From a bacterium (GTDB taxonomy: Bacteria > Patescibacteriota > Minisyncoccia > Phycocordibacterales > UBA2100): a stretch of DNA of 64,000 nt. Below are positions 1 through 64,000 of this stretch, in pieces; the first letter of the stretch is position 1; every line of letters starts with the position of its first letter. The translations under genes were made by a program, and so were the position numbers. The stretch lies in assembly GCA_016789445.1 (NCBI GenBank), contig JAEUQT010000001.1, positions 195,603 through 259,602 of the forward strand, given 5' to 3'. Under the pieces are notes generated by a model that saw only the letters and a list, made by a program, of their open reading frames with translations, made no database searches and had not been told where the DNA came from.

Positions 1-233
1 AGCTTTGCGAGCTCGTCTGCCTTCGCGCCATCGATAGCGACATGCGTCAGCCCTTCGGCCGCTTCGCCTTCCGCATTGACCATGATGGGGTCGCCAAGAC
101 CTTCTCTTTTGAGTCTCTGCGCAGCATCCATGACCCGCCGATCGCCCGATTCCGGGAACAGGACCCGTACCTGTCCCGAGAGATTGCGTACGCGCGCTTC
201 CAATTGTTCCAAGAATGTTGTCATATTTTCCAT
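1..233 (-). CDS. pta: phosphate acetyltransferase-like protein, N-terminal fragment (runs off window edge)
   Basis: Reverse translation from ATG at 231-233 gives MENMTTFLEQLEARVRNLSGQVRVLFPESGDRRVMDAAQRLKREGLGDPIMV, resembling the Pta N-terminus (vlfPEgeDeRvl.AA). The ORF is open to position 1. Confidence 0.5.
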   Translation of the reverse strand, partial: MENMTTFLEQLEARVRNLSGQVRVLFPESGDRRVMDAAQRLKREGLGDPIMVNAEGEAAEGLTHVAIDGAKADELAK

Positions 234-316
234 CCTACTATGAACTATTTCCTGGGGGATGGTATCACGACCCTCTTCTCTTCGCATTCAGACGAACATC
301 GGTATGATAGGTCCAT

Positions 317-898
317 ATGCCTGAACGCATTCCGCCGCCGATTTTCACCGCCATTACCGTCGGCGAGATGACCGGAAAGACCGGGGAGATCTTCGACGTT
401 GTCATCGGACTCGACGAAGAGCGCGTCTCCCAACTCAAGAAATATTCGCTCGATATGAGCGATACTGACCTTCAAGAAAACACCTCGGATTATGCGCGCT
501 TCGGCGAAGGTTCGTATGAAGAGTGGTATGCGAAAGGCCGCACTCCGTTTGCACTCATCCACAAAGCAACAGGCATTCTTGCGGCGCTCATCTGGCTCGG
601 ACCGGAACCACTCGGAACAAAATCAATAAAGTACGGTGACACTACAAAGAAGGATGCTCCTCTCGGCGATTGGCACACGATCGCGTTCCGTGCGTACAAC
701 CCCTATCGCGGCCAAGGACTCATGAAAAACTTCGCACTTCAGGCGATTGAGATCTATACGAAGTATTTCCCCTCAGCGCGCATCTGGGCAGGCATCAATG
801 CGAAGAACGCGGCGAGCATCGCGCTTTCTGAGAAAATCGGATTGCATACAGAAGAGTCCGTCTCGGATGGGAACTGGACAGCGATGGTTTCCAGCTAG
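317..898 (+). CDS. GNAT family N-acetyltransferase
   Basis: 193-aa ORF. Acetyl-CoA binding motif YRGQGLMKNFALQAIE and C-terminal GINAKNAASIALSEKIGL are typical of GNAT proteins. Confidence 0.55.
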   Translation: MPERIPPPIFTAITVGEMTGKTGEIFDVVIGLDEERVSQLKKYSLDMSDTDLQENTSDYARFGEGSYEEWYAKGRTPFALIHKATGILAALIWLGPEPLGTKSIKYGDTTKKDAPLGDWHTIAFRAYNPYRGQGLMKNFALQAIEIYTKYFPSARIWAGINAKNAASIALSEKIGLHTEESVSDGNWTAMVSS

Positions 899-960
899 TC
901 TCCCCAGTACGTCTTCATACTCCATAAGGTTCCGAAATGGGGTCATGTATACTTTTGGAC

Positions 961-2244
961 ATGCGGGTGCGCAGAAATAACGCTCTCTTTCTCATTTTCA
1001 TCGCGGTTTGTTCCGCAACACTTTCTGCACCTTTCGTCACTGAGGCTGCATGTGAACGACCGGGCTCCGTCGAGATAACCGATGCGACACGAGCAACCGC
1101 ACGCAGCGCCGGAATTCCGGACTTCTGTACGCACTGGATTCCCGGTCAGCCATACGTGGGCCAGGAGGTCGGCGAAGCGAAGACGTACCTTAAGAACGTC
1201 CTCTGTCGTCCCGATGGAGATAACTACGGCGGCTATGGACCGGATGGCACCGTCGACAACCTGAATCCTGATTTCGCAAAATGCGCCGCAAAATTCATCC
1301 GCGATTATAGCTCCCAATTACAGGGCGCAATGCCGCTGCGCTCAGGCGGCAGTAATCCAATCTGCTTGAAAGAAGGGGCGCGCACGGTCCAGAAACAGAA
1401 TGAGTATGCGAACCGCGGGGTCATCGCCTGCAAACAAGGGGCCCGGTGCGAGCACCCGAGCGGCATCGCGATCGATATCAACACTTCGTCACAGCAGAAT
1501 TACGCACGCCTGCATGCGGCGGCGTGCGCATACGGACTCGTCTTCTACATGGGAATGAACGATGAGTATCATTTCGTACCTGCATCTAACCGCGTCGGAA
1601 AGAGAGACCGCATCACCTGCCCGCCGGCTGCAGCGCAGGTGAATTGTGCGGATCCGAATTTCCGCCCCCAGACCGATCTGACGCCAGCGAGCTCTCCTAC
1701 GGCAACGTTCGCGCAGACAGTACGCAATTGGCTCTCGCCGCAACAGCAAGTGACAGCAGCCCCTTCGCAGCCAGCACTACCATCACAGCCAGTGTCGACT
1801 TCCCAGAATCCACTCGATTCATTCAACCCCATACCAAGCACGCCGGTCACCGTACCGACGACGACCGCGACCACCTCGAACGCGGCAGCTGATCGATTGG
1901 AGGAGCTTGCGTTCGGAGGGCAATCGACAACATCGACCGCCACCGCGACCTCGGTCCCGCTCGTCGTCTCCGGCTCGGATGCAGCGGTTCTTACCGGAAC
2001 CCAACAGGCCTCGACGACATCCGTCACCACACAAGGGATGATCTCCCCCTCTCAGACGACCTTCACCTCAGGCGATCTTGCCTGGCAAGATGAGACCGTA
2101 TCGAGCAATCCGGTCAGTGGAGTTCAAGCGATCATCATTACGATCCGCGCCGCACTCAACCGCATCGGGCAGTACCTCGTACCGTTCGGCACCCGGAACG
2201 CTACGTCTGCAGAGGGTCACGAGACCGTCCAGATAGTCGAATAA
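961..2244 (+). CDS. secreted peptidase M15 (VanY-like D-Ala-D-Ala carboxypeptidase) with long Thr/Ser/Pro-rich C-terminal tail
   Basis: Signal peptide MRVRRNNALFLIFIAVCSATLSA. Zn-peptidase motifs EHPSGIAIDIN and EYHF correspond to the HxxGxAxD ... E-W/Y-H pattern. Residues ~250-400 are low-complexity T/S/P/A-rich. Confidence 0.6.
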   Translation: MRVRRNNALFLIFIAVCSATLSAPFVTEAACERPGSVEITDATRATARSAGIPDFCTHWIPGQPYVGQEVGEAKTYLKNVLCRPDGDNYGGYGPDGTVDNLNPDFAKCAAKFIRDYSSQLQGAMPLRSGGSNPICLKEGARTVQKQNEYANRGVIACKQGARCEHPSGIAIDINTSSQQNYARLHAAACAYGLVFYMGMNDEYHFVPASNRVGKRDRITCPPAAAQVNCADPNFRPQTDLTPASSPTATFAQTVRNWLSPQQQVTAAPSQPALPSQPVSTSQNPLDSFNPIPSTPVTVPTTTATTSNAAADRLEELAFGGQSTTSTATATSVPLVVSGSDAAVLTGTQQASTTSVTTQGMISPSQTTFTSGDLAWQDETVSSNPVSGVQAIIITIRAALNRIGQYLVPFGTRNATSAEGHETVQIVE

Positions 2245-2255
2245 ATCGAGGTTTT

Positions 2256-2265
2256 GTGGTATGAT
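2256..2265 (+). promoter_or_regulatory. extended -10 promoter element (TGgTATGAT) upstream of infC
   Basis: TGnTATGAT lies ~35 nt upstream of the infC ATG. The downstream 5'UTR contains hairpin CCGCAC-CCGA-GUGCGG followed by CAUUUUCAAA and AUG. Confidence 0.4.
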
Positions 2266-2300
2266 GCGCTCTCTCCGCACCCGAGTGCGGCATTTTCAAA

Positions 2301-2912
2301 ATGGGATTCACCAAATACACGACGCAAGCAGAAAAGACCCGCATCCGGATGAACGAAGGCATCCGGGTCCCTGAGGTGCGCGTCATCGGTCCGAACGCCG
2401 AGAACTACGGCGTCCTCCCTATCGACGAAGCCCTCCAGAAGGCCCGCGAGGCAGGCCTCGACCTCATCGAGGTCTCTCCGAACGCCCAGCCGCCGGTCTG
2501 CAAGATCACCGACTACGGCAAGTTCACCTACGAGCAGAACAAAAAGGACAAGGAGATCAAGGCGAAGACCCCTCGTGCCTCCGAGACCAAGGAGGTCCAG
2601 GTCAAAATCGGCACCTCCGACCACGATATGGGCATCAAGGCCGCCAAGGCCGGAGCCTGGCTCAAGGAGGGTCATCGGGTCAAAGTCGACCTTTTCCTCT
2701 GGGGCCGCTACAAGTACATGGAGTTCAACTTCCTCAAGGAGCGTCTGGAGCGCTTCCTTGCTATTATCCCGGAATCGTTTAAGATTGCGGACGAGATCAA
2801 GAAGAGCCCCAAAGGCCTCTCGGTCACCCTCGAGAGGGATGCCTCGAAAAAGCCTGCTTCTAAGCCACAAATGGCTCCGAAGACGGTGGAGGCCCCTGCA
2901 GAGGAAGCATAA
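2301..2912 (+). CDS. infC: translation initiation factor IF-3
   Basis: 203 aa; RMNEGIRVPEVRVIGPNAENYGVLPIDEALQKAREAGLDLIEVSPNAQPPVCKITDYGKF matches the IF-3 N and C domains. Followed by rpmI and rplT as in the canonical operon. Confidence 0.9.
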   Translation: MGFTKYTTQAEKTRIRMNEGIRVPEVRVIGPNAENYGVLPIDEALQKAREAGLDLIEVSPNAQPPVCKITDYGKFTYEQNKKDKEIKAKTPRASETKEVQVKIGTSDHDMGIKAAKAGAWLKEGHRVKVDLFLWGRYKYMEFNFLKERLERFLAIIPESFKIADEIKKSPKGLSVTLERDASKKPASKPQMAPKTVEAPAEEA

Positions 2913-2917
2913 TTTCT

Positions 2918-3100
2918 ATGAAGTCCAACAAGTCATACAAGAAGCGTCTTCGTGTCACGAAGAAAGGCAAAATCGTCGCCCGCGTCCCGGGCCATAACCA
3001 TTTCAACGCAAAGGCGTCTGGTTCGAAGCGCCAGCAGAAGTCCCGCAAGGTCGGCTTCCACGCGACGATGACCGCAACTGATAAGAGCCGCTTCCTCTAA
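2918..3100 (+). CDS. rpmI: 50S ribosomal protein L35
   Basis: 60 aa, basic; MKSNKSYKKRLRVTKKGKIVARVPGHNHFNAK. Sits between infC and rplT. Confidence 0.9.
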   Translation: MKSNKSYKKRLRVTKKGKIVARVPGHNHFNAKASGSKRQQKSRKVGFHATMTATDKSRFL

Positions 3101-3106
3101 ACATAT

Positions 3107-3451
3107 ATGGCACGCGTCAAACGAGGTACGATGAAGAATAAGCGCCGCAAGAATATCTTGGCGCAGACGAAGGGCTACCGCTTCGACCGCAAGTCGAAGG
3201 AGCGCGTAGCAAAGGAGGCTATCAAGCACGCCGGCTCCTATGCCTTCAAGCACCGCCGCGCGAAGAAGCGCGACATGCGCAACCTCTTCTCGCTCCGCAT
3301 CAATGCAGCTGCTCGCCCGCTCGGCTTCTCCTACTCGAAGCTCATCGGCGCTCTCAAGAAGAAGAACGTCACCCTCGACCGCAAGTCCCTCTCGACGCTC
3401 GCGAAGGACCACCCAGAGGTCTTCGAGAAGCTCGTCAAAGAACTCGCGTAA
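3107..3451 (+). CDS. rplT: 50S ribosomal protein L20
   Basis: 114 aa; MARVKRGTMKNKRRKNILAQTKGYRFDRKSKERVAKEAIKHAGSYAFKHRRAKKRDMRNLF is canonical L20. Confidence 0.95.
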   Translation: MARVKRGTMKNKRRKNILAQTKGYRFDRKSKERVAKEAIKHAGSYAFKHRRAKKRDMRNLFSLRINAAARPLGFSYSKLIGALKKKNVTLDRKSLSTLAKDHPEVFEKLVKELA

Positions 3452-3530
3452 GCGCTGTACGCTTTTCACGCCATCGCTCGGCGGGAATGTAAGCAAGCTT
3501 TCATTCCGCCCCTCGCTCGACGTGATAAAG

Positions 3531-3560
3531 AAAAACCCGGCCTAGGCCGGGTTTTTCTTT
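3531..3560. terminator. bidirectional intrinsic terminator (after rplT, and after the convergent ATP-grasp gene)
   Basis: AAAAACCCGGCC-UAGG-CCGGGUUUUUCUUU; a GC stem flanked by an A-run and a T-run. A second hairpin GGCGGGAAUG...CAUUCCGCC lies just upstream at ~3480-3510. Confidence 0.7.
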
Positions 3561-4818
3561 ATCCCTTCTTTTGCCACAGATCCCAAATGGCACTCGCCAC
3601 GTTGGACGTCTTCCCGTAGAGCGGATTGTAGTGCAGGTCGATGAACGGGAGCGTATTGGCTTCCAGTATCCCCCACTTCTGGGTATCAGGGTCGGTTTCC
3701 GGATCAGGAATGATGAGGTCGAATCCTGCGACAGGAGCATCGAGAAGGCGCACGAGCCGCTCGATGATCTCCCGAAGCTTCGGATGGATATCTTCGGGCA
3801 TCTCCCACGTTGCACCCCCGACCATGCGTCCGGAATGACGTGAGATCTCCAATACTTTCCCATTCTCAAGCACCGAATCCCAGCCATAGCCCTGTCGACG
3901 GATATATTCTTCGTTCTCCGCATCCATACGTATATCAGATACGCGTTCAAGCTTTGCGGAATTTTTCGCTTCGACAAGTTTACGAACAGACTTAACCCCA
4001 TCACCGGTGACGCGCGGCTGCACCTTGCGCAAGAATCCCACAATGCGACCATCAACAACTGTGGCGCGGCATAAATCACCCTTCAGATGCGTTTCGAAAA
4101 GCACCTGACGGCAAAGCTGTTGAGCGGAACGAAACGCGCGCTCGAATTCTTCCGCGGTCTGTACGTACGTAGTAGTGTGCCGCGCGCGCGATCCGAGACG
4201 CGGCTTTACTACAACCGGTTTCTCAGCCCTTTCAAATGCAGCACGAGCTTTCGTGAGGCTGGATGATATGAACGCATCTGCACAGGGAATACTGTTCGCC
4301 TGCAGGAACAACTTAAAATGTTTCTTATCGTCTGCCCATGAGTACGGCGCGTGTCCCACGCGTGGAATGGGTAGTCCTTCAAAATACAACCATTCGTTAT
4401 TGATTCGCGCACGATAGTAGTCGCTCGGCGTGCCGAAAACCGCAATCTGTTCCATGGGAATACCCCGACGCTCCGCTTCTTGCCATAGAACCAAGGTGCG
4501 ATTAGTGCGCGCGCCTTTGGGATCGCTCAATGTACGCTTACCACATGCAACATATGCGAGCCTGAGGAGAATCGGCTCGAGCGAATCAGCAAAGCGATGC
4601 ACGCGATCCATCGCTCGCCTGAAGCGAGGCATTTGCGCCAATGCGTCGTTCATCCAGCCATCGAGCGTACTCGAAATGAAGGTGGGAACGTGCGCCGTCG
4701 GAAAATCACTGCACGCCGGACAGGTACTGACCCCTTCCCGCGGCATGATCTCCTCCATCTCCCTAGTATAAAAGAAATCCCCTCTTGCGAGGGGAATCTT
4801 CTTAGTGATGGCCGCCAA
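3559..4818 (-). CDS. ATP-grasp domain protein (cyanophycin-synthetase N-terminal-like / RimK-like ligase)
   Basis: 419 aa. VVVKPRLGSRARHTTTYVQTAEEFERAF ... GDLCRATVVDGRIVGFLRKVQPRVTGDGVKSVRKLVEAKN resembles the CphA/RimK ATP-grasp core. The start appears to be TTG; the exact start is uncertain. Confidence 0.6.
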   Translation of the reverse strand: MAAITKKIPLARGDFFYTREMEEIMPREGVSTCPACSDFPTAHVPTFISSTLDGWMNDALAQMPRFRRAMDRVHRFADSLEPILLRLAYVACGKRTLSDPKGARTNRTLVLWQEAERRGIPMEQIAVFGTPSDYYRARINNEWLYFEGLPIPRVGHAPYSWADDKKHFKLFLQANSIPCADAFISSSLTKARAAFERAEKPVVVKPRLGSRARHTTTYVQTAEEFERAFRSAQQLCRQVLFETHLKGDLCRATVVDGRIVGFLRKVQPRVTGDGVKSVRKLVEAKNSAKLERVSDIRMDAENEEYIRRQGYGWDSVLENGKVLEISRHSGRMVGGATWEMPEDIHPKLREIIERLVRLLDAPVAGFDLIIPDPETDPDTQKWGILEANTLPFIDLHYNPLYGKTSNVASAIWDLWQKKG

Positions 4819-4900
4819 ATTTCATATCAGGCAATGCTTATCGACTATACGGCAATGGTACCACGCTCGAAAACCGCCATTTGTACCCTGGGGACAGTCT

Positions 4901-5584
4901 TTAGAGGATCATCTCGGCACCTTTACCTGTAGCGCCCCATCCATCGTGGTTGTTGTGGACCATGTTCTTCTCCTTCACCTTCCCTACCATCTCGATAAGA
5001 CGCTCCACAAGCGCTTTCGGGTCGGAATCGAAGGCAATGAATTCATTCGGGCGATGCGCCGCCGTGATGACCTCACGGATGAAATCGTCGGTACGCCAAT
5101 CGCCTTCGAGGACGCCGATAGGACGGCGGTCTTCGAATGAGACCGAGAATTCGTTGAGCGTACCCACGCGGCCCGGGCCGATGATCATCGCGTCGGATGA
5201 GCGCACGAAGAGGAGGTCGCGTCCCGCATAGCCGAAGCCAGTGTAGATGACGACATCCATGAAGTCCGTCGGGAGCTGATAGACCTCGATGTGTTCCTTC
5301 TCGGTGGATGCAGGAGAAAGCCCGATGGAAAAACCGCATTCATCCTTTGCGCCCATTGCCGCATAGAGCGGGAATCCGGTCGTGGCCCCCGTCGTGATGA
5401 TGCCTCCCTGCTTTGCGATCTGCCTGCCGATCTCACGGGCTTTCTCAAGCGCCTGCAGACCGAACGGACCCGCATCAGCGGTACCGGAAACGCCGATTTT
5501 CACGACGCCGTATCCATTCGGAAGTCGGCAGAAGTTCTTCGGCGGCGTGACGTGATTCGGATGGATCACTTTAAGCCGTGCCAT
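4901..5584 (-). CDS. TIGR00725/LOG-like (SLOG) Rossmann-fold protein
   Basis: 227 aa; KIGVSGTADAG ... QGGIITTGATTGFPLYAAMGA ... VVIYTGFGYAGRDLLFVRSSDAMIIGPGRVGTLNE resembles the COG1611/TIGR00725 family. Confidence 0.5.
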   Translation of the reverse strand: MARLKVIHPNHVTPPKNFCRLPNGYGVVKIGVSGTADAGPFGLQALEKAREIGRQIAKQGGIITTGATTGFPLYAAMGAKDECGFSIGLSPASTEKEHIEVYQLPTDFMDVVIYTGFGYAGRDLLFVRSSDAMIIGPGRVGTLNEFSVSFEDRRPIGVLEGDWRTDDFIREVITAAHRPNEFIAFDSDPKALVERLIEMVGKVKEKNMVHNNHDGWGATGKGAEMIL

Positions 5585-5960
5585 GAGGAATTATTTTATC
5601 ACGCGACAGGAGATACTTACCCACAGCATAGCCGGTGATACCGCCAAGGACGTCCATGAGAAGGTCGAGCGAGGTATCGAACGCGAAATTCGCTTCACGC
5701 GGGATGCCGCCCCAAAGCTCGAAGAGTTCCCAGCCGACACTGACCGCGATGATGATAAGGAGGACCCGCATGAATGTGAGCTTCCGATGCACCGATGAGA
5801 ACAGCCACATCGCCGCGAGAGCGACCCACATCGCACCGCCGAAATGCATGAAGACATCCAGCCACGGGAAGAGCCAGTAGAGATAGAGCTTGAGCGCAAT
5901 GATGTGTATCGCACCGATGAGTGCGATCAGGAATGCTTGTATGAAAAAGATATGACGCAT
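5571..5960 (-). CDS. VanZ-like family membrane protein
   Basis: Taking the MRHIFF start at 5960 (the ORF-track TTG start is 5975). Has 3-4 TM segments. Motif WELFELWGGIPREANFAFDTSLDLLMDVLGGITG matches the VanZ E..Q/R/D/N..G..G signature. Confidence 0.45.
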   Translation of the reverse strand: MRHIFFIQAFLIALIGAIHIIALKLYLYWLFPWLDVFMHFGGAMWVALAAMWLFSSVHRKLTFMRVLLIIIAVSVGWELFELWGGIPREANFAFDTSLDLLMDVLGGITGYAVGKYLLSRDKIIPHGTA

Positions 5961-6276
5961 GAAAATCCGGTACAAAGAAACTCCGCGCTGCGGAGTGTCT
6001 TTGAGGCGGCAGGTACGGCAATCCTGGCTTTATAGTCCAGGTGGGAGCCCGCAGAACCACAACCACGGTCATGGACGATATGAGGCTTCCCTATTTTGTA
6101 CCAGCAGGTTTTAGTACCAGCCGCTGGAGTCAGTATATCACTTTCAGTTTTCTGAAGAAGCTCGGGGAAAATCCTTCCGATACTAGGCGCGGGATGTACG
6201 CATTTGGAGTCGTACTGTGATACGGCGACAAATGCGTACGGGACCCGCAACGACGTAGCGGAGGATTTTAGCGAGC

Positions 6277-6912
6277 TTATTCAAGAATGCCGTCAAGATT
6301 AACGTCGTAGAGGATCGCCTCGCTTACCAAGCGGTAGTTGAGCAATTCTCCCTCCGTAAACCAGATCGCGATCTCGCGGTTCGCGTCTTCGACGTTCTCG
6401 GAGCAATGGATGAGGTTGCGGACTGCACGATCATCGACTGCGGAGATGCCGTACGAATCGAGCGTAAGGTCGCCGCGGATGGTACCGACGTCAGAGGTAG
6501 CAGGCTCGGTATCGCCGGTCACCTTGCGTGCCACGACTGCTGCCTGATTTCCTTCCCAGACCATCATGACGACGGGACCCGACGTCATGAACTTTACGAG
6601 CTGGCGGATGATGTCTTTGCCGTACTCGATCGGCTCCTTGTTGACCGGAAGACCGGCCGCCTTCTTGTCTTCGGTGATCTTGGTCCCCTTCTTGAGGAAC
6701 CACGCATCGTCCTTGTTGTAGTGCTCCCAGAGCTTCTTCTCGTCGGCGATACCGAACTTGATGCCCACGAGCTTGAGGCCGGTGCGTTCGTAGCGCTTGG
6801 TGATCTCGCCGATGAGCGAACGCTGGACGCCGTCCGGCTTGATAATGACGAATGTGCGCTCCTTTTTCGGATGTGCAGGCATATGAGTGTGGTTATGGCA
6901 GGCGTCTACCAA
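6277..6912 (-). CDS. ndk: nucleoside diphosphate kinase (with ~30-aa internal insertion)
   Basis: ERTFVIIKPDGVQRSLIGEI ... SGPVVMMVWEGNQAAVVARKVTG ... IRGDLTLDSYG ... NLIHCSEN. The true start may be MPAHP at 6882. Confidence 0.85.
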   Translation of the reverse strand: MVDACHNHTHMPAHPKKERTFVIIKPDGVQRSLIGEITKRYERTGLKLVGIKFGIADEKKLWEHYNKDDAWFLKKGTKITEDKKAAGLPVNKEPIEYGKDIIRQLVKFMTSGPVVMMVWEGNQAAVVARKVTGDTEPATSDVGTIRGDLTLDSYGISAVDDRAVRNLIHCSENVEDANREIAIWFTEGELLNYRLVSEAILYDVNLDGILE

Positions 6913-6948
6913 GGAGGTATCCCGGGGATACGCCTGCCGAACGATTAT

Positions 6949-9723
6949 CTAATAGGTGGATGCGTCGGGAGACTGACCGAAGCGAGCACGTATCTCGGCT
7001 TCGATCCCCTCCCGGTCGCGACCGAACGTACGATACGAAAGTTCCTTGAGTGCGTCAACATGACCATGATTGAAGCGCGGAAGATCCGAGGTGCGGAGCG
7101 TAAACGGTCGCGCCGGCGTGCCGTTCACGAGAAGCGCCACCGATGCATGACGATTCTCCTGATTCTCAAGGTCATTGCGGGTGAAGACCGGATGGAACTG
7201 CTTCTCCAGGAATTCCGCGTCGGTGGTGCCGATGCGGAACGCGATCTTGGTCCCCACATTGCCGATGACCGCATCGCGGATCTCTTCAGGAAGCTGCGCG
7301 ATGAACTGGTGGGCGACGGTGAGCGAGAGCTTGTACTTACGCGCCTCGGAGAGGATGGTGGAAATGGATGGCGTCGCGAAGTTCTGGAATTCGTCGATAT
7401 AGAGATAGAAGGTCGGCAGCTCGCTACGGGTGTCTACGCGGGAGAATGCCGCCTGCAGGAACTTCGAGACCAGCACGAGTCCCAAGAGTGAGGCATTACG
7501 CTCCCCCAGACGGCCCTTTGATAAGTTCGCAAGGAAGATCTTCTTGTTGTCCATGATGTCGCGGAAATCGAATGCCGATTGCTGCTGCGCCACGATCGGG
7601 CGCATGATGTCGTTCGCGAGGAAGACATCGAATTTCGAGGTGATGTACGGCGCGATCTCCGGCAGCGCCGCATCACCCTGCGGACCTTCGGCGATCTTCT
7701 TCCAGAACTGGACGATAACCGGATTATTGCAGCGCGAAAGCTTGAGATCGCGGAATGACTTATCCGCGAACACACGCGGAATCTCCAGAAAGGTGGAACC
7801 GGTGTCCGGATCTTCGACGACGAGCTGCACTGCATTGCGGTAGTACTGCTCGAACATCGGACCGAACGCCTCAGGGACATCCGCATAGAGCTTGCGGAAG
7901 ATCTGGTACACCTCGTCGATGACGAACGTCTTCATCTCCGGTCGCGAGAGATCGTACTCGAGCATATTGAGTCCCATGGGGCGGTCGGAATGCGCCGGGT
8001 CGAAGTAGATCACATCCTCGATACGCTCGGGCGGGACCGCCGCAAGTACATCCTCGATGTCATTGCCATGCGGATCGATGAAGGCCACACCTTCCCCGTT
8101 GCGCATGTCCTGGATGATCATGTTCTTGATGAGACCGGTCTTACCGGTACCCGTCTGTCCGATGACGTAGCAGTGACGCAACCTATCCTGCGCACCGAAG
8201 CGGACTTCCCGCTCATCAGCACCGTAGCGGTTAAGACCAAGCTGGATACCATCCGCCGGCATCTCGACCGGTGCTGGCGCCTGTTTCGCGTGCGCTTTCT
8301 TCAATTCGCGCGACGTAGTGACACGCTCGGCAGTGAGATGGACCATCGTGGAAAGCTCCGCGAGATTGAGCGGAATGGCGGTCGAATGATCGAACGTGCG
8401 GTAGGTGAATTCGCGCAGGAAAGCTGTCATGCCCCAGCTACCGACATGCTTGAAGTGGATGCGGTTCCCCTTCGGATCATCGAACTGGTTGAACGGCGCA
8501 ATGAGGTTCTTCAAGAGCTGTTCCGCTCGCGCCTCATCCGGTGCTGAAGTGACGAGACGGATGACCGTCGGTACGATACGGCTCTTGATCTTGCGGCCGA
8601 TGGCCTCGGTCGCCACCTGATCCCCCTGACGACGCATCTGCTGCCCCTCCGCCTTCGCTTTCGCCTCCTTGGAGGAGAACAGTTCGTCGACGACGTCGTG
8701 CACGAAATCACCGAAGACGGTCTCAGCGGTCTTCAATGCTTTCTCCAGCGGCTTTCCGTGTTCGAGTGCGCGCAAGATCTTCTTGTAGTGGTTGTTGTAC
8801 CGCTCTCCTTCGTTCGAGACGACAATCTGGAGTCCCGCACCTTCTCCATGCTTGGCGAGCTTCGCGAACGCCGCGAGAAGCACATTCATCGGATCATGCT
8901 CGAAGGATTCGTAGGTCTTCAGGGGGTATGCCGGATGCTCATGGAGCGTCGCGTACGCTGCGGCATGGTGGCCGTCGTAATTGAAGAGGTTATAATCGCC
9001 ACGTAACTCGCTGATGCGGGCATTCGGGAAGACCGAGGAGATGAGGCGCTCCGCCAATGCCTGCTTCTCACGCGGTACGGCCACGAAAATCGATGCCTCC
9101 TCAGTACCCTCCGGGACTGCTATTTCAATAGAAAAACCCTCATCAGCGCCGATGAGCGAGAGAAATCCCGAGTAAAGTTGCTCAGATGACGCTAAGAACT
9201 GTTCAAGCTTGTGCTGGCTTTTATCTTCGCTTTCCCCGTGGGATTGCGGATGTATCTCGAAGAGGACGAGGTGGAGGGCGCGCGCGATCCTCTCCGGCGG
9301 CTTCATCCCTTTCTGCGGCAAGCCCTCGGCGATATAGCGCACCAACATACGATGGAGATCGTCTTCGATGTGGGGGTTCTTGAGACGGGCCGCGACAGAG
9401 AGCGCATTGCGGATACCGTGCTCGGCGACGACCTTGAGAAGCCCGTCCATCTGTGCATCATGTGCTTCCGGCTGGAGATCAAGCGCGATGCGGAGCGTCT
9501 CGTGTTCGGGAAGCACCGTCGCTTCGTGGAGGACCGCCTTCGCCGGAGCGACGCCGTATTCGGCCACTTCACGCTTCGCGATACGCTCTTTCTCGAACGC
9601 GTTTCCCTCTACTTCGAGCTCACGCTCTTTCTCGGCGACACGCTCGCGCAGGAATGCGAGCTCCTCTTCGGGAGATTTGAATGCCGTCGCAGGCCTGAAG
9701 CGCTCCCCTGTGCGCGGTTGCAT
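6949..9723 (-). CDS. large P-loop ATPase, VirD4/TraG/TraD (type IV coupling protein, DUF87-like) family
   Basis: 924 aa. Walker A GQTGTGKTGLIKNMI, Walker B FYLYIDEFQNF, and a downstream LSLTVAHQFIAQL motif typical of T4SS coupling-protein ATPases. The ~400-aa N-terminal region is unassigned. Confidence 0.55.
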   Translation of the reverse strand: MQPRTGERFRPATAFKSPEEELAFLRERVAEKERELEVEGNAFEKERIAKREVAEYGVAPAKAVLHEATVLPEHETLRIALDLQPEAHDAQMDGLLKVVAEHGIRNALSVAARLKNPHIEDDLHRMLVRYIAEGLPQKGMKPPERIARALHLVLFEIHPQSHGESEDKSQHKLEQFLASSEQLYSGFLSLIGADEGFSIEIAVPEGTEEASIFVAVPREKQALAERLISSVFPNARISELRGDYNLFNYDGHHAAAYATLHEHPAYPLKTYESFEHDPMNVLLAAFAKLAKHGEGAGLQIVVSNEGERYNNHYKKILRALEHGKPLEKALKTAETVFGDFVHDVVDELFSSKEAKAKAEGQQMRRQGDQVATEAIGRKIKSRIVPTVIRLVTSAPDEARAEQLLKNLIAPFNQFDDPKGNRIHFKHVGSWGMTAFLREFTYRTFDHSTAIPLNLAELSTMVHLTAERVTTSRELKKAHAKQAPAPVEMPADGIQLGLNRYGADEREVRFGAQDRLRHCYVIGQTGTGKTGLIKNMIIQDMRNGEGVAFIDPHGNDIEDVLAAVPPERIEDVIYFDPAHSDRPMGLNMLEYDLSRPEMKTFVIDEVYQIFRKLYADVPEAFGPMFEQYYRNAVQLVVEDPDTGSTFLEIPRVFADKSFRDLKLSRCNNPVIVQFWKKIAEGPQGDAALPEIAPYITSKFDVFLANDIMRPIVAQQQSAFDFRDIMDNKKIFLANLSKGRLGERNASLLGLVLVSKFLQAAFSRVDTRSELPTFYLYIDEFQNFATPSISTILSEARKYKLSLTVAHQFIAQLPEEIRDAVIGNVGTKIAFRIGTTDAEFLEKQFHPVFTRNDLENQENRHASVALLVNGTPARPFTLRTSDLPRFNHGHVDALKELSYRTFGRDREGIEAEIRARFGQSPDASTY

Positions 9724-9744
9724 GGGGAAAAGTATAGCATCGCG

Positions 9745-10512
9745 CTACACCGCAGTGATGATCTCCGGCCCTTTTTTCGTGACGATAATCGTGTGTTCGG
9801 TATGTGCGGAGCGAGAACCATCTTTCGTGCGGTATGAAAAACCGTCCTCGTCGACGAAAAGCGACCCGGAACCGCGCGTGAACATCGGTTCTATGGCGAT
9901 GACGAGTCCTTCTTCGAGCGGGACATCGAAACGCGGGTCGCGGTAGTTCGGGACGTGCGGCTCCTCGTGAACCTTCTTGCCGACGCCGTGTCCGGAGAGG
10001 TTTTTCGGGAAGCCTAATCCATATTTTTTCGCGACGGTTTCTACTGCTTCACCGATGTCGCCCGTCGTATTGCCCACGCGTGCCTGCGCTATGCCTGCCG
10101 CGAGCGCCTCATACGCGGCCTTCACCATCTCTTCGTCCTTCGGATCGCCCGTTCCGGCGATGAGCGTGACCGCATGGTCCGTGAAATAGCCTTTGTGCTT
10201 CACACCGAAATCGAGTGTGACCACATCACCTTCTCCAAACGGCTTCGTGATGATACTGCCCGGCGCGTGGACGATGACGTCGTTCACCGAAATGCAGATG
10301 ACTGACGGGAACTTCTCACCGTTGCGACCAGAGCCGTAGCCCAGGAATGCCGCGGTATCGCCATCAGCCTTCAAAAGCTCACGCGCCCTAAGATCGATCT
10401 CTTTCGGAGAAACCCCGGGCTTCACCATCTTCGAGAGCTCTTTCAAGTGGGAACCGAGGCGTCGGCCGCTCTCGCGCAGCAATTCGTAGTCTTGTTTCGT
10501 CTTCGCGATCAT
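9745..10512 (-). CDS. map: type I methionine aminopeptidase
   Basis: 255 aa; VICISVNDVIVHAPGS ... DHAVTLIAG ... GHGVGKKVHEEPHVPNY ... IEPMFTRG is the canonical MetAP fold. Confidence 0.9.
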   Translation of the reverse strand: MIAKTKQDYELLRESGRRLGSHLKELSKMVKPGVSPKEIDLRARELLKADGDTAAFLGYGSGRNGEKFPSVICISVNDVIVHAPGSIITKPFGEGDVVTLDFGVKHKGYFTDHAVTLIAGTGDPKDEEMVKAAYEALAAGIAQARVGNTTGDIGEAVETVAKKYGLGFPKNLSGHGVGKKVHEEPHVPNYRDPRFDVPLEEGLVIAIEPMFTRGSGSLFVDEDGFSYRTKDGSRSAHTEHTIIVTKKGPEIITAV

Positions 10513-11129
10513 GAAAGTCCTAACTCACGGAGGATGTTGGCATGGATGGTCTCGACGTCTGGCTCGCCGTCGACGGAGATGACCTTGCGGCCGCGGGATT
10601 TCAGGAGTTCGAGCTGCGGAATGACATCGGAATGGTACCAGGCAAGACGCTTCTTGATAGCCTCTTCGGTGTCGTCGTTGCGGCCGCGTGCAAGGAGTCG
10701 CTGCATCACGGATGCTTCGGTGAGCTCGATCGAGACGATGGTGAAATCATCGCGACCGAAGAACTTCATCGCGTCGTCGAATGCGGCCGTCTGTTCTGGT
10801 CCGCGCGCGAGGCCATCCGCGATGATGTGCTCGTCTCCGGCGATGAGATTCTCCGCGATCTTCTTGGTCTGGAGATAGATAGCCATGAAATCCGGCATGC
10901 GGTTCCCTTGGTCGATGACGCTGCCGGTCAGTTTCCCTGTGTAGGAACCGGTGTCACGTAGTGCGCGCAGTTCCGCACCCATATCGATGTGGATGATGCC
11001 GCGCTCCGGCTGGGTCTTTGTGAGGTGCTCCATGAGCATCTTTACCTGCGTCCCCTTACCGGCCCCCTGGGAACCGAAAAAAAGGACCGATAACGGCCGC
11101 GGATTGGCAGGGTTGGGCGTGTCTGTCAT
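10509..11129 (-). CDS. adk: adenylate kinase
   Basis: Start taken at internal MTDTP... Motifs LFFGSQGAGKGTQVKML (P-loop), LID and NMP regions. Overlaps the gmk stop by 4 nt. Confidence 0.85.
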   Translation of the reverse strand: MTDTPNPANPRPLSVLFFGSQGAGKGTQVKMLMEHLTKTQPERGIIHIDMGAELRALRDTGSYTGKLTGSVIDQGNRMPDFMAIYLQTKKIAENLIAGDEHIIADGLARGPEQTAAFDDAMKFFGRDDFTIVSIELTEASVMQRLLARGRNDDTEEAIKKRLAWYHSDVIPQLELLKSRGRKVISVDGEPDVETIHANILRELGLS

Positions 11130-11716
11130 GCACCGAGAGTATACCCTTCTTTGCGCAGGATTTCTATCACCTCGTCGATCGCCTGATCGAGCTTCCCGTC
11201 CTCGTTCGTAATGCGGTAATCGTAGAATGGAGCCTCTTCTTTGATCTCCCGTTCGGTGAACTTCCGGCGCTCCTCCCACTCCACATCGCTCATCGGCGCT
11301 CGGGCGCGGATGCGCTTCTCGAATGCATCGAGCGACGGCGGCATGATGAAAAATGTCGTCGCATCGTAGTTTTCTTTCAAGTATTTCGCGCCAACAATTT
11401 GTATCTGGAAAAGCGTTACCTTCCCTGCTGAAACATTCTTATCGAGGCCGGGCTTGTAGAGGCCGTAGTAAGTATCAGTATCCGGTCGGTGGTAATGCTC
11501 GGGGATACTCCCGTCAGCGAGTCCGGCGAGGAATTCGTCCTTGGAGAGGAAGTAGTAGTTCTTCTCATGCTTTTCCCCAGGGCGCGGCGCGCGCGTCGTC
11601 GCGTTCACGGCGAAGACAGTGTTCGGACAACGTGCCAAGACCCCTTTGATGATGGAGTCCTTGCCGCTACCTGCGGGCCCCGCTATCACGACGGCGTTAC
11701 GTAACATGAACGGCAT
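11126..11716 (-). CDS. gmk: guanylate kinase
   Basis: VIAGPAGSGKDSI P-loop, RAPRPGEKHEKNYYFLSKDEF, TTRAPR motif. Start taken at MPFML. Confidence 0.8.
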   Translation of the reverse strand: MPFMLRNAVVIAGPAGSGKDSIIKGVLARCPNTVFAVNATTRAPRPGEKHEKNYYFLSKDEFLAGLADGSIPEHYHRPDTDTYYGLYKPGLDKNVSAGKVTLFQIQIVGAKYLKENYDATTFFIMPPSLDAFEKRIRARAPMSDVEWEERRKFTEREIKEEAPFYDYRITNEDGKLDQAIDEVIEILRKEGYTLGA

Positions 11717-11768
11717 CCTAGCATAAAAAAGAAAATCAGGAGCTCGCGACATAAGCGAGCTCCCGAAA

Positions 11769-12167
11769 TCATTTCGACTCGACTTTCCACCACTCTTCAA
11801 GAAAGTCGACTGTTAGAACATCTGGAAAGAGCAATCTTGTACCAATTAAGACCGCAGGCTCTGTCGTAGCATGTGTTCGCTCTGAGTCATCTACGACATG
11901 TGCACTTATACGTATCCACTGTCCTTTCCAGAATACTTCGCCATGCGATAGTTCTATTTCTCCGTTCCCGCTTGCGTAGGAGACAGGACGAAAAATTGTG
12001 GTTGGTTCGAAATTCAGTTCCCCGGCAAGTGTATCGCCAAGAAATAGATACCCGTCGAAAGCCGTGTCGATAATCGCTAACGCACGAACACCATTTCGCC
12101 ACTCCAGCATTGCCAAAGGGCGCTTTTTCGTATCGATGCGGCCTCTGATAAAGGAAGGGGTGGTCAT
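11769..12167 (-). CDS. retropepsin-like (clan AA) aspartic protease, copy A (active-site DTA variant)
   Basis: 132 aa from MTTPSF. ALAIIDTAFDGYLFLGDTLAGEL and VLIGTRLLFPDVLTVDF echo the retropepsin DTG and IIGRNLL motifs. Paralogous to 17640..18011. The ATG overlaps the upstream gene's stop as ATGA. Confidence 0.6.
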   Translation of the reverse strand: MTTPSFIRGRIDTKKRPLAMLEWRNGVRALAIIDTAFDGYLFLGDTLAGELNFEPTTIFRPVSYASGNGEIELSHGEVFWKGQWIRISAHVVDDSERTHATTEPAVLIGTRLLFPDVLTVDFLEEWWKVESK

Positions 12168-12412
12168 TTGCCACCCCCAATCTCGCGCATCCAACCTATA
12201 TCGCTCTGTCCGAATCGTCTTTGAAATTCAATCATCAGATCCTTCTCATTCTCACCGACCAAGTATTCACCATTGGTCGTGTTAATGACAACAAGCATCT
12301 CAGGTTTTAAGCCTTTCAATTTTTCCTGAATCTTACCGAAGATCTCTTCACCTTTGATTCGAGCTTGCTTTCGGATTTCACCGCGATTTTTCCACTTCTC
12401 TGCAGTAGACAT
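12164..12412 (-). CDS. small partner protein of retropepsin module, copy A
   Basis: 82 aa; EIRKQARIKGEEIFGKIQEKLKG ... LVVINTTNGEYLVGENE ... FQRRFGQSDIGWMREIG aligns with the 17401..17643 product. AGGAGG lies 5 nt upstream of the ATG. Confidence 0.55.
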   Translation of the reverse strand: MSTAEKWKNRGEIRKQARIKGEEIFGKIQEKLKGLKPEMLVVINTTNGEYLVGENEKDLMIEFQRRFGQSDIGWMREIGGGK

Positions 12413-12450
12413 GGTGCCTCCTGAAGTACATTACCTGTTAGGATTATGCC

Positions 12451-12486
12451 GCAAAAAAGAAAGGACTGCCATTGTTGGCAGTCCTT
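12451..12486 (-). terminator. intrinsic terminator after small secreted-protein gene
   Basis: Minus strand reads AGGACUGCC-AACAA-UGGCAGUCCU followed by UUCUUUUUUG. Confidence 0.6.
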
Positions 12487-12494
12487 ATGATCGG

Positions 12495-12728
12495 CTAGGT
12501 GCGGAATTCGCCGCGACAGACGACGGTGTACCTGGTCGTCGGAGACATTTTCCGCCAGATAGCGGCGGTCTGGTGCGCTTCGGTATACGGCATCCAGCCG
12601 ACACCCCCTTGCTCACCCGTCACCGAATCCTTGTAGAGGATCTGGCACTCTTGCTCCTTTGTGCCGCTCGCCATCAGCATGGCCACAAGAAGAATCGCTT
12701 TCACTTCTCTCTCCTTCTTCCCTAACAA
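12495..12728 (-). CDS. small secreted protein (hypothetical)
   Basis: 77-aa ORF with hydrophobic N-terminus KAILLVAMLMASG and two Cys. It lies between secY and the retropepsin module. Weak call. Confidence 0.35.
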   Translation of the reverse strand: MLGKKEREVKAILLVAMLMASGTKEQECQILYKDSVTGEQGGVGWMPYTEAHQTAAIWRKMSPTTRYTVVCRGEFRT

Positions 12729-12782
12729 AAAACCACTGAGATATATTATATCATCTCAGTGGCCTTTGTCAAACTACCTCTT

Positions 12783-14057
12783 CTAGTACTCGCGGATGGA
12801 TGTCTGTGCGTCGACTTTCTTCACGACGTCGAGGACGACGGAAACGGCGATGAGAAGCGCCGTACCACCGATCGTGAGCGCCGTGATACCGGTCAGACCC
12901 TGGAGGATGATCGGCATGACCGCGATGAGACCGAGGAAGAGGGCTCCCACGAGCGTGATGCGCGTGATGATGTTGCCGAGGTACTCAGCGGTCGTATTCC
13001 CTGGGCGGACGCCCGGGATGAATGCGCCGTTCTTCTGGAGGTTCTTCGCGATCTGGTTCGGCTCGAATGTGATAGCGGTGTAGAAGTACGTGAATACGAA
13101 GACGAGGACGAAGTACATCGTGCCGTAGAGCGCCTGGTTGTTGAGGCCGGCGAGGACGCTGTTCGCACCCGACGAGAGCCACGGGATCGAGGAGTTAGCG
13201 AGGAAGGTCGCGATCATCTGCGGGAACAAGAGGAACGAAAGCGCGAAGATGATCGGCATGACACCTGCCTGATTCACGCGAAGCGGGAGGTAGGTGGAAA
13301 CACCGCCCATGACCTTCGAACCGCGGACGCGACGTGCGTAGGTAACCGGAATCGGACGCTCTGCCTCAGAGATGTAGACGACGCCTGCCGTGATCGCCAC
13401 ACCGACTGCTGCCATCGCGATGTAGGTCGGAAGCTGTGCGATGTCGAAGCTGAAGATGAGCTGTGCGAGCGTCGACGGGATGATCGCCACGATACCTGCG
13501 AAGATGATGAGCGAGACGCCATTGCCGATGCCGAACTCGGTGATGAGCTCTCCGATCCACATGAGAAGGATCGAACCGGCTGCCACGATGAGCGTGTTGG
13601 TGATCGCGCTCTCAAGCGTCATCGGTGCGATGATCCCCTGCTGCTGGAGGATGAGGAGGAACGCGAAACCCTGGATGAGCGCGAGCGGGACCGTGAGGAA
13701 GCGCGAGTACTGCATGAAGCGAGCGCGACCGGCATCACCTTCTTCCTGATACATCTCCTTCAGCTTCGGCACGAGGACCGTGAGGAGCTGCATGACGATG
13801 GATGCCGTGATGTACGGACCCACGCCGAGCATGACGATGGAAAGATTGGAAAAGCCGCCGCCGGAGAAGATGTTGAGGAGGCCTAGAAATTGGTTGTTCG
13901 AGAGGAACTGCTGGAGCGCGAACGAGTCCACCGACGGGATCGGGATCGCCGCAAGCAAGCGGAAGACCGCAAGCGCGCCGAGCGCGAAGAGGATTCGGTT
14001 GCGGAGCGTCGTATCTTCTACGACGATCCTGAGCTTTCGCATGAATGCGTCGAACAT
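12783..14057 (-). CDS. secY: preprotein translocase subunit SecY
   Basis: 424 aa, 10 TM segments; MFDAFMRKLRIVVEDTTLRNRILFALGALAVFRL... Follows rplO as in the spc operon. Confidence 0.95.
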   Translation of the reverse strand: MFDAFMRKLRIVVEDTTLRNRILFALGALAVFRLLAAIPIPSVDSFALQQFLSNNQFLGLLNIFSGGGFSNLSIVMLGVGPYITASIVMQLLTVLVPKLKEMYQEEGDAGRARFMQYSRFLTVPLALIQGFAFLLILQQQGIIAPMTLESAITNTLIVAAGSILLMWIGELITEFGIGNGVSLIIFAGIVAIIPSTLAQLIFSFDIAQLPTYIAMAAVGVAITAGVVYISEAERPIPVTYARRVRGSKVMGGVSTYLPLRVNQAGVMPIIFALSFLLFPQMIATFLANSSIPWLSSGANSVLAGLNNQALYGTMYFVLVFVFTYFYTAITFEPNQIAKNLQKNGAFIPGVRPGNTTAEYLGNIITRITLVGALFLGLIAVMPIILQGLTGITALTIGGTALLIAVSVVLDVVKKVDAQTSIREY

Positions 14058-14072
14058 AGGATTTTGTTTAGG

Positions 14073-14522
14073 TTAGGAAATGCTGCCCCCTGCCTTCTCG
14101 ATGGCCGCCTTCGCACCTGCGGAAACGATGACACCAGAGAACTTGAACTTCTTCTTCGATTCAGAGCCGACGATCTTCACCTTTGGTGCGCCGGTCTTCC
14201 CTGCGCGGACGATACCGCTCTCGACAAGCGCCTTCGGAGTGACCTCCGAACCGTCGAAGCGTGCTTCGAGCGTCGCGAGTGAGACGGTAACAGGACGAGG
14301 CTTTGCCTCCCAGACGGTGCGACCACGATTCTTGCCGTACCCACGGCGCTTCGGGATCTTCTTGATGATGTCGCGGAGAGCCGGGCGGATCTTCGCACCT
14401 GCGCGCGCAGTCTGGCCCTTGCCGCCCTTCCCGGAGGTCTTGCCGCGGGTAGAAGACTGGCCACGACCGACACGGCGGTACGGACGCTTCGTCATTCGCT
14501 TGAGTGTGTGAAGGCCGGTCAT
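14073..14522 (-). CDS. rplO: 50S ribosomal protein L15
   Basis: Start at internal MTGLHTLKRMTKRPYRRVGRGQSS ... GKGGKGQ. Directly abuts the rpsE stop (14524) with no L30 gene between. Confidence 0.9.
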   Translation of the reverse strand: MTGLHTLKRMTKRPYRRVGRGQSSTRGKTSGKGGKGQTARAGAKIRPALRDIIKKIPKRRGYGKNRGRTVWEAKPRPVTVSLATLEARFDGSEVTPKALVESGIVRAGKTGAPKVKIVGSESKKKFKFSGVIVSAGAKAAIEKAGGSIS

Positions 14523-14523
14523 A

Positions 14524-15120
14524 TTAGTGTTTCTTTTCGATAGTCTTGAGCGCTTCGATAGCAGCGCGTGCGTTGTTGATGGAATTGTGGCTGCGGGAGA
14601 GGATCTTTGCGGTAACGTCGGTGACCCCTGCGAGCTCGAGGACCGCACGGACAGCGGAACCGGCGACGAGACCACGACCCGGAGATGGGCGGATCTCGAC
14701 GACGCTGGCTGCGTACTTCGCCTCGATGTTGTGCTTGATGGAGTTCGTCTTGGTGAGGTCCAGCGTGATCATGTTCTTCTTCGCGTGGCGGGTCGCCTTT
14801 TCGATCGCGAGCTGGGTGTCCATTGCCTTGCCGAGACCGACACCGACACGACCCTTCTTGTCGCCGATGACCATACAGACGGAGAAATTGAAGCGGCGAC
14901 CACCTGCCATGACGCGGGCGACGCGGCGGATGCCGAGCATCTTCTGAGCGAACTCGGAGCGCGGAGCGTCCCCTCGATCACGGCGCGGACCACGAGGGCC
15001 ACGGCCGCCGGGGCCACCACGACGATCCCCACCTGGGCGCGGACCACGGCCGCGGAAATCCTGGCGCGGAGCGTCTGCCGGAGTCTGCGTATCTGCCACC
15101 TGTGTCGTTTCGTTAGTCAT
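14524..15120 (-). CDS. rpsE: 30S ribosomal protein S5 (Arg/Gly/Pro-rich N-terminal extension)
   Basis: KMLGIRRVARVMAGGRRFNFSVCMVIGDKKGRVGVGLGKA ... canonical S5 core. The N-terminal RGRGPRPGGDRRGGPGG region is low-complexity. Confidence 0.9.
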   Translation of the reverse strand: MTNETTQVADTQTPADAPRQDFRGRGPRPGGDRRGGPGGRGPRGPRRDRGDAPRSEFAQKMLGIRRVARVMAGGRRFNFSVCMVIGDKKGRVGVGLGKAMDTQLAIEKATRHAKKNMITLDLTKTNSIKHNIEAKYAASVVEIRPSPGRGLVAGSAVRAVLELAGVTDVTAKILSRSHNSINNARAAIEALKTIEKKH

Positions 15121-15124
15121 AACA

Positions 15125-15472
15125 TTAGAAGTCGAGTCCTGCCTTACGCGCTGCATCAGCAAACGCCTTGATAGTGCCCTGATACTGGAAGCCGCCGCGA
15201 TCGAAGACGACCTTCTTCACGCCTGCCTTCTGTGCTGCTGCCGCGAGGGTCTCTGCTGCTGCTTCTGCCTTCTCGCGCGGGGTCTTGCCCTTTGCTTCGG
15301 AAGAAGAAACCGCCGCAAGCGTCTTTCCTGCGTTGTCGTCGATGATCTGTGCGACGACGCGCGTGTTCGACTTGAAGATCGAAAGGCGTGGGCGCTCTGC
15401 GCTGCCCATCACCTTCGCACGGACGCGTCGGTGACGTCGTTCTCGCTGCTGTGTTTTAGAAAGAGTCTGCAT
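15125..15472 (-). CDS. rplR: 50S ribosomal protein L18
   Basis: 115 aa; RERRHRRVRAKVMGSAERPRLSIFKSNTRVVAQIIDD ... VVFDRGGFQYQG. Confidence 0.9.
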   Translation of the reverse strand: MQTLSKTQQRERRHRRVRAKVMGSAERPRLSIFKSNTRVVAQIIDDNAGKTLAAVSSSEAKGKTPREKAEAAAETLAAAAQKAGVKKVVFDRGGFQYQGTIKAFADAARKAGLDF

Positions 15473-15477
15473 ATGCG

Positions 15478-16020
15478 TTATGAGGATGCTGCGGCCTTCT
15501 TACCCTGCTTCTGGCGTACGACTTCGCCTTCGTAACGGATGCCCTTGCCCTTGTATGGCTCCGGCTTCTTGATCTCGCGGACCGATGCAGCGAACTGACC
15601 GACCGCATCCTTGTCTGCGCCCGAGATGGTGATGATGTTCTTCTCGACGACTGCCGTGAGACCTTCCGGAACCGCGACGATGACCGGATGCGAGAAACCG
15701 AGTGCCATCTTGAGGTTCTTGCCCTGAAGCTCAGCCTTGAAACCGATACCTTCGATCTGGAGCTTCTTCTGGAACGGCGTGTTGACGCCGGCGATCATGT
15801 TGCGGACGTGCGCAGCGTAGGTACCCCAGAGCGCCTTTGCGAGACGGGTGTTGTTTGCCGGTTCGACAGAAGCGTTGCCGTTTTCGACGGTAACCTTCAC
15901 TGCCGGGTGCATCGGACGCACGAGCGTGCCGCCCTTCCCCTTTACCGTGATGCTCTCAGAAGAGACCGACATGTCGGTACCTGCTGGGATTGCGATTGCG
16001 AGTTTTCCGATTCGTGACAT
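15478..16020 (-). CDS. rplF: 50S ribosomal protein L6
   Basis: 180 aa; MSRIGKLAIAIPAGTDMSVS ... GFKAELQGKNLKMALGFSHPV. Confidence 0.95.
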   Translation of the reverse strand: MSRIGKLAIAIPAGTDMSVSSESITVKGKGGTLVRPMHPAVKVTVENGNASVEPANNTRLAKALWGTYAAHVRNMIAGVNTPFQKKLQIEGIGFKAELQGKNLKMALGFSHPVIVAVPEGLTAVVEKNIITISGADKDAVGQFAASVREIKKPEPYKGKGIRYEGEVVRQKQGKKAAASS

Positions 16021-16026
16021 ATAGAT

Positions 16027-16422
16027 TTACCAGATTTCGAAGAGGGCTTCACCGCCGACCTTCTCCTTGCGTGCTTCAAGACCGGTCTTGATACCCTTCG
16101 GCGTCGAGAGGATGAGGTGACCGTGACCGTAGCGGACAGGGACGATTTCGCTCACCGAGCGGTAGAGGCGGCGGCCCGGCTTCGAGACGCGCTTCGCACC
16201 GTTGATGACCGGCTTGCCTGCTGCGTCGTACTTAAGCGTGATGTCGAGGGTCTTCTTGACCTTCTTACCTTTCTTCTCGATACCACCGACGAGGCCGATG
16301 GCCTTGAGCTTCTCGACGATCGCGAGCTTGTACATGGAAAACGGGACAGACACGGTGGTCTGCTTCACAGCGCCGGCATTCTGCAGGCGGTTGATGAGAT
16401 CTCCGACAGGGTCAGTAATCAT
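16027..16422 (-). CDS. rpsH: 30S ribosomal protein S8
   Basis: 131 aa; MITDPVGDLINRLQNA ... HGHLILSTPKGI. Confidence 0.95.
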   Translation of the reverse strand: MITDPVGDLINRLQNAGAVKQTTVSVPFSMYKLAIVEKLKAIGLVGGIEKKGKKVKKTLDITLKYDAAGKPVINGAKRVSKPGRRLYRSVSEIVPVRYGHGHLILSTPKGIKTGLEARKEKVGGEALFEIW

Positions 16423-16428
16423 ACGGAA

Positions 16429-16614
16429 TTACCAAGAGGACTTCTTAACGCCCGGGATGTTGCCCTCAAGCGCCTCCTCGCGGAAGCAGATGCGGCAGAG
16501 GTTGAAATCGCGCATGAAGCCACGCGGACGGCCGCACTTGAAGCAGCGGCGTACGGTACGCGAAGAGAACTTCGGCGTACGGTTAGCTTTCACGATCATC
16601 GATTTCTTGGCCAT
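16429..16614 (-). CDS. rpsZ: 30S ribosomal protein S14, type Z (Zn-ribbon)
   Basis: 61 aa; [46 protein letters not shown], with a C-x2-C ... C-x2-C pattern. Confidence 0.9.
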
Positions 16615-16800
16615 AGATAAAAGATTGGTTGTAAGCCTGAGGAGTGTTTCGAGGCCTGCACCCGGGCTTCCGCCGTGGGTTATGGACTCCCGATTCGTGG
16701 CCTAGATTCTGGCAGTTTCCTCAGGTTCCCCCTCGGACTTACTCAAACTCAGGCCCCCTACGAGGCCCGTGCATACTACCCCCTGAGGGGGCCTAAGTCA

Positions 16801-16834
16801 AATAAAAGAAAAAGCCGCGTTAAGGCACGCGGCG
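16801..16834 (-). terminator. intrinsic terminator after secreted-protein gene 16854..17246
   Basis: Minus strand reads GCCGCGU-GCCUUA-ACGCGGC followed by UUUUUCUUUUAUUUG. Confidence 0.55.
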
Positions 16835-16853
16835 AGCCAGTGTAGGGTGCGAA

Positions 16854-17246
16854 TTAGCACCAGTCGCGGTAGTGGGCCGAGATGAGGGTCCGTACGAGGG
16901 TCGGACTCTTGAACTCCCAGATCTGGACGACAAGAGCGTCGTTGTCCTGGTCGTGCTTCACCTCGGTGGAGATCTTCCGCGCGGTGCCGCCGGAAGCCAT
17001 GAAGCACGATTGGTCGTGCCGACGGCCATTGACGTAATTGACCGACTCGCGCGGACTGAAGCCCTCGGTCGCTTGATAGTACGCGACCGCGATCGCCGCT
17101 TCCATGCTGTTGCAGACAGGGCCGGAGATCGCGAACGAATCCGAACCATCGTTCGCCGCACGCATGGTGAAGCCGCAGACGCTCTGCGCGAACGCGCTCG
17201 TCGAAAGACACGCCGCGAGAGCCGCGCCCAACAGAAGACTTTTCAT
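16854..17246 (-). CDS. secreted Cys-containing hypothetical protein
   Basis: Signal peptide MKSLLLGAALAACLSTSAFAQ and six Cys. Co-inserted with retropepsin module B between rplE and rpsZ. Confidence 0.5.
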   Translation of the reverse strand: MKSLLLGAALAACLSTSAFAQSVCGFTMRAANDGSDSFAISGPVCNSMEAAIAVAYYQATEGFSPRESVNYVNGRRHDQSCFMASGGTARKISTEVKHDQDNDALVVQIWEFKSPTLVRTLISAHYRDWC

Positions 17247-17400
17247 CGAACATCCTCCAAAGAACAATCCCCTCGGGATCGAGAGGTGCGGTCAGTATAA
17301 GCGGGACTGAGCGACGCACTATTCCCTCGTGTGAATATGCATTGCCCAATCGATTGCGTGCGCGTATGGTGTATAGAGACTGGTCATTAAGGAGGTTCAC

Positions 17401-17643
17401 ATGAGCCAGAAAGGTGAAGAGATCCGGCAAAAGGGCGAGCGTATCTATCGACGCCTCAAGCCGAAGCTGGAACCGAAGCTCAACGGCAAGGTCATCATCA
17501 TCGACGTCACTACAGGCTTATACGTTCTGGGAGATGATATCTATGAGGCCGGCCCTGCGTTCAAGCACCTCTTCGGCAACAAGACTAAAGGATATGGGCG
17601 GAAAATCGGCCCCGATCCTTATACGCAACGGGTCGGCGCATGA
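17401..17643 (+). CDS. small partner protein of retropepsin module, copy B
   Basis: 80 aa; EIRQKGERIYRRLKPKLEPKLNGKVIIIDVTTGLYVLGDDIYE ... FGNKTKGYGRKIG. AAGGAGG lies 7 nt upstream of the ATG. Paralog of 12164..12412. Confidence 0.6.
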   Translation: MSQKGEEIRQKGERIYRRLKPKLEPKLNGKVIIIDVTTGLYVLGDDIYEAGPAFKHLFGNKTKGYGRKIGPDPYTQRVGA

Positions 17644-18011
17644 GACATGCATTCGATCCGATATTCTCGCGGCCGCTTATCATCATCGAATGCAATAAGC
17701 GGCCGCTTCGCTGCATCTTGGATACGGGCTACGCTGGCACTTTGTGGATGGGAAAGAGTATCGCCGACCGGTATGGGATTCTGACTGAAGAACCTGTTTA
17801 CTTCGCAAAAACCGCAAGCGGCGCCGACGCTGAATTCCAGCAAGGATATGCTCGCATCTTGATCGATCCCGTACTATTCGAAAACCTGCCGATCGATGTG
17901 TTTGAAGGCGCTCACGTAGAATACGCCCTGCTCGGCACGCGAGTATTACATAACTTCCGCGTAATCCTTGATTTCAAAGATGCCTTCACTGATCTGCAGT
18001 ATATCGATTAG
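17640..18011 (+). CDS. retropepsin-like (clan AA) aspartic protease, copy B (canonical DTG)
   Basis: 123 aa; LRCILDTGYAGTLWMG (D-T-G-A/Y) and ALLGTRVLHNFRVILDF (retropepsin IIGR-like). The ATG overlaps the upstream stop (ATGA). Confidence 0.65.
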   Translation: MRHAFDPIFSRPLIIIECNKRPLRCILDTGYAGTLWMGKSIADRYGILTEEPVYFAKTASGADAEFQQGYARILIDPVLFENLPIDVFEGAHVEYALLGTRVLHNFRVILDFKDAFTDLQYID

Positions 18012-18020
18012 AAAAATCAA

Positions 18021-18053
18021 AAGACCACTCTCGCGAGTGGTCTTTTCTTTCTT
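18021..18053. terminator. bidirectional terminator between retropepsin B and rplE
   Basis: AAGACCACUC-UCGC-GAGUGGUCUU flanked by an A-run upstream and UUUCUUUCUU downstream. The two genes are convergent. Confidence 0.7.
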
Positions 18054-18594
18054 ACGCTTTGAGCGGGAGGCCGATGTGTCGGAGGAAGGCTTCTGCTTCC
18101 TTCTTGGTCTTCGCGGTCGTCGTGATGGTGACTGCGAGGCCGAAGAGATCTTTCGCTTCTTCGTCTGCCGTTTCCGGGAAGACGGTGTGCTCCTTGAGGC
18201 CGATGGTGATGTTCCCCATCTCGTCGATAGCCTTCGCGTTGAGGCCGCGGAAGTCACGGACGCGCGGAAAGACGATGTTGTTGAGCTTATCGAGGAAGGA
18301 GTACATGCGAGCACCACGGAGCGTAACCATGTAGCCAGCGAGATCGCCGCGGCGGGTCTTGAAGGTCGCGATGGACTTGGTCGTCGAACGAGGAGCCGGC
18401 TGCTGACCGACGATCTTGGTGAGGCGATCGAGGATGAGCTCGCGCTTCTTCTTGTCGTGGACGGAGCCGACGCCGGTGGAGACGACGACCTTCTGGATGC
18501 GTGGAGCCTGCATCGCGCTGGTGTAGGAGAAATCTCCCTTCATCGCGGCGAATGCGCCCTGTGCCTTTTCCTTAACGGTGTGAGTTGTTGCCAT
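18052..18594 (-). CDS. rplE: 50S ribosomal protein L5
   Basis: 180 aa; QKVVVSTGVGSVHDKKKRELILDRL ... GYMVTLRGARMYSFLDKL ... GNITIGLKEH. Confidence 0.95.
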   Translation of the reverse strand: MATTHTVKEKAQGAFAAMKGDFSYTSAMQAPRIQKVVVSTGVGSVHDKKKRELILDRLTKIVGQQPAPRSTTKSIATFKTRRGDLAGYMVTLRGARMYSFLDKLNNIVFPRVRDFRGLNAKAIDEMGNITIGLKEHTVFPETADEEAKDLFGLAVTITTTAKTKKEAEAFLRHIGLPLKA

Positions 18595-18598
18595 AAAA

Positions 18599-18907
18599 TT
18601 AGAGGTTCGAACCGCTCTTTACTGCGACGCGCTGGCGCGAGCCATCCTTGCCGCGGGTGATCTTGATGCGGGACGGCTTGCCATCCTTCGGATCCATGAC
18701 AGCGACGTTGGAAATGTGGATCGGCATCACCTTGTCGATGATCTGACCCTTACCGCTCGTGCGAGTAGCCTTGCGGTGCTTCTTCACCATGTTGACGCCG
18801 TCGATGACGACCGCGTCGTGCTTAGGAAGGACGCGCACGACCGTGCCCGTGTTTCCCTTGTTCTTTCCGGCGATGACGATCACCTTGTCTCCTTTCTTGA
18901 TCTTCAT
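18599..18907 (-). CDS. rplX: 50S ribosomal protein L24
   Basis: Start at internal MKIKKGDKVIVIAGKNKGNTGTVVRVLPK (KOW motif). The upstream part of the ORF is a Ser/Arg-rich out-of-gene extension. Confidence 0.9.
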   Translation of the reverse strand: MKIKKGDKVIVIAGKNKGNTGTVVRVLPKHDAVVIDGVNMVKKHRKATRTSGKGQIIDKVMPIHISNVAVMDPKDGKPSRIKITRGKDGSRQRVAVKSGSNL

Positions 18908-18911
18908 ATAG

Positions 18912-19292
18912 TTAGACGATTTCCGGTGCCAAGGTACCGATGCGCTGATAGCCACGCTCGACGACTTCGCGCGGGATCGGACCGAACACACGGGATGCCT
19001 TCGGCTCCTTCGGGTCCTTACCGGAACCGGTGATGAGGACGACGGCGTTGTCATCGAAGCGGATGTAGCTGCCATCCTTGCGGCGCATAGCCTTGGTCTG
19101 GCGGACGACGACTGCCTTGTGCACTTCCTTCTTCTTCACGGCCTTGCGCGGCTGTGCGGTCTGGATGGAGATGACGACCTGGTCGCCGACCTGTGCGTAG
19201 CGCTTCTTGGAACCGCCGAGCACCTTGAAGATGCGTCCGATTTGTCCTCCGGAGTTGTCTGCGATCTTTACGAGTGTGCGGTCCTGAATCAT
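18912..19292 (-). CDS. rplN: 50S ribosomal protein L14
   Basis: MIQDRTLVKIADNSGGQIGRIFKVLGGSKKRYAQVGDQVV ... canonical L14. Confidence 0.95.
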   Translation of the reverse strand: MIQDRTLVKIADNSGGQIGRIFKVLGGSKKRYAQVGDQVVISIQTAQPRKAVKKKEVHKAVVVRQTKAMRRKDGSYIRFDDNAVVLITGSGKDPKEPKASRVFGPIPREVVERGYQRIGTLAPEIV

Positions 19293-19299
19293 ATAGGTA

Positions 19300-19542
19300 T
19301 TACTTCACGATCTCGAAGTGCTTGCGCTTGGACATCGGCTTGATCTCGCGGATAGCGACCTTGGTGCCGACCGCAACCTCATTGCCTGCGTCGTGGACGA
19401 GGAACTTCTTGGTCTTGAGCATGAACTTCTGGTACTTCGGATGCTTCTCGTAGCGGGAAACAGCCACCGTTGCGGTGTCCTTCATAGCCGACTTCACGAC
19501 GACGCCGTGGAGGATCTTTCCGTTGTTGGTTTTGGTTTCCAT
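19300..19542 (-). CDS. rpsQ: 30S ribosomal protein S17
   Basis: 80 aa; GKILHGVVVKSAMKDTATVAVSRYEKHPKYQKFMLKTKKFLVHD. Confidence 0.95.
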   Translation of the reverse strand: METKTNNGKILHGVVVKSAMKDTATVAVSRYEKHPKYQKFMLKTKKFLVHDAGNEVAVGTKVAIREIKPMSKRKHFEIVK

Positions 19543-19561
19543 ATCTTAAAGTCGGCGCATC

Positions 19562-19765
19562 TTAGCCGTTTTTCTTCGAATTAGCAATCGTGCGGGCTTT
19601 GAGTTCGGTGAGCATGCGGGCGATCTCGTGGCGGAGGTTGCGGCCCTCGCGGACATTGCGGGTGCGGGAACCTGCGCCGCCGAAGCGGAACACACGAAGC
19701 GCCTCGCGCTTCTCCGCGATCTCCTTCTGCAAATCTTCTGCTGATTTCTTAGTGATGTCTGCCAT
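19562..19765 (-). CDS. rpmC: 50S ribosomal protein L29
   Basis: 67 aa; DLQKEIAEKREALRVFRF. Sits between rplP and rpsQ. Confidence 0.9.
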   Translation of the reverse strand: MADITKKSAEDLQKEIAEKREALRVFRFGGAGSRTRNVREGRNLRHEIARMLTELKARTIANSKKNG

Positions 19766-19772
19766 ATGCGTA

Positions 19773-20195
19773 TTACTGACGTGCGATGACGCGGGTCTTC
19801 AACGGGAGCTTGGTGCCTGCCTTGCGGAGTGCTTCGCGAGCCATCGCCTCAGGTGCGCCGTCGACTTCGAAGATGACGCGGCCCGGACGGACGTCGAAGA
19901 CGTAGCCCTGCACATCACCCTTCCCCGAACCCATGCCGACTTCTGCAGCCTTCTGAGTAAAAGGACGGTCGGGGAAGACGCGGATCCAGATCTTCGCGGT
20001 CTTGCCTGCAGCGCGCGAGAGCGCGCGGCGAGCAGCTTCGATCTGGTTCGACGTGACGCGAGCCTGACTCGTCGCCTTGATGCCGAATGAACCGAATGCC
20101 ACGGTGATACCGCGGGTCTCAGGCTTTACGAGTCGCGCGTTGCGGCGGCGACCGGTCTGCCACTTACGATGCTTGGTTTTCTTAGGAGTCAACAT
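19773..20195 (-). CDS. rplP: 50S ribosomal protein L16
   Basis: MLTPKKTKHRKWQTGRRR ... RQAIEAARRALSRA-like core. Confidence 0.95.
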   Translation of the reverse strand: MLTPKKTKHRKWQTGRRRNARLVKPETRGITVAFGSFGIKATSQARVTSNQIEAARRALSRAAGKTAKIWIRVFPDRPFTQKAAEVGMGSGKGDVQGYVFDVRPGRVIFEVDGAPEAMAREALRKAGTKLPLKTRVIARQ

Positions 20196-20205
20196 ACGGT
20201 TTCAA

Positions 20206-20883
20206 TTATGCGCGTGCGCCTTTCTTGTCGTCGAAGATATCGCCGCGGTAGATCCAGACCTTGATACCGATGACACCATACGGGAGATATGCATTCTCAC
20301 GGCAGAAGTCGATGTCGGCGCGGATGGTCTGAAGCGGGACGCGGCCACGCTTGATCTCTTCCTGGCGGGACATCTCAGCGCCGCCGAGGCGGCCGGAGAG
20401 CGCGATGCGCACACCCTGGACGTCACGGTTTGCCATGACCTTCTCGACGGTCTGCTTGAGGACGCGACGGAACGTCTGGCGCTTTTCGAGGCCTTCCGCG
20501 ATCATGTACGCGACGACCGGAGCCTGCGATTCAGGAGAGCGGACTTCTTCGATGTCGAGTTTGACCGGAAGCTTCGGTGCACCCTTCACGGACTGTGCGA
20601 CCTTGGTGATCTCCTTAGTGAGCGTCTGGGAGCCTTCGCCGCCGCGACCGATGACCATACCCGGGCGGGAGGTCTTGATGAGGATGCGGATAGCCTGACG
20701 GGTGCGCTCGATCTCGACCGAAGTGACATACATGCCGCGGAGGCGCTTCTTGAGGAAGCTGCGGATGCGCGTGTCGATCATCACGTTCTGGCGGTACTGG
20801 AGCGGCGTTGCAGCGAACCAGCGCGACTTCCAGTCGCGGATGACGCCGAGGCGATGTGCGTATGGATGTACTGTGTGTGTCAT
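20206..20883 (-). CDS. rpsC: 30S ribosomal protein S3
   Basis: 225 aa; KH domain VTSVEIERTRQAIRILIKTSRPGMVIGRGG; C-terminal GVIGIKVWIYRG. Confidence 0.95.
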   Translation of the reverse strand: MTHTVHPYAHRLGVIRDWKSRWFAATPLQYRQNVMIDTRIRSFLKKRLRGMYVTSVEIERTRQAIRILIKTSRPGMVIGRGGEGSQTLTKEITKVAQSVKGAPKLPVKLDIEEVRSPESQAPVVAYMIAEGLEKRQTFRRVLKQTVEKVMANRDVQGVRIALSGRLGGAEMSRQEEIKRGRVPLQTIRADIDFCRENAYLPYGVIGIKVWIYRGDIFDDKKGARA

Positions 20884-20888
20884 ATAAA

Positions 20889-21329
20889 TTATTCGGCCTT
20901 GGCCTTCTTCTTAGCGGCTTTCTTAGCAGCCGGCTTCTTTTCAACAGCTTCGGCAACCGGAGCTTCAGCCTTTGTCTCCTTCTTTGCAGCCTTCTTCGAA
21001 ACTGCACCTGCAGCGCCGAGCTCGATCTTTACGATCGACATGACGCGGAGGATGCGGCCTGCGCGGCCACGAGCCTTCGGCATGAAGCGCTTGAGGACTG
21101 CTCCCTTGTCGACGGAGATCGACTTCACGACGAGGTCTTCCGGGTTCATCCCCTGCTGACGCGCATTCGCGATAGCAGACGCGAGAAGCTTCTCGAGTTC
21201 AGGAGCAGATTTCTTGGGCGTGAACGCGAGAAGATCGCGCGCGATGAGGACGCGCTTGCCACGGATCATGTCTGCGACGAGGCGGACCTTACGCGGAGAC
21301 TGCTTGAAGTTGGTAAGAAGTGCTTTCAT
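20889..21329 (-). CDS. rplV: 50S ribosomal protein L22 with Lys/Ala-rich C-terminal extension
   Basis: KQSPRKVRLVADMIRGKRVLIARDLLAFTPKKSAPELEKLLASAIANA ... plus a KKAAKKETKAEAP ... AKKKAKAE tail. Confidence 0.9.
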   Translation of the reverse strand: MKALLTNFKQSPRKVRLVADMIRGKRVLIARDLLAFTPKKSAPELEKLLASAIANARQQGMNPEDLVVKSISVDKGAVLKRFMPKARGRAGRILRVMSIVKIELGAAGAVSKKAAKKETKAEAPVAEAVEKKPAAKKAAKKKAKAE

Positions 21330-21331
21330 AG

Positions 21332-21673
21332 TTATTTCTTCTTGGCATCAGCGGCGCCCTTTGCAGCCTGTGCAGCAGCGATCTCGCTCTCCTTTGCCTT
21401 CTGTTCGATCTCCTTCTGCATCTTACCGCCGTGACGGCCGAACTTGGTCGTCGGTGCGAATTCGCCGAGGCGGTGACCCACCATGTCTTCGGTGACGAAG
21501 ACTTCGTCGAAGTTCTTGCCGGTGTGCACGAGGAAGGTGAAGCCCACGAATTCCGGAGCGATCTGAGATGAGCGCGCCCACGTCTTAATGCCGCCAGCGC
21601 CCGGCTTGCGTGCCGAGACCTTCTTCATCAACTTCTCGTCGATGTACGGACCTTTCTTAAGTGAGCGTGTCAT
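21332..21673 (-). CDS. rpsS: 30S ribosomal protein S19 with C-terminal extension
   Basis: [19 protein letters not shown] ... [14 protein letters not shown] ... [18 protein letters not shown], plus a [27 protein letters not shown] tail. Confidence 0.9.
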
Positions 21674-21728
21674 AGTTGTGCGGGGCTACTGTAGCTGGAA
21701 TTTGGCTATAAGTCAAAATATTTTCGCA

Positions 21729-22577
21729 TTATTTCCTCTTGCCGACGCGGCGGCGGCTGACGATGAAGACGTTCGAGTACTTCTTCGGGCGACGAGTCTT
21801 CTGACCCTTGCCAGACGGGCGACCCCAGAGGGTCTTTGCGCGGCGCAAACCGCGACCCTGCTTACCTTCACCTCCACCGTGTGGGTGATCAACCGGGTTC
21901 ATAGCCGTACCGCGGACCGTCGGGCGCTTGCCCATCCAGCGGCTACGTCCTGCCTTACCGATGTTCACGAGGTGATGCTCATCGTTCGAGGCTTCACCGA
22001 CGGTTGCCCATGCACCACCGATGATGCGGCGGACTTCCGTCGACGGCATCTTGAGGTGGGTGTAGCCACCATCCTGTGCGATGACTTCTGCGTAATTACC
22101 TGCAGAGCGGGCGATCTTGCCGCCGTTGCCCGGCTTCACTTCGATGTTGTAGACGAAGGTACCGACCGGCATGTTCTTGAGCGGGAGGCGGTTACCGCGG
22201 GTGACCGGCGCGGTCTCGGAAACGAGGAAGCTATCCCCTACCTGCGCGTTCTTCGGGACGATGATGTAGCGCTTCGCGCCATCTGCGTAGACTGCGAGAC
22301 CGATGAACGCAGAGCGGTTCGGATCGTACTCGATCGTAGTGATCTTCGCTGGGATGTTCTTCTTGTCGAAATTGAAATCGACATCGCGCCAGAGCTGCTT
22401 GTGACCGCCGCCGCGATGGCGCATGGTGATGCGGCCCTGGTTGTTGCGACCGAAGCCGCGCTTGCCGCCGCCCTTGAGTGCCTTGTGCGGCTTGTGGCCG
22501 GAGAGTGCCGCGCGGTAGTTGATGCGCGTCATTGCACGGGAGCTCTTGGTGATCGGACGATAGGTTTTGATAGACAT
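21729..22577 (-). CDS. rplB: 50S ribosomal protein L2
   Basis: 282 aa; GRNNQGRITMRHRGGGHK ... SNDEHHLVNIGKAGRSRWMGKRPTVRGTAMNPVDHPHGGGEGK. Confidence 0.95.
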   Translation of the reverse strand: MSIKTYRPITKSSRAMTRINYRAALSGHKPHKALKGGGKRGFGRNNQGRITMRHRGGGHKQLWRDVDFNFDKKNIPAKITTIEYDPNRSAFIGLAVYADGAKRYIIVPKNAQVGDSFLVSETAPVTRGNRLPLKNMPVGTFVYNIEVKPGNGGKIARSAGNYAEVIAQDGGYTHLKMPSTEVRRIIGGAWATVGEASNDEHHLVNIGKAGRSRWMGKRPTVRGTAMNPVDHPHGGGEGKQGRGLRRAKTLWGRPSGKGQKTRRPKKYSNVFIVSRRRVGKRK

Positions 22578-22582
22578 ACGCG

Positions 22583-22960
22583 TTACGAGATTGTGATAGT
22601 CGTGCCCTTCGCGAGGTAGACGTACGCCTTCTTGCCACCCTGCTTCGTGCCGTACTTACCGGTGCGCATATTGCGGACCGTCTTCGGGTGGATGGTGACG
22701 ATGCGGACCTGACGAGGCTTCACCTTGTAGGTAGCTTCGATCGCGGATGCGATCTGCTTCTTGTTCGCCGAGGTAGCGACGTCGAAGACGTAGACGCTGT
22801 TCGCGGATGCGAAGGTCGCCTTCTCGGTGATGCGCGGATTCATGAGCACGTGTGCGTACGTGTTCTTCATTGCCGGGACAGAAGCCGCTGCTACCGCCTT
22901 GGTTTCCTTCGGCGCAGCTGCCTTCTTGGTTGCTTTGGTGTTACGAGAAAAGAGTGCCAT
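22583..22960 (-). CDS. rplW: 50S ribosomal protein L23
   Basis: LMNPRITEKATFASANSVYVFDVATSANKKQIASAIEATYKVKPRQVRIV, with a basic N-terminal extension. Confidence 0.9.
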   Translation of the reverse strand: MALFSRNTKATKKAAAPKETKAVAAASVPAMKNTYAHVLMNPRITEKATFASANSVYVFDVATSANKKQIASAIEATYKVKPRQVRIVTIHPKTVRNMRTGKYGTKQGGKKAYVYLAKGTTITIS

Positions 22961-22965
22961 ATGCG

Positions 22966-23637
22966 TTAGTTAGATGCCTTCTTCGGAGCGCGGTGCGCGA
23001 GGATCGCGACAGCAGCATCCGGATTTTCGATGACGATGTAGGTGTGCTTGAGGACCGCGACCGGATTGAGATCCTTCACGGAGCTCGAAACGACGTTGCC
23101 GATGTTACGGAAGCTCTTCGAGGATGCCTCCTTCGCATCCGAGAATGCGACGAGAGCGGCGTTCTTCTTCTTTGCGGAGAGCTTGGTGAAATCCTTCGAG
23201 AGTGCGACGAGGGTCTTCTTTGCAGATGCAGTGGACGGCTTCTCGATTCCGAAGGAATCGACGAAGACGATCTCACCTGCGGCGAGCTTCTTGGAGAGCG
23301 CCATGAAGAGTGCCTTTGCGCGCATCTTCGCTGGGATGGTACGCGCAAAGATCTTCTCGTTGCGAGGACCGTGGGTCACACCGCCGCCCTTCCAGATCGG
23401 AGAACGGGACGAACCGTGACGAGCGCGGCCGGTACCCTTCTGCTTCCACGGCTTGCGACCGCCACCGCGGACGTCGCCGCGACCCTTCGTGTGCGCCACG
23501 TTGGTGCGTGCGTTGTCCTGCATCGAGGTGACGACCTGGTGCATGAGCGAGTCATTCCATTCGACACCGAAGATGTTCTCCGGAAGTTCGACGGAACCTG
23601 CCTTCTTACCCTGTGCGTTGTAGATGTCGGTTTTCAT
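22966..23637 (-). CDS. rplD: 50S ribosomal protein L4
   Basis: Start at internal MKTDIYNAQGKKAGSVELPENIFGVEWNDSLMHQVV ... GGGRKPWKQKGTGRARHGSSRSPIWKGGG. Confidence 0.9.
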   Translation of the reverse strand: MKTDIYNAQGKKAGSVELPENIFGVEWNDSLMHQVVTSMQDNARTNVAHTKGRGDVRGGGRKPWKQKGTGRARHGSSRSPIWKGGGVTHGPRNEKIFARTIPAKMRAKALFMALSKKLAAGEIVFVDSFGIEKPSTASAKKTLVALSKDFTKLSAKKKNAALVAFSDAKEASSKSFRNIGNVVSSSVKDLNPVAVLKHTYIVIENPDAAVAILAHRAPKKASN

Positions 23638-23644
23638 AAAATGT

Positions 23645-24253
23645 TTAGCCACGGATTTCGACAAGCGTACCCGGGCGACCTGGGATAGCACCGGAGATCA
23701 TAAGCGTATTGTTTGCGGCATCGATCTTGAGGACCTTGAGGTTCTTGACCGTGATGCGATCGCCGCCCATGCGTCCCGCCATGCGCATACCCTTCACGAC
23801 GCGACCACCTGCACGACCACCGCCACCGATGCTGCCCGGTGCGCGCTCCTTGTTCTTCTGACCGTGCGAGCGAGGACCTCCCTTGAAACCATGGCGCTTA
23901 ACGACGCCCTGGAAGCCCTTACCCTTCGAGATTGCAGAGACCGCAACGACATCACCTTCCGTGAAGTTCGAGACGTCGATGGTTGCACCGCGCTCCGAAG
24001 CTTCGGTCGTGCGGTATTCGCGGATGTGGCGGACAGCGCCCAAATCCTTGAGATGGCCCTTTACCGGTGCGGAGAGGTTCTTCTCCTTGCGCTCCCCTGC
24101 GCCTACCTGGATAGCCTGGTAGCCGTCCTTCTCGATGGTCTTCACCTGGGTCACCTTCATCGGGGTAGCAGTGATGATCGTCACCGCAGAAACGGTGCCT
24201 TTGTCATCGAATATCTGGGTCATACGACCCTTCACGCCGAGCATGAATTTCAT
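23645..24253 (-). CDS. rplC: 50S ribosomal protein L3
   Basis: MKFMLGVKGRMTQIFDDKGTVSAVTII ... KGKGFQGVVKRHGFKGGPRSHGQK. Confidence 0.95.
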   Translation of the reverse strand: MKFMLGVKGRMTQIFDDKGTVSAVTIITATPMKVTQVKTIEKDGYQAIQVGAGERKEKNLSAPVKGHLKDLGAVRHIREYRTTEASERGATIDVSNFTEGDVVAVSAISKGKGFQGVVKRHGFKGGPRSHGQKNKERAPGSIGGGGRAGGRVVKGMRMAGRMGGDRITVKNLKVLKIDAANNTLMISGAIPGRPGTLVEIRG

Positions 24254-24290
24254 AGTTTTTGAATGAAAAAACCGCGCACTAGCGCGGGAT
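24254..24290 (-). promoter_or_regulatory. terminator-like hairpin plus U6 tract ending 18 nt upstream of the rplC start codon (leader/attenuator-like)
   Basis: Minus strand reads CCGCGC-UAGU-GCGCGG UUUUUUCAUUCAAAAACU AUG. This leaves no room for a promoter between the hairpin and the ATG. Confidence 0.45.
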
Positions 24291-24389
24291 TCTGGGAATT
24301 CCGGGCCAGTGGTCCCTATGGGGACATGGGTGCCTCGTTTGAGGTCGCCGAAATATACACCACACTCTTAGGAAACGCAAATGTCCGGC

Positions 24390-24776
24390 CTATTCGGTCG
24401 GCTGCGCCTTCCGGCGGTTGCGTATGAGGAAGGTCGCTACCCCACCCAAGACGAGAAGCAGGGCCAAAGCTGCTATAGCGAGGGCGTTGCTGGTGGTAAG
24501 GAGGGGCGGGTCGTAGACTGGGATTTCAGGAGTATTGAAGGTCGAACTGCGGGCCTCGAGGTAGTCCGAAGCAGCTCCCTGCTCTTGCGCCTCGACCGCA
24601 AGGGCGTCTACCATCGCCTCCACCTCGGCCTCCGTCATGCTTGAAGAGCGTGGATCATTCATGATGTCCGCGCGGATAGCTTCGCGGAGCGCCGCGTCAT
24701 CCTGTTGCGCTCCGGCCCAGAACGGCATGAGGGCGATGATGACGAAGAAGAGCGCGAGGCGACGAGTGAGAGCCAT
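24390..24776 (-). CDS. small membrane-anchored hypothetical protein inserted between rpsJ and rplC
   Basis: 128 aa; N-terminal signal/TM LALFFVIIALMPFWAGA, acidic middle, C-terminal TM LAIAALALLLVLGGVATFLI then RNRRK. Confidence 0.45.
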   Translation of the reverse strand: MALTRRLALFFVIIALMPFWAGAQQDDAALREAIRADIMNDPRSSSMTEAEVEAMVDALAVEAQEQGAASDYLEARSSTFNTPEIPVYDPPLLTTSNALAIAALALLLVLGGVATFLIRNRRKAQPTE

Positions 24777-24810
24777 ATACGCAGCAGTATATCCCCTTGC
24801 AGGGGCCAGA

Positions 24811-24842
24811 AACGAAAAATCCCCGTATTCTGGGGATTTTTC
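24811..24842 (-). terminator. intrinsic terminator immediately after rpsJ
   Basis: AAAAAUCCCC-AGAAUAC-GGGGAUUUUUCGUUU on the minus strand. It is also flanked by T-runs on the plus strand. Confidence 0.6.
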
Positions 24843-24859
24843 AGGGGTCGTCCGATGGA

Positions 24860-25219
24860 CTACATCATCTTCACGTCGATGGAGACGCCGGATGGAAGGT
24901 CGATGTTGGTGAGCGCCTCGATGACCTTCGCCTCAGGGTTCACGATGTCGATCATGCGCTTGTGGACGCGCATCTCAAACTGTTCACGGGAATCCTTGTC
25001 GATGAACGCCGAGCGGTTCACGGTGTACTTCTTGATGTCGATCGGGAGCGGGACTGGGCCGATGACGGTTGCGTTGTAGCGGGAAGCAGTATCGATGATC
25101 TGCTTGACGGAACGATCCAAGACCGCGTGCTCATAGGCACGTACTTTGATGCGGAGGCGGCTTCCGCCGTCCCCCTTCTTCGCGCTCTTCGCGCGCTTAG
25201 CTGTCTTGGTCGCTGTCAT
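24860..25219 (-). CDS. rpsJ: 30S ribosomal protein S10 (short basic N-terminal extension)
   Basis: Start at internal MTATKTAKRAKSAKKGDGGSRLRIKVRAYEHAVLDRSVKQIIDTASRYNATVIGPVPLP ... EMRVHKRMIDIV. Confidence 0.9.
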   Translation of the reverse strand: MTATKTAKRAKSAKKGDGGSRLRIKVRAYEHAVLDRSVKQIIDTASRYNATVIGPVPLPIDIKKYTVNRSAFIDKDSREQFEMRVHKRMIDIVNPEAKVIEALTNIDLPSGVSIDVKMM

Positions 25220-25230
25220 AGAACTTCGCG

Positions 25231-25259
25231 AGTATGCCCTACCCGAGGGAAAAACGCAA
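25231..25259 (-). promoter_or_regulatory. sigma70-like promoter for rpsJ (TTGCGT-17-CATACT)
   Basis: Minus strand reads TTGCGT, then a 17-nt spacer, then CATACT, about 12 nt upstream of the rpsJ ATG. This is a short-leader or near-leaderless arrangement. Confidence 0.4.
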
Positions 25260-25350
25260 GTTCTAGGCCACATTGACAGGGGTGCCCCTTCCCCTATTTG
25301 CTGCTTGCCCGATCGATCCAGCGCATGGTAGGTTCTTCGCAGGAGGCAAC

Positions 25351-25701
25351 ATGAGGCAACCTGATATCGCGCTTGCGGCTTATCTGCTCGACTTCATGCG
25401 TGGCACTTGGCTGGACTATTCATGGTCTCGCGAAGCGCGGCGATTCCTTCCGAGCCTCTTGCTCGGCGTGTACGTCTGGCACCGGCGCGGCAAATACCCG
25501 ACGATGCGTGACGCTGCAGCATTCATGCATGCGGATCCGGCGAGCAGCGGACCGAAGTACATCCGTCAAGCAGCAGACGCCGGTCTCATACGGGTCGAGA
25601 ATCATCCGCGAGACAAACGGAAGTACATCCTCTTTCCGACAGAGAAGCTGATGCATCTCATGGATAAGGAGCTCACGAAGATCGGAACCGTCGCGCAGTA
25701 A
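25351..25701 (+). CDS. MarR-like winged-helix transcription regulator (hypothetical)
   Basis: PTMRDAAAFMHADPASSGPKYIRQAADAGLIRVENHPRDKRKYILFPTEKL matches the MarR wHTH recognition-helix/wing pattern. Start taken at MRQPDIA. Confidence 0.5.
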   Translation: MRQPDIALAAYLLDFMRGTWLDYSWSREARRFLPSLLLGVYVWHRRGKYPTMRDAAAFMHADPASSGPKYIRQAADAGLIRVENHPRDKRKYILFPTEKLMHLMDKELTKIGTVAQ

Positions 25702-25812
25702 TGCGCGGCGGTTTTCTATTTGAAAAGTGACTTATACCCACCCAAGAGTCCTGCCAGCCATTGGTCATGTAGCGACAGAAAAGATGCAGCGCGATGGCGC
25801 AACGGAAACACA

Positions 25813-26391
25813 CTACCGCACCGCGGATTCGATCGTGTCTTTCACCTTCTCGACGAGCGAGCCTTCTTCATGCATGTCGTTGGCTTCGTCGTTGATGCCG
25901 CTCTCTGCAAGCGTCGTCAGCTTGTCGTTGGCCGCGCTTTCCTCATCGAGCGTCTCTTGGAGGAGATCGACGACTTCCCTATGCCCCATCTCTTCCGCCC
26001 ACGCTTTCGCCGAGCCGTACCCGGCCATCTCGTAGTGTTCGATGTACTGCGCTGCGGCGATGAGCGAGGCATCACGCGCTTCGGCATCTTTGATGTTGGC
26101 GATGCACCATGCGGCGTCTTCGATGAGACCATCGATGGCGGCGGATTTCTCCATCATCTTGCCGGTTGCACCGAGCATCCCGAGCGCTTGTGCGAGGCGA
26201 TCCTTCTGTACGCGCGTCTCATCGAGATGCGTCGTGAACGCCTGCTTCAGCTGCGTATCCGATGCAGCCTTCGCCATCTTCGGCAGCGCTTTCATGAGTT
26301 CACTCTCGGTGTAGTGCAATGCTTTGAGCTTCAGGATGAGGAGATCGTGGAGGGTCGAATAGTTGGACTGCTTTTTCTTGGTGGTTGCCAT
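25813..26391 (-). CDS. ferritin-like YciE/YciF (DUF892) family protein
   Basis: 192 aa; LHDLLILKLKALHYTESELMKALPKMAKAASDTQLKQAFTTHLDETRVQKDRL ... IEHYEMAGYGSAKAWAEEMG is typical of the YciE-type ferritin-like fold. Confidence 0.65.
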   Translation of the reverse strand: MATTKKKQSNYSTLHDLLILKLKALHYTESELMKALPKMAKAASDTQLKQAFTTHLDETRVQKDRLAQALGMLGATGKMMEKSAAIDGLIEDAAWCIANIKDAEARDASLIAAAQYIEHYEMAGYGSAKAWAEEMGHREVVDLLQETLDEESAANDKLTTLAESGINDEANDMHEEGSLVEKVKDTIESAVR

Positions 26392-26487
26392 ATGCGTATT
26401 TCGAATATGAGTAATACGCCAGTTGTATAGGCCGGCTATGAACCCGAAGTGAAAGAGCCCGCGGCGCGTGAGCGCTGCGGGCGATGG

Positions 26488-26913
26488 TCAGTCACGAAAC
26501 GGCGAGCCGCCACGTGGTGGCTTCGGAGGAGGCGCTTTCGAGTACTCGTCGAAATACTGCCCCCACATCGATCTCGGGAGATTTATTCGCGCACTCCCGC
26601 CCGGAGCAGGAACGAACGCAGTTACGGTGCATCGCGCCTGCACATCGGAACGATTATTGATCTTCCGGTAGCTGGCTGTCGCAGCCTTCATGGCTTTTTC
26701 GAGCGAGGGCCGCGATCGTATCGTGACCTCCTTTTCGTCGGACCAACCGTCATGGAGATGTACCGAGAAACGTACTCGCTCGGTATTTCGACGCATCCGC
26801 AGATGACGTAACGACGACTTCGTCTCGCGCAGCTTCTGTGCGTAGAACTTCACATGCTTCGCGAGCTCACTCTCGAGGAACGTATACATGTCCATGCAGA
26901 CCTCCAATTTCAA
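26488..26913 (-). CDS. hypothetical basic protein
   Basis: 141-aa ORF, Arg/Lys-rich. No recognised motif. Followed by a weak hairpin at ~26400-26450. Confidence 0.3.
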   Translation of the reverse strand: MKLEVCMDMYTFLESELAKHVKFYAQKLRETKSSLRHLRMRRNTERVRFSVHLHDGWSDEKEVTIRSRPSLEKAMKAATASYRKINNRSDVQARCTVTAFVPAPGGSARINLPRSMWGQYFDEYSKAPPPKPPRGGSPFRD

Positions 26914-26986
26914 ACTGGCCAGACAATAGCAGAACCCCTCCCCCTATGCTAGGGTGCCCGCGGGAATGTTCAGAAAGGAGCAATTG

Positions 26987-27721
26987 ATGGAACGCATCAT
27001 TGATACCGAAGTCGAAAGGAACATGGAGTTCCTCAGGACGAACTCCTATCCCGGACGCGGATTCATCATGGGCCGATCGCCTGACGGTGACTCTATCGTC
27101 CAGGTGTACTGGCTGATGGGCCGCAGCGACAACAGTCGTAATCGGCAACTGGTGCAGGAAGATCATCTCGTGAAGACGGCGCCGATCGATCCTAAGAAAG
27201 TCAAAGACCCTTCGCTCATCATCTACAACGCGATGCGCGAGGAAGACGATCGATACGTCGTCTCGAACGGCAAGCAGACCGACACCATCTTCAACGCCGA
27301 GAAGCACCTCGGCAGCGGTTTCCGCGAAGCGATGTTCGAGTGGCAATACGAACCGGATGAACCGAATTACACTCCCCGCATCACGGCGATGTATGACCGG
27401 TTCGCCGGCGGCAGACGGCCCGCATTCCAGATCGCAATACTCTCGCGCTCGCTCTTGGGAGAGTGCGTCCGTACGTACTACGAGTACGAAGTCATGCGAC
27501 GCGGATACGGGTATTGCGTCCATACGTACGACGGAGACGGCGATCCGTTGCCGTCGTTCTCGCAGCATCCGTACCTGATGCGTATCAAGAGCCGCATGCC
27601 AGCACGGATCGCCCTGCAGATCTGGCAGGCGCTTGATCCCGACAATCGCATCGCGATTGCGGCGAAGGTAATCAATCAGGAAACAGGCAAATCCCTGACG
27701 CATATCATCAACCAGTACTGA
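26987..27721 (+). CDS. purO: IMP cyclohydrolase, archaeal PurO type
   Basis: GRGFIMGRSPDGDSIVQVYWLMGRS ... IIYNAMREEDDRYVVSNGKQTD ... YTPRITAMYD matches the PurO family. AAGGAG lies 8 nt upstream of the MERIID start. Confidence 0.6.
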   Translation: MERIIDTEVERNMEFLRTNSYPGRGFIMGRSPDGDSIVQVYWLMGRSDNSRNRQLVQEDHLVKTAPIDPKKVKDPSLIIYNAMREEDDRYVVSNGKQTDTIFNAEKHLGSGFREAMFEWQYEPDEPNYTPRITAMYDRFAGGRRPAFQIAILSRSLLGECVRTYYEYEVMRRGYGYCVHTYDGDGDPLPSFSQHPYLMRIKSRMPARIALQIWQALDPDNRIAIAAKVINQETGKSLTHIINQY

Positions 27722-27725
27722 CGAA

Positions 27726-27758
27726 GGCCCTGCCATTTTGGCAGGGCCTTTTACTTTT
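27726..27758 (+). terminator. intrinsic terminator after purO
   Basis: GGCCCUGCC-AUUUU-GGCAGGGCC followed by UUUUACUUUUCU. Confidence 0.6.
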
Positions 27759-27767
27759 CTTACTTCC

Positions 27768-28574
27768 CTATTTCAAGTACTTATCGAGGAACGCGACGGA
27801 TTTCTGCCATGCGTCAGCGGTTTCTTTCGGTGCATGATTCGGATTCGACGGATTCGCGAACGCGTGACCGACGCCCGGATACATATAGATCTCGTTCTCG
27901 ACGCCGAGAGTATTCAAAGAATCCTCGAACGCTTTCACGGTCGTCGTAGGAATCGCCTGGTCGGCATCACCGAAGACGCCCATGACCGGCCACTTGATGG
28001 GAGAGAGCTGTTCGGTGGTCGTCGGGATGCCGGAGCCGTAATACACAATCGTTGCATCAAGCTTTTCGCCTGAGATGGCGAGATTCACCGACTGCCTGCC
28101 ACCGAAGCACCAGCCCCACGAGGCGATCTTCGTAGCACCGTTATCGCGGAGGTATTTCACTGCGGCGCGGAGATTCGCGGTTCCCTCTTCCTGATTGAAC
28201 TGCGACGAATACGCACGCGCTTCCTCCTGTGTCTCGAGCACATTACCTTTGTAGAGATCCACAGCGAGCACCATGTATCCCTCCTTCGCGAGATCCTCTG
28301 CCGTCTTCTTTATCTCCGGTCTGAGTCCGCGGTTCTCGTGGATGAGGACGACTCCCGGATAGGTGCGATCGTCTGCAGGACGCGCGAAGTAGCCGGTCGC
28401 ATTCCCGAAGTATGCGACGTCTCCGGCCGTGATCTCTGTGCTGTCAGAATTATTGTTCATAGTTTGCGAGCCATTCGAGTAATACCAGTAACCTCCCCCG
28501 AGTGCAATGAGCGCCACGAGCGCAAAAAGGTACTTCAACATATGCCGTAACAATACATCATGAACCGCACGCAT
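27768..28574 (-). CDS. dienelactone hydrolase family protein with N-terminal membrane anchor
   Basis: YPGVVLIHENRGL ... GYMVLAVDLYKG ... KIASWGWCFGG ... GVGHAFANP follows the DLH catalytic-triad layout. The N-terminal LFALVALIALGGGYWYY is hydrophobic. Confidence 0.75.
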   Translation of the reverse strand: MRAVHDVLLRHMLKYLFALVALIALGGGYWYYSNGSQTMNNNSDSTEITAGDVAYFGNATGYFARPADDRTYPGVVLIHENRGLRPEIKKTAEDLAKEGYMVLAVDLYKGNVLETQEEARAYSSQFNQEEGTANLRAAVKYLRDNGATKIASWGWCFGGRQSVNLAISGEKLDATIVYYGSGIPTTTEQLSPIKWPVMGVFGDADQAIPTTTVKAFEDSLNTLGVENEIYMYPGVGHAFANPSNPNHAPKETADAWQKSVAFLDKYLK

Positions 28575-28595
28575 GAAGATTGGGAGAATGGCGCA

Positions 28596-28630
28596 CGAAA
28601 AAATCCGCCTCTCGGCGGATTTTTTCGTGC
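28596..28630. terminator. bidirectional intrinsic terminator after tuf
   Basis: AAAAAAUCCGCC-UCUC-GGCGGAUUUUUU, a palindromic A/T-flanked GC stem. Confidence 0.7.
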
Positions 28631-28645
28631 TGAATCCTAGAGGGA

Positions 28646-29845
<1,200 letters not shown>

Positions 29846-29961
29846 ATGGAATTGAATAATTACCTGCTAAATAATTTGCCAACGCGTTAGAGTGCTCCGG
29901 TATTTTCTTCGCTTTTCCCCTCCCTGCTTATATGCGGGTCGCTACGCCGCACAGAAAGAAT

Positions 29962-29992
29962 AGGCAAAGAAATACGCACAGAGCGTGCGTGC
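29962..29992 (-). terminator. weak terminator-like hairpin after Gly-rich protein operon (or 5'-proximal hairpin of tuf leader)
   Basis: Minus strand reads ACGCAC-GCUCU-GUGCGU AUUUCUUUGCC. It is preceded by TGgTAGTAT, an extended -10-like element, so the role is ambiguous. Confidence 0.4.
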
Positions 29993-30060
29993 CTGCATAC
30001 TACCAAAACTCCCATGGAGCGCAAGTGAATAACCGCCCATTTCAGCCTGTATTTGAGCCC

Positions 30061-31041
30061 TTAATTGCTGACAGAGCCCTTCACGCGCGAAGAGGTGTTC
30101 CCGCCGAGCCAGGTGAGGGCGCGATTATTCATGTCGATCGCCTTGCCAGCGGCCCCGCCGTTCGCTCCTGGATGGCTCCCTCCGCTACCGGTCCCACCTT
30201 TCGTGCCGGACGCACCGAAAGCCCCTCCGTCGCCACCCATACCATAGATACCCTTCTCACCTCCAGCGCCGCCGCCAGACGTCGTCCCCGAAGCCCCCTT
30301 CACACCAGCACTTGTGTTCTGCGAAGAACCGCCCGCGCCACCCGCCGAGCTTGATGGCCCGGATGCCCCGCCACCGCCACCATTACCTCCCGTTGAAGCG
30401 CCTTTTCCGTACGATGCCCCACCCCCACCGCCTCCACCCCCACCGCCGTAGATATATCCGCTCGAATTATTGATGCTGAGCGGATACGACATGGAAATCG
30501 CCGGACCTCCTGCCGCACCTGCCTGTGGGCTCGGCGGATTCGATGAATTAGCATCGCTACCATCGCCGCCCTTGCCGCCTTTGCCATAGATACGCCCTTT
30601 ATTTATGACCGTCAGTGTGGTGCCCGTCGGCCAGCAGCTACCCGTCACCAGTGCGGCATTCGACGTGTTCGTCGAATAAACATCGACCCCTGACTCGATG
30701 ACGAAGATGTAGTCCCCGGGAGCAGTCGGATTGCCGGCGAGCGTGCACAGATTCACATTCGACCTGTCTGCAGTGATCGTAACCGTCGTCGCACACGAAC
30801 CTGCCGTCACGCCCGCAGGAGGGTTTGTATAGAAAGACTCCCATTCAAGGGCGCTCTCGGTCGGCACATAGACACTCGCGCCCGTCGCACTGTTGTTCGT
30901 GACGTCGCGGCACACGGTATGCGCCGTGATATCCAAGCTCGCTGCATTGTTGACCGTGTAGTTATCCGACGCGTCGATGACGATCGCGAAGAGGGAGAGG
31001 ACGACGATTGAAGTGAGGGCTGCCGACAGCCTGTTGTGCAT
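30061..31041 (-). CDS. secreted glycine-rich protein, paralog 2
   Basis: Signal/anchor then conserved ~90-aa domain (DASDNYTVN ... ITAHTVCRDVTN.SATGASVYVPT ... EWESFYTNPPAGVTAGSC) shared with 31043..31888. Long poly-Gly/GS tracts (GGGGGGGGGG). Confidence 0.5.
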   Translation of the reverse strand: MHNRLSAALTSIVVLSLFAIVIDASDNYTVNNAASLDITAHTVCRDVTNNSATGASVYVPTESALEWESFYTNPPAGVTAGSCATTVTITADRSNVNLCTLAGNPTAPGDYIFVIESGVDVYSTNTSNAALVTGSCWPTGTTLTVINKGRIYGKGGKGGDGSDANSSNPPSPQAGAAGGPAISMSYPLSINNSSGYIYGGGGGGGGGGASYGKGASTGGNGGGGGASGPSSSAGGAGGSSQNTSAGVKGASGTTSGGGAGGEKGIYGMGGDGGAFGASGTKGGTGSGGSHPGANGGAAGKAIDMNNRALTWLGGNTSSRVKGSVSN

Positions 31042-31042
31042 A

Positions 31043-31888
31043 TTAGTTCCACGTCACGATGACGCGACCCGCGCCCCCGCGGCCGCCGTCCTGTGCAGTG
31101 CCATTTCCCCCTGCTCCTGCTGCCCCAACTACAATGGTGACCGAACTACCCGGCGTATAGGTGCCTGAGGTATAAGTACGTGTCGAATACGAACCGCCGC
31201 CGCCGCCTGAGGCAGGAATAAACACGCCAGTCTTCATCGTATAGAGCGCAGCTCCTCCCCCTCCACCACCTGGTGCACTTCCAGGATTACCCGGGCCTGG
31301 ATCCGAGCTCGGGAGTGCAGCCCCACCAGCACCGCCGTTGGCGCCATTACCCCCCTTTCCTGCGGTGGTGCCTGCTGCGCCAGAGGTATTCGTTGTTCCG
31401 CCAGAAGCAGTGCCGCCCGCACCTCCTGCTGATACAGTTGCGCGAGCACCGCCTCCCGCAATCACTGCTGAAGCCCAGCTCGATGTTCCGCCATTGCTTC
31501 CACCCGCGATATTCGCTGCTCCATCTTTGCCACCGCCGCCACCGCCGCCACCCCACACCTGCACCGTGATGGAATTATGCTCGGGAACCGTAAAGGAGTA
31601 TGTGCCCGCAGTGCTAAAGGTCTGGGATCCGGGTGTTACGCACCCGGATGCCGTTACGCCTGCGGGAGGATTGGTATAAAACGACTGCCACTCGGCGTCT
31701 GTCTGTGTCGGAACATACACACTCGCCCCCGTCGCGCTTGCATTTGTTACCTTCCGGCACTCGGTATGTGCAGTGATGCTCTGATTGGTACCGTAATTCA
31801 CGGTGTAGTTGTCGGAGGCGTCGATGGCGATTGCGAAGAGCGAGAGCATCGCCACGATCGTGAGGCCTGCTTGAAGGTGCCCACGCAT
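31043..31888 (-). CDS. secreted glycine-rich protein, paralog 1
   Basis: Same N-terminal conserved domain as 30061..31041. G/A/T/S-rich remainder ending GRVIVTWN. Confidence 0.5.
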   Translation of the reverse strand: MRGHLQAGLTIVAMLSLFAIAIDASDNYTVNYGTNQSITAHTECRKVTNASATGASVYVPTQTDAEWQSFYTNPPAGVTASGCVTPGSQTFSTAGTYSFTVPEHNSITVQVWGGGGGGGGKDGAANIAGGSNGGTSSWASAVIAGGGARATVSAGGAGGTASGGTTNTSGAAGTTAGKGGNGANGGAGGAALPSSDPGPGNPGSAPGGGGGGAALYTMKTGVFIPASGGGGGSYSTRTYTSGTYTPGSSVTIVVGAAGAGGNGTAQDGGRGGAGRVIVTWN

Positions 31889-31892
31889 ACGC

Positions 31893-32579
31893 CTATCGCG
31901 CCGCCTTCAACGCCTCGATTTCCGCCTTAAGACCGTCAATCTCAGACTGCTGCTCCTTCACCGCCTCGATGAGCGGCGCGATGAGCGCGTCGTAATCAAC
32001 CGACTTGATGCCATCGCCATCCGTGATGACCGCTTCGGGCAATACCTTCTCGACATCCTGCGCGATCACACCGGCGGACGCCTTGCCGCTTTCCTTCCAT
32101 GTGAAGAGGACGCCGCTCAGCTTCTTGACGATATCGAGTCCCTTGATCGGGCGGACATCCTTCTTGAGACTTGCATCCGAGGTGTGGAAGTATCCTGCAG
32201 CATAGACATTCCCGCCGAGATAGGTCCCACCTGCATACTCGCCGTTGTAGTTCAGATAGATGCGGTCGGTGGAGATGACGCCGAGCAACGCCAGGTTGCG
32301 CGCATCGCCGCTGGCAGTCGTGCTCCCTCCTTGCACCCACACATCGTACGATGCATTCATCTGTTGCATGATCGCACCATAGTTTGTGAGCGTGCTCACT
32401 GAGAGCGCACCGTTCTTCACCTGCGCCGTCGCACTCGTATTGATGGGGGCGGCAACGTTGCTGTTCGGCGCCGTACCGGTCGGTCCTGTCCACGCGTACG
32501 CAACAACAGTACCGAAAAGAACGAGCGCGACTGCCGAAGCAGTGAGGTGGCTGGCGGTGAGAGTTGCGATACGGGTCAT
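31893..32579 (-). CDS. membrane-anchored protein with C-terminal peptidase-S74 / intramolecular chaperone (tail-fibre-type) domain
   Basis: SDASLKKDVRPIKGLDIVKKLSGVLFTWKESGKASAGVIAQDVEKVLPEAVITDGDGIKSVDYDALIAPLIEAVKEQQSEIDGLKAEIEALK matches the endosialidase-chaperone domain (SDRRLK ... GV.Y.W ... GVIAQEV ... ). N-terminal TM. Confidence 0.65.
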   Translation of the reverse strand: MTRIATLTASHLTASAVALVLFGTVVAYAWTGPTGTAPNSNVAAPINTSATAQVKNGALSVSTLTNYGAIMQQMNASYDVWVQGGSTTASGDARNLALLGVISTDRIYLNYNGEYAGGTYLGGNVYAAGYFHTSDASLKKDVRPIKGLDIVKKLSGVLFTWKESGKASAGVIAQDVEKVLPEAVITDGDGIKSVDYDALIAPLIEAVKEQQSEIDGLKAEIEALKAAR

Positions 32580-32614
32580 ACGTGATGGTTATGTATAAAA
32601 ATAATAAATAACGA

Positions 32615-33586
32615 TTAGAGTTCCTTCCACGATGGATTCGAGAAGACGGTCGCTCTCTGGGTGAGCGTGCCTCCCGGTCCGGTGCACGAAAGCGTGTACG
32701 TGACGCTGCCGCGGATGGCACCGGTCACACAACCGTTTCCTGAGTGTGTGCACGAAACTGCTGCTGAAGAGGTGGCATTCCAGGTGTTATTGAAATCAGG
32801 ACTGTTCTCAGTAACTGAGCACGACGTGGCATCGCGGACACTCCAGAGGACAACAACGGTGCCTCCCGGACGCACGAGGCGTGGCTCGATGGAAAGCTCA
32901 TCTCCTGGCGCCGTACTTGGTGCCGGAGGGGTGACACATGCACCCGAGCTGCATATCAGTGATCCTCCACACGCAACCGGCACCGCGCCCTGGCATGCCG
33001 TCCGGCGCGTCGTTGAACTGACACAGCTGTACTGTGTCGAGCACTGTGGATTCCACGTCGTTTGTACCGGCGTCGTGCCGGCACCGAAACTGAGCCAGCC
33101 GATATTCATATCTCCCCAGGCATAGCCGGTAAACGTATCCCCCGCCTGATTCAGCGTCGGTCCATAGTTCGTACCACTCAAACTGATGAATCCGTCCCAT
33201 CCCCCGCTCTGGGAATCAGAATATGCGAGCGCGCGAAGCCATCCCTTGAGTGCGTACTCATCCATGCGCGCCGTACATGGCGCCGTCGGGCATCCGGTGA
33301 GATTCGCGCTCTGCGCGCTGATCCAGCCGATATTCTCACTCCAGGCATAACCGCTGATGGCACCGTCTGCCGCGATCGAAAGACCGTAGTTGCTCGTGCC
33401 GCAGGTACCGAGATTCGAACAGTTGAGACTGATCCAGCCGATCGTGTCGCTCCAGGCGTAGCCTGTGAGCGGCGATGCGGCTTGCGAGAGCGTCGGCTCA
33501 GGCGCGATGAAAAAAGAGACCGCAATCGTAGCTACGACTGCAATCGCTAGGATGTACTTCTCCCCTTGCGCGGCGAGATATCGCAT
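32615..33586 (-). CDS. secreted Cys-rich protein with GYAWS-x-N/T-IGWIS repeats
   Basis: N-terminal TM/signal. Three repeats (GYAWSDTIGWISLNCSN / GYAWSENIGWISAQSAN / GYAWGDMNIGWLSFG). C-terminal half has ~16 Cys. Confidence 0.5.
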   Translation of the reverse strand: MRYLAAQGEKYILAIAVVATIAVSFFIAPEPTLSQAASPLTGYAWSDTIGWISLNCSNLGTCGTSNYGLSIAADGAISGYAWSENIGWISAQSANLTGCPTAPCTARMDEYALKGWLRALAYSDSQSGGWDGFISLSGTNYGPTLNQAGDTFTGYAWGDMNIGWLSFGAGTTPVQTTWNPQCSTQYSCVSSTTRRTACQGAVPVACGGSLICSSGACVTPPAPSTAPGDELSIEPRLVRPGGTVVVLWSVRDATSCSVTENSPDFNNTWNATSSAAVSCTHSGNGCVTGAIRGSVTYTLSCTGPGGTLTQRATVFSNPSWKEL

Positions 33587-33589
33587 ATA

Positions 33590-33853
33590 TTACTGCTGGC
33601 TCAGAGCCTCGAGGACGCGGAGCTTCTCTTCTTCGGATATTTCATCCGGCTCGTCCGATGCACTGAGCTCATTGAGAATGCGCGCCTTTTCTTCCACGGG
33701 CACATCGGAAAAGACTTGATTGGCGAGACGCTCACGCTCATCCTGCACCGTAGGCTGCATGAGCGTTATGACCAACGCCAAGACACCGACCGTTGCAAAG
33801 AGAACGCCGATAGCAAGAATGCGTCGTGCATTCTTATCAGAGCCGATTTCCAT
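33590..33853 (-). CDS. small membrane protein (hypothetical), first gene of surface-protein operon
   Basis: Start at MEIGSDKNARRILAIGVLFATVGVLALVITL (one TM), acidic C-terminus. Stop is 3 nt from the next gene. TATTAT lies ~7 nt upstream of the ATG, suggesting a leaderless transcript. Confidence 0.4.
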   Translation of the reverse strand: MEIGSDKNARRILAIGVLFATVGVLALVITLMQPTVQDERERLANQVFSDVPVEEKARILNELSASDEPDEISEEEKLRVLEALSQQ

Positions 33854-33954
33854 CTGGCAATAATACCGCGCTTCTGCGCACACCTTATGAAGACTGGGGA
33901 TTACTAATCTCTTTCATGAACTGACGTCGCGCGACTTCGTATATAATCCGAGCG

Positions 33955-35403
33955 ATGAAGCGCGGACACTCCTTCGACATGCAGGGCCTTAAGTTCGCGG
34001 GCAAGTTCCTCATCACGCTCGCGTTTGTATTCACGGCGGTACACTATGGGACCGCCATCGCTTCGGATCGTCTCGTTGCCGTTGATGAAAGCGGAACGAC
34101 AGCAGCGGAAGCAGAGCTTAAATATCTCCAAGAGCGCCGTCAGAACCAGCCACAAGACGAGAAAGAGATGCTTGAGAAGCTTCAGAAGTATGAAGACACC
34201 CTCTCAACACGCACCATCGGCACAGCCTCAATCGACACCATCGCCCAAGCGCACGAACGCATGATCGCCGCGGATCTCACGAACATGAAGCTCTACCTCT
34301 TCGAGAACGGTCATGCGACCGCAACACTAGATATCCTTTCTAAAGGAAAGCGCGGCTCCCGCTGGGAGACGCCGACCGGCCTCTACAAGATAGAGAGCAA
34401 GGAAAAAGACCACTTCTCGTCGATCGGCGAGGTGCACATGCCCTACTCGATGCAGTTCTTCGGCAATTTCTTCGTCCACGGCTGGCCGTACTACCCGGGT
34501 GGCGAGCCGGTACCCGAAGGCTACTCCGGTGGCTGCATCCGTCTCTCGACGGAGGATGCGGAAAAGGTCTTCGAATTCGTGAAGCGCGGGACTCCGATTT
34601 TCGTATGGGAAGACGGAGCGGCCTCAACCACAGAAATGACACTCTCGAAGGCGCCGGTCCCTCGCGTAAACGCGAAAGCATTCATCGTGGCGGATCTTCA
34701 TACGGGAGATGTATATGCGGAAAAGAATGCCGAGATAGCCTACCCTATCGCATCGGTGTCGAAGCTTCTTACGGCGCTCGTCGCCAACGAGACCATCCAC
34801 TTCGATCGCACGCTTACCGTCAACGGTGACGACCGCGCGCAAACTGATGGCACACCAGGCTCTATCGTGAAGGGAGATACTTTTACCGTGGGCGAGCTGC
34901 TCTATCCCCTTCTCATGGAATCGAACAACTCCGCCGCCTACACGCTCGCGCGCTACAACGGTCAGGAGAATTTCGTCGGCTGGATGAATGACAAAGCGAA
35001 AGCGATCGGCATGGACAAGACGCACATGAAAGACCCGTCGGGCATCTCTCCCGAGAACGTCTCCACCGCAAGCGATCTTTTTAAACTGATGCGCTATATC
35101 GAGGACAGCCAATCCTTCATCCTCAATCTCTCGCGCGAACCGGAGAAGAAACTCAAGGCGGAGAACGGTCGCACGTATACCTTCGCCAACTTCAATCACT
35201 TCGCCGGCAATAAGGACTTCTTGGGCGGTAAAGTCGGCTATACCAACGAAGCCCGCCAGACGATGACCGCCGTCTTCGAAGTACCGGTGCGCGGTGCGAC
35301 CAGCACCATCGCGATCGTCATCCTCGGCTCCGAAGAGCGTAAGAACGACGTCGAGAAGCTGCTCAGCTGGTTCAAACGCAACGCCACACCGCTTACCATC
35401 TAA
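33955..35403 (+). CDS. fused L,D-transpeptidase (YkuD) + serine D,D-carboxypeptidase (peptidase S11/PBP5-like)
   Basis: LDT motif HGWPYYPGG ... GYSGGCIRLSTEDAEKVFEFV. S11 motifs ASVSKLLTA (SxxK), MESNNSAAYTLA (SxN), GGKVGYTNEA (KTG-like). N-terminal TM. TATATAAT lies 7 nt upstream of the ATG. Confidence 0.75.
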   Translation: MKRGHSFDMQGLKFAGKFLITLAFVFTAVHYGTAIASDRLVAVDESGTTAAEAELKYLQERRQNQPQDEKEMLEKLQKYEDTLSTRTIGTASIDTIAQAHERMIAADLTNMKLYLFENGHATATLDILSKGKRGSRWETPTGLYKIESKEKDHFSSIGEVHMPYSMQFFGNFFVHGWPYYPGGEPVPEGYSGGCIRLSTEDAEKVFEFVKRGTPIFVWEDGAASTTEMTLSKAPVPRVNAKAFIVADLHTGDVYAEKNAEIAYPIASVSKLLTALVANETIHFDRTLTVNGDDRAQTDGTPGSIVKGDTFTVGELLYPLLMESNNSAAYTLARYNGQENFVGWMNDKAKAIGMDKTHMKDPSGISPENVSTASDLFKLMRYIEDSQSFILNLSREPEKKLKAENGRTYTFANFNHFAGNKDFLGGKVGYTNEARQTMTAVFEVPVRGATSTIAIVILGSEERKNDVEKLLSWFKRNATPLTI

Positions 35404-35404
35404 T

Positions 35405-35436
35405 GAAAAACCCCGCTTGAAAGCGGGGTTTTTCAT
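35405..35436. terminator. bidirectional intrinsic terminator between LDT/S11 gene and fusA
   Basis: AAAAACCCCGCUU-GAA-AGCGGGGUUUUUC. Confidence 0.75.
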
Positions 35437-35450
35437 TCTGCATCCAGAGA

Positions 35451-37592
35451 TTACTGACGGGATGCGATGACTTCGTCAGCAACGTTGCGCGGGACGACGG
35501 CGTAGTGCGAGAACTCAAGGTTCGGGACCGCACGACCTTCCGTAAGAGAGCGGAGCTGCGTGGTATAGCCGAAGAGTTCCGAAAGCGGGACCTTTGCGAC
35601 GACAACGCGTGCCTGACCGCGCTCACCCATCGATTCGATGAGACCGCGCTTCGCGTTGATGGAGCCGGTGACGTCACCGAGGAATTTCTCCGGAGTAACG
35701 ACTTCGAGCTTCATGACCGGCTCGAGGAGGACCGGCTTCGCCTGCTTCATAGCGTCCTGGAACGCATTGAGCGCTGCGAGCTTGAAGGCGATTTCCGAGG
35801 AGTCGACATCGTGCGCGGAACCGTCGTACAGGTCGACCGAGATATCGACGACCGGGAATCCGGCGAGAACGCCGCGATCCATGGCTTCCTTGAGGCCCTT
35901 CCTGATCGGCGAGATGAATTCCGCCGGGATGACGCCTCCCTTGATATTGTTGATGAATTCGAAGTGGTCTTCGCGATCGACGTTGTTCTTGAGCTTCTCG
36001 CCTTCGACGAGCGGCTCGAGCGGCTTGATCTTGATCTTCACGTGACCGTACTGACCACGACCACCCGTCTGCTTGATGTGCTTGTATTCGACATCGGCGG
36101 TGCCTTGGATGGTCTCGCGGAATGCGACCTGCGGCTTGCCGGTCGTCGCTTCGACGCCGAACTCGCGCTTCATACGGTCGACGAGAATCTCGAGGTGAAG
36201 TTCACCCATGCCGGAGATGATGGTCTCCCCTGTTTCCTCGTCAGACTTAACGCGGAACGTCGGGTCTTCGTCAGAAAGACGGGAGAGCGCGATACCAAGC
36301 TTCTCCTGGTCGGCCTTCGTCTTCGGTTCGACGCGCATGGAGATGACCGGCGTCGGGAAGACGATGCTTTCAAGTGCGATCGGATGTGCCTGATCACAGA
36401 CCGTGTTACCGATCTTCACTTCCTTCATGCCGACGAACGCGGCGATCTCACCTGCGTACACGACTTCGACTTCCTCGCGCTTATCTGCCTGGAGGCGGAC
36501 GATACGTCCGACGCGCTCCTTCTTGTTGTTCGCCGAGTTATAGACAGTGTCTCCTGCCTTCACCGAGCCTGAGTAGACGCGGAAGAAGGTAAGCGCACCG
36601 ACGAATGGGTCGACCTGGAGCTTGAAGACGAGCGCCGCGAACGGACCTTCGTCGCTCGCAGGACGTGTCTCTTCTGCGCCGGTGTCGGTGTTGATACCGG
36701 TTGCTGCCGGAAGATCGAGCGGTGATGGGAGGTAGTCGACGACCGCATCAAGGACGAGCTGCACGCCCTTGTTCTTGAGAGAAGAGCCGGTGAGGACCGG
36801 GAAGATCTCGTTGGCGATGACGCCCTTGCGGAGGTTCGCCTTCAAGACATCAAGCGGAATCTCCTTCCCTTCGAGGTAGTCGTTCATGAGCTTTTCGTCG
36901 TTCTCGACGATGCGCTCGACGAGCTCGCCATGGAACTTCTTCGCATCATCCATGAGCTCAGCCGGGATGTCGTAGGCGATGACTTCCTTACCCATCTCGC
37001 CTTCGAACTTATATGCCTTCATCGAAAGAAGATCGACGACGCCGTTGAAATCGCCCTCTGCGCCGATCGGGATCTGGAGGCGGACCGCCTTCTTGGAGAG
37101 ACGGTCAAGGATGGATGCGTACGACTTCTCGAACGAAGCACCCGTACGATCGAGCTTGTTGATGTAGCAGACACGCGGCACTTCCGCTTCTTCAGCGTAG
37201 CGCCAGTTGGTCTCGGACTGCGGCTCGACGCCGGCGACGCCGTCGAAGACGACGACTGCGCCGTCAAGGACGCGCATGGAGCGCTTCACCTCTGAGGTGA
37301 AGTCGATGTGGCCCGGGGTATCGATGACGTTGAAGCGGACCTTCGCGGAGGTGTCGGTTCCCATGTAGGTCGGGTTCCAGAAGCAGGTGATCGCCGCCGC
37401 GGTGATGGTGATGCCGCGCTCGCGCTCCTGTTCCATCCAGTCGGTCACCGTCGCGCCGTCGTGCACTTCACCGATCTTGTGGCTCATGCCGGTGTAGAAC
37501 AGGATGCGCTCCGACGTGGTCGTTTTTCCGGCGTCGACGTGCGCCACGATCCCGAAATTTCGTACTTTCTCCAACGGATAGTCTCGACTCAT
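35451..37592 (-). CDS. fusA: elongation factor G
   Basis: 713 aa; [24 protein letters not shown] ... [12 protein letters not shown]; canonical EF-G. Confidence 0.98.
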
Positions 37593-37859
37593 ATGATTTT
37601 AATAACGTGTAATTAACTACGTGTGGCGCACGGCGGTGGAAAGGGGTCGGGAAAACTCTAGTTTTCCCGTGTCGGAGAGCAGGGCGGCGAGCGAAGCGTT
37701 GCCGTCCGTTGAGAACCGAGGGTTCTCAAGGAGCGGCTCTGCCGCGACGACGTGTGCGACGATTCCGACCCGTCCTTTCCAGCAGTCTTCATTAAAAAGA
37801 AAACCGCCAAAGGCGTCCCCACAATGTACGGGAAATCGAGGGAAATGCAAGAAATTCCT

Positions 37860-38528
37860 TCACCATTCGATCTCTGTATCCCCCCTCTTTTTCAGGTATT
37901 CATTCGTCTTTGAGAACGGCTTCGAGCCGAAAAAACCATTGTGTGCCGAGAACGGCGACGGGTGCGCACTCTCGATGACGAAATGCTTCGAGCGGTCAAT
38001 GAAACTCCCCTTCTGCCGCGCGTAATTCCCCCACAATATGAAGACAATCCCCTCTCGCTCATCGTTCAGTTTCCGTATCGCCGCGTCGGTAAATTGCTCC
38101 CACCCCTTACCTTGGTGCGAACCCGCACTCGCGGCGCGCACCGTGAGTGTTGCATTGAGGAGGAGCACTCCCTGCTTCGCCCAGCGCGAAAGATCGGTGT
38201 CATGCGAGACCTCGTGCCCGAGATCACTCTCGATCTCTTTGAAAATGTTCTGCAGCGAAGGCGGCGGACGCACGCCGGGATTCACGGCGAAGCAGAGCCC
38301 GTTCGCCTGCCCTGCTCCGTGATACGGGTCTTGTCCGAGGATGACGACCTTCACCTCACTAAAAGGCGTCAGATCGAACGCGCGGAAGATATCCTTGGGT
38401 GCCGGATACACCGTGCTTTTCGCATATTCTGCATGCACAAAATCGGTGAGCCCCCCGAAGTAGGGCTCACCGAATTCGCTCTCCAATTTTTCTTTCCATC
38501 CGCCACCGATCTTCACCTCTCGTGTCAT
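37860..38528 (-). CDS. ung: uracil-DNA glycosylase (family 1)
   Basis: Start at internal MTREVKIGGGWKEKL. Motifs GQDPYHGAGQANGLCFAV, LLLNATLTVRAASAGSH, HPSPFSAHNGFFGSKPFSKTN. Confidence 0.85.
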   Translation of the reverse strand: MTREVKIGGGWKEKLESEFGEPYFGGLTDFVHAEYAKSTVYPAPKDIFRAFDLTPFSEVKVVILGQDPYHGAGQANGLCFAVNPGVRPPPSLQNIFKEIESDLGHEVSHDTDLSRWAKQGVLLLNATLTVRAASAGSHQGKGWEQFTDAAIRKLNDEREGIVFILWGNYARQKGSFIDRSKHFVIESAHPSPFSAHNGFFGSKPFSKTNEYLKKRGDTEIEW

Positions 38529-38677
38529 TCTTGTATGGTACGGCGAAGGCGGGCGAATGACTATCCTCCGATGACACCGAGAAGCCAGAGCACGATGATA
38601 AGACTGACCGGGACTCCGAGGAGCCATAAAATGATAGGCATGTACGCATCGTATCGACCCTGCATGAAGCGCACGTG

Positions 38678-38710
38678 ATAAAGAAAAATCCCGTCTTTCG
38701 GCGGGATTTC
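38678..38710 (-). terminator. intrinsic terminator directly after rpsG
   Basis: Minus strand reads AAAUCCCGCC-GAAA-GACGGGAUUU followed by UUCUUUAUC. It separates rpsL-rpsG from ung-fusA. Confidence 0.6.
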
Positions 38711-38728
38711 TCGTTTGGTTTCTTGGAA

Positions 38729-39190
38729 CTACCACGCGAAGTGCGCGAATGCCTTGTTGGCTTCTGCCATGCGGTGCGTCGTCTCCTTCTTGGTGACGGC
38801 TGCACCTTCACCCTTCGCAGCTGCCTTGATCTCATTGAGGAGGGACTCTGCCATCGGCTTACCCTTGGTGCTTTCAGCTGCATCCACCATCCAGCGGAGG
38901 CCGAGGGCGAGGCGGCGCTCAGGACGAACCTCACGCGGAACCTGGTAGTTTGCACCACCGACGCGGCGGGAGCGGACTTCCACCGACGGAGCTGCATTCT
39001 CGAGCGCCTGCTCGAAGATCGCAACCGGATCGCCGTCCTTCTTCAACTCCTCGAAGACGGTGTAGACGATCTTGCGCGCGGTGTCCTTCTTGCCGCGCTC
39101 CATGACGTAGTTGATGAGCTTGTGCACCTTGACCGATCCGTAGATCTCGTCCGGAGCTGGCATGTTTCGATTCTTAACAGGGCGTCGCAT
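38729..39190 (-). CDS. rpsG: 30S ribosomal protein S7
   Basis: 153 aa; LINYVMERGKKDTARKIVYTVFEELKKDG ... VEVRSRRVGGANYQVP. Confidence 0.95.
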   Translation of the reverse strand: MRRPVKNRNMPAPDEIYGSVKVHKLINYVMERGKKDTARKIVYTVFEELKKDGDPVAIFEQALENAAPSVEVRSRRVGGANYQVPREVRPERRLALGLRWMVDAAESTKGKPMAESLLNEIKAAAKGEGAAVTKKETTHRMAEANKAFAHFAW

Positions 39191-39198
39191 ATGAGTGA

Positions 39199-39615
39199 TT
39201 ACTTAGCTGCCTTAGGCTTCTTAGCACCGTAGAGGGAGCGGCCGCGGCGGCGCTTCTCGATACCTGCGGTGTCGAGCTTGCCGCGCACGATCGTGTAGCG
39301 AAGACCGATGTCCTTCACGCGACCACCACGGACGAGGACGACCGAGTGCTCCTGGAGGTTATGGCCTTCACCCGGGATGTACGCGGTGATCTCCATGCCG
39401 TTCGAGAGGCGGACACGGGCGATCTTACGGATAGCCGAGTTCGGCTTACGAGGGGTCTTGGTGGTTACCTTGGTGCAGACACCACGCTTGAATGGCGAGT
39501 TGAAATAGGTTGGGCGATTTTCGAGTGTATTGAAACCACGACCAAGTGCGCCGGTCTTGGACTTGTAGACGCGCTTGCCGCGTCCCTTACGTACGAGCTG
39601 ATTGATGGTAGACAT
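39199..39615 (-). CDS. rpsL: 30S ribosomal protein S12
   Basis: 138 aa; [12 protein letters not shown] ... [58 protein letters not shown]. Confidence 0.95.
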
Positions 39616-39706
39616 GTTTTCTACAAAAAACGCGCTTTTCAGCGCTCGGTGAGTGTACTATATCGCTCTATACAAAGCAAATCGCGGAGCCTAGGGCTCC
39701 GCGACA
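39616..39706 (-). promoter_or_regulatory. rpsL leader: terminator hairpin, TATAGT -10, then 5' hairpin plus U6 immediately before AUG
   Basis: Minus strand reads GCGGAGCC-CUAG-GGCUCCGC GAUUUGCUUUGUAUAGAGCGAUAUAGUACACUCACCGAGCGC-UGAAAA-GCGCG UUUUUUGUAGAAAAC AUG. Confidence 0.4.
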
Positions 39707-39968
39707 CCTTACGTCCGAGGTAAGGGGATGCAGTGGACACGAGTAGCCCCGTGGTAGATCGGCCCACTAAACTCCTGGCCTATCTTGTCCGTCTTCCCGT
39801 CAAGCGCGGCCTTAGCGGCTTCACATTCCACTTTCGGTATTCGCGTCGGCGGCGGGACGGCTAAGTTGCCACTTCCCCCATATGCCAACAAGACCATTAG
39901 GACGTATTCAGTACCGCCCATCTTCTCCTCCATTGAGTAGCACAACCGTCGCCACCCTAGCACCAGCA

Positions 39969-40640
39969 TCAGACCCCGGCAAGATAACGGCTCACGCTAT
40001 AGACGAACGAGCTGAATGCGCTCCCTGCTATCAATATAAAGAGGATGACCAGCCCGAATCCTAGGAAGGGGTTGTATTCCAAGCGAGCACGCCATTCGTC
40101 ATAGCCCCTGCGTGCGCCATGCGGGAGGAGTGCCGAGAGGATCTTTGAGCCGTCCAGGGGCGGGATCGGGATGAGGTTGAAGATGCCGAGCATGACGTTC
40201 ACGAGGACGACGAGGAAAACCACCGCGGCCACCTCCTCTGGCAGGACACCCAAACGTATGGTAATCGCTGCCACAATGGCGATGAGGAAGTTCGACAAGG
40301 GTCCTGCAAAGGCGACGATCGCCTCCCCCCAGCGTGGGCTGGCCTTCAGATTGTAGGGGTTATACGGTACCGGCTTCGCCCACCCGAAGAAGATCGGCGA
40401 CCCGGAGAGCGCGAGGATGAGCGGCAAGAGGAGCGAACCGAACGGGTCGAGGTGCGGAATCGGGTTCAGAGTCAGTCTCCCCGCATAGCGAGCGGTCGGG
40501 TCCCCGAGCTTATCGGCCGCCACCCCGTGCGCCACCTCGTGGATGATCGCGCTGAACATGATGATGGCAATGAGGAAGAGTGCGTCGATGAAAGCCATTG
40601 GGAGGAGTGTACCACGCCCTATGAAGGACGGATTTTGCAT
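39969..40640 (-). CDS. site-2 protease family (peptidase M50) membrane metalloprotease
   Basis: HEVAHGVAA (HExxH) in a TM segment; NLIPIPPLDGSKIL (LDG motif); multiple TMs. Confidence 0.75.
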   Translation of the reverse strand: MQNPSFIGRGTLLPMAFIDALFLIAIIMFSAIIHEVAHGVAADKLGDPTARYAGRLTLNPIPHLDPFGSLLLPLILALSGSPIFFGWAKPVPYNPYNLKASPRWGEAIVAFAGPLSNFLIAIVAAITIRLGVLPEEVAAVVFLVVLVNVMLGIFNLIPIPPLDGSKILSALLPHGARRGYDEWRARLEYNPFLGFGLVILFILIAGSAFSSFVYSVSRYLAGV

Positions 40641-40674
40641 TTTTTGGCCCTATATCGTATAGTTCCCCCCACAT

Positions 40675-40920
40675 ATGGCACGGGAATGCGTCATCACAGG
40701 TAAGAAGAGCCGCGTCGGCGGTGGCTATTCGAATCGCACTCGTGCGACCAAATTCAACCCTACCGGTGCGAAGCGCCGCATGGTGAACATCCAGAAGAAG
40801 ACCGTCTTCATCCCGGAGCTCAACCGCAAGGTCATCGTCAACGTCTCGGCGAAGGGCCTGAAGACCATGAAGAAGCGCGGCGTCTACAAGACCCTCCGCG
40901 CCGCCGGCCTGGTCAAGTAA
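40675..40920 (+). CDS. rpmB: 50S ribosomal protein L28
   Basis: 81 aa; MARECVITGKKSRVGGGYSNRTRATKFNPTGAKRRMVNIQKKTVFIPELNRKV. Confidence 0.9.
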   Translation: MARECVITGKKSRVGGGYSNRTRATKFNPTGAKRRMVNIQKKTVFIPELNRKVIVNVSAKGLKTMKKRGVYKTLRAAGLVK

Positions 40921-40939
40921 CCCCTCCTCTCAAAACCAA

Positions 40940-40975
40940 AGACCGCTCGAGAAATCGGGCGGTCTTTTCGTTTTC
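40940..40975 (+). terminator. intrinsic terminator after rpmB
   Basis: AGACCGCUCGA-GAAA-UCGGGCGGUCU followed by UUUCGUUUUC. Confidence 0.6.
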
Positions 40976-41081
40976 AAGCTTTGATGTAGCCGAACATGAT
41001 GCCCAGTATGAAAAGTACACACAGGGCGACGCCGATCAGGCTCGTGAGCCGCGGATACCGGCTCAACAGCACGTCGAACAT
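40974..41081 (-). CDS. possible 35-aa single-TM small protein
   Basis: MFDVLLSRYPRLTSLIGVALCVLFILGIMFGYIKA. GGAGGA lies 5 nt upstream of the ATG. Very short and unverified. Confidence 0.3.
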   Translation of the reverse strand: MFDVLLSRYPRLTSLIGVALCVLFILGIMFGYIKA

Positions 41082-41155
41082 GGTTTCCTCCATTCTTGTA
41101 TCCGGATTCTTGGTGATCCACGGATAATCCTACGCCTCCCACGGCGGAAGTCTAC

Positions 41156-42013
41156 TCACTTCCGCACTACTGTTTTCCCGTCAGAAACGAATGTAATGCT
41201 CCCGTCTTCACAGGTATCCAATGTCGGCACGCCATGTTTCGCGAACATCTCTTTCACCTCGTCGTGCGGATGACCATACGAGTTATCGCACCCGCGGCTA
41301 TAGACCGCATATTCCGGCGAAACAAATCCGACGAATGCGAAAGATGAGGAGGTGCGCGACCCATGATGCCCCGCTTTCAGCACGCTCGATTCAAGAATCT
41401 TTCCATCGAGGCGCACGAGATAATCCTCGATTTCTTTCGGCGAATCCCCTGTCAGCATGAAAGCCGTCTCGCCGTACACAAGCCGTGCGACGATGGAGCC
41501 GGTATTCGTTTCGATTCCCGGCACGCTTCTATCGGGAAACAAGATCTCGAGTCGAGCCCCCTCTCCTACATCAATGACCTGTCCGCGCTCAGCAACCAAC
41601 CGCTCTGCACCTTCTGCGGCAGCCGCCTTCTCGAACGCCTGAGCATCCGCCCCTTCTTCGTCGCGCACGCTCGATTCGATGACAAGACCCACGCGATATC
41701 GCTTGAAGACATCCGGTAAACCACCGATATGGTCCGCATCCGGATGCGTCGCCAGAACCACGTCGATCGTGCGGTCGTACCACGGCATCACCGTGGCGAG
41801 CTGTCGGATGACTGACCGGTTCTTCCCGCCATCGATCAGCATCTGTCGCCCACCTGGAGCTTCGATGAAAATCGCATCCCCCTGCCCTACATCGAGGAAC
41901 GAAACCCGCAGCTCTGGCGTCCGCATACCCCTCACGAGCGAATGTCCGACGATGAACGCCACCACCAGAAGGACCGAAATCGTGATGAAGAGGATGGCAG
42001 AACTGCGCTGCAT
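41156..42013 (-). CDS. ComEC/Rec2 C-terminal metallo-beta-lactamase-fold domain protein (separate gene)
   Basis: TM anchor then VSFLDVGQGDAIFIE ... IDGG ... VVLATHPDADHIGGL ... KAGHHGSRTSSS, typical of the ComEC MBL domain. Start taken at internal MQRSS. Confidence 0.7.
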   Translation of the reverse strand: MQRSSAILFITISVLLVVAFIVGHSLVRGMRTPELRVSFLDVGQGDAIFIEAPGGRQMLIDGGKNRSVIRQLATVMPWYDRTIDVVLATHPDADHIGGLPDVFKRYRVGLVIESSVRDEEGADAQAFEKAAAAEGAERLVAERGQVIDVGEGARLEILFPDRSVPGIETNTGSIVARLVYGETAFMLTGDSPKEIEDYLVRLDGKILESSVLKAGHHGSRTSSSFAFVGFVSPEYAVYSRGCDNSYGHPHDEVKEMFAKHGVPTLDTCEDGSITFVSDGKTVVRK

Positions 42014-42042
42014 CAGCCAAGTATAGAGCCATTTTCGAGACC

Positions 42043-42070
42043 TTGACTCTGGGAATGGACATGCTATACT
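42043..42070 (+). promoter_or_regulatory. near-consensus sigma70 promoter TTGACT-16-TATACT with no downstream ORF
   Basis: TTGACT at 42043-48, 16-nt spacer, TATACT at 42065-70. It points away from the ComEC-MBL gene. Confidence 0.5.
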
Positions 42071-42076
42071 TACAGC

Positions 42077-42197
42077 AGTTGTATAAGCCTGGTTATCCCA
42101 TCGAGGCGCGGAAACGCGACTCTGGCATAACTGTTTGCTTGTACCTTTCGTTCTTACCAAAACACCCCGCTTGAGCATTGCTCGCGGGGTGTTTTTT
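42077..42197 (+). ncRNA. candidate ~120-nt small RNA (promoter to intrinsic terminator, no credible ORF)
   Basis: Transcript runs from the predicted TSS to terminator CACCCCGC-(13-nt loop)-GCGGGGUG UUUUUU at 42164-42197. Contains a GCGCG-GAAA-CGCGA tetraloop hairpin. Only a 33-codon TTG frame is present. Confidence 0.3.
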
Positions 42198-42201
42198 CAT
42201 G

Positions 42202-42230
42202 TTGCCAATCGTAAGAAGCGAGAGTATGCT
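42202..42230 (+). promoter_or_regulatory. sigma70-like promoter TTGCCA-17-TATGCT for small membrane-protein gene
   Basis: TTGCCA at 42202-07 and TATGCT at 42225-30, with a 17-nt spacer. Confidence 0.45.
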
Positions 42231-42281
42231 ACCTCCTTCGGGTAACCGACACGTTCATTCAACTTTGCAGGGAGAAAAATC

Positions 42282-42398
42282 ATGCTTATCGCAATGACAG
42301 GCCTCGTCGGCGTAGCGCTGACCGGCACTTTCACAGGAGGCCTCTACGGCTTCGCCCATCAAGGCAAGAAATACTACGAGGAATCGAAGCGGGCCTGA
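42282..42398 (+). CDS. 38-aa single-TM small protein (hypothetical)
   Basis: MLIAMTGLVGVALTGTFTGGLYGFAHQGKKYYEESKRA. AGGGAG lies ~9 nt upstream. The gene has its own promoter and a strong terminator at 42421-42462. Confidence 0.4.
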   Translation: MLIAMTGLVGVALTGTFTGGLYGFAHQGKKYYEESKRA

Positions 42399-42420
42399 GG
42401 GCGATCGCTTCGAAAATGTC

Positions 42421-42462
42421 CGCGCGCCGCGTTCCATCTGGGAACGCGGCGCTCTGTTTTGC
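42421..42462 (+). terminator. intrinsic terminator
   Basis: GCGCGCCGCGUUCC-AUCUG-GGAACGCGGCGC UCUGUUUUGC. Confidence 0.65.
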
Positions 42463-42510
42463 TATACTTCACCTCGTTACCAGACTCCCTTAGTACCCTT
42501 CCGTACGTAT

Positions 42511-43101
42511 ATGAACCCCTACGAAGCAAGGACCTTTACCCTCCCTACCCTCGATGGCATCTCGCAGAAGTCTGTCGATGAGCACCTCGGTCTTTACCAG
42601 GGCTACGTAAAGAATTTCAACACCATCTCTACGAAGCTCGTCGAGTACGCGGCCGATAGCGAGAAGAACCAGCACGCACTCTCCGAACTCATCCGCCGCA
42701 AGTCATTCGAGTTCGACGGTATGCGCCTGCACGAACTCTACTTCGAGCAGTTTGAAGGCGGTGCACAGGCACTCGGCGCCTCTCCCCTTGCCGACGCCCT
42801 CAAAGCCGAATACCACGAATACTTCCAGCAGTACTTCACCGCTATCGGGAATATGCGCGGTCCGGGCTGGGCGATCCTCTATTACGATCCCATCGGCAAA
42901 CGATTCCAGACCGGATTCGCCGGAGAACAGCACCAAGGTCACTTTGCGACACTTCCCATCATCCTTGCACTCGATGTATGGGAACACGCCTTCCTTTTGG
43001 ACTACGGCGCCCTCGGAAAAGCGAAGTATATCGAGGCATTCTTCAAGAATCTGAACTGGAATGTCATCGAAACACGCTATACACAGGCATCGAAATCTTG
43101 A
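42511..43101 (+). CDS. sodA: Fe/Mn superoxide dismutase
   Basis: 196 aa; HHSKHHQTYV-like N-domain; C-terminal DVWEHAFLLDYGALGKAKYIEAFFKNLNW (DVWEHAYY motif). Confidence 0.85.
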   Translation: MNPYEARTFTLPTLDGISQKSVDEHLGLYQGYVKNFNTISTKLVEYAADSEKNQHALSELIRRKSFEFDGMRLHELYFEQFEGGAQALGASPLADALKAEYHEYFQQYFTAIGNMRGPGWAILYYDPIGKRFQTGFAGEQHQGHFATLPIILALDVWEHAFLLDYGALGKAKYIEAFFKNLNWNVIETRYTQASKS

Positions 43102-43178
43102 GCACTCCCGCTTGATGTGGTACTATATTCGAACCTTCGTTTGAAGGTCAGTATCAACTACAGAAGGACGAACCAGTA

Positions 43179-43529
43179 ATGGTGACCCGGACTGTCGCTG
43201 CAAGCCACTGCTTGAAGCAAATGAAAGAGAAAGTCGGTGCAGCGCTCTATACGAACGAGCGCCCCTCTGAAGCGTTCATGACGCTCGTGGGCGAAATGCG
43301 TGCGCAGGAAGTCATCGGAACGGAAAGCGAACTGCGTGAACTCCGTCGCGAGATCGTGCGGGACGCAATCGGACTCCGATTGAATACGCATGCCGAAGTT
43401 CGTGCCTTGGTCCGACAGCTGGCTCAGAAGCATCAGTGCATAGAGCCGCGCGCAGCAGGAGTCGGCGGTTCCGCGATCGGACACCCCTTCGGCTACGGCC
43501 TCGGCCAATCGGCCCTCGCCTACCAGTAG
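43179..43529 (+). CDS. hypothetical protein
   Basis: 116 aa. Preceded by TGTGGTACTATAT, an extended -10-like element. Followed by a strong + strand terminator. The antisense ORF 43158..43784 is rejected. Confidence 0.4.
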   Translation: MVTRTVAASHCLKQMKEKVGAALYTNERPSEAFMTLVGEMRAQEVIGTESELRELRREIVRDAIGLRLNTHAEVRALVRQLAQKHQCIEPRAAGVGGSAIGHPFGYGLGQSALAYQ

Positions 43530-43539
43530 AAGATACTCA

Positions 43540-43573
43540 CGGCGGGATCTCAGGATCCCGCCGTTTTCTTTTT
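43540..43573 (+). terminator. intrinsic terminator
   Basis: CGGCGGGAUC-UCAG-GAUCCCGCCG UUUUCUUUUU; overlaps the last codons of the convergent comEC gene. Confidence 0.7.
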
Positions 43574-45013
43574 GTATACCACCCCGAGCGTAGCGTAGAT
43601 AAGGCAAAGCAGCCACGCTCCGAACGCTGGCAACTGCACGCTCGATAGCGGCAGCGTCGCGAATGCTTCCGCGACATAGATCACATAGGAGAGGAGGACA
43701 TATGCCGGAAATCCGAAGAACGGGGCGACGATACCGGTGAAAAGCCCGAAGAGAGCGGCGATGGCACTGAGAAGCATCGCCCACGGGATTACGATGAGCG
43801 CCAGAAGGTTTGCCGGCAAAGAATAGAGGCTGAGCATTCCATTCTGATAGAGGAGGAGCGGTACGACGGCGAGCTGCGTACCGATCGAGGCAGCAGCGAT
43901 TTCGCGCAGCCCGAATCTCTCCGTGATTGGGACGAGATACGGTTCGATAACCGGCGTCAGGAATATGAGACCGGCCGTCGCGATGATTGAAAGCTGGAAT
44001 CCCGGATCAAATACGAGCACATACGGATTCCAGATGATCATTGCCGTCGCCACCAGCGCGAGCGCACGCGACGCGAGATACGTCCTTCCTGTCGCTTTCC
44101 CTGTTATCGCGATCACCGCCATTGCTGCGGCACGCGTCGATGCCGAGGCGAATCCGGTGATGGCTGCAAAGAAGAACGCGACGAATCCCGCAAACCCGAG
44201 TCGCAACGCTTGCGGAGTACGCACCATCCAGCGCAACAACGCATCGACGACCACCATGATGTTGTATCCGCTGAGGACCACGATGTGCGTGAGGCCCACG
44301 ATGCGGAATGTGTCAGATAATTCTTCACCAAGCCCGCGTTTATCCCCCACCGTGATGCCGCCGGCCAGTCCCGCCTGTGGTTCGTTGAGCGCATTCGCCA
44401 ATCCATCGAGATACTTCTCTTTGGCACGGATCGCCCACGATTTGAGGAAGAATCCCTCGTTCTCACCAAGGAGCGTCACTTTCGCGAATGACATTTGGTA
44501 CAGAATCCGGTCTTTTGCGAGAAAGCCCGGATACTCGAACACCCTACCCTCACCGGTCTCGAATGCTTCCGGCAATTCGAGCTTCGCTTCCGCACGCACG
44601 ACATCGCCGTACGCAACTTCGGTATGGAGCGGTGCGACAACCAAAACCGCGACGCTATCGACCGTACTACTTGCCACCATCCGCACGCGCACCGGAATGC
44701 GTACATTGTTCTCGCGCGCATCAGGCTCGTCCTGCACTATCCCTTCGATCACCACCTTCTCCCCCACCACCGCATCGAGCTGCGGCTCACGTTCAACGAT
44801 ACCCGTGTGCATACGCGCTGCGCCGAAAGCAAAAGCTGAAAGCGCCACGCAGGTGAAAAGAAATGGAGCAGTATGCTCACGCCAATACGCAACCGCCGCG
44901 ACAAGCGCGGCAAAGAGGAGGAAAAGAATCGTAAACCATCCGAACATCACAAACGTCCGCACGAAGACACCGAGTACGAAAAAGACGAGTACGAGCCAGA
45001 AGCGGATCGCCAT
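43550..45013 (-). CDS. comEC: ComEC/Rec2 DNA-uptake channel, membrane (competence) domain
   Basis: ~487 aa polytopic. N-terminal DUF4131-like region and a competence domain (LGEELSDTFRIVGLTHIVVLSGYNIMVV ... ASTRAAAMAVIAI ... ). Start taken at internal MAIRFWL. Confidence 0.75.
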   Translation of the reverse strand: MAIRFWLVLVFFVLGVFVRTFVMFGWFTILFLLFAALVAAVAYWREHTAPFLFTCVALSAFAFGAARMHTGIVEREPQLDAVVGEKVVIEGIVQDEPDARENNVRIPVRVRMVASSTVDSVAVLVVAPLHTEVAYGDVVRAEAKLELPEAFETGEGRVFEYPGFLAKDRILYQMSFAKVTLLGENEGFFLKSWAIRAKEKYLDGLANALNEPQAGLAGGITVGDKRGLGEELSDTFRIVGLTHIVVLSGYNIMVVVDALLRWMVRTPQALRLGFAGFVAFFFAAITGFASASTRAAAMAVIAITGKATGRTYLASRALALVATAMIIWNPYVLVFDPGFQLSIIATAGLIFLTPVIEPYLVPITERFGLREIAAASIGTQLAVVPLLLYQNGMLSLYSLPANLLALIVIPWAMLLSAIAALFGLFTGIVAPFFGFPAYVLLSYVIYVAEAFATLPLSSVQLPAFGAWLLCLIYATLGVVYKKKTAGS

Positions 45014-45305
45014 CCACTGTAGCGTAGCAAAAGGGTGGCGGCCTCGATGAGAGGCCGCCGGTAGTATGTGGTTATCCGAGCGAGACGCGCGGAACAGGAT
45101 GCGAAGCGCTTTCAGGTCGCTGCGATCCGGCGCGGCCCGTAGGAGCCGGAGCCGAATGCCTTCCTGATTGCACGCCACCTTCGAGCGCTTGCAACTTATC
45201 TTGCATAGTTGCCATGGAACTTCTCCTTGCATGCATCATCCCGCATCAGAGACCCATCGGCGGGATGACAAGAAGATATATGACAGGCCTGCTTGTACTT
45301 TAAAC

Positions 45306-45335
45306 AGATGCACCGCGTCGTCAAGATGACGGCGC
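45306..45335 (-). terminator. hairpin after E1-like gene
   Basis: CACCGCGCCGUCA-UCU-UGACGACGCGGUG on the minus strand (12-bp stem, 1 mismatch). The downstream U-richness is only moderate. Confidence 0.4.
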
Positions 45336-45347
45336 GGTGCGAGGTGA

Positions 45348-46046
45348 TCACCAGCGATCGGATTGCATGCGATCCTCGGCAAGACTGATGTCTCGCCGCT
45401 GTGCGGGAGGCAGACCCCCGTTCAGTGAGGCGTTCCAGCGCACGAATTCATGCGCCATCATGCCCGCAACGATCGCCGCAGTGTATACCACGGAGATCTT
45501 CCCGCCGCAGCCATCGCCGTCGTTCTGAGCATCCGCATCAGGGAACCAGTAATGTTCCCAAAGCGCGATGTGGGCAGGATTATTCGGATCGATCGAGTAG
45601 ACGACGCCATGTGACGCATCCATACGACCATCGAACACATAGCGCACATCAGCATTTCCTTTCAGGCACGTGTCCATGATGAGCTTACGATCACGCATGG
45701 TATCCACGCACATGAAGACGACGGGCGCGAGCATACGAGCTTCCCGGATGAATTCCGGCACGATCGAGACATCGACATCCAGCGATCGCCGCAACGCGTA
45801 CGCGAGCGCCTCCACCTTAAGCTTCCCCACATCGCTCGACGCATATGCCTGATTCGCGAGATTATGCGATTCAAGCACATCGCCATCGACGAGCACGATT
45901 TCTCGCACACCGAGGCGGGCGATACTCCATGCGAGATGGCTGCCCAGGCCGCCGCAACCGATGATTACGATTGGATCATCCCACATCGCAGGATCAAAGA
46001 GCGGCCTATGCCGCGTCACATCAATCATTCCCCTTCTCCTTTCCAT
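45348..46046 (-). CDS. E1-like ThiF/MoeB-family ubiquitin-activating-type enzyme
   Basis: IVIIGCGGLGSHLAWSIARLGVREIVLVDGDVLESHNLANQ (GxGxxG ... DxDxVExSNLNRQ) and FMCVDTMRDR (catalytic Cys position). No paired CxxC Zn motifs of the MoeB/ThiF biosynthetic type. Confidence 0.75.
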   Translation of the reverse strand: MERRRGMIDVTRHRPLFDPAMWDDPIVIIGCGGLGSHLAWSIARLGVREIVLVDGDVLESHNLANQAYASSDVGKLKVEALAYALRRSLDVDVSIVPEFIREARMLAPVVFMCVDTMRDRKLIMDTCLKGNADVRYVFDGRMDASHGVVYSIDPNNPAHIALWEHYWFPDADAQNDGDGCGGKISVVYTAAIVAGMMAHEFVRWNASLNGGLPPAQRRDISLAEDRMQSDRW

Positions 46047-46551
46047 CCGGCTCGACCGGCCATTTCTCAAGACCGCCGGCCGGATACTGACTCGATGTGT
46101 CGACGATCCAGAGGGCGGATTCTACACCCCACATGGCGCGTGCAAGCCATCCCTCTTTGATCATCTGCATGATTTCCTCCCGACCATCGCGCATACACAC
46201 GTTTCCTGCCGCGTTGATATGCGGATGATGATACTCAGATACGGTCTTCGTGAGGTTGTGGGCAGAAAAATAATGCTCTCCGATCTCCACGAGATACTCG
46301 CCGAGGCGGTACACTTTATCTTTCGTAGGAATCCACACAAACCTCGTCCGCGCCAGCACGAGACCTTCTCGGATCGCCACTTGAGGGAATACCTGCGATT
46401 TAACGAGCCGATCGAACTCGTCAGCGGCGGCGAGCGCGATCTGATCCTTCTTGTTAGGAGGCGCGAAATCTGCACACAGATTCCGGAACGCGTCTCGCTG
46501 GGCGAGATACGTCGTATCGTAGTCGCTCTTCATTACATGCTCCTTTCGCAT
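46021..46551 (-). CDS. E2-like (UBC-fold) protein
   Basis: 176 aa; YHHPHINAAGNVCMRDG matches the E2 HPN-x3-G-x-[IV]-C-[LM] catalytic signature. Its 3' end overlaps the E1-like gene start. Confidence 0.55.
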   Translation of the reverse strand: MRKEHVMKSDYDTTYLAQRDAFRNLCADFAPPNKKDQIALAAADEFDRLVKSQVFPQVAIREGLVLARTRFVWIPTKDKVYRLGEYLVEIGEHYFSAHNLTKTVSEYHHPHINAAGNVCMRDGREEIMQMIKEGWLARAMWGVESALWIVDTSSQYPAGGLEKWPVEPDGKEKGND

Positions 46552-46601
46552 TCAAAGAGCCTCTCAAAGAGGTATATACCCGGCATACGCGAGTGTCAAA
46601 A

Positions 46602-46889
46602 CTACTCCTTCTTCTTATCGAGCTTCTCGAGGCCCAACAGCTTGAATACGAAATAGATGATGAATGCGAGGATGAAGAAGTCGATGAGAACCGCGATGAA
46701 ATCGCCGATGAGGAAATTCCCGACCGCAAACGTCTTGATGCCGTCCGCACGCCCCAGAAGGAGGCCGACGAACGGATTCACGATGTCGGTCACGAATGCC
46801 GTGACTACTTTCTGCACCGCAGAACCGAGTACAAAGCCGATGGCGAGGCCCACCACGCCGCGCTCGCGCACGAATTCCACGAACCCCAT
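46602..46889 (-). CDS. mscL: large-conductance mechanosensitive channel
   Basis: FVEFVRERGVVGLAIGFVLGSAVQKVVTAFVTDIVNPFVGLLLG ... FIIYFVFKLLGLEKLDKKKE aligns with the MscL TM1/TM2 and KKEE tail. The start may be 46952. Confidence 0.8.
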   Translation of the reverse strand: MGFVEFVRERGVVGLAIGFVLGSAVQKVVTAFVTDIVNPFVGLLLGRADGIKTFAVGNFLIGDFIAVLIDFFILAFIIYFVFKLLGLEKLDKKKE

Positions 46890-46970
46890 GAAGGGACCGG
46901 TCTTCCGCGGCTCCTTCTCCCCTTCCGGCACTACCGTGAGTTCTTCTGCCATAGCGTCAGTATAGCAACA

Positions 46971-47372
46971 TTAGGCTTCGTCGATAGCTTCGTTCACCAA
47001 GCGATCTGCTTCCTTGTTTTCTGCCCGCGGAACATAGCCGAAGCGCACATTCCCGAAATCCTTAAGTAATTCGCGGACTTTCGCTACCTGCGGCTTCAAG
47101 GTCGGCTCTTTGATCTTCCAGTTCCCCATCAATTGCTCGACGACGAGCTTCGAATCCAAGCGGAATTCGATATCCCCCGTGAGACCGATTTCTTTCGCCT
47201 TCGTAAGCGCGAGGACCACAGCCTCGTATTCTGCCCAGTTATTCGTCTGGACCGGACCGAGGTATTTCTTCACCTCAGCGACCACGGTCTCATCCTTAAG
47301 GATGACCGCGCCCGCGCCTGCAGGGCCCGGATTTCCCCGTGCTCCGCCGTCGGTGTAGATAACGACCGACAT
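46971..47372 (-). CDS. rnhA: ribonuclease HI
   Basis: VIYTDGGARGNPGPAGAGAV ... TNNWAEYEAVVLAL ... DSKLVVEQLMGNWKIK ... EADRLVNEA (DEDD catalytic residues). Confidence 0.85.
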   Translation of the reverse strand: MSVVIYTDGGARGNPGPAGAGAVILKDETVVAEVKKYLGPVQTNNWAEYEAVVLALTKAKEIGLTGDIEFRLDSKLVVEQLMGNWKIKEPTLKPQVAKVRELLKDFGNVRFGYVPRAENKEADRLVNEAIDEA

Positions 47373-47373
47373 T

Positions 47374-47982
47374 TTACGCAGCAGCCGAGAGCTTGCGGTA
47401 TGCGTGCGCAACCGCCAAGAGCGAGACCGGAATCGTTACCAGAAGTCCTACCATGAGCGCAAGGGCGCCGAGTATGTTGATACCGATGAGAGAAAGCGCG
47501 AGGAGGAAGAGCTGCCAGCGATGACCTTTCGTCATGCGTACACTTTCCTTCATCGCCTCGATAGGGCCGAGATTCTTATCGATGACAAGGTACGTCGCAA
47601 AGATGAGAGAGAGGGCCGCGATGATGCCCGGGACGATGAGGAGGACGAGACCGATCACCACAATGATGCCGGTAAGAATCTTTACTACAGCGTATTGCCA
47701 GAGATGCTGCGGATGCCAGAGATCCCTCAATTCAACCTTCTCCACATCAGCGTGTGCCTTGAGCGCAAAGGCTACAAGTCCCATCTCGAGCAAGATACCT
47801 ACCACAAGCGCAATCGCCGCAAGGACAAAATCAGAGAAGGTCTGTACCGGGTCCGGAGTAAACCCTTCCATGATCCCGGAAATGACGACAATAAGAAGCA
47901 CAATCCCGATGAAGAACCAAGGACGCTTCTTGAACGATTCCCATCCGAAACGGAGTAATTCGCCAACCGCTAGTGTTTTCAT
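47374..47982 (-). CDS. polytopic membrane protein (DUF975-like, hypothetical)
   Basis: ~200 aa from MKTLAVGELLRFGWESFKKRPWFFIGIVLLIVV. Has 5-6 TM segments. Stop is adjacent to the rnhA start. Confidence 0.45.
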   Translation of the reverse strand: MKTLAVGELLRFGWESFKKRPWFFIGIVLLIVVISGIMEGFTPDPVQTFSDFVLAAIALVVGILLEMGLVAFALKAHADVEKVELRDLWHPQHLWQYAVVKILTGIIVVIGLVLLIVPGIIAALSLIFATYLVIDKNLGPIEAMKESVRMTKGHRWQLFLLALSLIGINILGALALMVGLLVTIPVSLLAVAHAYRKLSAAA

Positions 47983-48001
47983 GGCGCCACTATAGCACGG
48001 G

Positions 48002-49687
48002 TCAGGCGCGTGGAAGGAGGATATCCGCAATCCTGAGAGCAAGCGCATGCTCCCCTCGAAATGCGTCTTTTTCGAGGGTTGCGAGAAGATCGGCCTGCAG
48101 GTCCGCTTCCGGCATAAGCGTGAAATCCTTCGGGGATCGGAAGAACTGGAACGCCCTCTGGCGCGCACCGGTCTCGCTGCATACCAGCATCACCTCGGTA
48201 TGGTTCATCTCCTTTCCGAACTTTCGGGCGCTCGTAATGACCGTACGCACGACCCGGAAGAGCGGCTTCGGGTTCCCCATACCGAATGGAGCAAGTCGAG
48301 AAAAATCACGCAGCAGCGTCGTCGAGACCTGGGAGAGGAGGATCTCCGCATCCGCCGCTTTCTCTTCTTTCACTTTTCCCGCAGGCGCGAGAGAAACAAG
48401 TGCGGCAGCCAATCGCTCCTGTAGGGTGTGTACCGCCTCGTGCGAGACCGAGAAGCCCCCCGAGGCGTGATGCCCACCGAATTCTTCGAGTGCGTCTCCG
48501 GCAGCAGCGAAGAGCTCAACCACCGAGATCGTACCGTCTGAACGCGCCGAACCCTTCAGCTTTCCATTCGCATCCCTTCCCCACATGATGACGACGCCGC
48601 CACGACCTTCCATAAGCGAGTTCGCGGCAAGCCCCATGAGGGCTGGCTTCCATTCGGTGTCTCCGAGGACGATGACGCGATCTGATTCCGTGTAGCGGGC
48701 CGCCGCACGCGCCTTCGCTTCGCGCACGATCGCTGCGACGACACCGCGCCGCTTCCGGTTGAGCGATTCGAGCTGCGCCGCTATCGTGCTCGCCTCATCG
48801 GCATCCTGCGTCGTGAGGAGACGAAGCGCGAGTTCGGGCTCGTCCATACGCGATGCCGCATTGATGCGCGGCGCGAACGAGAAACCGATATCATCTTCGG
48901 TTACCGTTGCGAGACGCGCCCGAGTCTGTGTCGCGAGCGCACGGATGCCCGGTCGGATGGATTTGCGCAGCACCGTAAGGCCGAAATGCGCAAGCGCGCG
49001 GTTCTCGCCCACGAGCGGCACGAGATCGGCGACCGTTGAGATCGCCACTAAATCAAGGAGCCATTTCTCCCAACCATCGGGAATGGCCGCGAAATTCTCG
49101 AGTTTCTGTCGCTTCCCCTCCGTGAGAAGGGCGCACGCGAGCTTCCATGCCGTCGCTGCGCCACAGAGATCCTTGAAGGGATAGGGTTCACGCTTCGGAT
49201 TGATCACGATGCACTCCGGCAATGCGCCTTGGATCTCGTGATGATCGGTGACGATTACATCAACCCCCTTCGACTTCGCATGGTCAACCCCCTCGAATGC
49301 GACCGTTCCCACATCCACCGTGATGATGAGGCGAACGCGTCGCTCAGCGAGCGCATCGATAGCCGCAGTATGGAATCCATACCCCTCGCGATCACGATGC
49401 GGGATGTACACTTCGACATTCTCGTATCCGATCTTGCGGAACGTATCAAAAAGGAGGGCCGAGCCCGGAATACCATCGCAGTCGAAATCGCCGTATACGG
49501 CAATCCGCTCTCCTTGTCGCATCGCCGCCAGAATTCGCGCGACGGCGCGGTCCATATCGGCCAGAAGAAAAGGATCGTGTGTATCACGAGCAAAGTCAGG
49601 GCTGAGGAACCGCTCTGCTTCTTCCCCTGCCAATCCGCGTTTCGCGAGGAGATTCGCTACCAGTTCCGAGATTCCTTCACGATTCAT
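48002..49687 (-). CDS. recJ: single-stranded-DNA-specific exonuclease RecJ
   Basis: DHH motifs (GDFDCDGIPGSALL, ITVDVG, VIVTDHH) and DHHA1 (GGHHASGGFS). Confidence 0.9.
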   Translation of the reverse strand: MNREGISELVANLLAKRGLAGEEAERFLSPDFARDTHDPFLLADMDRAVARILAAMRQGERIAVYGDFDCDGIPGSALLFDTFRKIGYENVEVYIPHRDREGYGFHTAAIDALAERRVRLIITVDVGTVAFEGVDHAKSKGVDVIVTDHHEIQGALPECIVINPKREPYPFKDLCGAATAWKLACALLTEGKRQKLENFAAIPDGWEKWLLDLVAISTVADLVPLVGENRALAHFGLTVLRKSIRPGIRALATQTRARLATVTEDDIGFSFAPRINAASRMDEPELALRLLTTQDADEASTIAAQLESLNRKRRGVVAAIVREAKARAAARYTESDRVIVLGDTEWKPALMGLAANSLMEGRGGVVIMWGRDANGKLKGSARSDGTISVVELFAAAGDALEEFGGHHASGGFSVSHEAVHTLQERLAAALVSLAPAGKVKEEKAADAEILLSQVSTTLLRDFSRLAPFGMGNPKPLFRVVRTVITSARKFGKEMNHTEVMLVCSETGARQRAFQFFRSPKDFTLMPEADLQADLLATLEKDAFRGEHALALRIADILLPRA

Positions 49688-49711
49688 AAAGGCGATTGTA
49701 CTATAGGGCGT

Positions 49712-50128
49712 ATGAAGACCGACCCGAACTGCATTTTCTGCAAGATCGTCGCAGGGGAACTCCCGAAATTCAAAGTATACGAGGATGAAAATACGCTTTC
49801 ATTCCTCACGATCGAGCCGATGAGCAAGGGTCACACGCTCGTCATCCCGAAAGAGCATGTACCGAACGTCTTCGAAACATCTCCCGACACATGGTCCTTG
49901 GCGCAGGAAACCGTACGCAAGGTCGCTCACGCGGTAGAAAAAGCCATGCAGGCCGATGGCGTAAACATCAACATGAACAATCGCGAGCACGCTGGTCAGG
50001 TCGTCGACCACTTCCACATCCACATAATCCCCCGTTACAAGGGCGACGACCTCCAACACTGGCCCACACGAAAAATCGCCGCCGGTGAAGGCGACGAGAT
50101 TTCCACGAAGATTTCTTCTACTCTCTAG
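49712..50128 (+). CDS. HIT family (histidine triad) hydrolase
   Basis: CIFCKIVAGELP ... DHFHIHIIPR (HxHxHxx). TTGTACTATAG, a -10-like element, ends 7 nt upstream of the ATG (likely leaderless). Divergent from recJ. Confidence 0.8.
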   Translation: MKTDPNCIFCKIVAGELPKFKVYEDENTLSFLTIEPMSKGHTLVIPKEHVPNVFETSPDTWSLAQETVRKVAHAVEKAMQADGVNINMNNREHAGQVVDHFHIHIIPRYKGDDLQHWPTRKIAAGEGDEISTKISSTL

Positions 50129-52053
50129 AACCAGGAACCCAGTTTCGCGAGCGCGTCCTTGAGGAGCTCTTCCATCGCCGCAAGAGCTGCGGCGACCTGA
50201 CTGGTTCCCTCTATCGATGCGGTAGTACAGCTGCTCCTGCTGAAATCAGCGCTGCCGGAGAGCGTACCGTCGATGCAGGTGCGTTCCTGGCCGTACTGGG
50301 CGCAATTACTGGAGGTACTGCGTGAATAGAACGTATGCTTCTGGTTGTGGCTCACGGTCTTGCCGTCGAGGGTGCAGGATCGTCCGGTCGGTTCGGTGCA
50401 TGAGGCATGCGAGTAGGATGCTGACCCATCGAGCGTACCATCGGTACACTTCCGCATCTGATCGAATTGGGAGCACGAGCTGCCGAAGGCGGGATTCTCA
50501 GTGGTGTAGAACGCCTTGCTCTCGCCGTGCTTCACGTACGCACCATCGAGTACGCAGTATCGCTGGCCGGATGGCGCGCAGTACGCATACTGGTACGACG
50601 CAGTACCGCTGAGGACGCCGTTGGTGCATTTGCGCTGCTGATCGATGTTCGCACAATTCGCATTGACGCGCGCGGTATAGAACGTGCGCGTCGCTCCTCC
50701 TGCGACCGTTATGCCGTCGATATCACATCCCTTCTCCGCCACGACCGTACACTTCGGATACTTATAGCTTGCAGAGCCCGAGAGAACGCCGTCATTGCAG
50801 GTGCGGGCAAGCTGATGCGCTTCGCAGCTTGTCGTGTACGGCACCGAATCATCCGACCAGAAGTTACGGCTGGTGCCGTGTGCGACCGTTGTCGTCGATG
50901 TCGTCGTGCCGACCGTAGTGACGACGGTGCAGGACTTTGCTCCTGCAGCCGAACAGTTCGCATAACGGTAATCGCTATCGCCACTGAGTGTGCCGTTATC
51001 GCACGAGCGGGTGCCGGCGAATGCCGAACAGCTCTGCCCGAAGAGGACATCCTCGCGCTTATAGAACGTGCGCGACTGGCCGTGGGCAACCGTTACGCCG
51101 TTGAGCGTACACGATGCGGGCGATGTCGCGACCGTACATGATGGATACGCGTAGTCCGTCGAACCGGTGACGATGCCGTTCGAGCAGGTACGCACCGTAC
51201 TCTGGCATTGTTCACCGAAGACCGGGCTCTCTTTGCGGTAGAACGTACGGGATTCCCCATTCATCATGACAGTACCGTTGTAGGTGCATGATCCGGGGAC
51301 ACTCGAAGCACCGACGCCGCAGGATGCGTACTGATAGCTCGGACTACCCGAGAGCGTGCCGTTGATACACTGCCTCGTCTGACGGTATGAATCGCAACTC
51401 GAGCCTGCAGGGACATACTGCACCGAATAGAAATTCGCGGTTGCGCCGCTCGCGACGAGCACCCCGCCAGCGACACATCCGCCACCGGTCGTCGGATTCT
51501 GCGGAGTCGGTGTTCCTCCGGAACGACAGACGCTCGTAATGAGATTGCGCGTACCAGGTCCCACAAGGCCGTATCCGGTCGAATCAGGCGTTCCCGACGT
51601 GACGAGCCCGTGACGTGACTGGAATCGCTGCACCGCGTACTGCGTCAGGAGGCCGAAGTACCCGCTGATGGTCCCCTCAGGATAGATGCGGGAATCCGCC
51701 GCGAGGAATGCCTGAAGCGCTGTCACATCGGAACCCGACATGCCCTGCTTCAAGGTACGGACGATATTCGGACATGAGCCATATGCACTGCCACCGCCGG
51801 CAGTCGGGATACCGCTCGACGAACCGGTCGTCGTCTGGAGCTGGGATTGAAGCGCCGCAAGCTGGGCGAGAAGCGCGTTGAGCTCAGCCTGCAGTGAAGA
51901 AGAGGTCTGGGCGTTCGTTACCGAGAATAATGCAAGGAGGAATAACGGGGTAAGCGTGACCGAGACGGCGAGTTTTCTCATGGGAAAAGTATACCAAGAG
52001 CGCCGGCTTCCGCCGGCGCTCGTGTGCATATTCCCGTTTCTTACTGCTGACAC
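50125..52053 (-). CDS. secreted protein: coiled coil + PG-binding-1 domain + 7 Cys-rich ~50-aa repeats
   Basis: Signal peptide. QAELNALLAQLAALQSQLQ. PGBD RTLKQGMSGSDVTALQAFLAAD ... GYFGLLTQYAVQRFQ. Seven repeats C-x-[LY]-[ND]-G ... G-[EQ]-S-[RK]-[TA]-F-Y ... C ... R-x-C-x-[DN]-G-x-[LV]-[ST]-G ... Y-x-[YH] ... C. Confidence 0.6.
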   Translation of the reverse strand: MSAVRNGNMHTSAGGSRRSWYTFPMRKLAVSVTLTPLFLLALFSVTNAQTSSSLQAELNALLAQLAALQSQLQTTTGSSSGIPTAGGGSAYGSCPNIVRTLKQGMSGSDVTALQAFLAADSRIYPEGTISGYFGLLTQYAVQRFQSRHGLVTSGTPDSTGYGLVGPGTRNLITSVCRSGGTPTPQNPTTGGGCVAGGVLVASGATANFYSVQYVPAGSSCDSYRQTRQCINGTLSGSPSYQYASCGVGASSVPGSCTYNGTVMMNGESRTFYRKESPVFGEQCQSTVRTCSNGIVTGSTDYAYPSCTVATSPASCTLNGVTVAHGQSRTFYKREDVLFGQSCSAFAGTRSCDNGTLSGDSDYRYANCSAAGAKSCTVVTTVGTTTSTTTVAHGTSRNFWSDDSVPYTTSCEAHQLARTCNDGVLSGSASYKYPKCTVVAEKGCDIDGITVAGGATRTFYTARVNANCANIDQQRKCTNGVLSGTASYQYAYCAPSGQRYCVLDGAYVKHGESKAFYTTENPAFGSSCSQFDQMRKCTDGTLDGSASYSHASCTEPTGRSCTLDGKTVSHNQKHTFYSRSTSSNCAQYGQERTCIDGTLSGSADFSRSSCTTASIEGTSQVAAALAAMEELLKDALAKLGSWF

Positions 52054-53660
52054 TCGCCGTCGTGGAGGTACTCAGCACCTGCAGCGTTGAGCGAGCAGCG
52101 GTTACCGTAGGTCTTCGCATCATGAAGCTGACAGATCGCCGGACAGATCATTCCGGGAGCGCAGGTATTCGCACAGCCGGCAGGACGACCACACACCGGA
52201 GCATACTCCATGGTGCAGGCAACCGAACCTGATTCGCTACTCACGCGTACCGTAATTGATGCTTTTGCTTCCTTCCCTTCTGCATCACGAGCTATCACCT
52301 GTACCGTATAGGTACCCGCTACGGCATAGCTATGCGTAAAGGTAGCTGTTTGCGTGAATACCGGCAGGCTCGTCTGGAGACCAGATGCGTAATTATTCTC
52401 ATCGCCCCACGTGATGTAGTAACTGAGCTGCTGTCCTTCGGGATCAGATGCTTTTACCGTCCAGGTTCCTGACTGGTTCGTCGTCAGTGACGTCGGACCT
52501 GAGAATCCCGAGATGCTTGGCGCCTTACCGCTTCCTGAACCGCCGAAGTAAGCGGTGCAGTACGCATTCTTAGCGATCGTCGCTGCAGGACACGCCTTCA
52601 GTGTGCAGAACGCAGGACCTCCCGGCTCCGAGCGACCGCAACTATTGCAGCCGTCATACCAGCTCTTGCACTGGGCGTCCGCTGACGGATCAGTCGATCC
52701 GGTTCGGCACTGTCCTTCGTATGCGAAGGATGCCCCATCAGCCTCCATCATGCACGTATTGCTGTACGTGGTCGGCACGGGATTGCAGGGCGCCGTGATG
52801 CAGACAACCTGCTTCATGCCGCAGACCGGACGATATTCCTTGGTGCACGCGATTGAACCGACCGTGATCTGCACCTTCGCGATGACGGTCACCGGACAAC
52901 CCGGTGGAGCACAGAAACCGCCTACTTTCTTGAGAGTCGCGGTATAGGTGCCGTCTTTGGAGTAGGTGTGCTGGAGCGAGACCGGATTCGCACAACGCTG
53001 CTGCATGGCATTATCCGTTTCTCCGCAGGAGATCCACTGTGCTTCGCTGCCATCGCCGAAATCAAGGACCGTGTCCTGTCCGTCATAGGCACTCGGACGC
53101 GTCGTGCCATCGCCGATCTTCGAGGTGAACGTCACCGTAAGCGGTGCACCTCCCTTCTGTGGAGTGGCGGTCAGGTCTGTGCCGGAAGTTCCGTTACCGC
53201 CGCACCAGACACGCAGGCGATCTTTCGTCTTAGGACCGAAAAGTCCTGCACCGGCGATACGGGCATCAGCGGTCGCGATAACTCCCTGCGATGCCTGCCA
53301 GCGCACGAGCGCTTCCTTCGTGAGATTACCGAAGAATCCTGATGCCTCAGCGTTGAGATACCCTTCTTGCTTAAGGAATTCCTGCACGCTCTTCACATCA
53401 TCGTTCGTCTGGCCTTGAGTGATCGAGCGATCAAGCACCGTACAAACGCGATGCTTCAACCCCCACGCATTCGGTGTCGTGCCCGATGGCGTGGTGACCA
53501 CCGCCTGGCCTTGGAGGGACCTGATCTGCAGATTAAGCTCGGCGATCTTCGCGAGGAGCTCATTGATGCGGGACTGCACGTCGCTCCCGGTAAGCGCCGA
53601 GGTCGCGAACGGTGCGGCACAGAGCACGATGACGAGCGCGGTGAGGAATTGTTTTTTCAT
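52041..53660 (-). CDS. secreted protein: coiled coil + PG-binding-1 + two PKD-like domains + Cys-rich regions
   Basis: PGBD DDVKSVQEFLKQEGYL ... GFFGNLTKEALVRWQ. PKD-like FGDGS ... HTYSKDGTYTATL and ITWGDEN ... HSYAVAGTYTVQVIARD. Confidence 0.6.
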   Translation of the reverse strand: MKKQFLTALVIVLCAAPFATSALTGSDVQSRINELLAKIAELNLQIRSLQGQAVVTTPSGTTPNAWGLKHRVCTVLDRSITQGQTNDDVKSVQEFLKQEGYLNAEASGFFGNLTKEALVRWQASQGVIATADARIAGAGLFGPKTKDRLRVWCGGNGTSGTDLTATPQKGGAPLTVTFTSKIGDGTTRPSAYDGQDTVLDFGDGSEAQWISCGETDNAMQQRCANPVSLQHTYSKDGTYTATLKKVGGFCAPPGCPVTVIAKVQITVGSIACTKEYRPVCGMKQVVCITAPCNPVPTTYSNTCMMEADGASFAYEGQCRTGSTDPSADAQCKSWYDGCNSCGRSEPGGPAFCTLKACPAATIAKNAYCTAYFGGSGSGKAPSISGFSGPTSLTTNQSGTWTVKASDPEGQQLSYYITWGDENNYASGLQTSLPVFTQTATFTHSYAVAGTYTVQVIARDAEGKEAKASITVRVSSESGSVACTMEYAPVCGRPAGCANTCAPGMICPAICQLHDAKTYGNRCSLNAAGAEYLHDGECQQ

Positions 53661-53683
53661 AAAAATTTCGCTACGTGTAATGA

Positions 53684-55042
53684 TTAATATCCTGCGTAAT
53701 CAGTCCAACCCGAGTGCGTGCACTTGAGCGTGATGGTTTCGACGACCGTCGTAGTCCTGCAGGTGAGCCACTGGCAGAGCTGCGTTCCCGGGGGAACCTG
53801 GGCTTTCTTAGTGGAACCTTCAGGACTGCACTTGCCGCCGATCTGTGTCGCATAGCTCGGCAGCGCAGCCGTCTCTGGAGTAGACGTCGGATGCGTATAG
53901 TTCTGACAATTCGTACCCGTCGGACTGCACTTCTGCCATCCCCCGTTATCGCATTTCATGATCGGTGATGTGGTTGAAAGATAGACTCCCTCGGTGAAAA
54001 AGGGCTGCCAGACGGCGGTCGCACCTGATGCGACGACCTGATTCCCCCATGGCGTAATGCACGCAGCAGCGCTCGTCGTGCTCGCGAGCGAGGCAGTCGG
54101 ATTCAGCGGATTCGAGGAGGTGTTCGCACTTACGCTGCCGGAAGTTACTTTCACACTGAGCGCTCCTACGGCTGTGGCGCCGGAGACATCTTTCACCGTA
54201 ACTTGTACGGCATAGGTACCCGCCTTCGCATAGGAGTGCGAGCCGGTAGAAACCGAAGTAAAGGTGCCGCTGATCCCCGCGATGGTCTTCAGGATGTCCT
54301 CGAATCCCTCATCGCCCCAGGTGATGTTGTACGTGAGTGCGCCACCCTCCGGATCAGTTGCCTGCACCTGCCAGCTACGAAACTCTCCGACACCGATCTC
54401 GGTCGGCCCGGTGATGCCGGTGATGACCGGCGCTTTATTGCCGCTTCCCTGCGCAACGACACAGCGCCACCCGATATGACAGGTATTGTTCATCATTCGC
54501 TCCCAGGTACCGCCGCACGAGATGTTCGGCGCAGTCGCGGTAGTGACCTGCGCGCATTGCTGCTGCGGATTCGCGGTAACGGGAGTCGTGGTGACCGGCG
54601 TCGAGACTACACCCGAACAGAGGGTGAGAATAACCGATCGCGTCTTAGGCCCTACGGCTCCATAACCGGTCGTGGCCGCGCTACCGCTCGAGACGACACC
54701 ATTAGCTGCCTGGAGCTTCTTGATCGCCGCTTCGGTAATTGCGCCGAAATATCCCGTTGAAGCATCGCTCATATAGCCCTTGGCACGCAGGAAGTCCTGG
54801 AGCGCGGTCACGTCGCTCCCCCGAGCACCGACACTGAGAGTGCGGGCAATGGCGGGACACCCTACGGCACCTACCGGAGTTGCGCTAGCCGGCGCGGCGG
54901 GTGCTCCTGATATCTTGTCTTGGAGCGCCTTGATCTGCGAGAGAAGCGCGTTGATTTTCGTTTGGAGCTCTTCCGCAGTCTGAGCGGAAGATGCCGCAGG
55001 AATAAGGATGAGTGCGATAAGAAAAACAGCAGCGGTACGCAT
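53684..55042 (-). CDS. secreted protein: coiled coil + PG-binding-1 + PKD-like domain, paralog
   Basis: PGBD RTLSVGARGSDVTALQDFLRAKGYM ... GYFGAITEAAIKKLQ. PKD-like ITWGDEG ... HSYAKAGTYAVQVTVKD. Confidence 0.6.
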   Translation of the reverse strand: MRTAAVFLIALILIPAASSAQTAEELQTKINALLSQIKALQDKISGAPAAPASATPVGAVGCPAIARTLSVGARGSDVTALQDFLRAKGYMSDASTGYFGAITEAAIKKLQAANGVVSSGSAATTGYGAVGPKTRSVILTLCSGVVSTPVTTTPVTANPQQQCAQVTTATAPNISCGGTWERMMNNTCHIGWRCVVAQGSGNKAPVITGITGPTEIGVGEFRSWQVQATDPEGGALTYNITWGDEGFEDILKTIAGISGTFTSVSTGSHSYAKAGTYAVQVTVKDVSGATAVGALSVKVTSGSVSANTSSNPLNPTASLASTTSAAACITPWGNQVVASGATAVWQPFFTEGVYLSTTSPIMKCDNGGWQKCSPTGTNCQNYTHPTSTPETAALPSYATQIGGKCSPEGSTKKAQVPPGTQLCQWLTCRTTTVVETITLKCTHSGWTDYAGY

Positions 55043-55072
55043 TCCTATAGTATGTATGCTCTGAATCGCGGC

Positions 55073-55765
55073 TCAGGCGACTGGTGTGGATAGAAGCTTC
55101 GTTGCGCTCGCGATGTCATCGGGGTTCGTGATCTGGATCCACCTCGTCGCCTCGACGACGTTGAGCGGGATACCGCTCGCTTTCGATGCGGCGACCACGG
55201 TCTGTGGCAGACCTAATTCGTCCGACCCCGCCTTCTTGGGAATGGCCGGAAAATCAAAGATGCGCGGATCGAGGGCGAACATATTGGTCGACACCGCACC
55301 CTCCCCTTCGCCGTTCTCGATGATATCGCTTACATGATGCTCGATATCGATAACGACACGGCCACCGACTTTCGTGTCCGGCACGCGCTGCACGAGTAAC
55401 GCCCAATCATGCGCGAGTACCGCCCGGATATCTTCTTTCGCATAGATGTCATCCCCCATCATGACGAGGAATTTCTCAGTGAGATATTGTTTTGCCTGGA
55501 GAAGCGCATCCATCGTACCGCCCACGATGTTCGCCTGCTCGATGTAGATTATTCTTTTCCCCTTATAGGAATCGCCGAATTTGGCGGTGATAGTCTCCTT
55601 CAGGTACCCGACGATGAGGATGATCTCGTGCACATCATCCGGCAGCGCATCGAATTTATGCTCGAGAAGCGTCTTGCCGGCGACTTCAAGCATCGGCTTA
55701 GGAAGCTGCTCCGTAAGAGCGCCCATTCGTGTGCCACGTCCGGCGGCGAGTATGACTGCTTGCAT
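55073..55765 (-). CDS. sugar-phosphate nucleotidyltransferase (NTP_transferase family)
   Basis: [26 protein letters not shown] ... VMMGDDIY is the G-x-G-T-R-M signature of nucleotidyl-sugar pyrophosphorylases. Confidence 0.75.
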
Positions 55766-55813
55766 AGCGGTACTGTATAGCCTGCGGGAGAGCCTGGGAA
55801 GGCCCGATGAAGG

Positions 55814-56320
55814 CTAGAAAGTTATGCCGCTCGGGAGTGCGAACTTGCTCTCGTCGGTCGGCCATGCGACGCAGTGGTAATCGTAGTCCTGATTGAGCTG
55901 TGCCGAAACCTCAGCACTCACTTCCGGCTCACCCTCGTTGCGGGAGATCGGGAACTTGAACCCCTTGCTCATCATACTGGTCCAGGTGTAGGCGGTTTTA
56001 TCGCGCATCAGCATGTGCGATTCCATCTTCCCCACCTGCGGGATCTCAGAGACGAAATCTGCGCGCACCATATCCTGCGCAACATAGGTAGTGCCCGTTG
56101 AGGTAATGCCTTCTGTGGTTACCGATACGTCGCATTTCCAGGAACCGCCACGCCCCATGAGTTCCTGCATGGAACCCTTGAAATCCTGCGTCTCGGAAGA
56201 AACCATCTCGCTTGAACCTGATGCATTCGAGGCGGTATCCGATGCAGACTGCTGATTCATGACGAACCACGCCCCTGCCCCAACCACCACCAAACCGATA
56301 AGCGCGTATAAGATTTTCAT
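55814..56320 (-). CDS. membrane-anchored/secreted hypothetical protein
   Basis: N-terminal TM ILYALIGLVVVGAGAWFV. 168 aa; no recognised motif. Confidence 0.4.
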   Translation of the reverse strand: MKILYALIGLVVVGAGAWFVMNQQSASDTASNASGSSEMVSSETQDFKGSMQELMGRGGSWKCDVSVTTEGITSTGTTYVAQDMVRADFVSEIPQVGKMESHMLMRDKTAYTWTSMMSKGFKFPISRNEGEPEVSAEVSAQLNQDYDYHCVAWPTDESKFALPSGITF

Positions 56321-56374
56321 ATCAAATAAAGTTACATATAGATGCGGTGATTCTATACCTAATTCACCTTCCCA

Positions 56375-56488
56375 AGAAACTCACATGCAGAGCTTACGAG
56401 GGTCTTCGCAGGCCCGACGGGGCCGAGACTGAGCGCTGGCGCAGCAGCGTCAGATAGCGACCCGAGAAAGCACTGCATGTGAGTTTCT
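56375..56488. repeat. 16-bp perfect inverted repeat (AGAAACTCACATGCAG / CTGCATGTGAGTTTCT) enclosing an ~82-nt GC-rich loop, directly downstream of pgk
   Basis: Arms at 56375-56390 and 56473-56488. No U-tract follows. Antisense ORF 56359..56637 is judged spurious. Confidence 0.5.
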
Positions 56489-56500
56489 ACACTCTTCCCC

Positions 56501-57640
56501 TTACTCGAGCGCCTGAATACCCGGAAGCGTTCCATCGAGGAGATACTCGAGCATGGCGCCGCCGCCGGTCGAGAGGAATCCGAGCTTATCTTCCCCGATA
56601 CCGCTATCCATAATGGCAGCGATAGTATCCCCGCCACCGATGACTGCGCGGGCTCCCGCGGCTACACGGCGACTGACCATCTCGGCAATCGCATGCGTAA
56701 ACGAGGTAAAACCCTCCTCATAGAGACCCGTCGGACCGTTCCAGAGTATGAAATTCGCTTTTTCGAGGTGCGGTGCGATTGCGGCGACTGAATCCGGTCC
56801 GATATCGACGATCTTATCGTCAGCCTCAACGGATTCCGGCTTCACTACCCTCGCATGACCATCACTGCGCTGAGCCGTTACATCACGCGGTGCGATAAAG
56901 TGCGGGTGATTCAATATATAAGGAGTCGGCTGCTCCTTGGAGATCAGCGACCTTCCCACCGGATGACCCTGCGCCGTATAGACATCGTTCGCCAAGGCTC
57001 CGGTTACGAAAAGATGATCATATGAGCCAAGAAGTGTCTTGATGAGCGGTGCCTTGGTCTCGAATTTCGCCCCGCCGAGGATGGCGAATGACGGATGATC
57101 GGGTACGCGTGCATCCTTGAGGGCTTTTACCTCATCGCGAAGGAGCAGCCCTGCGTAATGCGGCAGGTACTTCGGAATCCCTACAATAGATGTATGGGCG
57201 CGATGAGCAGCTGAGAACGCATCCCCCACGTACACTTCGCCGAGGCTCGCGAGCTGCTTCGCGAATTCATCATCATTGGCGACCTCGCGTGGATCCTGTC
57301 GAAGGTTTTCCAAAAGGATGACGTCACCGTCCTCCATCACCTGGATGGCATTGCGCGCCGCATGCCCGTCGATTTCCGGCAGATACGTATGCTTCACGTG
57401 ATGCATGAGCGCGCGCGAGACCGGCGCATTCGTCTCCTTAGGGTCGCGACCGATATGGGAGAGCACGATGACGCGCGCGCCGAGCTGCGAGAGGAACTTC
57501 AGCGTCTCGGCCGAACGCTTCACACGGAAGAGATCTGCAACCTCCCCCTTCTCGTCGAGAGGAACGTCGAATCCGGCACGGACGATGACACGCTTGCCGC
57601 GCAGCTCCTCTGCTGGGATCTCATCGATGCAGGTGAACAT
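56501..57640 (-). CDS. pgk: phosphoglycerate kinase
   Basis: 379 aa; RAGFDVPLDEKGEV ... VILLENLRQDPRE ... GGGDT; canonical PGK. Confidence 0.95.
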   Translation of the reverse strand: MFTCIDEIPAEELRGKRVIVRAGFDVPLDEKGEVADLFRVKRSAETLKFLSQLGARVIVLSHIGRDPKETNAPVSRALMHHVKHTYLPEIDGHAARNAIQVMEDGDVILLENLRQDPREVANDDEFAKQLASLGEVYVGDAFSAAHRAHTSIVGIPKYLPHYAGLLLRDEVKALKDARVPDHPSFAILGGAKFETKAPLIKTLLGSYDHLFVTGALANDVYTAQGHPVGRSLISKEQPTPYILNHPHFIAPRDVTAQRSDGHARVVKPESVEADDKIVDIGPDSVAAIAPHLEKANFILWNGPTGLYEEGFTSFTHAIAEMVSRRVAAGARAVIGGGDTIAAIMDSGIGEDKLGFLSTGGGAMLEYLLDGTLPGIQALE

Positions 57641-57641
57641 A

Positions 57642-58394
57642 CTACTTTTTAGAGGCCGCGATCAGGAGTTCGGTGAAGGTTTTCGCATCTACGCTGGCCC
57701 GCCCGACGAGAAGCCCCTTCACATCGCCGTCGCGCAGCATGAGCGGCGCACTTGCCGCATCCACCGATCCGCCATAGAGCACCGTGATGTTCATGCCGAG
57801 ATCCCCATACTTCTCGACGATCGCCTTGCGGATGAAGATGCTCATCTCGTGCATATCGCGCGGCGACATCGGTTGCGCTGCACCGATCGCCCAGACCGGC
57901 TCATACGCGATGATGACCTTTCCGATCTTCGCAGGAGAGACATGCTGCAAGCCGGCGCGGAGTTGCTCTTTCACGAACACGAAGTGCTCGCCCGCAGGCG
58001 TACGGGTCTTCTCACCGATACAGAAGATAGGAGTAAGTTTCGCCTCAAGCACCGCGGCGACCTTCTTCCCCACTTCTTCGTTGGTCTCCCCGAGTGCGCG
58101 GCGTTCCGCATGCCCCACGATCACATAGGCAGCCTTCGCATCGGCGACCTGCGGGATGGAAATGTCTCCCGTATAGGAACCCGCGTTCTCGAAATGTACG
58201 TTTTGTGCGGCGAGCGGCACTTTTGCACCCCTGGTCGCCGCCGCGAGGTCGCGCAGGAAGATCGCCGGCGGAGCGACGACGACGGAGACATTCTTAGCGG
58301 CAAGCGAGGCTTTCTTCGTCTCTTCGTAGAGCTTTATTGCCTCTTTCAGAGTCGCCGGATTCATCTTCCAGTTGGCGACAATGAGGGATTTCAT
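57642..58394 (-). CDS. tpiA: triosephosphate isomerase
   Basis: 250 aa; IVANWKMN ... VIVGHAERR ... AYEPVWAIG ... YGGSV. Confidence 0.95.
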   Translation of the reverse strand: MKSLIVANWKMNPATLKEAIKLYEETKKASLAAKNVSVVVAPPAIFLRDLAAATRGAKVPLAAQNVHFENAGSYTGDISIPQVADAKAAYVIVGHAERRALGETNEEVGKKVAAVLEAKLTPIFCIGEKTRTPAGEHFVFVKEQLRAGLQHVSPAKIGKVIIAYEPVWAIGAAQPMSPRDMHEMSIFIRKAIVEKYGDLGMNITVLYGGSVDAASAPLMLRDGDVKGLLVGRASVDAKTFTELLIAASKK

Positions 58395-58420
58395 GCGGCG
58401 ATTGTAGCATGCGGGTCATT

Positions 58421-58461
58421 TTGAAACGAAAAGGCATCCATCCTGACGGATGAATGCCTTT
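58421..58461 (-). terminator. intrinsic terminator after small membrane-protein gene
   Basis: 14-bp stem AAAGGCAUUCAUCC-GUCA-GGAUGGAUGCCUUU followed by UCGUUUCAAAAUG. Confidence 0.55.
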
Positions 58462-58469
58462 GATTGTTC

Positions 58470-58781
58470 TCAACTGTTTCGCACAACCTGCCGAATCCCG
58501 AAAGTGATCCCGCTGGCGACTGCGACCAGCAGTAGATGGCCAACGAGTATCAATTCCATGGCAAAAAATGCCATGAACATCCACGTTTGCCACTCTCCTT
58601 GGATGAGACCGCTCGCCGCGAATAGATAGGTCCAGACAACTGCCGCAATCGCGACGATCGAGAGCCGGCCCAGCACTCGAATCACCGGGAGAGCGCAATG
58701 AACGCCGATAATCACTCCGACGAGCGCGCTCACCATGTACGCCGGGATGCTTGCAATTGAAGCCCACGGTTCCACAAGCAT
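58470..58781 (-). CDS. small polytopic membrane protein (hypothetical)
   Basis: 103 aa, 3 TM segments. Textbook promoter TTGACT-16-TTATAAT at 58820-58847 and AAGGAG 7 nt upstream of the ATG. Confidence 0.5.
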   Translation of the reverse strand: MLVEPWASIASIPAYMVSALVGVIIGVHCALPVIRVLGRLSIVAIAAVVWTYLFAASGLIQGEWQTWMFMAFFAMELILVGHLLLVAVASGITFGIRQVVRNS

Positions 58782-58851
58782 TGCTTTCTCCTTGTTCTGA
58801 GGAAATTGGACTGATTGTTATTATAATGCATTTTCAGAAAAAGTCAATATC

Positions 58852-60315
58852 TTACTGCTCCCTCCAGAGAACCAATTTGTAATCAGGAGACGCCGACGGC
58901 GTAAAGGGCGGCGGATCGAACGCGAGGAGTCGGTCATAGGTATCGGTTCGTGTCTGATAGCCCGAGACCATTGTTCCCCCGCTCGACCACTGCGTACCGA
59001 CGCGATTATTGGAAATGACGCTGCCGATCGTGGTAAGGGATGCCTGGATCACATAGGAGTCGTACTGCGATGGCACATCGTTCTCCCCGGTCGTCGTGTA
59101 GTAGTTGCGACCGACATAGCCGTTCTGCGCGACAAAGACGCCACGCACCGTCATCGCATCAGGCGAATTCAGCGGAATAAGGATCGATCGTTCGGCGATC
59201 GCCGTGAGGCCGGATGATCCGCTGCCGGATGCGTACACGATGTCTCGGGAGAGGACGATGTCCGGCTGGAACGTTCCGGTATCCGCCGCGATCACCGTGA
59301 TCTTCGTACCGACGGTCCCTTCAAGCCAGACTTTCGATTGCGCGAAGATGACGCGGCAATCCGAGGGAATCGTATATCGGCCGACGTACGTCTCGCTGGA
59401 GATGATGTGGTAATCGGTCGTCCACGTGCCGATGTTATCGATACGTTGCGCATCGACCCCGATGGTGCCGGTAACACGGTACACATCCACGGTGTCGTCC
59501 GCGCGCAGCACGAGATGGAATCCACGCTGATCGCTCGCACCGACCGACGTGAAGGTGCCGCCCTGCTGCACGCCGTTCACACGTACGTTCGTCGGATTGA
59601 GCATGATGCCGTCGTTCGTCGCATAGGTCTGCAGTGTCGGGAAATCAGTCGAGATACCCGCGAAACTGAATGACGCTGCCGGATATTTCCAGAGCGCGGA
59701 ACCGCCGCCGGATCCGAACACGCCCGGCTGCGTCTGCGTCGGCGAACAACCGAACGACGAGGTGCAGGACCATGTCGTAAGCGCGCTCGAGACGATCGAG
59801 TTACTATCCCCATCCATGCGCACGCCGCCGTTGGAATGGTACGCACCCGTGATCACGCGGTCATCGCCCGCCCACACGTTCGCGTTGATGATGTTCGAAT
59901 ATTCCGCAACCGACGGACGCATGTAACGAGCATTCAAGGTGCGTTTATAGAGCGGATTGATGTTCGCCGTTCCCTGCGAGACGAGATCCGCCGACTGCAC
60001 GCGGCCGCACGAGGTGTTGAGTGTCGCCGTCACCGATGCGCTTCCCATCGTGCTTCCTTCAGGATCGCTTACGGTGTAACTTGCCGGCGAGACAAGCCCG
60101 GCGCCTGTCGTCATGATGTTCGGATTGCGCGCGAGGAACCATCGATAGTATTCGAGCCCTGCCTCCGCAACGTTCACGGCTTGTTCGCGTGCGTAGAGCG
60201 CGCGACCATACTTCCCTTGCGTGAGCACGTAACTCAGAATCGTCCCGAGCAGAAAGAGGAAGATCCCCATGAACGCGAGGACGAGCATCACCGTGACACC
60301 GCGTTCGTTTCGCAT
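58852..60315 (-). CDS. PilX-N-like type IV pilus minor pilin/assembly protein
   Basis: N-terminal NERGVTVMLVLAFMGIFLFLLGTIL matches the PilX_N pattern (QRGxxLxxxLxxxxxxxLxxLG). 487 aa, Ser/Thr/Gly-rich. Confidence 0.5.
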   Translation of the reverse strand: MRNERGVTVMLVLAFMGIFLFLLGTILSYVLTQGKYGRALYAREQAVNVAEAGLEYYRWFLARNPNIMTTGAGLVSPASYTVSDPEGSTMGSASVTATLNTSCGRVQSADLVSQGTANINPLYKRTLNARYMRPSVAEYSNIINANVWAGDDRVITGAYHSNGGVRMDGDSNSIVSSALTTWSCTSSFGCSPTQTQPGVFGSGGGSALWKYPAASFSFAGISTDFPTLQTYATNDGIMLNPTNVRVNGVQQGGTFTSVGASDQRGFHLVLRADDTVDVYRVTGTIGVDAQRIDNIGTWTTDYHIISSETYVGRYTIPSDCRVIFAQSKVWLEGTVGTKITVIAADTGTFQPDIVLSRDIVYASGSGSSGLTAIAERSILIPLNSPDAMTVRGVFVAQNGYVGRNYYTTTGENDVPSQYDSYVIQASLTTIGSVISNNRVGTQWSSGGTMVSGYQTRTDTYDRLLAFDPPPFTPSASPDYKLVLWREQ

Positions 60316-60316
60316 A

Positions 60317-60895
60317 TCAACGGAGATTACGGAGCGCAGCGGTGCTACGCAACGTGAATTGGTTCGGCATGCGGAACGGATTGATATTGACGACGACCGT
60401 CGACTCGATGAAGCGCAGTGCTGCTATGTCGTTCAGGTTCGTCATGAGATTCCCGTTCACATCATAGTACCTGAACGTCGCGATGCCCTGATCGATATTG
60501 CGCACCGAATCCGAAACGGTCGATACGACTTCCGGACTTGAGTAGACCGGAGGGTCCCCCACCGGATCGATGATGCCGCGTTTCAGAGAATTACCATCAA
60601 CGAAGAATCTGAGTTTCTCGATAAAGGGGTCACTGTCGACATCCGCGTAGAACGCGACGGAACTCGTCGAGATCGAGATGATGGGGTACGCGCCATCCGA
60701 TGCGTATGCCGCTTCGCGCATCGTCTTCACCATGCTTTCGATGCCGCGCTGCGCTGATGAAACAGCGGCGGATTGTTCGACGGTGTAGTTATTCGTGCGA
60801 TAGAAGTACTGCACTGAATTCACGATCGCGAGCATCGCAGCGAGCGTCACCGACACCCACACCACCGTCTCTACTAATGTCATACCGCGTTCCAT
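60317..60895 (-). CDS. type IV pilin-like protein (prepilin-type N-terminal cleavage/methylation motif)
   Basis: Start at internal MERG|MTLVETVVWVSVTLAAMLAIV, a G/MTLVE class-III signal with Glu at +5. The ORF-track N-terminus is a spurious Arg-rich extension. Confidence 0.6.
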   Translation of the reverse strand: MERGMTLVETVVWVSVTLAAMLAIVNSVQYFYRTNNYTVEQSAAVSSAQRGIESMVKTMREAAYASDGAYPIISISTSSVAFYADVDSDPFIEKLRFFVDGNSLKRGIIDPVGDPPVYSSPEVVSTVSDSVRNIDQGIATFRYYDVNGNLMTNLNDIAALRFIESTVVVNINPFRMPNQFTLRSTAALRNLR

Positions 60896-60896
60896 A

Positions 60897-62660
60897 TCAA
60901 TTATTGAGGATGACCGACGTGCGTGAGGTGCCTGAAACATTGATGGTACTCGTCGCATTGAAGATCTGGTATCCGCTCGCGGAAACCTGTAACGAATACC
61001 GGCTTGTGCCGGTTCCGGCGGCGATGCCGCTGAAGTACGAGTTGCCACAACCGTCGCTCGCGATCGTCGTGTTGTACGCCGGCGTCGTGCGGTACAACCG
61101 CACGTTCGCGTTCTTGATGGGTGTGCCCGATGCATTCTTCACATCCACAAGCAGCGAGTTCGTGGTGAACGGCGCGACGAAGACACGCGTCGTCTGCGAC
61201 GAGTTCGGTGAAAGGGTTTCCGGCTGCGGATTACATACCGACTGGATCGCATACGTCGTCGATGCCGCGAGGCCTATCGTGTAACTATCCCATTCGATCC
61301 CGCTGAGCGTGACACTGCCGCTCGATCCGCTATTGATCGATGAGTTCTGATATTTGTACACCTGCGCCCCGCCGACCGTCGTGCCGATCGTCTTTGCGCC
61401 CGTCATCGTGAGTCCGATGTTCGGAAGCGAACGCGGTCCGGTATCTGCCGAGATGGAATACGCATCAACCGAAGGAGTGTTCGATGCGTTCGAAGTAGAA
61501 AGCGTCGCGCCGATGACCAGTGATGGATACGTCGATGTTGAAACATTCGCGAGACTGACCGGAGAAACCGTAAGACCCGCACTGTTCCCCGGAATCTGCG
61601 AATCAGGAATCAGATTCGTGCCGGATGAGTCATACACACGAAACGCGATGCTCGTACCTGATGGCGTGCTCGTCGCCCACGTGAGACGTTTCCATGCGAC
61701 AAGGGACGATGTTGAGAAACTCGTCGTAAGGAAACTTCCCGGAGATGTAAAACCATTTTCACCAACAGTCAGTCGCACCGCTCCGCCGGACACCGTGACA
61801 CCCGACGAAGATCCGATACCGCTCGCATCATTGAAGCTCTCCGTCGTTGTACCCGTCGAAACCGGCGAATAGGTCTCGATGGTTTTGTCGGAGAGGACAT
61901 CGATCGCGAAGGTTGCGGCGGTCGTCTGGTTGAGTGCGACACCGAGATGTGCGGGAATCGGATTCGTGTTTGTTGCCGATGAACCGTAGGTCTGTGCCGT
62001 TGAGTATCCGCTCTTCGTTGTCGTGACACGATACCCCGATCCTGATGGCACACCGAGAATGACGGCGGTTCCCGCTGCATCGGTGTACGTCGTGAGATCG
62101 ACCGACGGAGAAACACCGGCATTCACCACGCGTATCTGTGCGTTCGAAACCGGAACGAGTCGCGAGTCGACGACGTTGAACGAGAGCGTGCCGCCCGGCA
62201 CTGATGTTTCGACACCCGGCGGGGAGATGCGTGAGATGAGCGTGATCGTGTGTGTGCCGTCGCGCACCACCCACGAAACCGTGACCTTCGCGGCCTTGTA
62301 ATCGGTGCGCACGCCGTTCGTGTCCGCCGCCCCGCTACCATCTGCCGGATCATCTTCCCAAGAGATAAAGGTGCGACGTGTGTACGAGACATCATTCAGA
62401 TTCACCGTCTCGCTCTGTGCGATGTTTCCCGAAGGAATACCGCCCGTTGTTCCGACCGACGCGTACGGAAGACTACGAATGAATTCCAACCGCTCGTTCG
62501 CGAGTGCGATCGCACCTGCACGGGCCTTGTTGTTCGAGACCGCCATCACCGTCAGTCGAAACGCGCCGACGATACCGACGAACACGACGAGCATGAGTGC
62601 GGTCCCGACGACCGCATCAAGCAAAGTAGAACCTCGTTCCCCTCGAGGGCACTGCATCAA
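60897..62660 (-). CDS. large pilin-like protein with prepilin-type N-terminus (minor pilin/tip-like)
   Basis: ERG|STLLDAVVGTALMLVVFVGIVGAF N-terminus. 587 aa with Thr/Ser/Gly-rich beta-like repeats. Confidence 0.5.
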   Translation of the reverse strand: MMQCPRGERGSTLLDAVVGTALMLVVFVGIVGAFRLTVMAVSNNKARAGAIALANERLEFIRSLPYASVGTTGGIPSGNIAQSETVNLNDVSYTRRTFISWEDDPADGSGAADTNGVRTDYKAAKVTVSWVVRDGTHTITLISRISPPGVETSVPGGTLSFNVVDSRLVPVSNAQIRVVNAGVSPSVDLTTYTDAAGTAVILGVPSGSGYRVTTTKSGYSTAQTYGSSATNTNPIPAHLGVALNQTTAATFAIDVLSDKTIETYSPVSTGTTTESFNDASGIGSSSGVTVSGGAVRLTVGENGFTSPGSFLTTSFSTSSLVAWKRLTWATSTPSGTSIAFRVYDSSGTNLIPDSQIPGNSAGLTVSPVSLANVSTSTYPSLVIGATLSTSNASNTPSVDAYSISADTGPRSLPNIGLTMTGAKTIGTTVGGAQVYKYQNSSINSGSSGSVTLSGIEWDSYTIGLAASTTYAIQSVCNPQPETLSPNSSQTTRVFVAPFTTNSLLVDVKNASGTPIKNANVRLYRTTPAYNTTIASDGCGNSYFSGIAAGTGTSRYSLQVSASGYQIFNATSTINVSGTSRTSVILNN

Positions 62661-62708
62661 ACTATTGTAACGCGATGTCGTGTAACTTCGCCCGAGTATT
62701 CAACAAAC

Positions 62709-63926
62709 CTAGATGTTCTCCGAAAGCTGGTAGATCGGTGAGATCATTGCCACCGCAAAGAAACCGACGGCACCGCCGATCGCGACCATGAGGAACGGTT
62801 CGATGATGGTCGACATGTCTTTCGTCTTTCGATCGACTTCGTCTTCGTAAAAAATCGCGAGCTTCTTCATCATTTCGGTCAATGCGCCGGTCTCTTCACC
62901 GACTGACATCATCTCGCCGACGAATGCTGGATACAGATGCTCCGCACGCACGAACGCAGCGGAGAGCGGTTCACCCTTTCCCACATTCTCCTTCGCCTGC
63001 ACGATCACCTGCTTGAAGTACGAGTTCTGCACGACGTCCGCGACGATATCAAGCGCGGTTATCACATCAACACCCGCCGAAAGAAGCGATGCGAGCGTGC
63101 GCGACGTGCGTGCCGCATTCACTTCTTTGACGATAGGACCGATGAGCGGGATGTGGAGGAAGACGAAATCCTTGATACGCGAACCGAGCTCGGTGCGCAG
63201 GAATCCATAGAGGCCACCGAAGAGGATGACGACGAGCGAGCCCGCAACGATGGTGTACTTCACCAAGAAGTTCGAGACCGCGATGATCGCCTGCGTTGAT
63301 GCGGGCAATTCTGCATCCATTTCTTCGAACGTCTGCGCCAGTGTCGGCACGACGTTGATCATCATGAATACGCCGATGCCGATGATCGCAATAACGATGA
63401 TGGCCGGATACAAAAGTGCGCCGCGGATCTTCTTCTTCAAAACGTACATGCGCTCCATCTGATCCGAGACGACGCCGAGAGCGGACGAAAGCTGACCACC
63501 CTCTTCGCCCGCACGCGTCATCGCGACGAAAAGCTTGGGGAAGACGTGCGGGAATTTCGCGAGCGCACTGTGGAGCGTCTCACCGCGGCGCACCGCGCTC
63601 GAAAGCTCGGATACTACGCTCACCAATCGAGCGTTCTTGGTCTGGCGTTCGATGACCGCAAGTGCACGTGCCAGAGAAAGCCCTGCACCGAGCATCGCTC
63701 CCAAGTTGCGCGCGAAGAGGATCTTCTCGTATTCAGGAACCGTGGAGATCTTCGAGTTCCAGTACTGCAGACTGAAGTAGCTTTGGCTGTTATCCTCGGC
63801 GACGGAGATGATGCGTCCGCCTTCGCGACGGACTATCTCATACAACTCGAAACGGTCGCGCGCACTTGCGACACCTTTGTACACTTCCCCGCCCGCCTTC
63901 TCGGCGGTGTACGAAAAACGAGCCAT
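62709..63926 (-). CDS. pilC: type IV pilus assembly platform protein PilC (GspF family)
   Basis: 405 aa; two T2SSF repeats (ALLYPAIIVIAIIGIGVFMMINVVP ... ; TIIEPFLMVAIGGAVGFFAVAMISPIYQL) with 3 TM segments. Confidence 0.9.
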   Translation of the reverse strand: MARFSYTAEKAGGEVYKGVASARDRFELYEIVRREGGRIISVAEDNSQSYFSLQYWNSKISTVPEYEKILFARNLGAMLGAGLSLARALAVIERQTKNARLVSVVSELSSAVRRGETLHSALAKFPHVFPKLFVAMTRAGEEGGQLSSALGVVSDQMERMYVLKKKIRGALLYPAIIVIAIIGIGVFMMINVVPTLAQTFEEMDAELPASTQAIIAVSNFLVKYTIVAGSLVVILFGGLYGFLRTELGSRIKDFVFLHIPLIGPIVKEVNAARTSRTLASLLSAGVDVITALDIVADVVQNSYFKQVIVQAKENVGKGEPLSAAFVRAEHLYPAFVGEMMSVGEETGALTEMMKKLAIFYEDEVDRKTKDMSTIIEPFLMVAIGGAVGFFAVAMISPIYQLSENI

Positions 63927-64000
63927 TCATACAATTATATAGTGTCGGAACACGCAGCTTGCGAATATGCTGGGAACAGCTAGGATACGGCCAGTTTCAA

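Follow-up and report, generated by a model that had tools for sequence, protein, structure and literature searches.

A coupled small-protein/retropepsin-like protease cassette, duplicated in a CPR bacterium and present across other phyla, as a possible toxin–antitoxin-like module

Introduction

The retropepsin fold, a single lobe of the pepsin fold, acts as a homodimer. ApRick/APRc of Rickettsia conorii (PDB 5c9b) is a membrane-anchored enzyme with an N-terminal extension and is not known to have a small upstream partner. RimB of the RimABK system and the secreted retropepsin-like Rlo enzymes of Pseudomonas are further near systems. We know of no described aspartic-protease toxin, and none was found in the literature searched. 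Since the 2000s, stand-alone prokaryotic retropepsins have appeared in catalogues, essentially without an assigned function, and little is known about the single-domain forms (PMC2642776). The literature found makes no mention of an obligate upstream partner for the prokaryotic clan AA peptidases of this single-domain kind (pSNCAPs; COG5550/TIGR03698 'clan_AA_DTGF', PF13975/PF13650).

Here we analysed a 64-kb stretch of DNA from a bacterium of the candidate phyla radiation (CPR; the stretch is called the window), for which the original prediction had proposed a duplicated pair of translationally coupled genes encoding a small protein and a retropepsin-like aspartic protease, in an architecture that it did not recognise as a described system. 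The pair is supported, and no description of it was found in the full-text literature searched, PADLOC, PHROGs, Pfam or NCBIfam. Its best explanation, to which we give a probability of roughly 45%, is an autonomous, horizontally mobile module of the toxin–antitoxin (TA) or abortive-defence type, in which the small protein would bind the protease and hold it in check.

Results

All four predicted ORFs are present in the ORF list of the window, which carries just these two copies of the module. Copy A lies on the minus strand and consists of small gene A (12164..12412; 82 aa), the upstream partner, and protease A (11769..12167; 132 aa); copy B lies on the plus strand, with small gene B (17401..17643; 80 aa) followed by protease B (17640..18011; 123 aa). 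In both copies the start ATG of the protease overlaps the stop of the small gene as ATGA, as was evident from the sequence. Strong Shine-Dalgarno (SD) sites precede both small genes, AGGAGG (12417..12422, minus strand) 4 nt 5' of the small A ATG and AAGGAGG (17389..17395, plus strand) 5 nt 5' of the small B ATG, whereas the SD core never exceeded 4 nt in the 17 ribosomal and housekeeping genes checked. The two small proteins are paralogous (31% identity over 62 residues, BLASTP E 2e-9) and so are the two proteases (25% identity, E 1e-4). The modules neighbour secY, gmk, adk, map, rpsZ and rplE, two copies being wedged into the most conserved operon of a reduced-genome bacterium.

Each module has its own terminators in addition to its SD site. 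Module A is closed by a terminator-like hairpin with a T-run (11736..11766, minus strand) just upstream of gmk; a second terminator-like hairpin (12461..12486, minus strand), 3' of a 77-aa ORF, separates that ORF from module A, which is thus its own transcription unit. On the other side, a bidirectional terminator-like hairpin (18019..18046) is common to protease B on the plus strand and rplE on the minus strand. The ATGA of copy A sits in the loop of a GC-rich hairpin (12156..12178, minus strand), whose stem is identical in the relatives L007 and L008 with variation confined to the loop. Since the stem shows no compensatory changes against these two relatives and is also coding, the hairpin is no more than a possible candidate for a translational-coupling element.

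The modules have a foreign base composition, with a GC3 of 0.44–0.65 against 0.63–0.84 in flanking genes; copy A is the lowest (0.46 for small A). No flanking repeats marking insertion boundaries were found. The original prediction had each copy co-inserted with a small secreted Cys-containing gene. The two adjoining signal-peptide ORFs do have SD sites, but their GC3 (0.74 and 0.79) is host-like, unlike that of the modules. Moreover, the gene beside pair B in close relatives encodes 60 aa, is replaced by two of 91 and 166 aa, or is missing, and co-insertion is therefore unsupported for B; for copy A it is undecided. The 'secreted' neighbour is not a fixed companion of the pair.

The second gene of the pair codes for a retropepsin-like aspartic protease consisting of a single domain. 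Protease B passes PF13975 (30.5 bits, cutoff 28.2) and is named 'retropepsin-like domain-containing protein' at NCBI (P0167), whereas protease A falls below every curated cutoff (19.5 against 57.35 for TIGR03698, which neither window protease reaches); its membership rests on the fold, which it has, and on its paralogy with B. Relatives are annotated 'clan AA aspartic protease'. The retropepsin motifs quoted in the original prediction are present, CILDTGYAGT and ALLGTRVLHNF both belonging to copy B and VLIGTRLLFPDV to copy A. Among 92 family proteases, the Asp and Thr of the catalytic triad are invariant. The third residue is Gly in protease B (DTG), but it is Ala in 11 and Glu in 1 of the 92, scattered over lineages and including copy A, which does carry DTA while its orthologues in L007 and L008 carry DTG. 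To judge from these sequences, some copies either tolerate alanine or can do without catalysis. The second motif, hydrophobic-hydrophobic-Gly near the C-terminus, reads LIGT in A and LLGT in B (LLGM, LIGT, LIGM, MIGT and others in the family).

The pairing is strongly conserved in other genomes. A DTG(F)-type retropepsin gene lies directly downstream of the small gene, usually overlapping it, in 74 of 79 Chloroflexota loci, in each of the four distant metagenomic members examined and at five of the eight cyanobacterial plasmid loci examined. Stop-to-start gaps in 73 pairs range from -20 to +30 nt, mostly as overlaps of 8, 4 or 1 nt. The partners co-diverge, their distances correlating with r 0.88, a value reached by none of 2000 Mantel permutations. 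Several Dehalococcoidia genomes hold 3–4 loci each, and tandem module arrays as well as orphan small genes lacking the protease occur. Relatives of this bacterium show decay as well: the protease of L100 is truncated, and L008 has the remains of a third small gene. Chloroflexota modules have unrelated housekeeping genes on either side; neither a conserved third partner nor ribosomal linkage is seen there. One copy sits between pglZ and pglX of a BREX-1 locus, another adjoins ParDE and NucA/NuiA on pCC7120alpha, and a third adjoins an integrase. The cassette is widespread, multi-copy in other phyla and apparently undescribed.

The small protein belongs to a family whose profile finds 363 representative clusters; small A has three close homologues. 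It contains no Pfam or NCBIfam domain. A faint DUF5678 (PF18929) likeness is confined to weak matches of 5 of 72 family members (best E 4.3e-4), and neither window protein matches that model in searches up to E 1. PHROGs gave no match, PADLOC nothing meaningful for either partner (a protease model at E 0.043). Small B is predicted to fold as a long N-terminal helix followed by beta-beta-alpha-beta, a model for which no PDB relative was found, and to end in a conserved, flexible tail (GPDPYTQRVGA) modelled at low confidence.

That tail bears on an unlikely alternative, yet the strongest of those considered: the small protein might be a mini-polyprotein or pro-protein whose tail or linkers the retropepsin trims, as in retroviral Gag processing, so that the functional product would be the processed small protein and not the protease. 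Proteins with two or three tandem domains and linkers of 15–40 residues are indeed common, and one motif, specific to the subfamily, recurs in both linkers and C-terminal tails behind the conserved I/V-G, frequently with an aromatic residue some 5 positions on; tight coupling and co-divergence would suit an enzyme–substrate pair equally well. However, most members are single-domain, the A-type tail has just 3 residues, no small-domain/protease fusion exists among the 150 best representatives, and the orphan small genes persist without a protease. The reading also calls for a folded domain without known function to need processing, and DTA or DTE variants would leave it unprocessed. Tandem domains would equally fit the partner proposed in the TA-type reading, namely one that binds a dimeric enzyme.

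CPR relatives also carry the pair. Both pairs are kept at the same sites in relatives sharing 69–85% identity with the window small proteins. Such retention in the ribosomal/secY cluster speaks for a host-serving role, in which the small protein would be an adaptor or specificity factor steering the protease to cellular proteins, possibly ribosomal or secretion components, in the spirit of RimB or of Ddi1 with its accessory domains. Ddi1 is the best PDB match of the protease profile (E 1e-7), and a bacterial protease of retropepsin type reportedly regulates the modification of ribosomes (PMC11957791). Nevertheless, the B-type pair occupies the rpsZ|rplE junction in close relatives, whereas more distant relatives have it between murB and uvrA; contrary to the weight the original prediction gave to the ribosomal super-operon, this makes the ribosomal location incidental. 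Pair B runs opposite to the ribosomal operon, each module is bounded by terminators of its own, no linkage to ribosomal genes is seen in other phyla, and no rimK- or rimA-like genes lie nearby. A housekeeping regulator would not typically occur in multiple, plasmid-borne and decayed copies, and we regard this role as improbable.

More doubtful still is that the copies are two old insertions drifting to loss, without current function here and with copy A catalytically dead: the DTA of copy A against DTG in its orthologues, its lowest GC3, a record of the exact protease A sequence (P0172) sourced from Logan assemblies only and not from NCBI, and the truncated copies in relatives point that way, but all four ORFs are intact and keep their SD sites, coupling and terminators, the small proteins are 62–85% identical in amino acids to intact orthologues, and several lineages have proteases that carry DTA but are otherwise intact.

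Discussion

In the TA-type reading, whose binding, inhibition, toxicity and trigger we infer, the protease would be the effector. Translational coupling would ensure that the small protein is made first and in a fixed ratio; it would bind the protease and keep it inactive or restricted, possibly with its semi-conserved C-terminal tail in the substrate cleft. Loss or titration of the small protein would then release the protease, which could cleave proteins of the cell or of an invader. Copies A and B may be paralogues of long standing that inserted at two ribosomal-cluster junctions and were retained in the lineage, their context being incidental. That two copies are kept in the most conserved operon of a reduced genome suggests addiction or a real benefit. 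The reported occurrence of small retropepsin proteins next to archaeal type III CRISPR loci (PMC3973734) also counts for this reading.

Several observations weigh against it. No DNA-binding domain (HTH, RHH, AbrB or Phd) is recognisable in the small protein, which also matches no TA or defence model searched, and the partners show no opposite-charge pattern that is consistent across the family. The scattered DTA and DTE variants are a further point against it. That relatives stably inherit both pairs at unchanged sites would suit a function useful to the host as well. Few module neighbours are transposases (3 of 150), and neither phage copies nor flanking repeats were found.

Stand-alone prokaryotic retropepsins now gain, through a near-obligate, co-evolving partner and a selfish or defence-like distribution, a concrete and cheap experimental handle. 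Should the small protein prove to inhibit its partner, the retroviral-protease fold would have a natural inhibitor that is itself a protein, and TA and defence biology would gain a new effector chemistry; if the TA-type reading is true, the long-orphaned single-domain enzymes would have a function. It is conceivable, although we hold it only tentatively, that this is the first TA or abortive-infection-type system with an aspartic (retropepsin-like) protease effector and an unnamed small-protein family as its cognate inhibitor, widespread in CPR, Chloroflexota and Cyanobacteria and with possible distant archaeal relatives of the DUF5678/AF_0612 type.

Among known systems, two candidates were rejected. 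RimABK-type ribosome modification, in which the protease is encoded with rimA and with rimK for an ATP-grasp glutamate ligase, lacks its ATP-grasp gene among the module neighbours, both in the window and in the relatives with murB and uvrA. Against a retroelement Gag-Pro unit, no reverse transcriptase or integrase is among the top 25 families of neighbours; a terminator closes the window module, and since the spacing of small gene and protease varies between overlaps and gaps, there is no conserved frameshift geometry. DUF5678 proteins are of similar size to the small proteins but related distantly at most, and are themselves without known function. APRc shares just 17% identity with the window proteases, which are bare soluble domains. 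The pSNCAPs come closer, with a stand-alone retropepsin domain of ~120 residues and DTG(F) and hydrophobic-hydrophobic-Gly motifs, although both window proteases score below the TIGR03698 cutoff and copy A carries DTA. Type II TA systems differ in that neither module protein has a known TA domain and the small protein has no DNA-binding fold for autoregulation. They nevertheless share with the modules a pair of short genes that overlap and run in one direction, the presumed neutraliser leading, as well as co-diverging partners, orphan upstream genes and decayed copies, as well as a multi-copy, patchy spread across phyla, on plasmids, in defence loci and at variable sites, a distribution best fitted by the option of a TA-like, defence or selfish element that the original prediction had raised.

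Results

ORF calling returned all four genes at exactly the coordinates of the original prediction. Copy A, on the minus strand, consists of a small gene (12164..12412, 82 aa) and a protease gene (11769..12167, 132 aa counted from the ATG overlapping the upstream stop), and copy B, on the plus strand, of a small gene (17401..17643, 80 aa) and a protease gene (17640..18011, 123 aa). ATGA was read at both stop/start junctions, as had been claimed, and the expected strong Shine-Dalgarno (SD) sequences, AGGAGG before small A and AAGGAGG before small B, are present. None of 17 ribosomal/housekeeping genes checked between 9745 and 21329 has an SD core longer than 4 nt, in line with the proposed lack of SDs among the neighbours, and most of them start only a few bases away from the previous gene's stop codon; such a core precedes both small genes and both neighbouring signal-peptide ORFs. 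Copy A lies among secY, gmk, adk and map, and copy B between rpsZ and rplE. Terminator-like hairpins bracket module A (12461-12486 and 11736-11766), and a bidirectional hairpin (18019-18046) closes module B against rplE. GC3 is 0.46/0.44 in module A and 0.65/0.57 in module B, with housekeeping genes at 0.63-0.84. Scanned in all six frames with a family HMM, the 64-kb window yielded only these two copies. The gene directly downstream of map (6949-9723, minus strand) encodes a protein of 924 aa that matches DUF8128 and, weakly, the type IV coupling-protein-like TraG-D_C; it occupies the same position in L007, a related locus with orthologues of the A pair.

At the A-type junction, an 8-bp GC-rich hairpin (GGGGGTGG...CCACCCC; 12156-12178, minus strand) has the ATGA in its loop; it recurs in L007 (728-750) and in a second such relative, L008 (1203-1225). 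The stem is the same in the three genomes, with variation confined to the loop; it lies within coding sequence, and no covariation was seen in it. Judged from its sequence, this hairpin could enforce translational coupling. No conserved hairpin was found at B-type junctions.

The 77-aa ORF beside module A (12495-12728) and the 137-aa ORF beside module B (16854-17267), both on the minus strand, each have a signal-peptide-like N-terminus, several cysteines, an SD and their own terminator; their GC3 values (0.74 and 0.79) are host-like, and the family search gave only a weak HPE1-like match (E 0.043). The 77-aa ORF accompanies module A in three related genomes, and its place beside the module is retained in both L007 and L008, though it has its own promoter-like site, a perfect TTGACA-16-TATAAT match at 12772-12745. 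The idea that a secreted gene was co-inserted with copy B found no support: the gene between rpsZ and the B pair varies among close relatives (60 aa, 91+166 aa or none), other genes take the place of the 137-aa ORF, and this ORF is outside module B. The stretch of roughly 240 nt that separates the 137-aa ORF from rpsZ (16615-16853) contains no called gene and no Rfam match; on its minus strand, a promoter-like site lies at 16801-16773 and a hairpin resembling a terminator at 16814-16833.

Paralogy of the two copies was borne out for the small proteins (31% identity across 62 residues, E 2e-9) and for the proteases (25% identity, E 1e-4). Protease B scores above the Pfam PF13975 cutoff (30.5 vs 28.2 bits), which agrees with the proposed retropepsin-like assignment, and falls narrowly short of passing PF13650. 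Searched against the PDB, the protease-family profile matched the Ddi1 retropepsin domain (1e-7), ApRick (6e-6) and HIV protease (about 1e-3). The triad is DTA in copy A and DTG in its orthologues; all 92 proteases compared have Asp and Thr, and at the third position 11 have Ala and one has Glu, these variants being scattered over candidate phyla radiation (CPR) and Chloroflexota lineages. The small proteins had no match in Pfam, NCBIfam, PADLOC or PHROGs. A profile built from small A, small B and 18 close homologues, run against 1.84 billion representatives, recovered 363 representative clusters at E<=1e-3. Members are mostly 75-100 residues long, many contain two or three tandem domain copies, and 5 of 72 matched DUF5678 weakly. 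Natural fusions were sought as a sign of direct interaction; none joins the small domain to the protease among the 150 best representatives. In the window the small proteins are basic (pI 9.3-9.8) and the proteases acidic (about 5.1). Many toxin-antitoxin pairs show such opposite charges, but the pattern is absent family-wide and therefore was not used as evidence.

The pairing recurs in other genomes. A motif from one subfamily, scanned against a single genome for each species, gave 274 confirmed stretches, of which the best 79 loci were analysed; the motif came from a narrow alignment, so this sample is biased toward one Chloroflexota-rich subfamily, and all 79 are from Dehalococcoidia/Chloroflexota, a single genome contributing as many as four. 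A retropepsin-like ORF follows immediately on the same strand at 74 of them, the other five being orphan small genes, and several loci carry tandem arrays of modules. On the contigs of four distant metagenomic members, the small gene is in every case followed directly by a retropepsin ORF of the DTGF type. Stop-to-start distances lie between -20 and +30 nt in 73 pairs, mostly as 8-, 4- or 1-nt overlaps; a programmed frameshift fusion of the two genes was rejected because this spacing is not conserved. Over 92 pairs, distances among the small proteins correlate with those among the proteases (r 0.88; Mantel, 0/2000 permutations), and thus the two genes move and diverge together. At one set of Dehalococcoidia loci (L065, at 2611-2964 and 4698-5075; also L067, L073, L076, L078, L079, L086 and L090), extra stand-alone retropepsin-like genes of another subtype (LVDTGAT...), without a recognisable small partner, flank the pair, as does a DUF4268 gene; these loci look like small retropepsin-gene islands.

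Small B is identical to a database protein (P0001) that is annotated in an NCBI genome, and relatives belong to Minisyncoccia, a class of the CPR. In close relatives (81-85% identity), one of them with a truncated protease, the B pair likewise sits at rpsZ|rplE, on the opposite strand; in more distant ones (57-66%) it lies between murB and uvrA. The A pair is found at secY|gmk in L007 as well. In L008 the protease of the A pair is directly followed by a frame-disrupted third A-type small gene (1582-1852), a decayed tandem duplicate of the module. The original prediction had pointed out the ribosomal super-operon location. With the murB/uvrA position in relatives and unrelated flanks in other phyla, a ribosome-linked function was rejected, and the ribosomal position is therefore a landing site particular to this lineage and reflects no functional linkage. 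A relative's ribosomal-cluster locus (L099) has a 285-aa gene without a Pfam match between rplX and rplN (5668-6525); the ribosomal cluster of this CPR lineage thus takes insertions at several junctions.

The 150 genes flanking Chloroflexota modules form a heterogeneous housekeeping/metabolic set (enolase-superfamily enzymes, acyl-CoA dehydrogenases, holA, ABC transporters, tmk, secDF and queA/tgt among them) with few transposases and no recurrent third partner. Cyanobacterial plasmids gave 14 matching records, and eight loci were examined. The pair sits between pglZ and pglX of a BREX-1 locus, adjoins ParDE and NucA/NuiA on pCC7120alpha, lies beside an integrase at another locus and is also carried by a Tolypothrix plasmid; orphan small genes on such plasmids adjoin transposases, TnpB, AbiEi and an integrase. 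The pCC7120alpha pair, from Nostoc, comprises WP_010999914.1, annotated as a hypothetical protein, and WP_010999913.1, annotated as a clan AA aspartic protease. The protease was not found in phage records, nor were plasmid copies of the CPR-type protease B. Neither convincing direct or inverted repeats that could mark mobile-element boundaries nor tRNA or Rfam elements were found near the modules.

Discussion

The two-gene module is real, conserved, widespread and apparently undescribed. We tentatively read it, with a probability of about 45%, as an autonomous toxin-antitoxin-like or defence cassette in which the small protein would bind and restrain the dimeric protease. Gene order, coupling, co-divergence and a multi-copy, patchy distribution jointly point this way, as do copies on plasmids and in defence loci, a foreign base composition, small genes left without a protease, and copies in decay. 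The main competing explanation, an enzyme with its dedicated substrate, is suggested by the tandem-domain 'mini-polyproteins' and by repeated tail motifs; we consider it unlikely. Both a host-serving adaptor-protease role, which is improbable, and plain decay, more improbable still, are less likely than the toxin-antitoxin-like and substrate readings, and the DTA triad of copy A would seem a recurrent, tolerated variant, not a unique lesion.

The original prediction did not recognise the pair as a described system, and searches of the open full-text literature likewise found no description of it. Enzymes of this kind have been catalogued as prokaryotic single-domain clan AA peptidases (COG5550/COG3577) and described as little known (Llorens et al. 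2009; PMC2642776), and an archaeal CRISPR survey noted ~100-aa retropepsin proteins beside type III-D systems (PMC3973734). RimB (PMC11957791) and the Rlo enzymes (PMC12239564) are other bacterial retropepsin-like families, found in contexts different from that of the module. The protease family is known; its partner, and the protease as putative effector of a toxin-antitoxin/defence-like two-gene module, would be new. This module belongs to none of the catalogued toxin-antitoxin families and, in contrast to type II antitoxins, its small protein has no recognisable DNA-binding fold.

Follow-up and report, generated by a model that had tools for sequence, protein, structure and literature searches.

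A conserved transcription-unit boundary with variable cargo and an S8-like leader hairpin between the L5 and S14 genes of Patescibacteria

Ribosomal-protein gene order is treated as near fixed in bacteria and serves as a conservation marker. The closest described control system is the S8 operator of the E. coli spc operon, an mRNA hairpin that lies on the rplE start codon, copies the S8-binding core of 16S rRNA helix 21 below a freely varying distal stem, and controls a unit containing the S8 gene. This core comprises position 595, pairs 596-644 and 597-643, N641 and A642 in a helix-loop-helix context, and T. thermophilus shows natural variation at 595/596/644 (PMC4176348). In an excerpt of PMC3616713, which reports the E. 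coli-type site as confined to Gammaproteobacteria, conservation of the core together with variation of the distal stem is the criterion for such sites. The E. coli defence-island hotspots (PMC10121019, in part) and Listeria lmo0443-0449 (PMC5541211, in part) combine conserved flanks with cargo that differs between close strains. Bacterial retropepsin-like proteases (PF13975/PF13650; APRc, RimB and the P. aeruginosa Rlo enzymes) are single-lobe domains of about 120 aa with a DTG motif. Literature searches returned no description of a split between the L5 and S14 genes or of a leader at this position.

The window analysed here is the whole 64,000-nucleotide stretch of DNA, which comes from an uncultured, ultra-small bacterium of the Patescibacteria. 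As the initial annotation had stated, rplE and rpsZ are separated in it; the ORF list and the sequence give a gap of 1,437 bp (16615..18051). Two genes of a retropepsin cassette (module B) and an orphan gene for a secreted protein lie in the gap, together with two predicted intrinsic terminators, a predicted promoter of the sigma70 type and a folded leader of about 155 nt (Table 1). The cassette is transcribed against the operon, as had been noted; both of its ORFs lie on the plus strand. For a window from an uncultured organism, a metagenome misassembly or chimera has to be considered. The identical retropepsin protein and the same arrangement were found in 13 independent contigs, and many assemblies made independently, from various samples and several sources (Logan, JGI, NCBI, ENA), show the same junctions. 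Because of this recurrence, an assembly artefact was dismissed, its probability being close to nil.

Table 1. Coordinates of the features at and around the L5|S14 gap
Feature	Position	Strand	Basis
rplE (L5), end gene of the upstream ribosomal-protein unit	18594..18052	minus	Pfam Ribosomal_L5 and L5_C
Bidirectional intrinsic terminator common to rplE (minus) and cassette (plus), 12-bp stem	18019..18046	.	predicted
Retropepsin-like aspartic protease gene, 123 aa, second in module B	17640..18011	plus	PF13975
Partner gene of module B, 80 aa	17401..17643	plus	ORF list
Candidate module B promoter, TTGCCC-17-TATGGT	17342..17370	plus	read from sequence, inferred only
Presence/absence segment of about 446 bp with the secreted-protein gene	16834..17279	.	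alignment with L078, L081, L083, L079
Orphan secreted or lipoprotein gene, 130 aa, Shine-Dalgarno GGAGGA	17246..16854	minus	ORF list and sequence
Intrinsic terminator after the secreted-protein gene, -14.6 kcal/mol	16833..16814	minus	predicted
Sigma70-type promoter of the rpsZ unit, TTGACT-17-TAGTAT	16801..16773	minus	consensus match
5'-terminal hairpin, GCCUC-GUAG-GGGGC	16766..16753	minus	predicted transcript start
Hairpin with core of 16S helix-21 S8 binding site	16747..16707	minus	pattern and fold, predicted
Long conserved hairpin P1-P4	16693..16649	minus	RNAalifold, pair counts
Conserved CUCCU tract	16643..16639	minus	alignment
rpsZ (S14, 61 aa, zinc type), opens the downstream unit	16614..16429	minus	Pfam Ribosomal_S14
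rpsH (S8), second gene of the downstream unit	16422..16027	minus	ORF list

The split was found across the lineage. The rplE-rpsZ gap measured at least 90 bp in 50 of 52 bacterial relatives (median 1,025 bp), and the two genes were contiguous only in the two most distant ones (about 50% L5 identity). A strict promoter match was present upstream of rpsZ in 45/52 relatives, and where the gap was only 90-170 bp, a terminator and a promoter were still present. In 12 close relatives the promoter box (TTGACTT...TATATT/TAGTAT) kept the same spacing to the leader. The predicted terminator common to rplE and the cassette, which folds with -18.9 kcal/mol and has A/T runs on both sides, was kept in L073, L078 and L208. 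The predicted terminator after the secreted-protein gene, already pointed out in the initial annotation, was retained in the allele that lacks this gene. Judged from these consensus matches, the upstream unit (...L14-L24-L5) would stop at an intrinsic terminator, and the downstream unit (S14-S8-L6-L18-S5-L15-SecY) would begin from its own sigma70-type promoter, in agreement with the earlier proposal of a separate promoter and a hairpin-rich leader for rpsZ-secY. Promoter-proximal hairpins as a general trait of the promoters of this genome were considered and rejected.

The cargo of the gap showed the opposite of conservation. The 106 gap ORFs had almost no families in common; by Pfam, they included RelB, HicA, YafQ, ParE, CopG, Xre, Fic and methyltransferases, and further RVT_1+bAvd (a retroelement), HATPase_c_3, PaaX_M, HEPN_AbiU2 and orphans. 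Genomes with an identical S14 protein carried five or more different cargos. A fixed core-gene position whose gene content differs among close relatives is what defines a hotspot or islet. DNA between the terminator and the promoter could be gained and lost without polar effects, and the flanking genes are very conserved; for these reasons the gap would become a hotspot for accessory cassettes. We believe that L5|S14 in this Paceibacteria-type lineage is, with high confidence, an old and lineage-wide transcription-unit boundary plus a variable islet. The fuller reading adds probable autoregulation of the downstream unit by S8 to an ancestral terminator/promoter junction that serves as a hotspot for accessory genes; to it we assign a probability of about 0.7.

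The initial annotation had proposed instead that a recent 1.4-kb mobile insertion split a contiguous rplE-rpsZ pair and supplied the new promoter. The accessory nature of the cargo fits this proposal, as the GC content of module B is 48-54% against 57-66% in the ribosomal-protein genes, module B is diverging much faster than its flanks, and the cassette was found at three different genomic sites among genomes, with close homologues between murB and uvrA elsewhere. However, the promoter and leader are common to genomes with unrelated cargo and even to near-empty gaps, so the insertion reading is unsupported, and the promoter lies outside every observed indel. Module B also sits at the same place in relatives only about 88-92% identical in DNA, which leaves the word "recent" unsupported, and the secreted-protein gene varies independently of module B. 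The annotation had allowed that close relatives sharing exactly this arrangement, with a conventional promoter, would speak for an ancestral gene order; the split and the conventional promoter are indeed lineage-wide, but the cargo is not shared. A recent insertion is already contradicted by these data and is very improbable.

The L5|S14 slot resembles the described integration hotspots in its conserved flanks, in the cargo differences between close relatives and in its richness in toxin-antitoxin and defence-type genes. Unlike them, it is set within a normally inviolate ribosomal gene cluster, S10-spc-alpha, of a streamlined genome; its cargo is tiny (0-4 kb), and neither an integrase nor a tRNA nor attachment repeats were seen. 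Among 70 cargo ORFs, no integrase or recombinase family was found; in a non-exhaustive search for integron-type flanking repeats, only a 4-bp CGAG at an indel junction appeared, and no recombinase or repeat that explains cargo entry was found. In this lineage of streamlined bacteria as a whole, an operon boundary has moved to L5|S14 and the slot serves as an accessory hotspot, a defined place where novel toxin-antitoxin and defence genes of Patescibacteria can be sought. The ribosomal clusters of these genomes may mislead island predictors and synteny-based binning.

The secreted-protein gene had been described as part of one insert with module B. It belongs instead to a separate presence/absence polymorphism: aligned to the window, the segment of about 446 bp is absent in L078, L081 and L083 and present in L079, all of the same species, with CGAG at both junctions. 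In L208 the gene is a nonsense allele, and intact, stop-mutated and deleted alleles therefore exist within the species. The signal peptide is MKSLLLGAALAACLSTSAFA. The 130-aa precursor has five Cys, not the six of the initial annotation, which would need an unsupported upstream TTG start; four remain after AFA|Q cleavage and five if the LAAC lipobox is used. No Pfam family was found for this protein, and a homologue search found none beyond its own 90%-identity cluster.

The leader of rpsZ, on the minus strand, spans about 16766 to 16615 in the transcript predicted from the sigma70-type promoter. It had been placed at 16620..16800 with a length of about 190 nt and described as hairpin-rich; the description held and the coordinates did not. 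The suggested fold analysis gave a better fold than shuffled sequences (z = -2.6). In an alignment of 23 genomes, 93.6% of cells were paired, and the covariation score was 0.464 against 0.213 in shuffles, none of 500 of which reached 0.464; slid controls scored at most 0.167. Compensatory double changes were found in 12 of 19 pairs. The leader covariance model gave a single match per locus, always ahead of rpsZ. The suggested comparison with Rfam yielded nothing relevant: no match reached the gathering score in the window, and no relevant one appeared when the limit was E <= 10 for 16400..18200 and E <= 0.1 for four relatives. The Rfam matches that were seen lay on terminator hairpins and were due to chance. 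The leader is a new structured RNA without an Rfam match. When metagenomes were scanned with a degenerate leader pattern, most matches were due to chance, and true leaders made up only 3 of the 80 loci listed.

Three hairpins are predicted in this 5' UTR of about 155 nt, and the middle one would copy the helix-21 S8 binding site. The 5'-terminal hairpin is nearly invariant (98.3% of cells paired, one-sided variation; -12.7 kcal/mol with flanks). The U-run on its 3' side was rejected as an attenuator or terminator, as it is weak in the window and pairs with GCCAGAA in the lower stem of the S8-like hairpin. The internal loop of the long hairpin, 5'-RUA(A)/(U)GCA-3', is invariant, and the hairpin is capped by a GNRA tetraloop. 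It is the most conserved element of the leader and is not accounted for by S8; as an S8 site it failed by hand in both orientations. After the CUCCU tract, the start region is rich in A/U and has no Shine-Dalgarno sequence. The long hairpin resembles 16S helices 18 and 27, the 5' hairpin resembles helix 22, and AACUGCCAG resembles the 3' end of 5S rRNA; these likenesses may well be coincidental, and the window does not include the rRNA of the organism.

An S8-type autoregulatory leader had been suggested, and a match to the helix-21 core was found in the predicted middle hairpin. In E. coli numbering, A595, A596, G597 and U598 are at 16740, 16739, 16738 and 16737, and A640, N641 (A), A642, C643 and U644 are at 16718, 16717, 16716, 16715 and 16714. 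Both helices, the asymmetric internal loop between them, all core elements and the closing pair 598-640 are present. The distal stem is CC-GA-GGG/GGAA/CCU-GA-GG, and the upper stem in the window requires tandem G.A pairs. The core was present in 18/23 leaders and absent in L007, L008, L011, L029 and L053; U598-A640 and A642 were invariant. The window has AAGU opposite AAACU, which we take to be the Bacillus-type core with A at 641, and L002 and L006 share AUACU with E. coli. The pairs 596-644 and 597-643 switch together, being A-U/G-C in 12 leaders and G-C/A-U in six; the latter have GAU opposite AUAUC, so that both pairs are kept through double changes. The distal part, of 2-35 nt, differs in every lineage, giving the conserved core with variable stem expected of S8 sites. 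In contrast to 16S helix 21, the leader stems are short, contain tandem G.A pairs in the window and have no three-way junction context.

Only one such S8-type site was found when both strands of the 64-kb window were searched. The relaxed pattern is expected by chance 0.88 times per 64 kb, and because one match is chance-expected, the case for S8 rests on location and conservation. The strict pattern was found in 11/61 leaders, one of which looked spurious when inspected, whereas shuffles gave an expectation of 0.35. Sister-group leaders (L010, L023 and L028), a second and unrelated leader type, carry a perfect S8 core, AAGU/AUACU or ACGU/AUACG, 19-23 nt ahead of the start codon. By inspection, the S8 protein of the window retains the RNA-contact motifs KPGRRLY, LSTPKG and GGE.

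We consider it likely, on balance, that the downstream unit is autoregulated by S8. Surplus S8 would most likely bind the middle hairpin and repress the unit in which the S8 gene is second. The logic would be that of the E. coli spc operator, with the same core, the freely varying distal stem and the S8 gene inside the controlled unit, but the site would be in the rpsZ leader, away from the start codon of rplE, a gene that does not belong to the controlled unit. The site also differs from the E. coli operator in its host lineage, Patescibacteria and not Gammaproteobacteria, and in its predicted place between two other conserved hairpins. It ends about 98 nt before the rpsZ AUG and does not overlap the start codon, and because of this distance a simple steric block of initiation as in E. 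coli is inapplicable. Alternatively, the leader may be a structured 5' UTR for stability or translation, or may bind S14, L6, L18, S5 or L15, the S8 likeness being fortuitous. The best-conserved hairpin without an S8-like core, a 5'-terminal hairpin that resembles a stabiliser, the five leaders without the core and the distance from the start codon all agree with this alternative. Against it, 18 leaders agree with natural S8 sites at seven core positions, by match or by covariation, while the distal stem is repeatedly replaced, and the unrelated sister leader type has the same core beside the start codon. We regard this alternative as having a minor, real chance. If S8 control is correct, S8 feedback, documented so far for Gammaproteobacteria, seems to have had an independent origin here, at another position. 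The leaders follow two unrelated designs or more, and two or three new RNA families are to be expected.

The genes of module B overlap by 4 nt (ATGA), and the partner gene has a strong Shine-Dalgarno sequence, AAGGAGG (17389..17395). The candidate promoter was missed by the promoter consensus scan and is kept in the upstream regions of L073 and L208. The protease scored 30.5 bits against PF13975 (Pfam gathering cut-off 28.2), with the catalytic DTG in ILDTGYAG (residues 26-33) and ALLGTRVL near the C-terminus; its homologues are P0001-P0007. A PDB sequence search with it returned nothing meaningful. It shares the single-lobe domain and the DTG with other bacterial retropepsins. Unlike them, it shows no evident signal peptide or membrane anchor in its sequence and is always paired with the partner of about 80 aa. 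A paralogous module A directly follows secY in this genome and in L073, and the partner proteins of modules A and B are 31% identical.

A tie of the cassette to the ribosome, for example processing of a ribosomal protein as by RimB for S6, could be suspected from these positions between L5 and S14 and just after secY. A retropepsin-like protease that acts in ribosomal-protein modification is described in an excerpt of PMC11957791. However, other genomes carry close homologues between murB and uvrA, the same gap in relatives holds toxin-antitoxin and defence genes, and the cassette is antisense to the operon with its own predicted promoter and terminator. A Pfam scan of the protease at E <= 0.1 matched only PF13975 and PF13650, and not the family to which RimB belongs. 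A ribosomal function of the cassette is improbable.

The cassette may tentatively be seen as a toxin-antitoxin-like or selfish module, a possibility that we do not favour strongly. Like type II toxin-antitoxin systems, it is a compact, mobile operon of two small overlapping genes with a patchy distribution, a predicted promoter and terminator of its own, paralogous copies in one genome and fast divergence, in the slot that holds RelB/YafQ/ParE/HicA cassettes in relatives. In the relative L220, the protease active site was lost through a real internal deletion and the small gene was retained, a further likeness; seemingly truncated protease genes in L221 and L222 were intact in tblastn. The difference is that a recognised toxin and a DNA-binding antitoxin were not found: neither protein matched a known toxin or antitoxin family in Pfam or NCBIfam, and PADLOC and PHROGs gave nothing relevant. 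It is rather unlikely that L5|S14 of Paceibacteria is a selected, insulated landing pad for toxin-antitoxin, defence and diversity-generating cassettes, with the retropepsin pair as a new toxin-antitoxin-like or defence family and the composite leader as a new class of ribosomal leader. Such a pad would lie where conservation and recombination are highest in the genome, with lineages exchanging cassettes, and its leader might couple the S8 mimic to a second protein- or ligand-binding domain.

The partner protein of module B belongs to no family in Pfam, NCBIfam, PADLOC or PHROGs, and no fold match, DNA-binding or other, was found in the PDB for its AF2 model (mean pLDDT 84.9; order helix-strand-strand-helix-strand). 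An HMM search found its domain in 322 cluster representatives. Longer proteins with this domain were considered as protease fusions and rejected, as they carry the domain in tandem repeats.

The ribosomal cluster in the window lies on the minus strand, and in the ORF list its genes are closely joined from L4 through L5 and again from S14 through SecY. rplE (L5) and rpsZ (S14) were separated by 1,437 bp, as the ORFs, the sequence and Pfam all indicated. Along the operon direction, the order was rplE, a terminator, the retropepsin cassette module B on the opposite strand, a 130-aa gene, a second terminator, a promoter, a leader and rpsZ. The hairpin behind rplE could end transcripts of both rplE and the convergent cassette. 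The rpsZ AUG had no Shine-Dalgarno sequence in the window. The activity of promoters, terminators, S8 and cassettes is inferred from sequence throughout.

Features of the L5-S14 gap and of the second islet after secY
Feature	Position	Strand	Basis or remark
rplE (L5)	18594..18052	minus	ORF + Pfam
Putative bidirectional terminator, 12-bp hairpin, A and T runs either side	18046..18019		-18.9 kcal/mol
123-aa retropepsin-like gene, module B	17640..18011	plus	PF13975 above cut-off; DTG motif
80-aa partner gene, module B	17401..17643	plus (opposite to operon)	AAGGAGG Shine-Dalgarno
130-aa gene, signal peptide or lipobox	17246..16854	minus
Predicted terminator 3' of the 130-aa gene	16833..16814	minus
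Predicted promoter TTGACT-17-TAGTAT ahead of rpsZ	16801..16773	minus	consensus match
Leader, ~155 nt, ending at rpsZ AUG		minus
rpsZ (S14)	16614..16429	minus	ORF + Pfam
Second islet, directly after secY	11769..12770	minus
Terminator hairpin overlapping promoter-like site, second islet	12772..12735	minus
77-aa signal-peptide ORF, second islet	12728..12495	minus
82-aa partner, module A	12412..12164	minus
141-aa retropepsin-like gene, module A	12194..11769	minus	DTA motif

A one-genome-per-species scan yielded 70 bacterial relatives labelled Patescibacteria, Paceibacterota, Kaiserbacteria or similar, many of these labels coming from automated submissions. The L5-S14 distance was measured in the 52 relatives with both genes on the same contig. 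The shortest distance was 18 bp, the longest 4.2 kb and the median about 1 kb, gap lengths being overestimated by up to ~75 nt in genomes with a long-form S14. Only the two relatives farthest from the window (about 50% L5 identity) had the two genes adjacent in the classical way; in the other 50 the gap was at least 90 bp. A strict TTGACN-(16-19)-TAnnnT match preceded rpsZ in 45 of the 52, and gaps of 90-170 bp contained a terminator and this match alone. When the 230 nt upstream of rpsZ were aligned in the 12 closest relatives, the cargo stopped and conservation started exactly at the -35 box, with TTGACTT, a 17-nt spacer, TATATT/TAGTAT and then a common leader; relatives farther off had leaders of other types. 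Because promoter and leader are kept beside differing cargo and in near-empty gaps, the split and its predicted promoter are ancestral in the lineage, with the cargo secondary. The initial annotation had seen a recent insertion that split a contiguous pair and brought a new promoter. The ~1.4-kb separation and the predicted restart of the rpsZ unit from its own promoter hold, but the split is lineage-wide and the promoter did not come with the insert.

The cargo was highly diverse. The 106 gap ORFs of the relatives had almost no families in common among themselves and none in common with the cargo of the window. Those recognised by Pfam were RelB, HicA, YafQ, ParE, CopG, Xre, Fic/DOC, methyltransferases, a reverse transcriptase with bAvd (diversity-generating retroelement), a MORC-type ATPase and a PaaX/Cas2-like protein, which is typical accessory or selfish material. 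An exact-protein look-up revealed at least five cargos, HEPN_AbiU2 included, among genomes whose S14 is 100% identical to that of the window. In the relative L059 (5475..8336), the gap carried a reverse transcriptase (RVT_1) and a protein that the overview scan marked as bAvd-like, a pairing characteristic of diversity-generating retroelements. In L215, which otherwise matches the relative L208, a 285-aa ORF with no Pfam match lay between rplN (L14) and rplX (L24) (689..1546); therefore, other cluster junctions can be interrupted too.

Turnover was also seen within the species. The identical retropepsin protein occurred on 13 contigs, and among the loci listed with it the secreted-protein gene was present in three and absent in three. 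A clean indel of ~446 bp (16834..17279) accounts for the difference; CGAG stands at each junction, and the allele without the gene retained the terminator. In a relative ~88% identical in DNA, the gene had a premature TAG at codon 61. The protein had no homologues beyond its own cluster. The protein had initially been described as secreted, with six cysteines and its own terminator; secretion and the terminator were upheld as predictions, and the cysteines number four to five unless an unsupported TTG start is used.

Module B occupied the same place in L073 (~92% DNA identity) and L208 (~88%), and is older than the secreted-gene indel. Its two genes share an ATGA. It was far more diverged than its flanks, the protease being 72% identical in nucleotides and 70% in amino acids, versus 92-99.5% nucleotide identity for the ribosomal genes, and its GC content was 48-54% versus 57-66%. 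Immediately downstream of secY, and preceded by another small signal-peptide gene, lay the paralogous module A (25-31% identity), with overlapping partner and protease genes, its own predicted terminator and a predicted extended -10 promoter; the layout was the same in L073. In other genomes, close homologues of the cassette lay between murB and uvrA, which makes a third slot; in one of these genomes (L220) the protease had lost its DTG region and the small gene was intact. The 80-aa partner family comprised 322 cluster representatives and matched neither a Pfam family nor a PDB fold. In other metagenomes, individual proteins of 190-260 aa (P0023-P0035) carried its domain two or three times in tandem, with no protease domain or Pfam family. 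No cassette protein matched a known toxin or antitoxin family. The traits of the cassette would suit a toxin-antitoxin-like or selfish module, since it is compact, overlapping, by prediction self-expressed, multi-site and fast-evolving, and sits in a slot that elsewhere holds toxin-antitoxin genes.

The hairpin-rich leader proposed ahead of rpsZ is supported by covariation. RNAalifold on a MAFFT alignment predicted one hairpin at the 5' end and a second, long one with four helices, and a covariance model of this structure found one match per locus, always ahead of rpsZ, in 23 genomes in all, with no second match in the window. In the 23-sequence alignment fitted to the model, 93.6% of cells pair, both-sided changes occur in 12 of 19 pairs, and the covariation score was 0.464 versus 0.213 for shuffles (0 of 500 reached the real score) and at most 0.167 for shifted-register controls; the MAFFT alignment, which is independent of the model, gave the same structure. 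The 5' hairpin GCCUC-GUAG-GGGGC was nearly invariant, the RUA(A)/(U)GCA loop of the long hairpin was invariant, and a CUCCU tract was also present. The suggested Rfam search returned no family for the window or for four relatives, and a core resembling the S8 site was found in the leader. The 5' hairpin GCCUCGUAGGGGGC (16753..16766, minus) resembles CUCGUAGAGGGGGG, the 5' strand of helix 22 in E. coli 16S rRNA. Helix 22 adjoins helix 21 in the rRNA, and the resemblance may be fortuitous or may belong to a more extensive rRNA mimic.

The stretch between the two hairpins is hard to align, since every lineage has a different middle part, but its borders are constant: ...(U/C)AAGU-stem...stem-A(A/U/G)ACUG.... 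Judged by sequence, these borders are the conserved core of the 16S helix-21 S8 binding site. Positions are given in E. coli numbering. The S8 core comprises A595, A596-U644, G597-C643, N641, the invariant A642 and the closing U598-A640 (PMC4176348). The window reads G-UAAGU-[CC GA GGG]GGAA[CCU GA GG]-AAACU-GC (16742..16712), ~98 nt upstream of the rpsZ start, and the U-run before it pairs with GCCAGAA as a lower stem. AAGU stood opposite A(N)ACU in 12 of the 23 leaders and GAU opposite AUAUC in 6, the latter with coordinated double changes that keep both pairs. All 18 leaders with a core had an invariant U598-A640 and A642. The distal stems (2-35 nt) differ even within the species (window versus L078). 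Of 61 leaders, 11 fitted a strict pattern, including one judged spurious by inspection; shuffled sequences would give 0.35. A relaxed pattern occurred once in the window, both strands counted, in the rpsZ leader; as 0.88 chance matches are expected in 64 kb, the case rests on location and conservation. No S8-like site was found at the rplE start.

Leaders of other types were surveyed by eye and using simple scripts. The sister genomes L010, L023, L028 and L044 had a different structured leader in common, about 140 nt upstream of rpsZ. Its last hairpin carries a perfect or near-perfect S8 helix-21 core (in L044 by eye), 19-23 nt before the GTG/ATG start; L023 reads GGGGGU-AAGU-CACG...CGUG-AUACU-AUCCC. 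One variant had a C596-G644 pair, known also from Thermus (PMC4176348). A third long type (L019, L024, L033, L040, L042, L046, L060), about 200 nt upstream of rpsZ, was conserved in sequence (GUAGCGAUAUUCGCAUACUCUCG ... GACGGAAAGCGAGUCUU ...) and had no Rfam match.

We believe that the most economical reading has three parts. The S8-controlled unit of this lineage would begin at S14; the rpsZ 5' UTR would have acquired S8 feedback on at least two occasions and with differing designs; and the dead space from the L5 terminator to the rpsZ promoter would tolerate insertions and deletions and have become an islet for small autonomous cassettes. As in the E. coli S8 operator (PMC3616713), the leaders combine a conserved core with a free distal stem. 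In E. coli, however, the S8-controlled unit is bounded at L14 or L5, and in this lineage, by prediction, at S14. The leader is thus probably a form of S8-type ribosomal leader and the islet a form of chromosomal integration hotspot, neither categorically new. No paper on the L5-S14 split, hotspot or leader was found, and neither S14 nor S8 is represented among the 20 ribosomal-leader candidates of Eckert and Weinberg. One study of Patescibacteria reports that translation genes are over-represented in predicted genomic islands (PMC12455944), in keeping with islets that lie inside the ribosomal cluster.

Two further features of the cluster were observed. S5 (14524..15162, minus) is readable with an N-terminal Arg/Gly/Pro-rich extension, RGRGPRPGGDRRGGPGGRGPRGPRRDRG; its true start is uncertain because gene callers on related contigs give 138, 199 or 211 aa. 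The 55-bp gap between rplB (L2) and rpsS (S19) contains a promoter-like TTGACT-17-TACAGT (21688..21716, minus) about 10 nt before the S19 start, which suggests that the S10-type unit has an internal promoter whose leader is very short.

Follow-up and report, generated by a model that had tools for sequence, protein, structure and literature searches.

Phage tail fibres and adhesins are built from domains that include the S74 intramolecular chaperone, Gly_rich_2 and the gp38 fold, and at the tip of T2/S16-type long tail fibres (gp37 + gp38, PDB 6F45; PP01 gp38, 9V85) a three-helix, Trp-tipped attachment domain of gp38 docks on gp37 (PMC6851490). In the stretch of 64,000 nucleotides analyzed here (the window), the host of which is an ultrasmall bacterium of the Patescibacteria (Paceibacteria/Parcubacteria-type), an S74-type fibre gene with an SDxxxK motif (g3) similarly lies two genes upstream of a gene for a gp38-fold protein (g5), and the latter shares with the phage tip a beta-helix with a polyglycine-II sandwich and Gly motifs parted by variable loops. 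The locus differs from the phage tip, however, in that there is no virion context, g3 and g5 have Sec-type N-termini, the stalk has only ~104 residues, a Gly_rich_2 paralog (g4) stands between the fibre and gp38-fold genes, and the chromosomal position is conserved. Moreover, g5 has a beta-rich, two-Cys N-domain instead of the attachment domain of phage gp38, so that g5 has no support for docking on g3 in the literal manner of gp38 on gp37.

The interval between fusA and tuf (Table 1), which spans about 5.6 kb and not the 5.4 kb given in a preliminary description, holds only g1-g5 and a gene for a fused L,D-transpeptidase and S11 D,D-carboxypeptidase (LDT/DD-carboxypeptidase), which is divergent from g1 and adjoins it in the closest relatives too (loci L012, L013, L019, L028 and L093). 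Both this plus-strand gene and the five-gene minus-strand set reported in that description were found among the ORFs, as was the signal or anchor segment attributed to all five products (an N-terminal hydrophobic segment in 5/5, mean Kyte-Doolittle 2.25-2.81 over 15 residues). The gaps are 3 nt (g1-g2), 35 nt (g2-g3), 4 nt (g3-g4) and 1 nt (g4-g5), and the data support the view that g1-g5 encode exported proteins from tightly packed genes of one orientation. No PADLOC family was found for any of the five, which speaks against a role in defence.

Table 1. Features of the fusA-tuf interval and its flanks (positions within the window)
Feature	Position	Strand	Basis or remark
tuf	28646-29845	-	ORF list
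Terminator-like hairpin, then T-rich tract; 3' of g5, 5' of tuf	29974-29990	-	pattern scan only, no functional weight
Strain-variable cassette, codon ~60 of g5 to 54 nt past stop	30007-30860	-	comparison with L002, L003
g5	30061-31041	-	326 aa
g5 gp38-like domain, residues 88-326	30064-30780	-	Pfam GP38, predicted fold
g5 shared N-domain	30787-30969	-	similarity to g4
g4	31043-31888	-	281 aa
g4 shared N-domain, about residues 25-85	31634-31816	-	similarity to g5
g3	31893-32579	-	228 aa
g3 S74 chaperone domain, residues 134-228	31896-32180	-	Pfam, alignment to S16 gp37 and 8JOV
g3 S134-D-A-S-L-K139, putative autocleavage and catalytic motif	32163-32180	-	aligned to SDrriK (S16 gp37), SDerlK (8JOV)
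g3 residues 30-60, WTGPTxxPPxGNVxAPxNVGxxxQxKxGGL	32400-32492	-	common to ~100 proteins adjoining g2 homologs
g2	32615-33586	-	323 aa
g1	33590-33853	-	87 aa from ATG; 97 aa from upstream GTG
LDT/DD-carboxypeptidase fusion gene	33955-35403	+	Pfam YkuD 1e-16, Peptidase_S11 2e-35
fusA	35451-37592	-	ORF list

The small TM protein of the preliminary description, g1, indeed begins with a TM helix, followed by xEEKxxILxxLS-type helical repeats, the final one of which lies at the C-terminus; it is called as 87 aa on public contigs, and no family was found for it in Pfam, NCBIfam or PADLOC. Co-occurrence was counted over 83 g2-centred loci with 100 g2 ORFs, and a family HMM, built from 30 ORFs located upstream of g2, places a g1-family gene there in 51 of the 83 loci. 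In the next product, g2, Trp-rich repeats and a Cys-rich linker are combined with a signal or anchor helix and a C-terminal domain of Ig-like type, and a PxWxE motif is conserved at the C-terminus. This product is the Cys-rich protein with GYAWS-N-IGWIS repeats described earlier, having 14 Cys and three to four GYAWS...IGW(I/L)S units, three of them clear, and its family alignment contains invariant W, G and C columns. More than 1271 homologs were found; Pfam domains are almost absent from them, and nearly all homologs with a name come from Patescibacteria. The AF2 model of g2 (pLDDT 83) had no match below 1e-3 in PDB or BFVD, the weak matches covering only the Ig-like part.

Besides its signal or anchor segment, g3 has a conserved “WTGPT” N-terminus, which a short stalk links to an S74 chaperone at the C-terminus. 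The S74 assignment held in an HMM test (Pfam Peptidase_S74, PF13884, E=2.6e-15, 56.9 bits vs. a cut-off of 22); the PHROG matches are tail-fibre families (best 6e-36), and among PDB sequences phage S16 gp37 (6F45_A, 2.6e-7) matched best. The Ser-Lys dyad pointed out previously is likewise conserved in the aligned S74 proteins (Table 1), and SDxxLK is found in 13 further S74-bearing neighbours of g2. The WTGPT motif starts right after a signal-peptidase-I-like site (VAYA↓W), and across g3-type N-termini W is present in 81/84 and is preceded (position -1) by A, S or G in 82/83; these residue statistics suggest signal-peptide cleavage before Trp30 of g3, although ~20% of the family have an atypical F or N at position -3. 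A phmmer search with g3 residues 1-118 returned 1334 cluster representatives, and a same-strand neighbour with a g3-type N-terminus accompanies 66 of the 100 g2 ORFs (at least one in 61/83 loci, up to eight in tandem). Among the 102 such leader proteins, Pfam assigned S74 to 16, Gly_rich_2 to 7 and Collagen to 5; several Ig-like domains were detected too, and C1q, Fibrinogen_C, GP38 and Dockerin once each, and three leader/fibre proteins matched Shufflon_N, the PilV constant region. Judging by sequence, the fibre proteins of this family look like trimeric adhesins, of which g3 is the smallest, i.e., a minimal fibre.

The triad of g1, g2 and a fibre is found between fusA and tuf, with both flanks, in 13 other genomes (species-level) and with one flank in 9 more, so the g1-g2-g3 core keeps the same site in at least 13 divergent species-level genomes, with g2 31-56% identical to that of the window. 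In other lineages, ~9 loci show the order nusA, g1-g2-leader, pilB-pilC-pilin, all read from the same strand and 20-300 nt apart; pilB lies within a few kb of the triad in 14/83 loci and was absent from the flanks covered in 69/83. The nusA-pilB junction of the window genome is empty. Adjacency of triad and pilB may mean only co-regulation of surface structures. In terms of sequence conservation, g1, g2 and the g3 N-terminus are the core of the locus, and the triad is a conserved, undescribed module across the Patescibacteria lineage; this core and the fact that other lineages have the triad linked to operons for type IV pili were both overlooked in the preliminary description.

The two remaining products are indeed the tandem Gly-rich paralogs with a common N-domain noted before, with 68% identity across 85 residues at the N-terminus. 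Both have a signal peptide and the shared N-domain, followed in g4 by a Gly-rich C-terminal domain matching Pfam Gly_rich_2 (PF21722, E=4.6e-7, 30.5 vs. gathering threshold 24.3) and in g5 by a gp38-like beta-helix with a polyglycine-II sandwich (Pfam GP38, E=2.4e-8, 34.5 vs. gathering threshold 25; profile positions 5-207 of 218). The AF2 model of g5 (mean pLDDT 90.8, pTM 0.82) matched significantly only gp38 among PDB folds, from PP01 (9V85, 3e-10) and S16 (6F45_D, 3e-8). Variable segments are interspersed with conserved Gly motifs in the g5 family, and an N-domain protein is also encoded by a solo gene elsewhere.

The cassette listed in Table 1 has flanks that are 96-99.7% identical to L002 and L003, while the cassette stretch itself is unmatched there; other strains carry 2.4 kb in its place, in which a g5 allele that contains an in-frame TAG is accompanied by a gene for an N-domain + Kelch protein and by a fragment of the N-domain, and a sister genome encodes an N-domain + LVIVD propeller protein at the g4 position. 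Strains differ at the adhesin end in that a cassette is replaced, one allele is nonsense and domains are swapped, and the g4/g5 Gly-rich genes are the variable, exchangeable end of the locus, which had also been overlooked. The breakpoints place the exchange of heads between strains within the N-domain coding sequence, presumably by recombination.

We consider it reasonably probable that g1-g5 constitute a lineage-specific, Sec-exported system of a trimeric fibre and adhesins for attachment, possibly with type IV pili, the function and anchoring of which we infer. The bitopic membrane protein g1, with its EEKxxIL repeats, and the exported, Trp-repeat, Cys-rich, Ig-like g2 might form a conserved base gripping fibre N-termini at the envelope, as their gene neighbourhood suggests, with one or more fibres carrying the g3 N-terminus (hydrophobic segment, AxA-type site, WTGPTxxPPxGNVxAPxN...) as the third part. 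Trimerisation of g3 would be driven by the S74 domain, which would then excise itself at Ser134 via the Ser134/Lys139 dyad, leaving a trimeric stub of ~104 residues. The predicted mature stub is very short for a fibre. On their common 60-residue N-domain, g4 (Gly_rich_2) and g5 (gp38-type beta-helix, polyglycine sandwich) may serve as binding heads, and the system would enable the bacterium to attach to a host cell or to some surface, acting on type IV pili or next to them. The last point is proposed because the triad heads pilB-pilC-pilin operons in other lineages; this linkage is known from lineages other than that of the window.

It seems unlikely that the triad belongs physically to the type IV pilus, with g1/g2 as accessory machine or tip-complex components and with WTGPT fibres and g4/g5 heads displayed at the pilus tip, akin to PilY1/PilC or R64 PilV adhesins, and not on the cell body, even though the ~9 loci with the triad directly 5' of pilB-pilC-pilin, the Shufflon_N matches and a gp38-domain homolog fused to a prepilin N_methyl segment (P0033) speak for it: neither a prepilin G↓F-T-L-x-E motif nor an N_methyl match occurs in g3, g4 or g5, the triad lies ~27 kb or more from pilB-pilC in the window genome, most loci lack pilB within the covered flanks, and co-regulation alone may explain the adjacency. 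Still less probable is a role of g3-g5 as secreted effectors (bacteriocins/lysins), i.e., phage receptor-binding modules aimed at a host or competitor to kill or feed; all are exported, and the conserved N-terminal module, swappable C-terminal modules, pseudogene fragments and cassette replacement resemble polymorphic toxin loci, but domains typical of toxins, lysins or immunity proteins were not found, the variants are not each followed by a small immunity-like gene, and the C-terminal modules are all binding folds (gp38, Gly_rich_2, Kelch, RCC1, LVIVD, collagen, C1q, Ig).

The preliminary description had seen an inserted, possibly phage-derived set of surface fibre genes, of which the exported fibre/adhesin domains are supported and the insertion or phage origin of the locus is not. 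A prophage remnant or tailocin-type fibre island recently inserted into the str operon is highly improbable: the domains are mostly those of phage tail fibres, g3 and g5 correspond to both partners of the S16 gp37-gp38 tip in PDB, and the adhesin end differs between strains, but the interval is free of phage genes for replication, packaging or capsids, no tRNA gene lies in the window, the composition is unremarkable apart from a Gly-codon effect on GC, g5 had no close tblastn match in phage records, and neither GenBank phages (50,697 phage records) nor IMG/VR yielded a relative of g2. Gene content, composition, g2 distribution and conserved position largely refute such an island. Only individual domains are common to the locus and phages, and since the named g2 relatives are almost all from Patescibacteria and none came from phage collections, and the position is conserved, the system is probably an old chromosomal module and not a recent phage insertion. 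The chance that g4 and g5 are untranslated ORFs in GC-rich DNA is negligible: the opposite strand of this Gly-codon-rich stretch also holds long ORFs, but both Pfam matches exceed gathering thresholds, dozens of full-length homologs conserve Gly motifs and termini (on independent contigs, at ~50-60% identity), the g5 model is confident with a specific fold match, and the spacing is operon-like. This comparative evidence refutes chance ORFs, and the thresholds, homologs and model together indicate that g4 and g5 are real genes, not artefacts.

As for other described systems, the S74 chaperones of endosialidase tailspikes, the phage T5 L-shaped fibre and eukaryotic MYRF share with g3 the C-terminal PF13884 match with its Ser...Lys motif, and a coiled-coil-like trailing helix, whereas the g3 passenger is neither a tailspike nor a transcription factor but a short exported stub, the N-terminus of which is specific to the lineage. 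Type IV pilus tip adhesins and modular pilins (the R64 PilV shufflon, PilY1/PilC, Streptococcus sanguinis) similarly combine a conserved N-terminal part with variable C-terminal binding modules, and the triad adjoins pilus genes in other lineages, with Shufflon_N in three family members; here, however, g3-g5 are devoid of the prepilin peptidase motif, there is no site-specific recombinase, variation presumably proceeds by homologous cassette replacement and not inversion, and the module is unlinked from pilus genes in the window genome. In the collagen-like trimeric surface filament BclA of Bacillus, an N-terminal targeting motif is docked on basal ExsFA/BxpB. Although there is no sequence relationship, and docking of the WTGPT N-terminus on g2 is purely hypothetical, the present system resembles BclA in its short conserved N-terminal motif, which proteolysis would expose, in its (here predicted) trimeric stalk and variable globular head, and in a fibre family that includes collagen repeats and C1q or fibrinogen heads.

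The five minus-strand genes lying between fusA and tuf, designated g1 to g5 from the fusA side (see the table), are real genes with export-type N-termini, and the layout given in the preliminary description (five minus-strand ORFs, a divergent LDT/carboxypeptidase gene and the fusA/tuf flanks) is accurate. The intergenic gaps from g1 to g5 are, in order, just 3, 35, 4 and 1 nt, and the GC content over the locus is 0.57-0.62 vs. 0.55-0.60 in the flanks, with the top value of 0.62 belonging to g4 and g5, where it is raised because of the glycine codons of these two genes (22-24% glycine in the products). A tRNA scan of the window returned 0 genes, an Rfam scan 0 matches, and a promoter scan of the intergenic region between g1 and the LDT gene nothing useful.

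Features of the fusA-tuf interval and its borders (window positions)
Feature	Position	Strand	Basis
fusA	35451-37592	-	ORF reading
L,D-transpeptidase + S11 D,D-carboxypeptidase fusion, 482 aa	101 nt from g1 start	+	Pfam
g1	33590-33853	-	ORF reading
g2	32615-33586	-	ORF reading
g3	31893-32579	-	ORF reading
g4	31043-31888	-	ORF reading
g5	30061-31041	-	ORF reading
Terminator-like hairpin after g5	29974-29990		pattern match alone
tuf	28646-29845	-	ORF reading

The str/S10 region of this genome is interrupted throughout (24860-39615): a UDG-family gene (37860-38735) sits between rpsG and fusA, and ~3.4 kb intervene between tuf and rpsJ (24860-25273), holding a dienelactone hydrolase gene (27768-28574), an IMP-cyclohydrolase-like gene (26954-27721, plus strand), a DUF892 gene (25813-26391) and two ORFs without Pfam matches. 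Elsewhere in the window, three tandem minus-strand genes (50125-55042; 642, 539 and 452 aa), each with a PG_binding_1 domain, two with PKD domains and one with a Kazal-like match, form a further family of paralogs, exported and wall-associated.

Neither Pfam nor NCBIfam nor PHROG has a family for g1, g2 or the N-terminus of g3, and it is these that make up the conserved part of the locus, a triad of g1, g2 and one or more fibre proteins with a g3-type N-terminus, g3 being the smallest such fibre. The g2 product has more than 1,271 homologs of ~300 aa, almost none of which have a Pfam domain, and those named by source are almost all from Patescibacteria; at 90% identity the family comprises more than 1,200 clusters. 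Relatives of g2 in species-representative genomes numbered 573; the best 80 loci, nearly all labelled Patescibacteria, were fetched and, with three more from look-ups, constitute the 83 non-redundant loci compared here. The invariant positions of the g2 alignment are Trp, Gly and eight Cys, which fits a structural or binding role outside the cell better than an enzymatic one, and the g2 model (pLDDT 83) begins with a helix, continues in beta-hairpin repeats and ends in an Ig-like domain; it has no significant fold match in the PDB or among viral structures. A g1-family gene, encoding a TM helix and then three xEEKxxILxxLS repeats, the last one at the C-terminus, lies upstream of g2 in 51 of the 83 loci. 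Both proteins end in conserved motifs, EEKLxxLxxL in g1 (33590-33625) and PxWxE(L/I/R), with P318 and E322 invariant, in g2 (32615-32635), and terminal motifs of this sort often mediate protein-protein docking.

The S74 intramolecular chaperone domain proposed for g3 in the preliminary description passes an HMM search, residues 134-184 matching Peptidase_S74 (PF13884; E=2.6e-15, 56.9 bits vs. a cut-off of 22); residues ~115-226 match dozens of PHROG tail-fibre families, these matches reaching the C-terminus, and the best PDB match by sequence is gp37, the distal long-tail-fibre subunit of phage S16 (6F45_A, 2.6e-7). The Ser-Lys dyad, whose conservation the same description proposed checking, is retained too: fhtSDaslKKD of g3 aligns to nvsSDrriKKD of S16 gp37, S134-D-A-S-L-K139 aligns also to SDerlK of 8JOV, and the SDxxLK motif is kept in 13 other S74-bearing relatives. 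By analogy with endosialidase endoNF, whose S74 dyad is Ser911/Lys916 in an S-D-x-x-x-K at the start of the domain, Ser134 is the expected cleavage nucleophile of g3 and Lys139 the expected base; the C-terminal chaperone would trimerise its passenger and then shed itself, the released piece having 95 residues.

The shared g3-type N-terminus consists of a basic stretch, ~18 uncharged residues, a small residue and then WTGPTxxPPxGNVxAPxNVGxxxQxKxGGL (the WTGPT leader). In 82 of 83 cases the small residue ahead of the invariant Trp is one of A, S and G; the segment reads as a putative signal-peptidase-I site directly before this Trp, and signal peptidase would expose the Trp as the N-terminus of the fibre protein. 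Residues 1-118 of g3, used as a single-sequence query, retrieved 1,334 cluster representatives, and within the 83 loci a same-strand neighbour matching only the first ~70 residues of g3 accompanies 66 of the 100 g2 ORFs, at least one WTGPT-leader gene being present in 61 loci and up to eight in tandem in some. The C-terminal parts of 102 such leader proteins carry S74 domains (16), Gly_rich_2 (7), collagen repeats (5), Shufflon_N (3), Hint (2), Ig-like domains and one each of C1q, fibrinogen-C, GP38 and dockerin, which looks like a repertoire of trimeric fibres with adhesin heads.

Among L007 8888-10060, L047 8452-9570 (both from compared loci) and the homolog P0033, a Hint/Vint autoprocessing domain is found on the WTGPT leader, also between fusA and tuf, and a GP38 domain directly on the leader in one relative, while in P0033 a GP38 domain is fused to a prepilin N_methyl segment; the same binding/processing modules appear to recur on different N-terminal carriers. 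Two ORFs adjoining g2 in other loci (L065 11293-12252 and L069 11576-12781) match both the WTGPT-leader and the g2 (GYAWS-repeat) models, which suggests that they are fusions of the two families.

As the preliminary description had it, g4 and g5 are tandem Gly-rich paralogs with a common Cys-containing N-domain: these domains, of ~60 residues, are 68% identical, and two cysteines are present in the g5 model. The g4 product matches Gly_rich_2 (PF21722; 30.5 bits vs. 24.3) in two stretches, the best of which covers profile positions 23-88 of 226 alone. Residues 88-311 of g5 match GP38 (PF05268; 34.5 bits vs. 25, profile positions 5-207 of 218), and a sequence comparison of g5 with the PDB gave low-complexity noise alone. 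An AlphaFold2 model of g5 built from a 39-sequence alignment (pLDDT 90.8, pTM 0.82) has as its only significant PDB fold neighbours the gp38 proteins of phages PP01 (9V85, E 3e-10) and S16 (6F45_D, 3e-8), with a TM of 0.63-0.66 normalised to the target. Invariant Gly columns and runs alternate with variable stretches in the g5 family, and gp38 itself has an architecture of Gly-rich motifs and hypervariable segments (PMC6851490); g5 is predicted to be a beta-helix plus polyglycine-II sandwich with a gp38-type fold.

The attachment domain of gp38, consisting of three helices with a conserved Trp per helix and docking on the gp37 trimer (PMC6851490), is absent from the g5 model, in which one 9-residue and one 4-residue helix lie upstream of the beta-helix and residues 25-87 form a small, mostly beta domain. 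Therefore, g5 would have a gp38 fold without being, as in phages, the tip protein of a tail fibre, and the idea that g5 literally docks on the g3 tip as gp38 does on gp37 was downgraded as unsupported, because the domain responsible is missing. The shared N-domain may take the docking role or bind another conserved partner. Since it is elsewhere fused to RCC1, LVIVD, Kelch and small Cys-rich modules, it is a carrier on which binding domains can be interchanged (elsewhere, a solo gene encodes one N-domain + RCC1 protein).

Public contigs with an identical g3 show two structures at this end of the locus. In L002 and L003, which come from two independent samples, DNA identity with the window is 98.6-99.7% down to position 30860, i.e., about codon 60 of g5, inside the N-domain, and resumes at 30007, so that 853 bp of the window are replaced by 2,424 bp holding another g5 allele interrupted by an in-frame TAG, a gene for an N-domain + Kelch propeller protein and a 107-aa N-domain fragment. 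This TAG (L002 6574-6576, L003 alike) is single, corresponds to CAG/GAG (Gln/Glu) in paralogs and leaves the rest of the 326-codon frame intact, and may be a recent nonsense mutation. Compared with a third contig, L001, g3 and g4 of the window are 99.8-100% identical and g5 96.4%, the g5 differences clustering in N-domain residues 21-54 in a gene-conversion-like patch, and in a sister genome the g4 position is taken by an LVIVD propeller protein. At the downstream adhesin genes, strains differ by cassette replacement.

The triad is found in two genomic contexts. The fusA-tuf interval houses g2 in 13 loci (9 more have one flank visible before the contig end), these being the loci most similar to the window, with an S74 fibre or, e.g., a Hint-domain protein with the same N-terminus as the partner. 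Neighbourhood clustering revealed few other recurrent g2 neighbours, namely NusA (17 loci), a PilB-type ATPase (14), PilC (12) and prepilin-motif ORFs (10), and in ~9 loci nusA on the opposite strand is followed by a closely spaced, same-strand series g1-g2-(0-2 fibres)-pilB-pilC-pilin. Within one group of lineages the triad heads a type IV pilus operon, and the two sets of loci together indicate alternative lineage-specific positions beside highly expressed housekeeping genes. In the window genome the junction consists of nusA, a 75-aa ORF, pilB ... pilC (62709-63926) and pilin-like genes, with the triad absent there; the 75-aa ORF was tested as a relic of g1 and rejected.

Part of a type IV pilus operon is found at 58852-63926 (minus strand) of the window and in locus L094: pilC is followed by three ORFs, one of which starts with a prepilin-like G↓MTLVE, and pilB and nusA are just past the window end. 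On the way from the fibre locus to these pilus genes come a ComEC-type competence channel gene (43550-45232, minus strand) and recJ (48002-49687, minus strand).

Several other readings of the locus have to be weighed. A possibly phage-derived insertion, as suggested in the preliminary description, fails for the locus, since g2 has no relative in 50,697 phage records or IMG/VR and g5 no tblastn match in the phage records. There are no other phage genes at the locus, the chromosomal context is conserved, and g5 does not count as a virion component encoded beside other tail-fibre genes; a prophage island was rejected on the position kept in 13-22 genomes, the absence of g2 from phage collections, the lack of a tRNA gene and a GC content explained by Gly codons. 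Single domains of the locus are nevertheless shared with phages, and a phage island per se seems highly improbable. An anti-phage defence system was rejected as well, as none of g1-g5 matched a PADLOC family at E<=0.01. That the Gly-rich ORFs, with their family matches and, for g5, a confident model, might be non-coding was rejected too, its likelihood being practically negligible.

Sortase substrates were rejected on the C-termini of g2-g5 (NPSWKEL, EALKAAR, VIVTWN and VKGSVSN, respectively), none of which has an LPXTG-type sorting signal, and that g3-g5 are secreted effectors is very unlikely. The operon headed by the triad brings the pilus itself into consideration. A class III signal peptide, G↓(F/M)-T-L-x-E, is absent from g1-g5 by reading, there is no N_methyl Pfam match, and a regex scan found prepilin motifs only in ORFs downstream of pilC; a pilin identity of g3-g5 was rejected on these grounds, and a true pilus-tip complex is unlikely.

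In the picture favoured here, g1 and g2 would hold the fibre N-termini at the envelope and the system as a whole would serve attachment, perhaps in concert with type IV pili. A further-reaching reading, less likely than not, is that of an undescribed Patescibacteria-specific appendage system, in which a conserved base of g1 and g2 in membrane and envelope would capture trimeric, Sec-exported fibres by their free N-terminal Trp-Thr-Gly-Pro-Thr, with heads coming from phage receptor-binding proteins and swapped between strains. Such a system would be functionally coupled to type IV pili and set the host cell recognised by these obligate epibionts, its str-operon/nusA placement securing high constitutive expression. 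That the triad forms an appendage system of its own, spanning the lineage and bearing on how epibionts choose hosts, has a credible but less than even chance.

Patescibacteria account for a large part of bacterial diversity, and, to our knowledge, all cultivated ones live attached to other microbes. A literature search found no paper on Patescibacteria with S74/tail fibres, on the motifs or on Patescibacteria surface adhesins, and type IV pili are the sole attachment devices studied so far in this group (PMC11623550). The locus points to a second, widespread attachment candidate there, composed of two Pfam-less families (g1 and g2) and more than 1,300 representatives that match g3 residues 1-118, with fibres that bear interchangeable phage-type binding heads, and it makes host recognition by cassette-swapped adhesins a directly testable hypothesis. 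Moreover, it is an example of a conserved module without ribosomal function in the fusA-tuf interval, and it shows that stable surface proteins of cells have acquired phage modules for receptor binding, namely the S74 chaperone and the polyglycine sandwich of gp38. Adhesins on cell surfaces that are assembled from phage-fibre modules, and variation of adhesins by cassettes, are of kinds that are already known.
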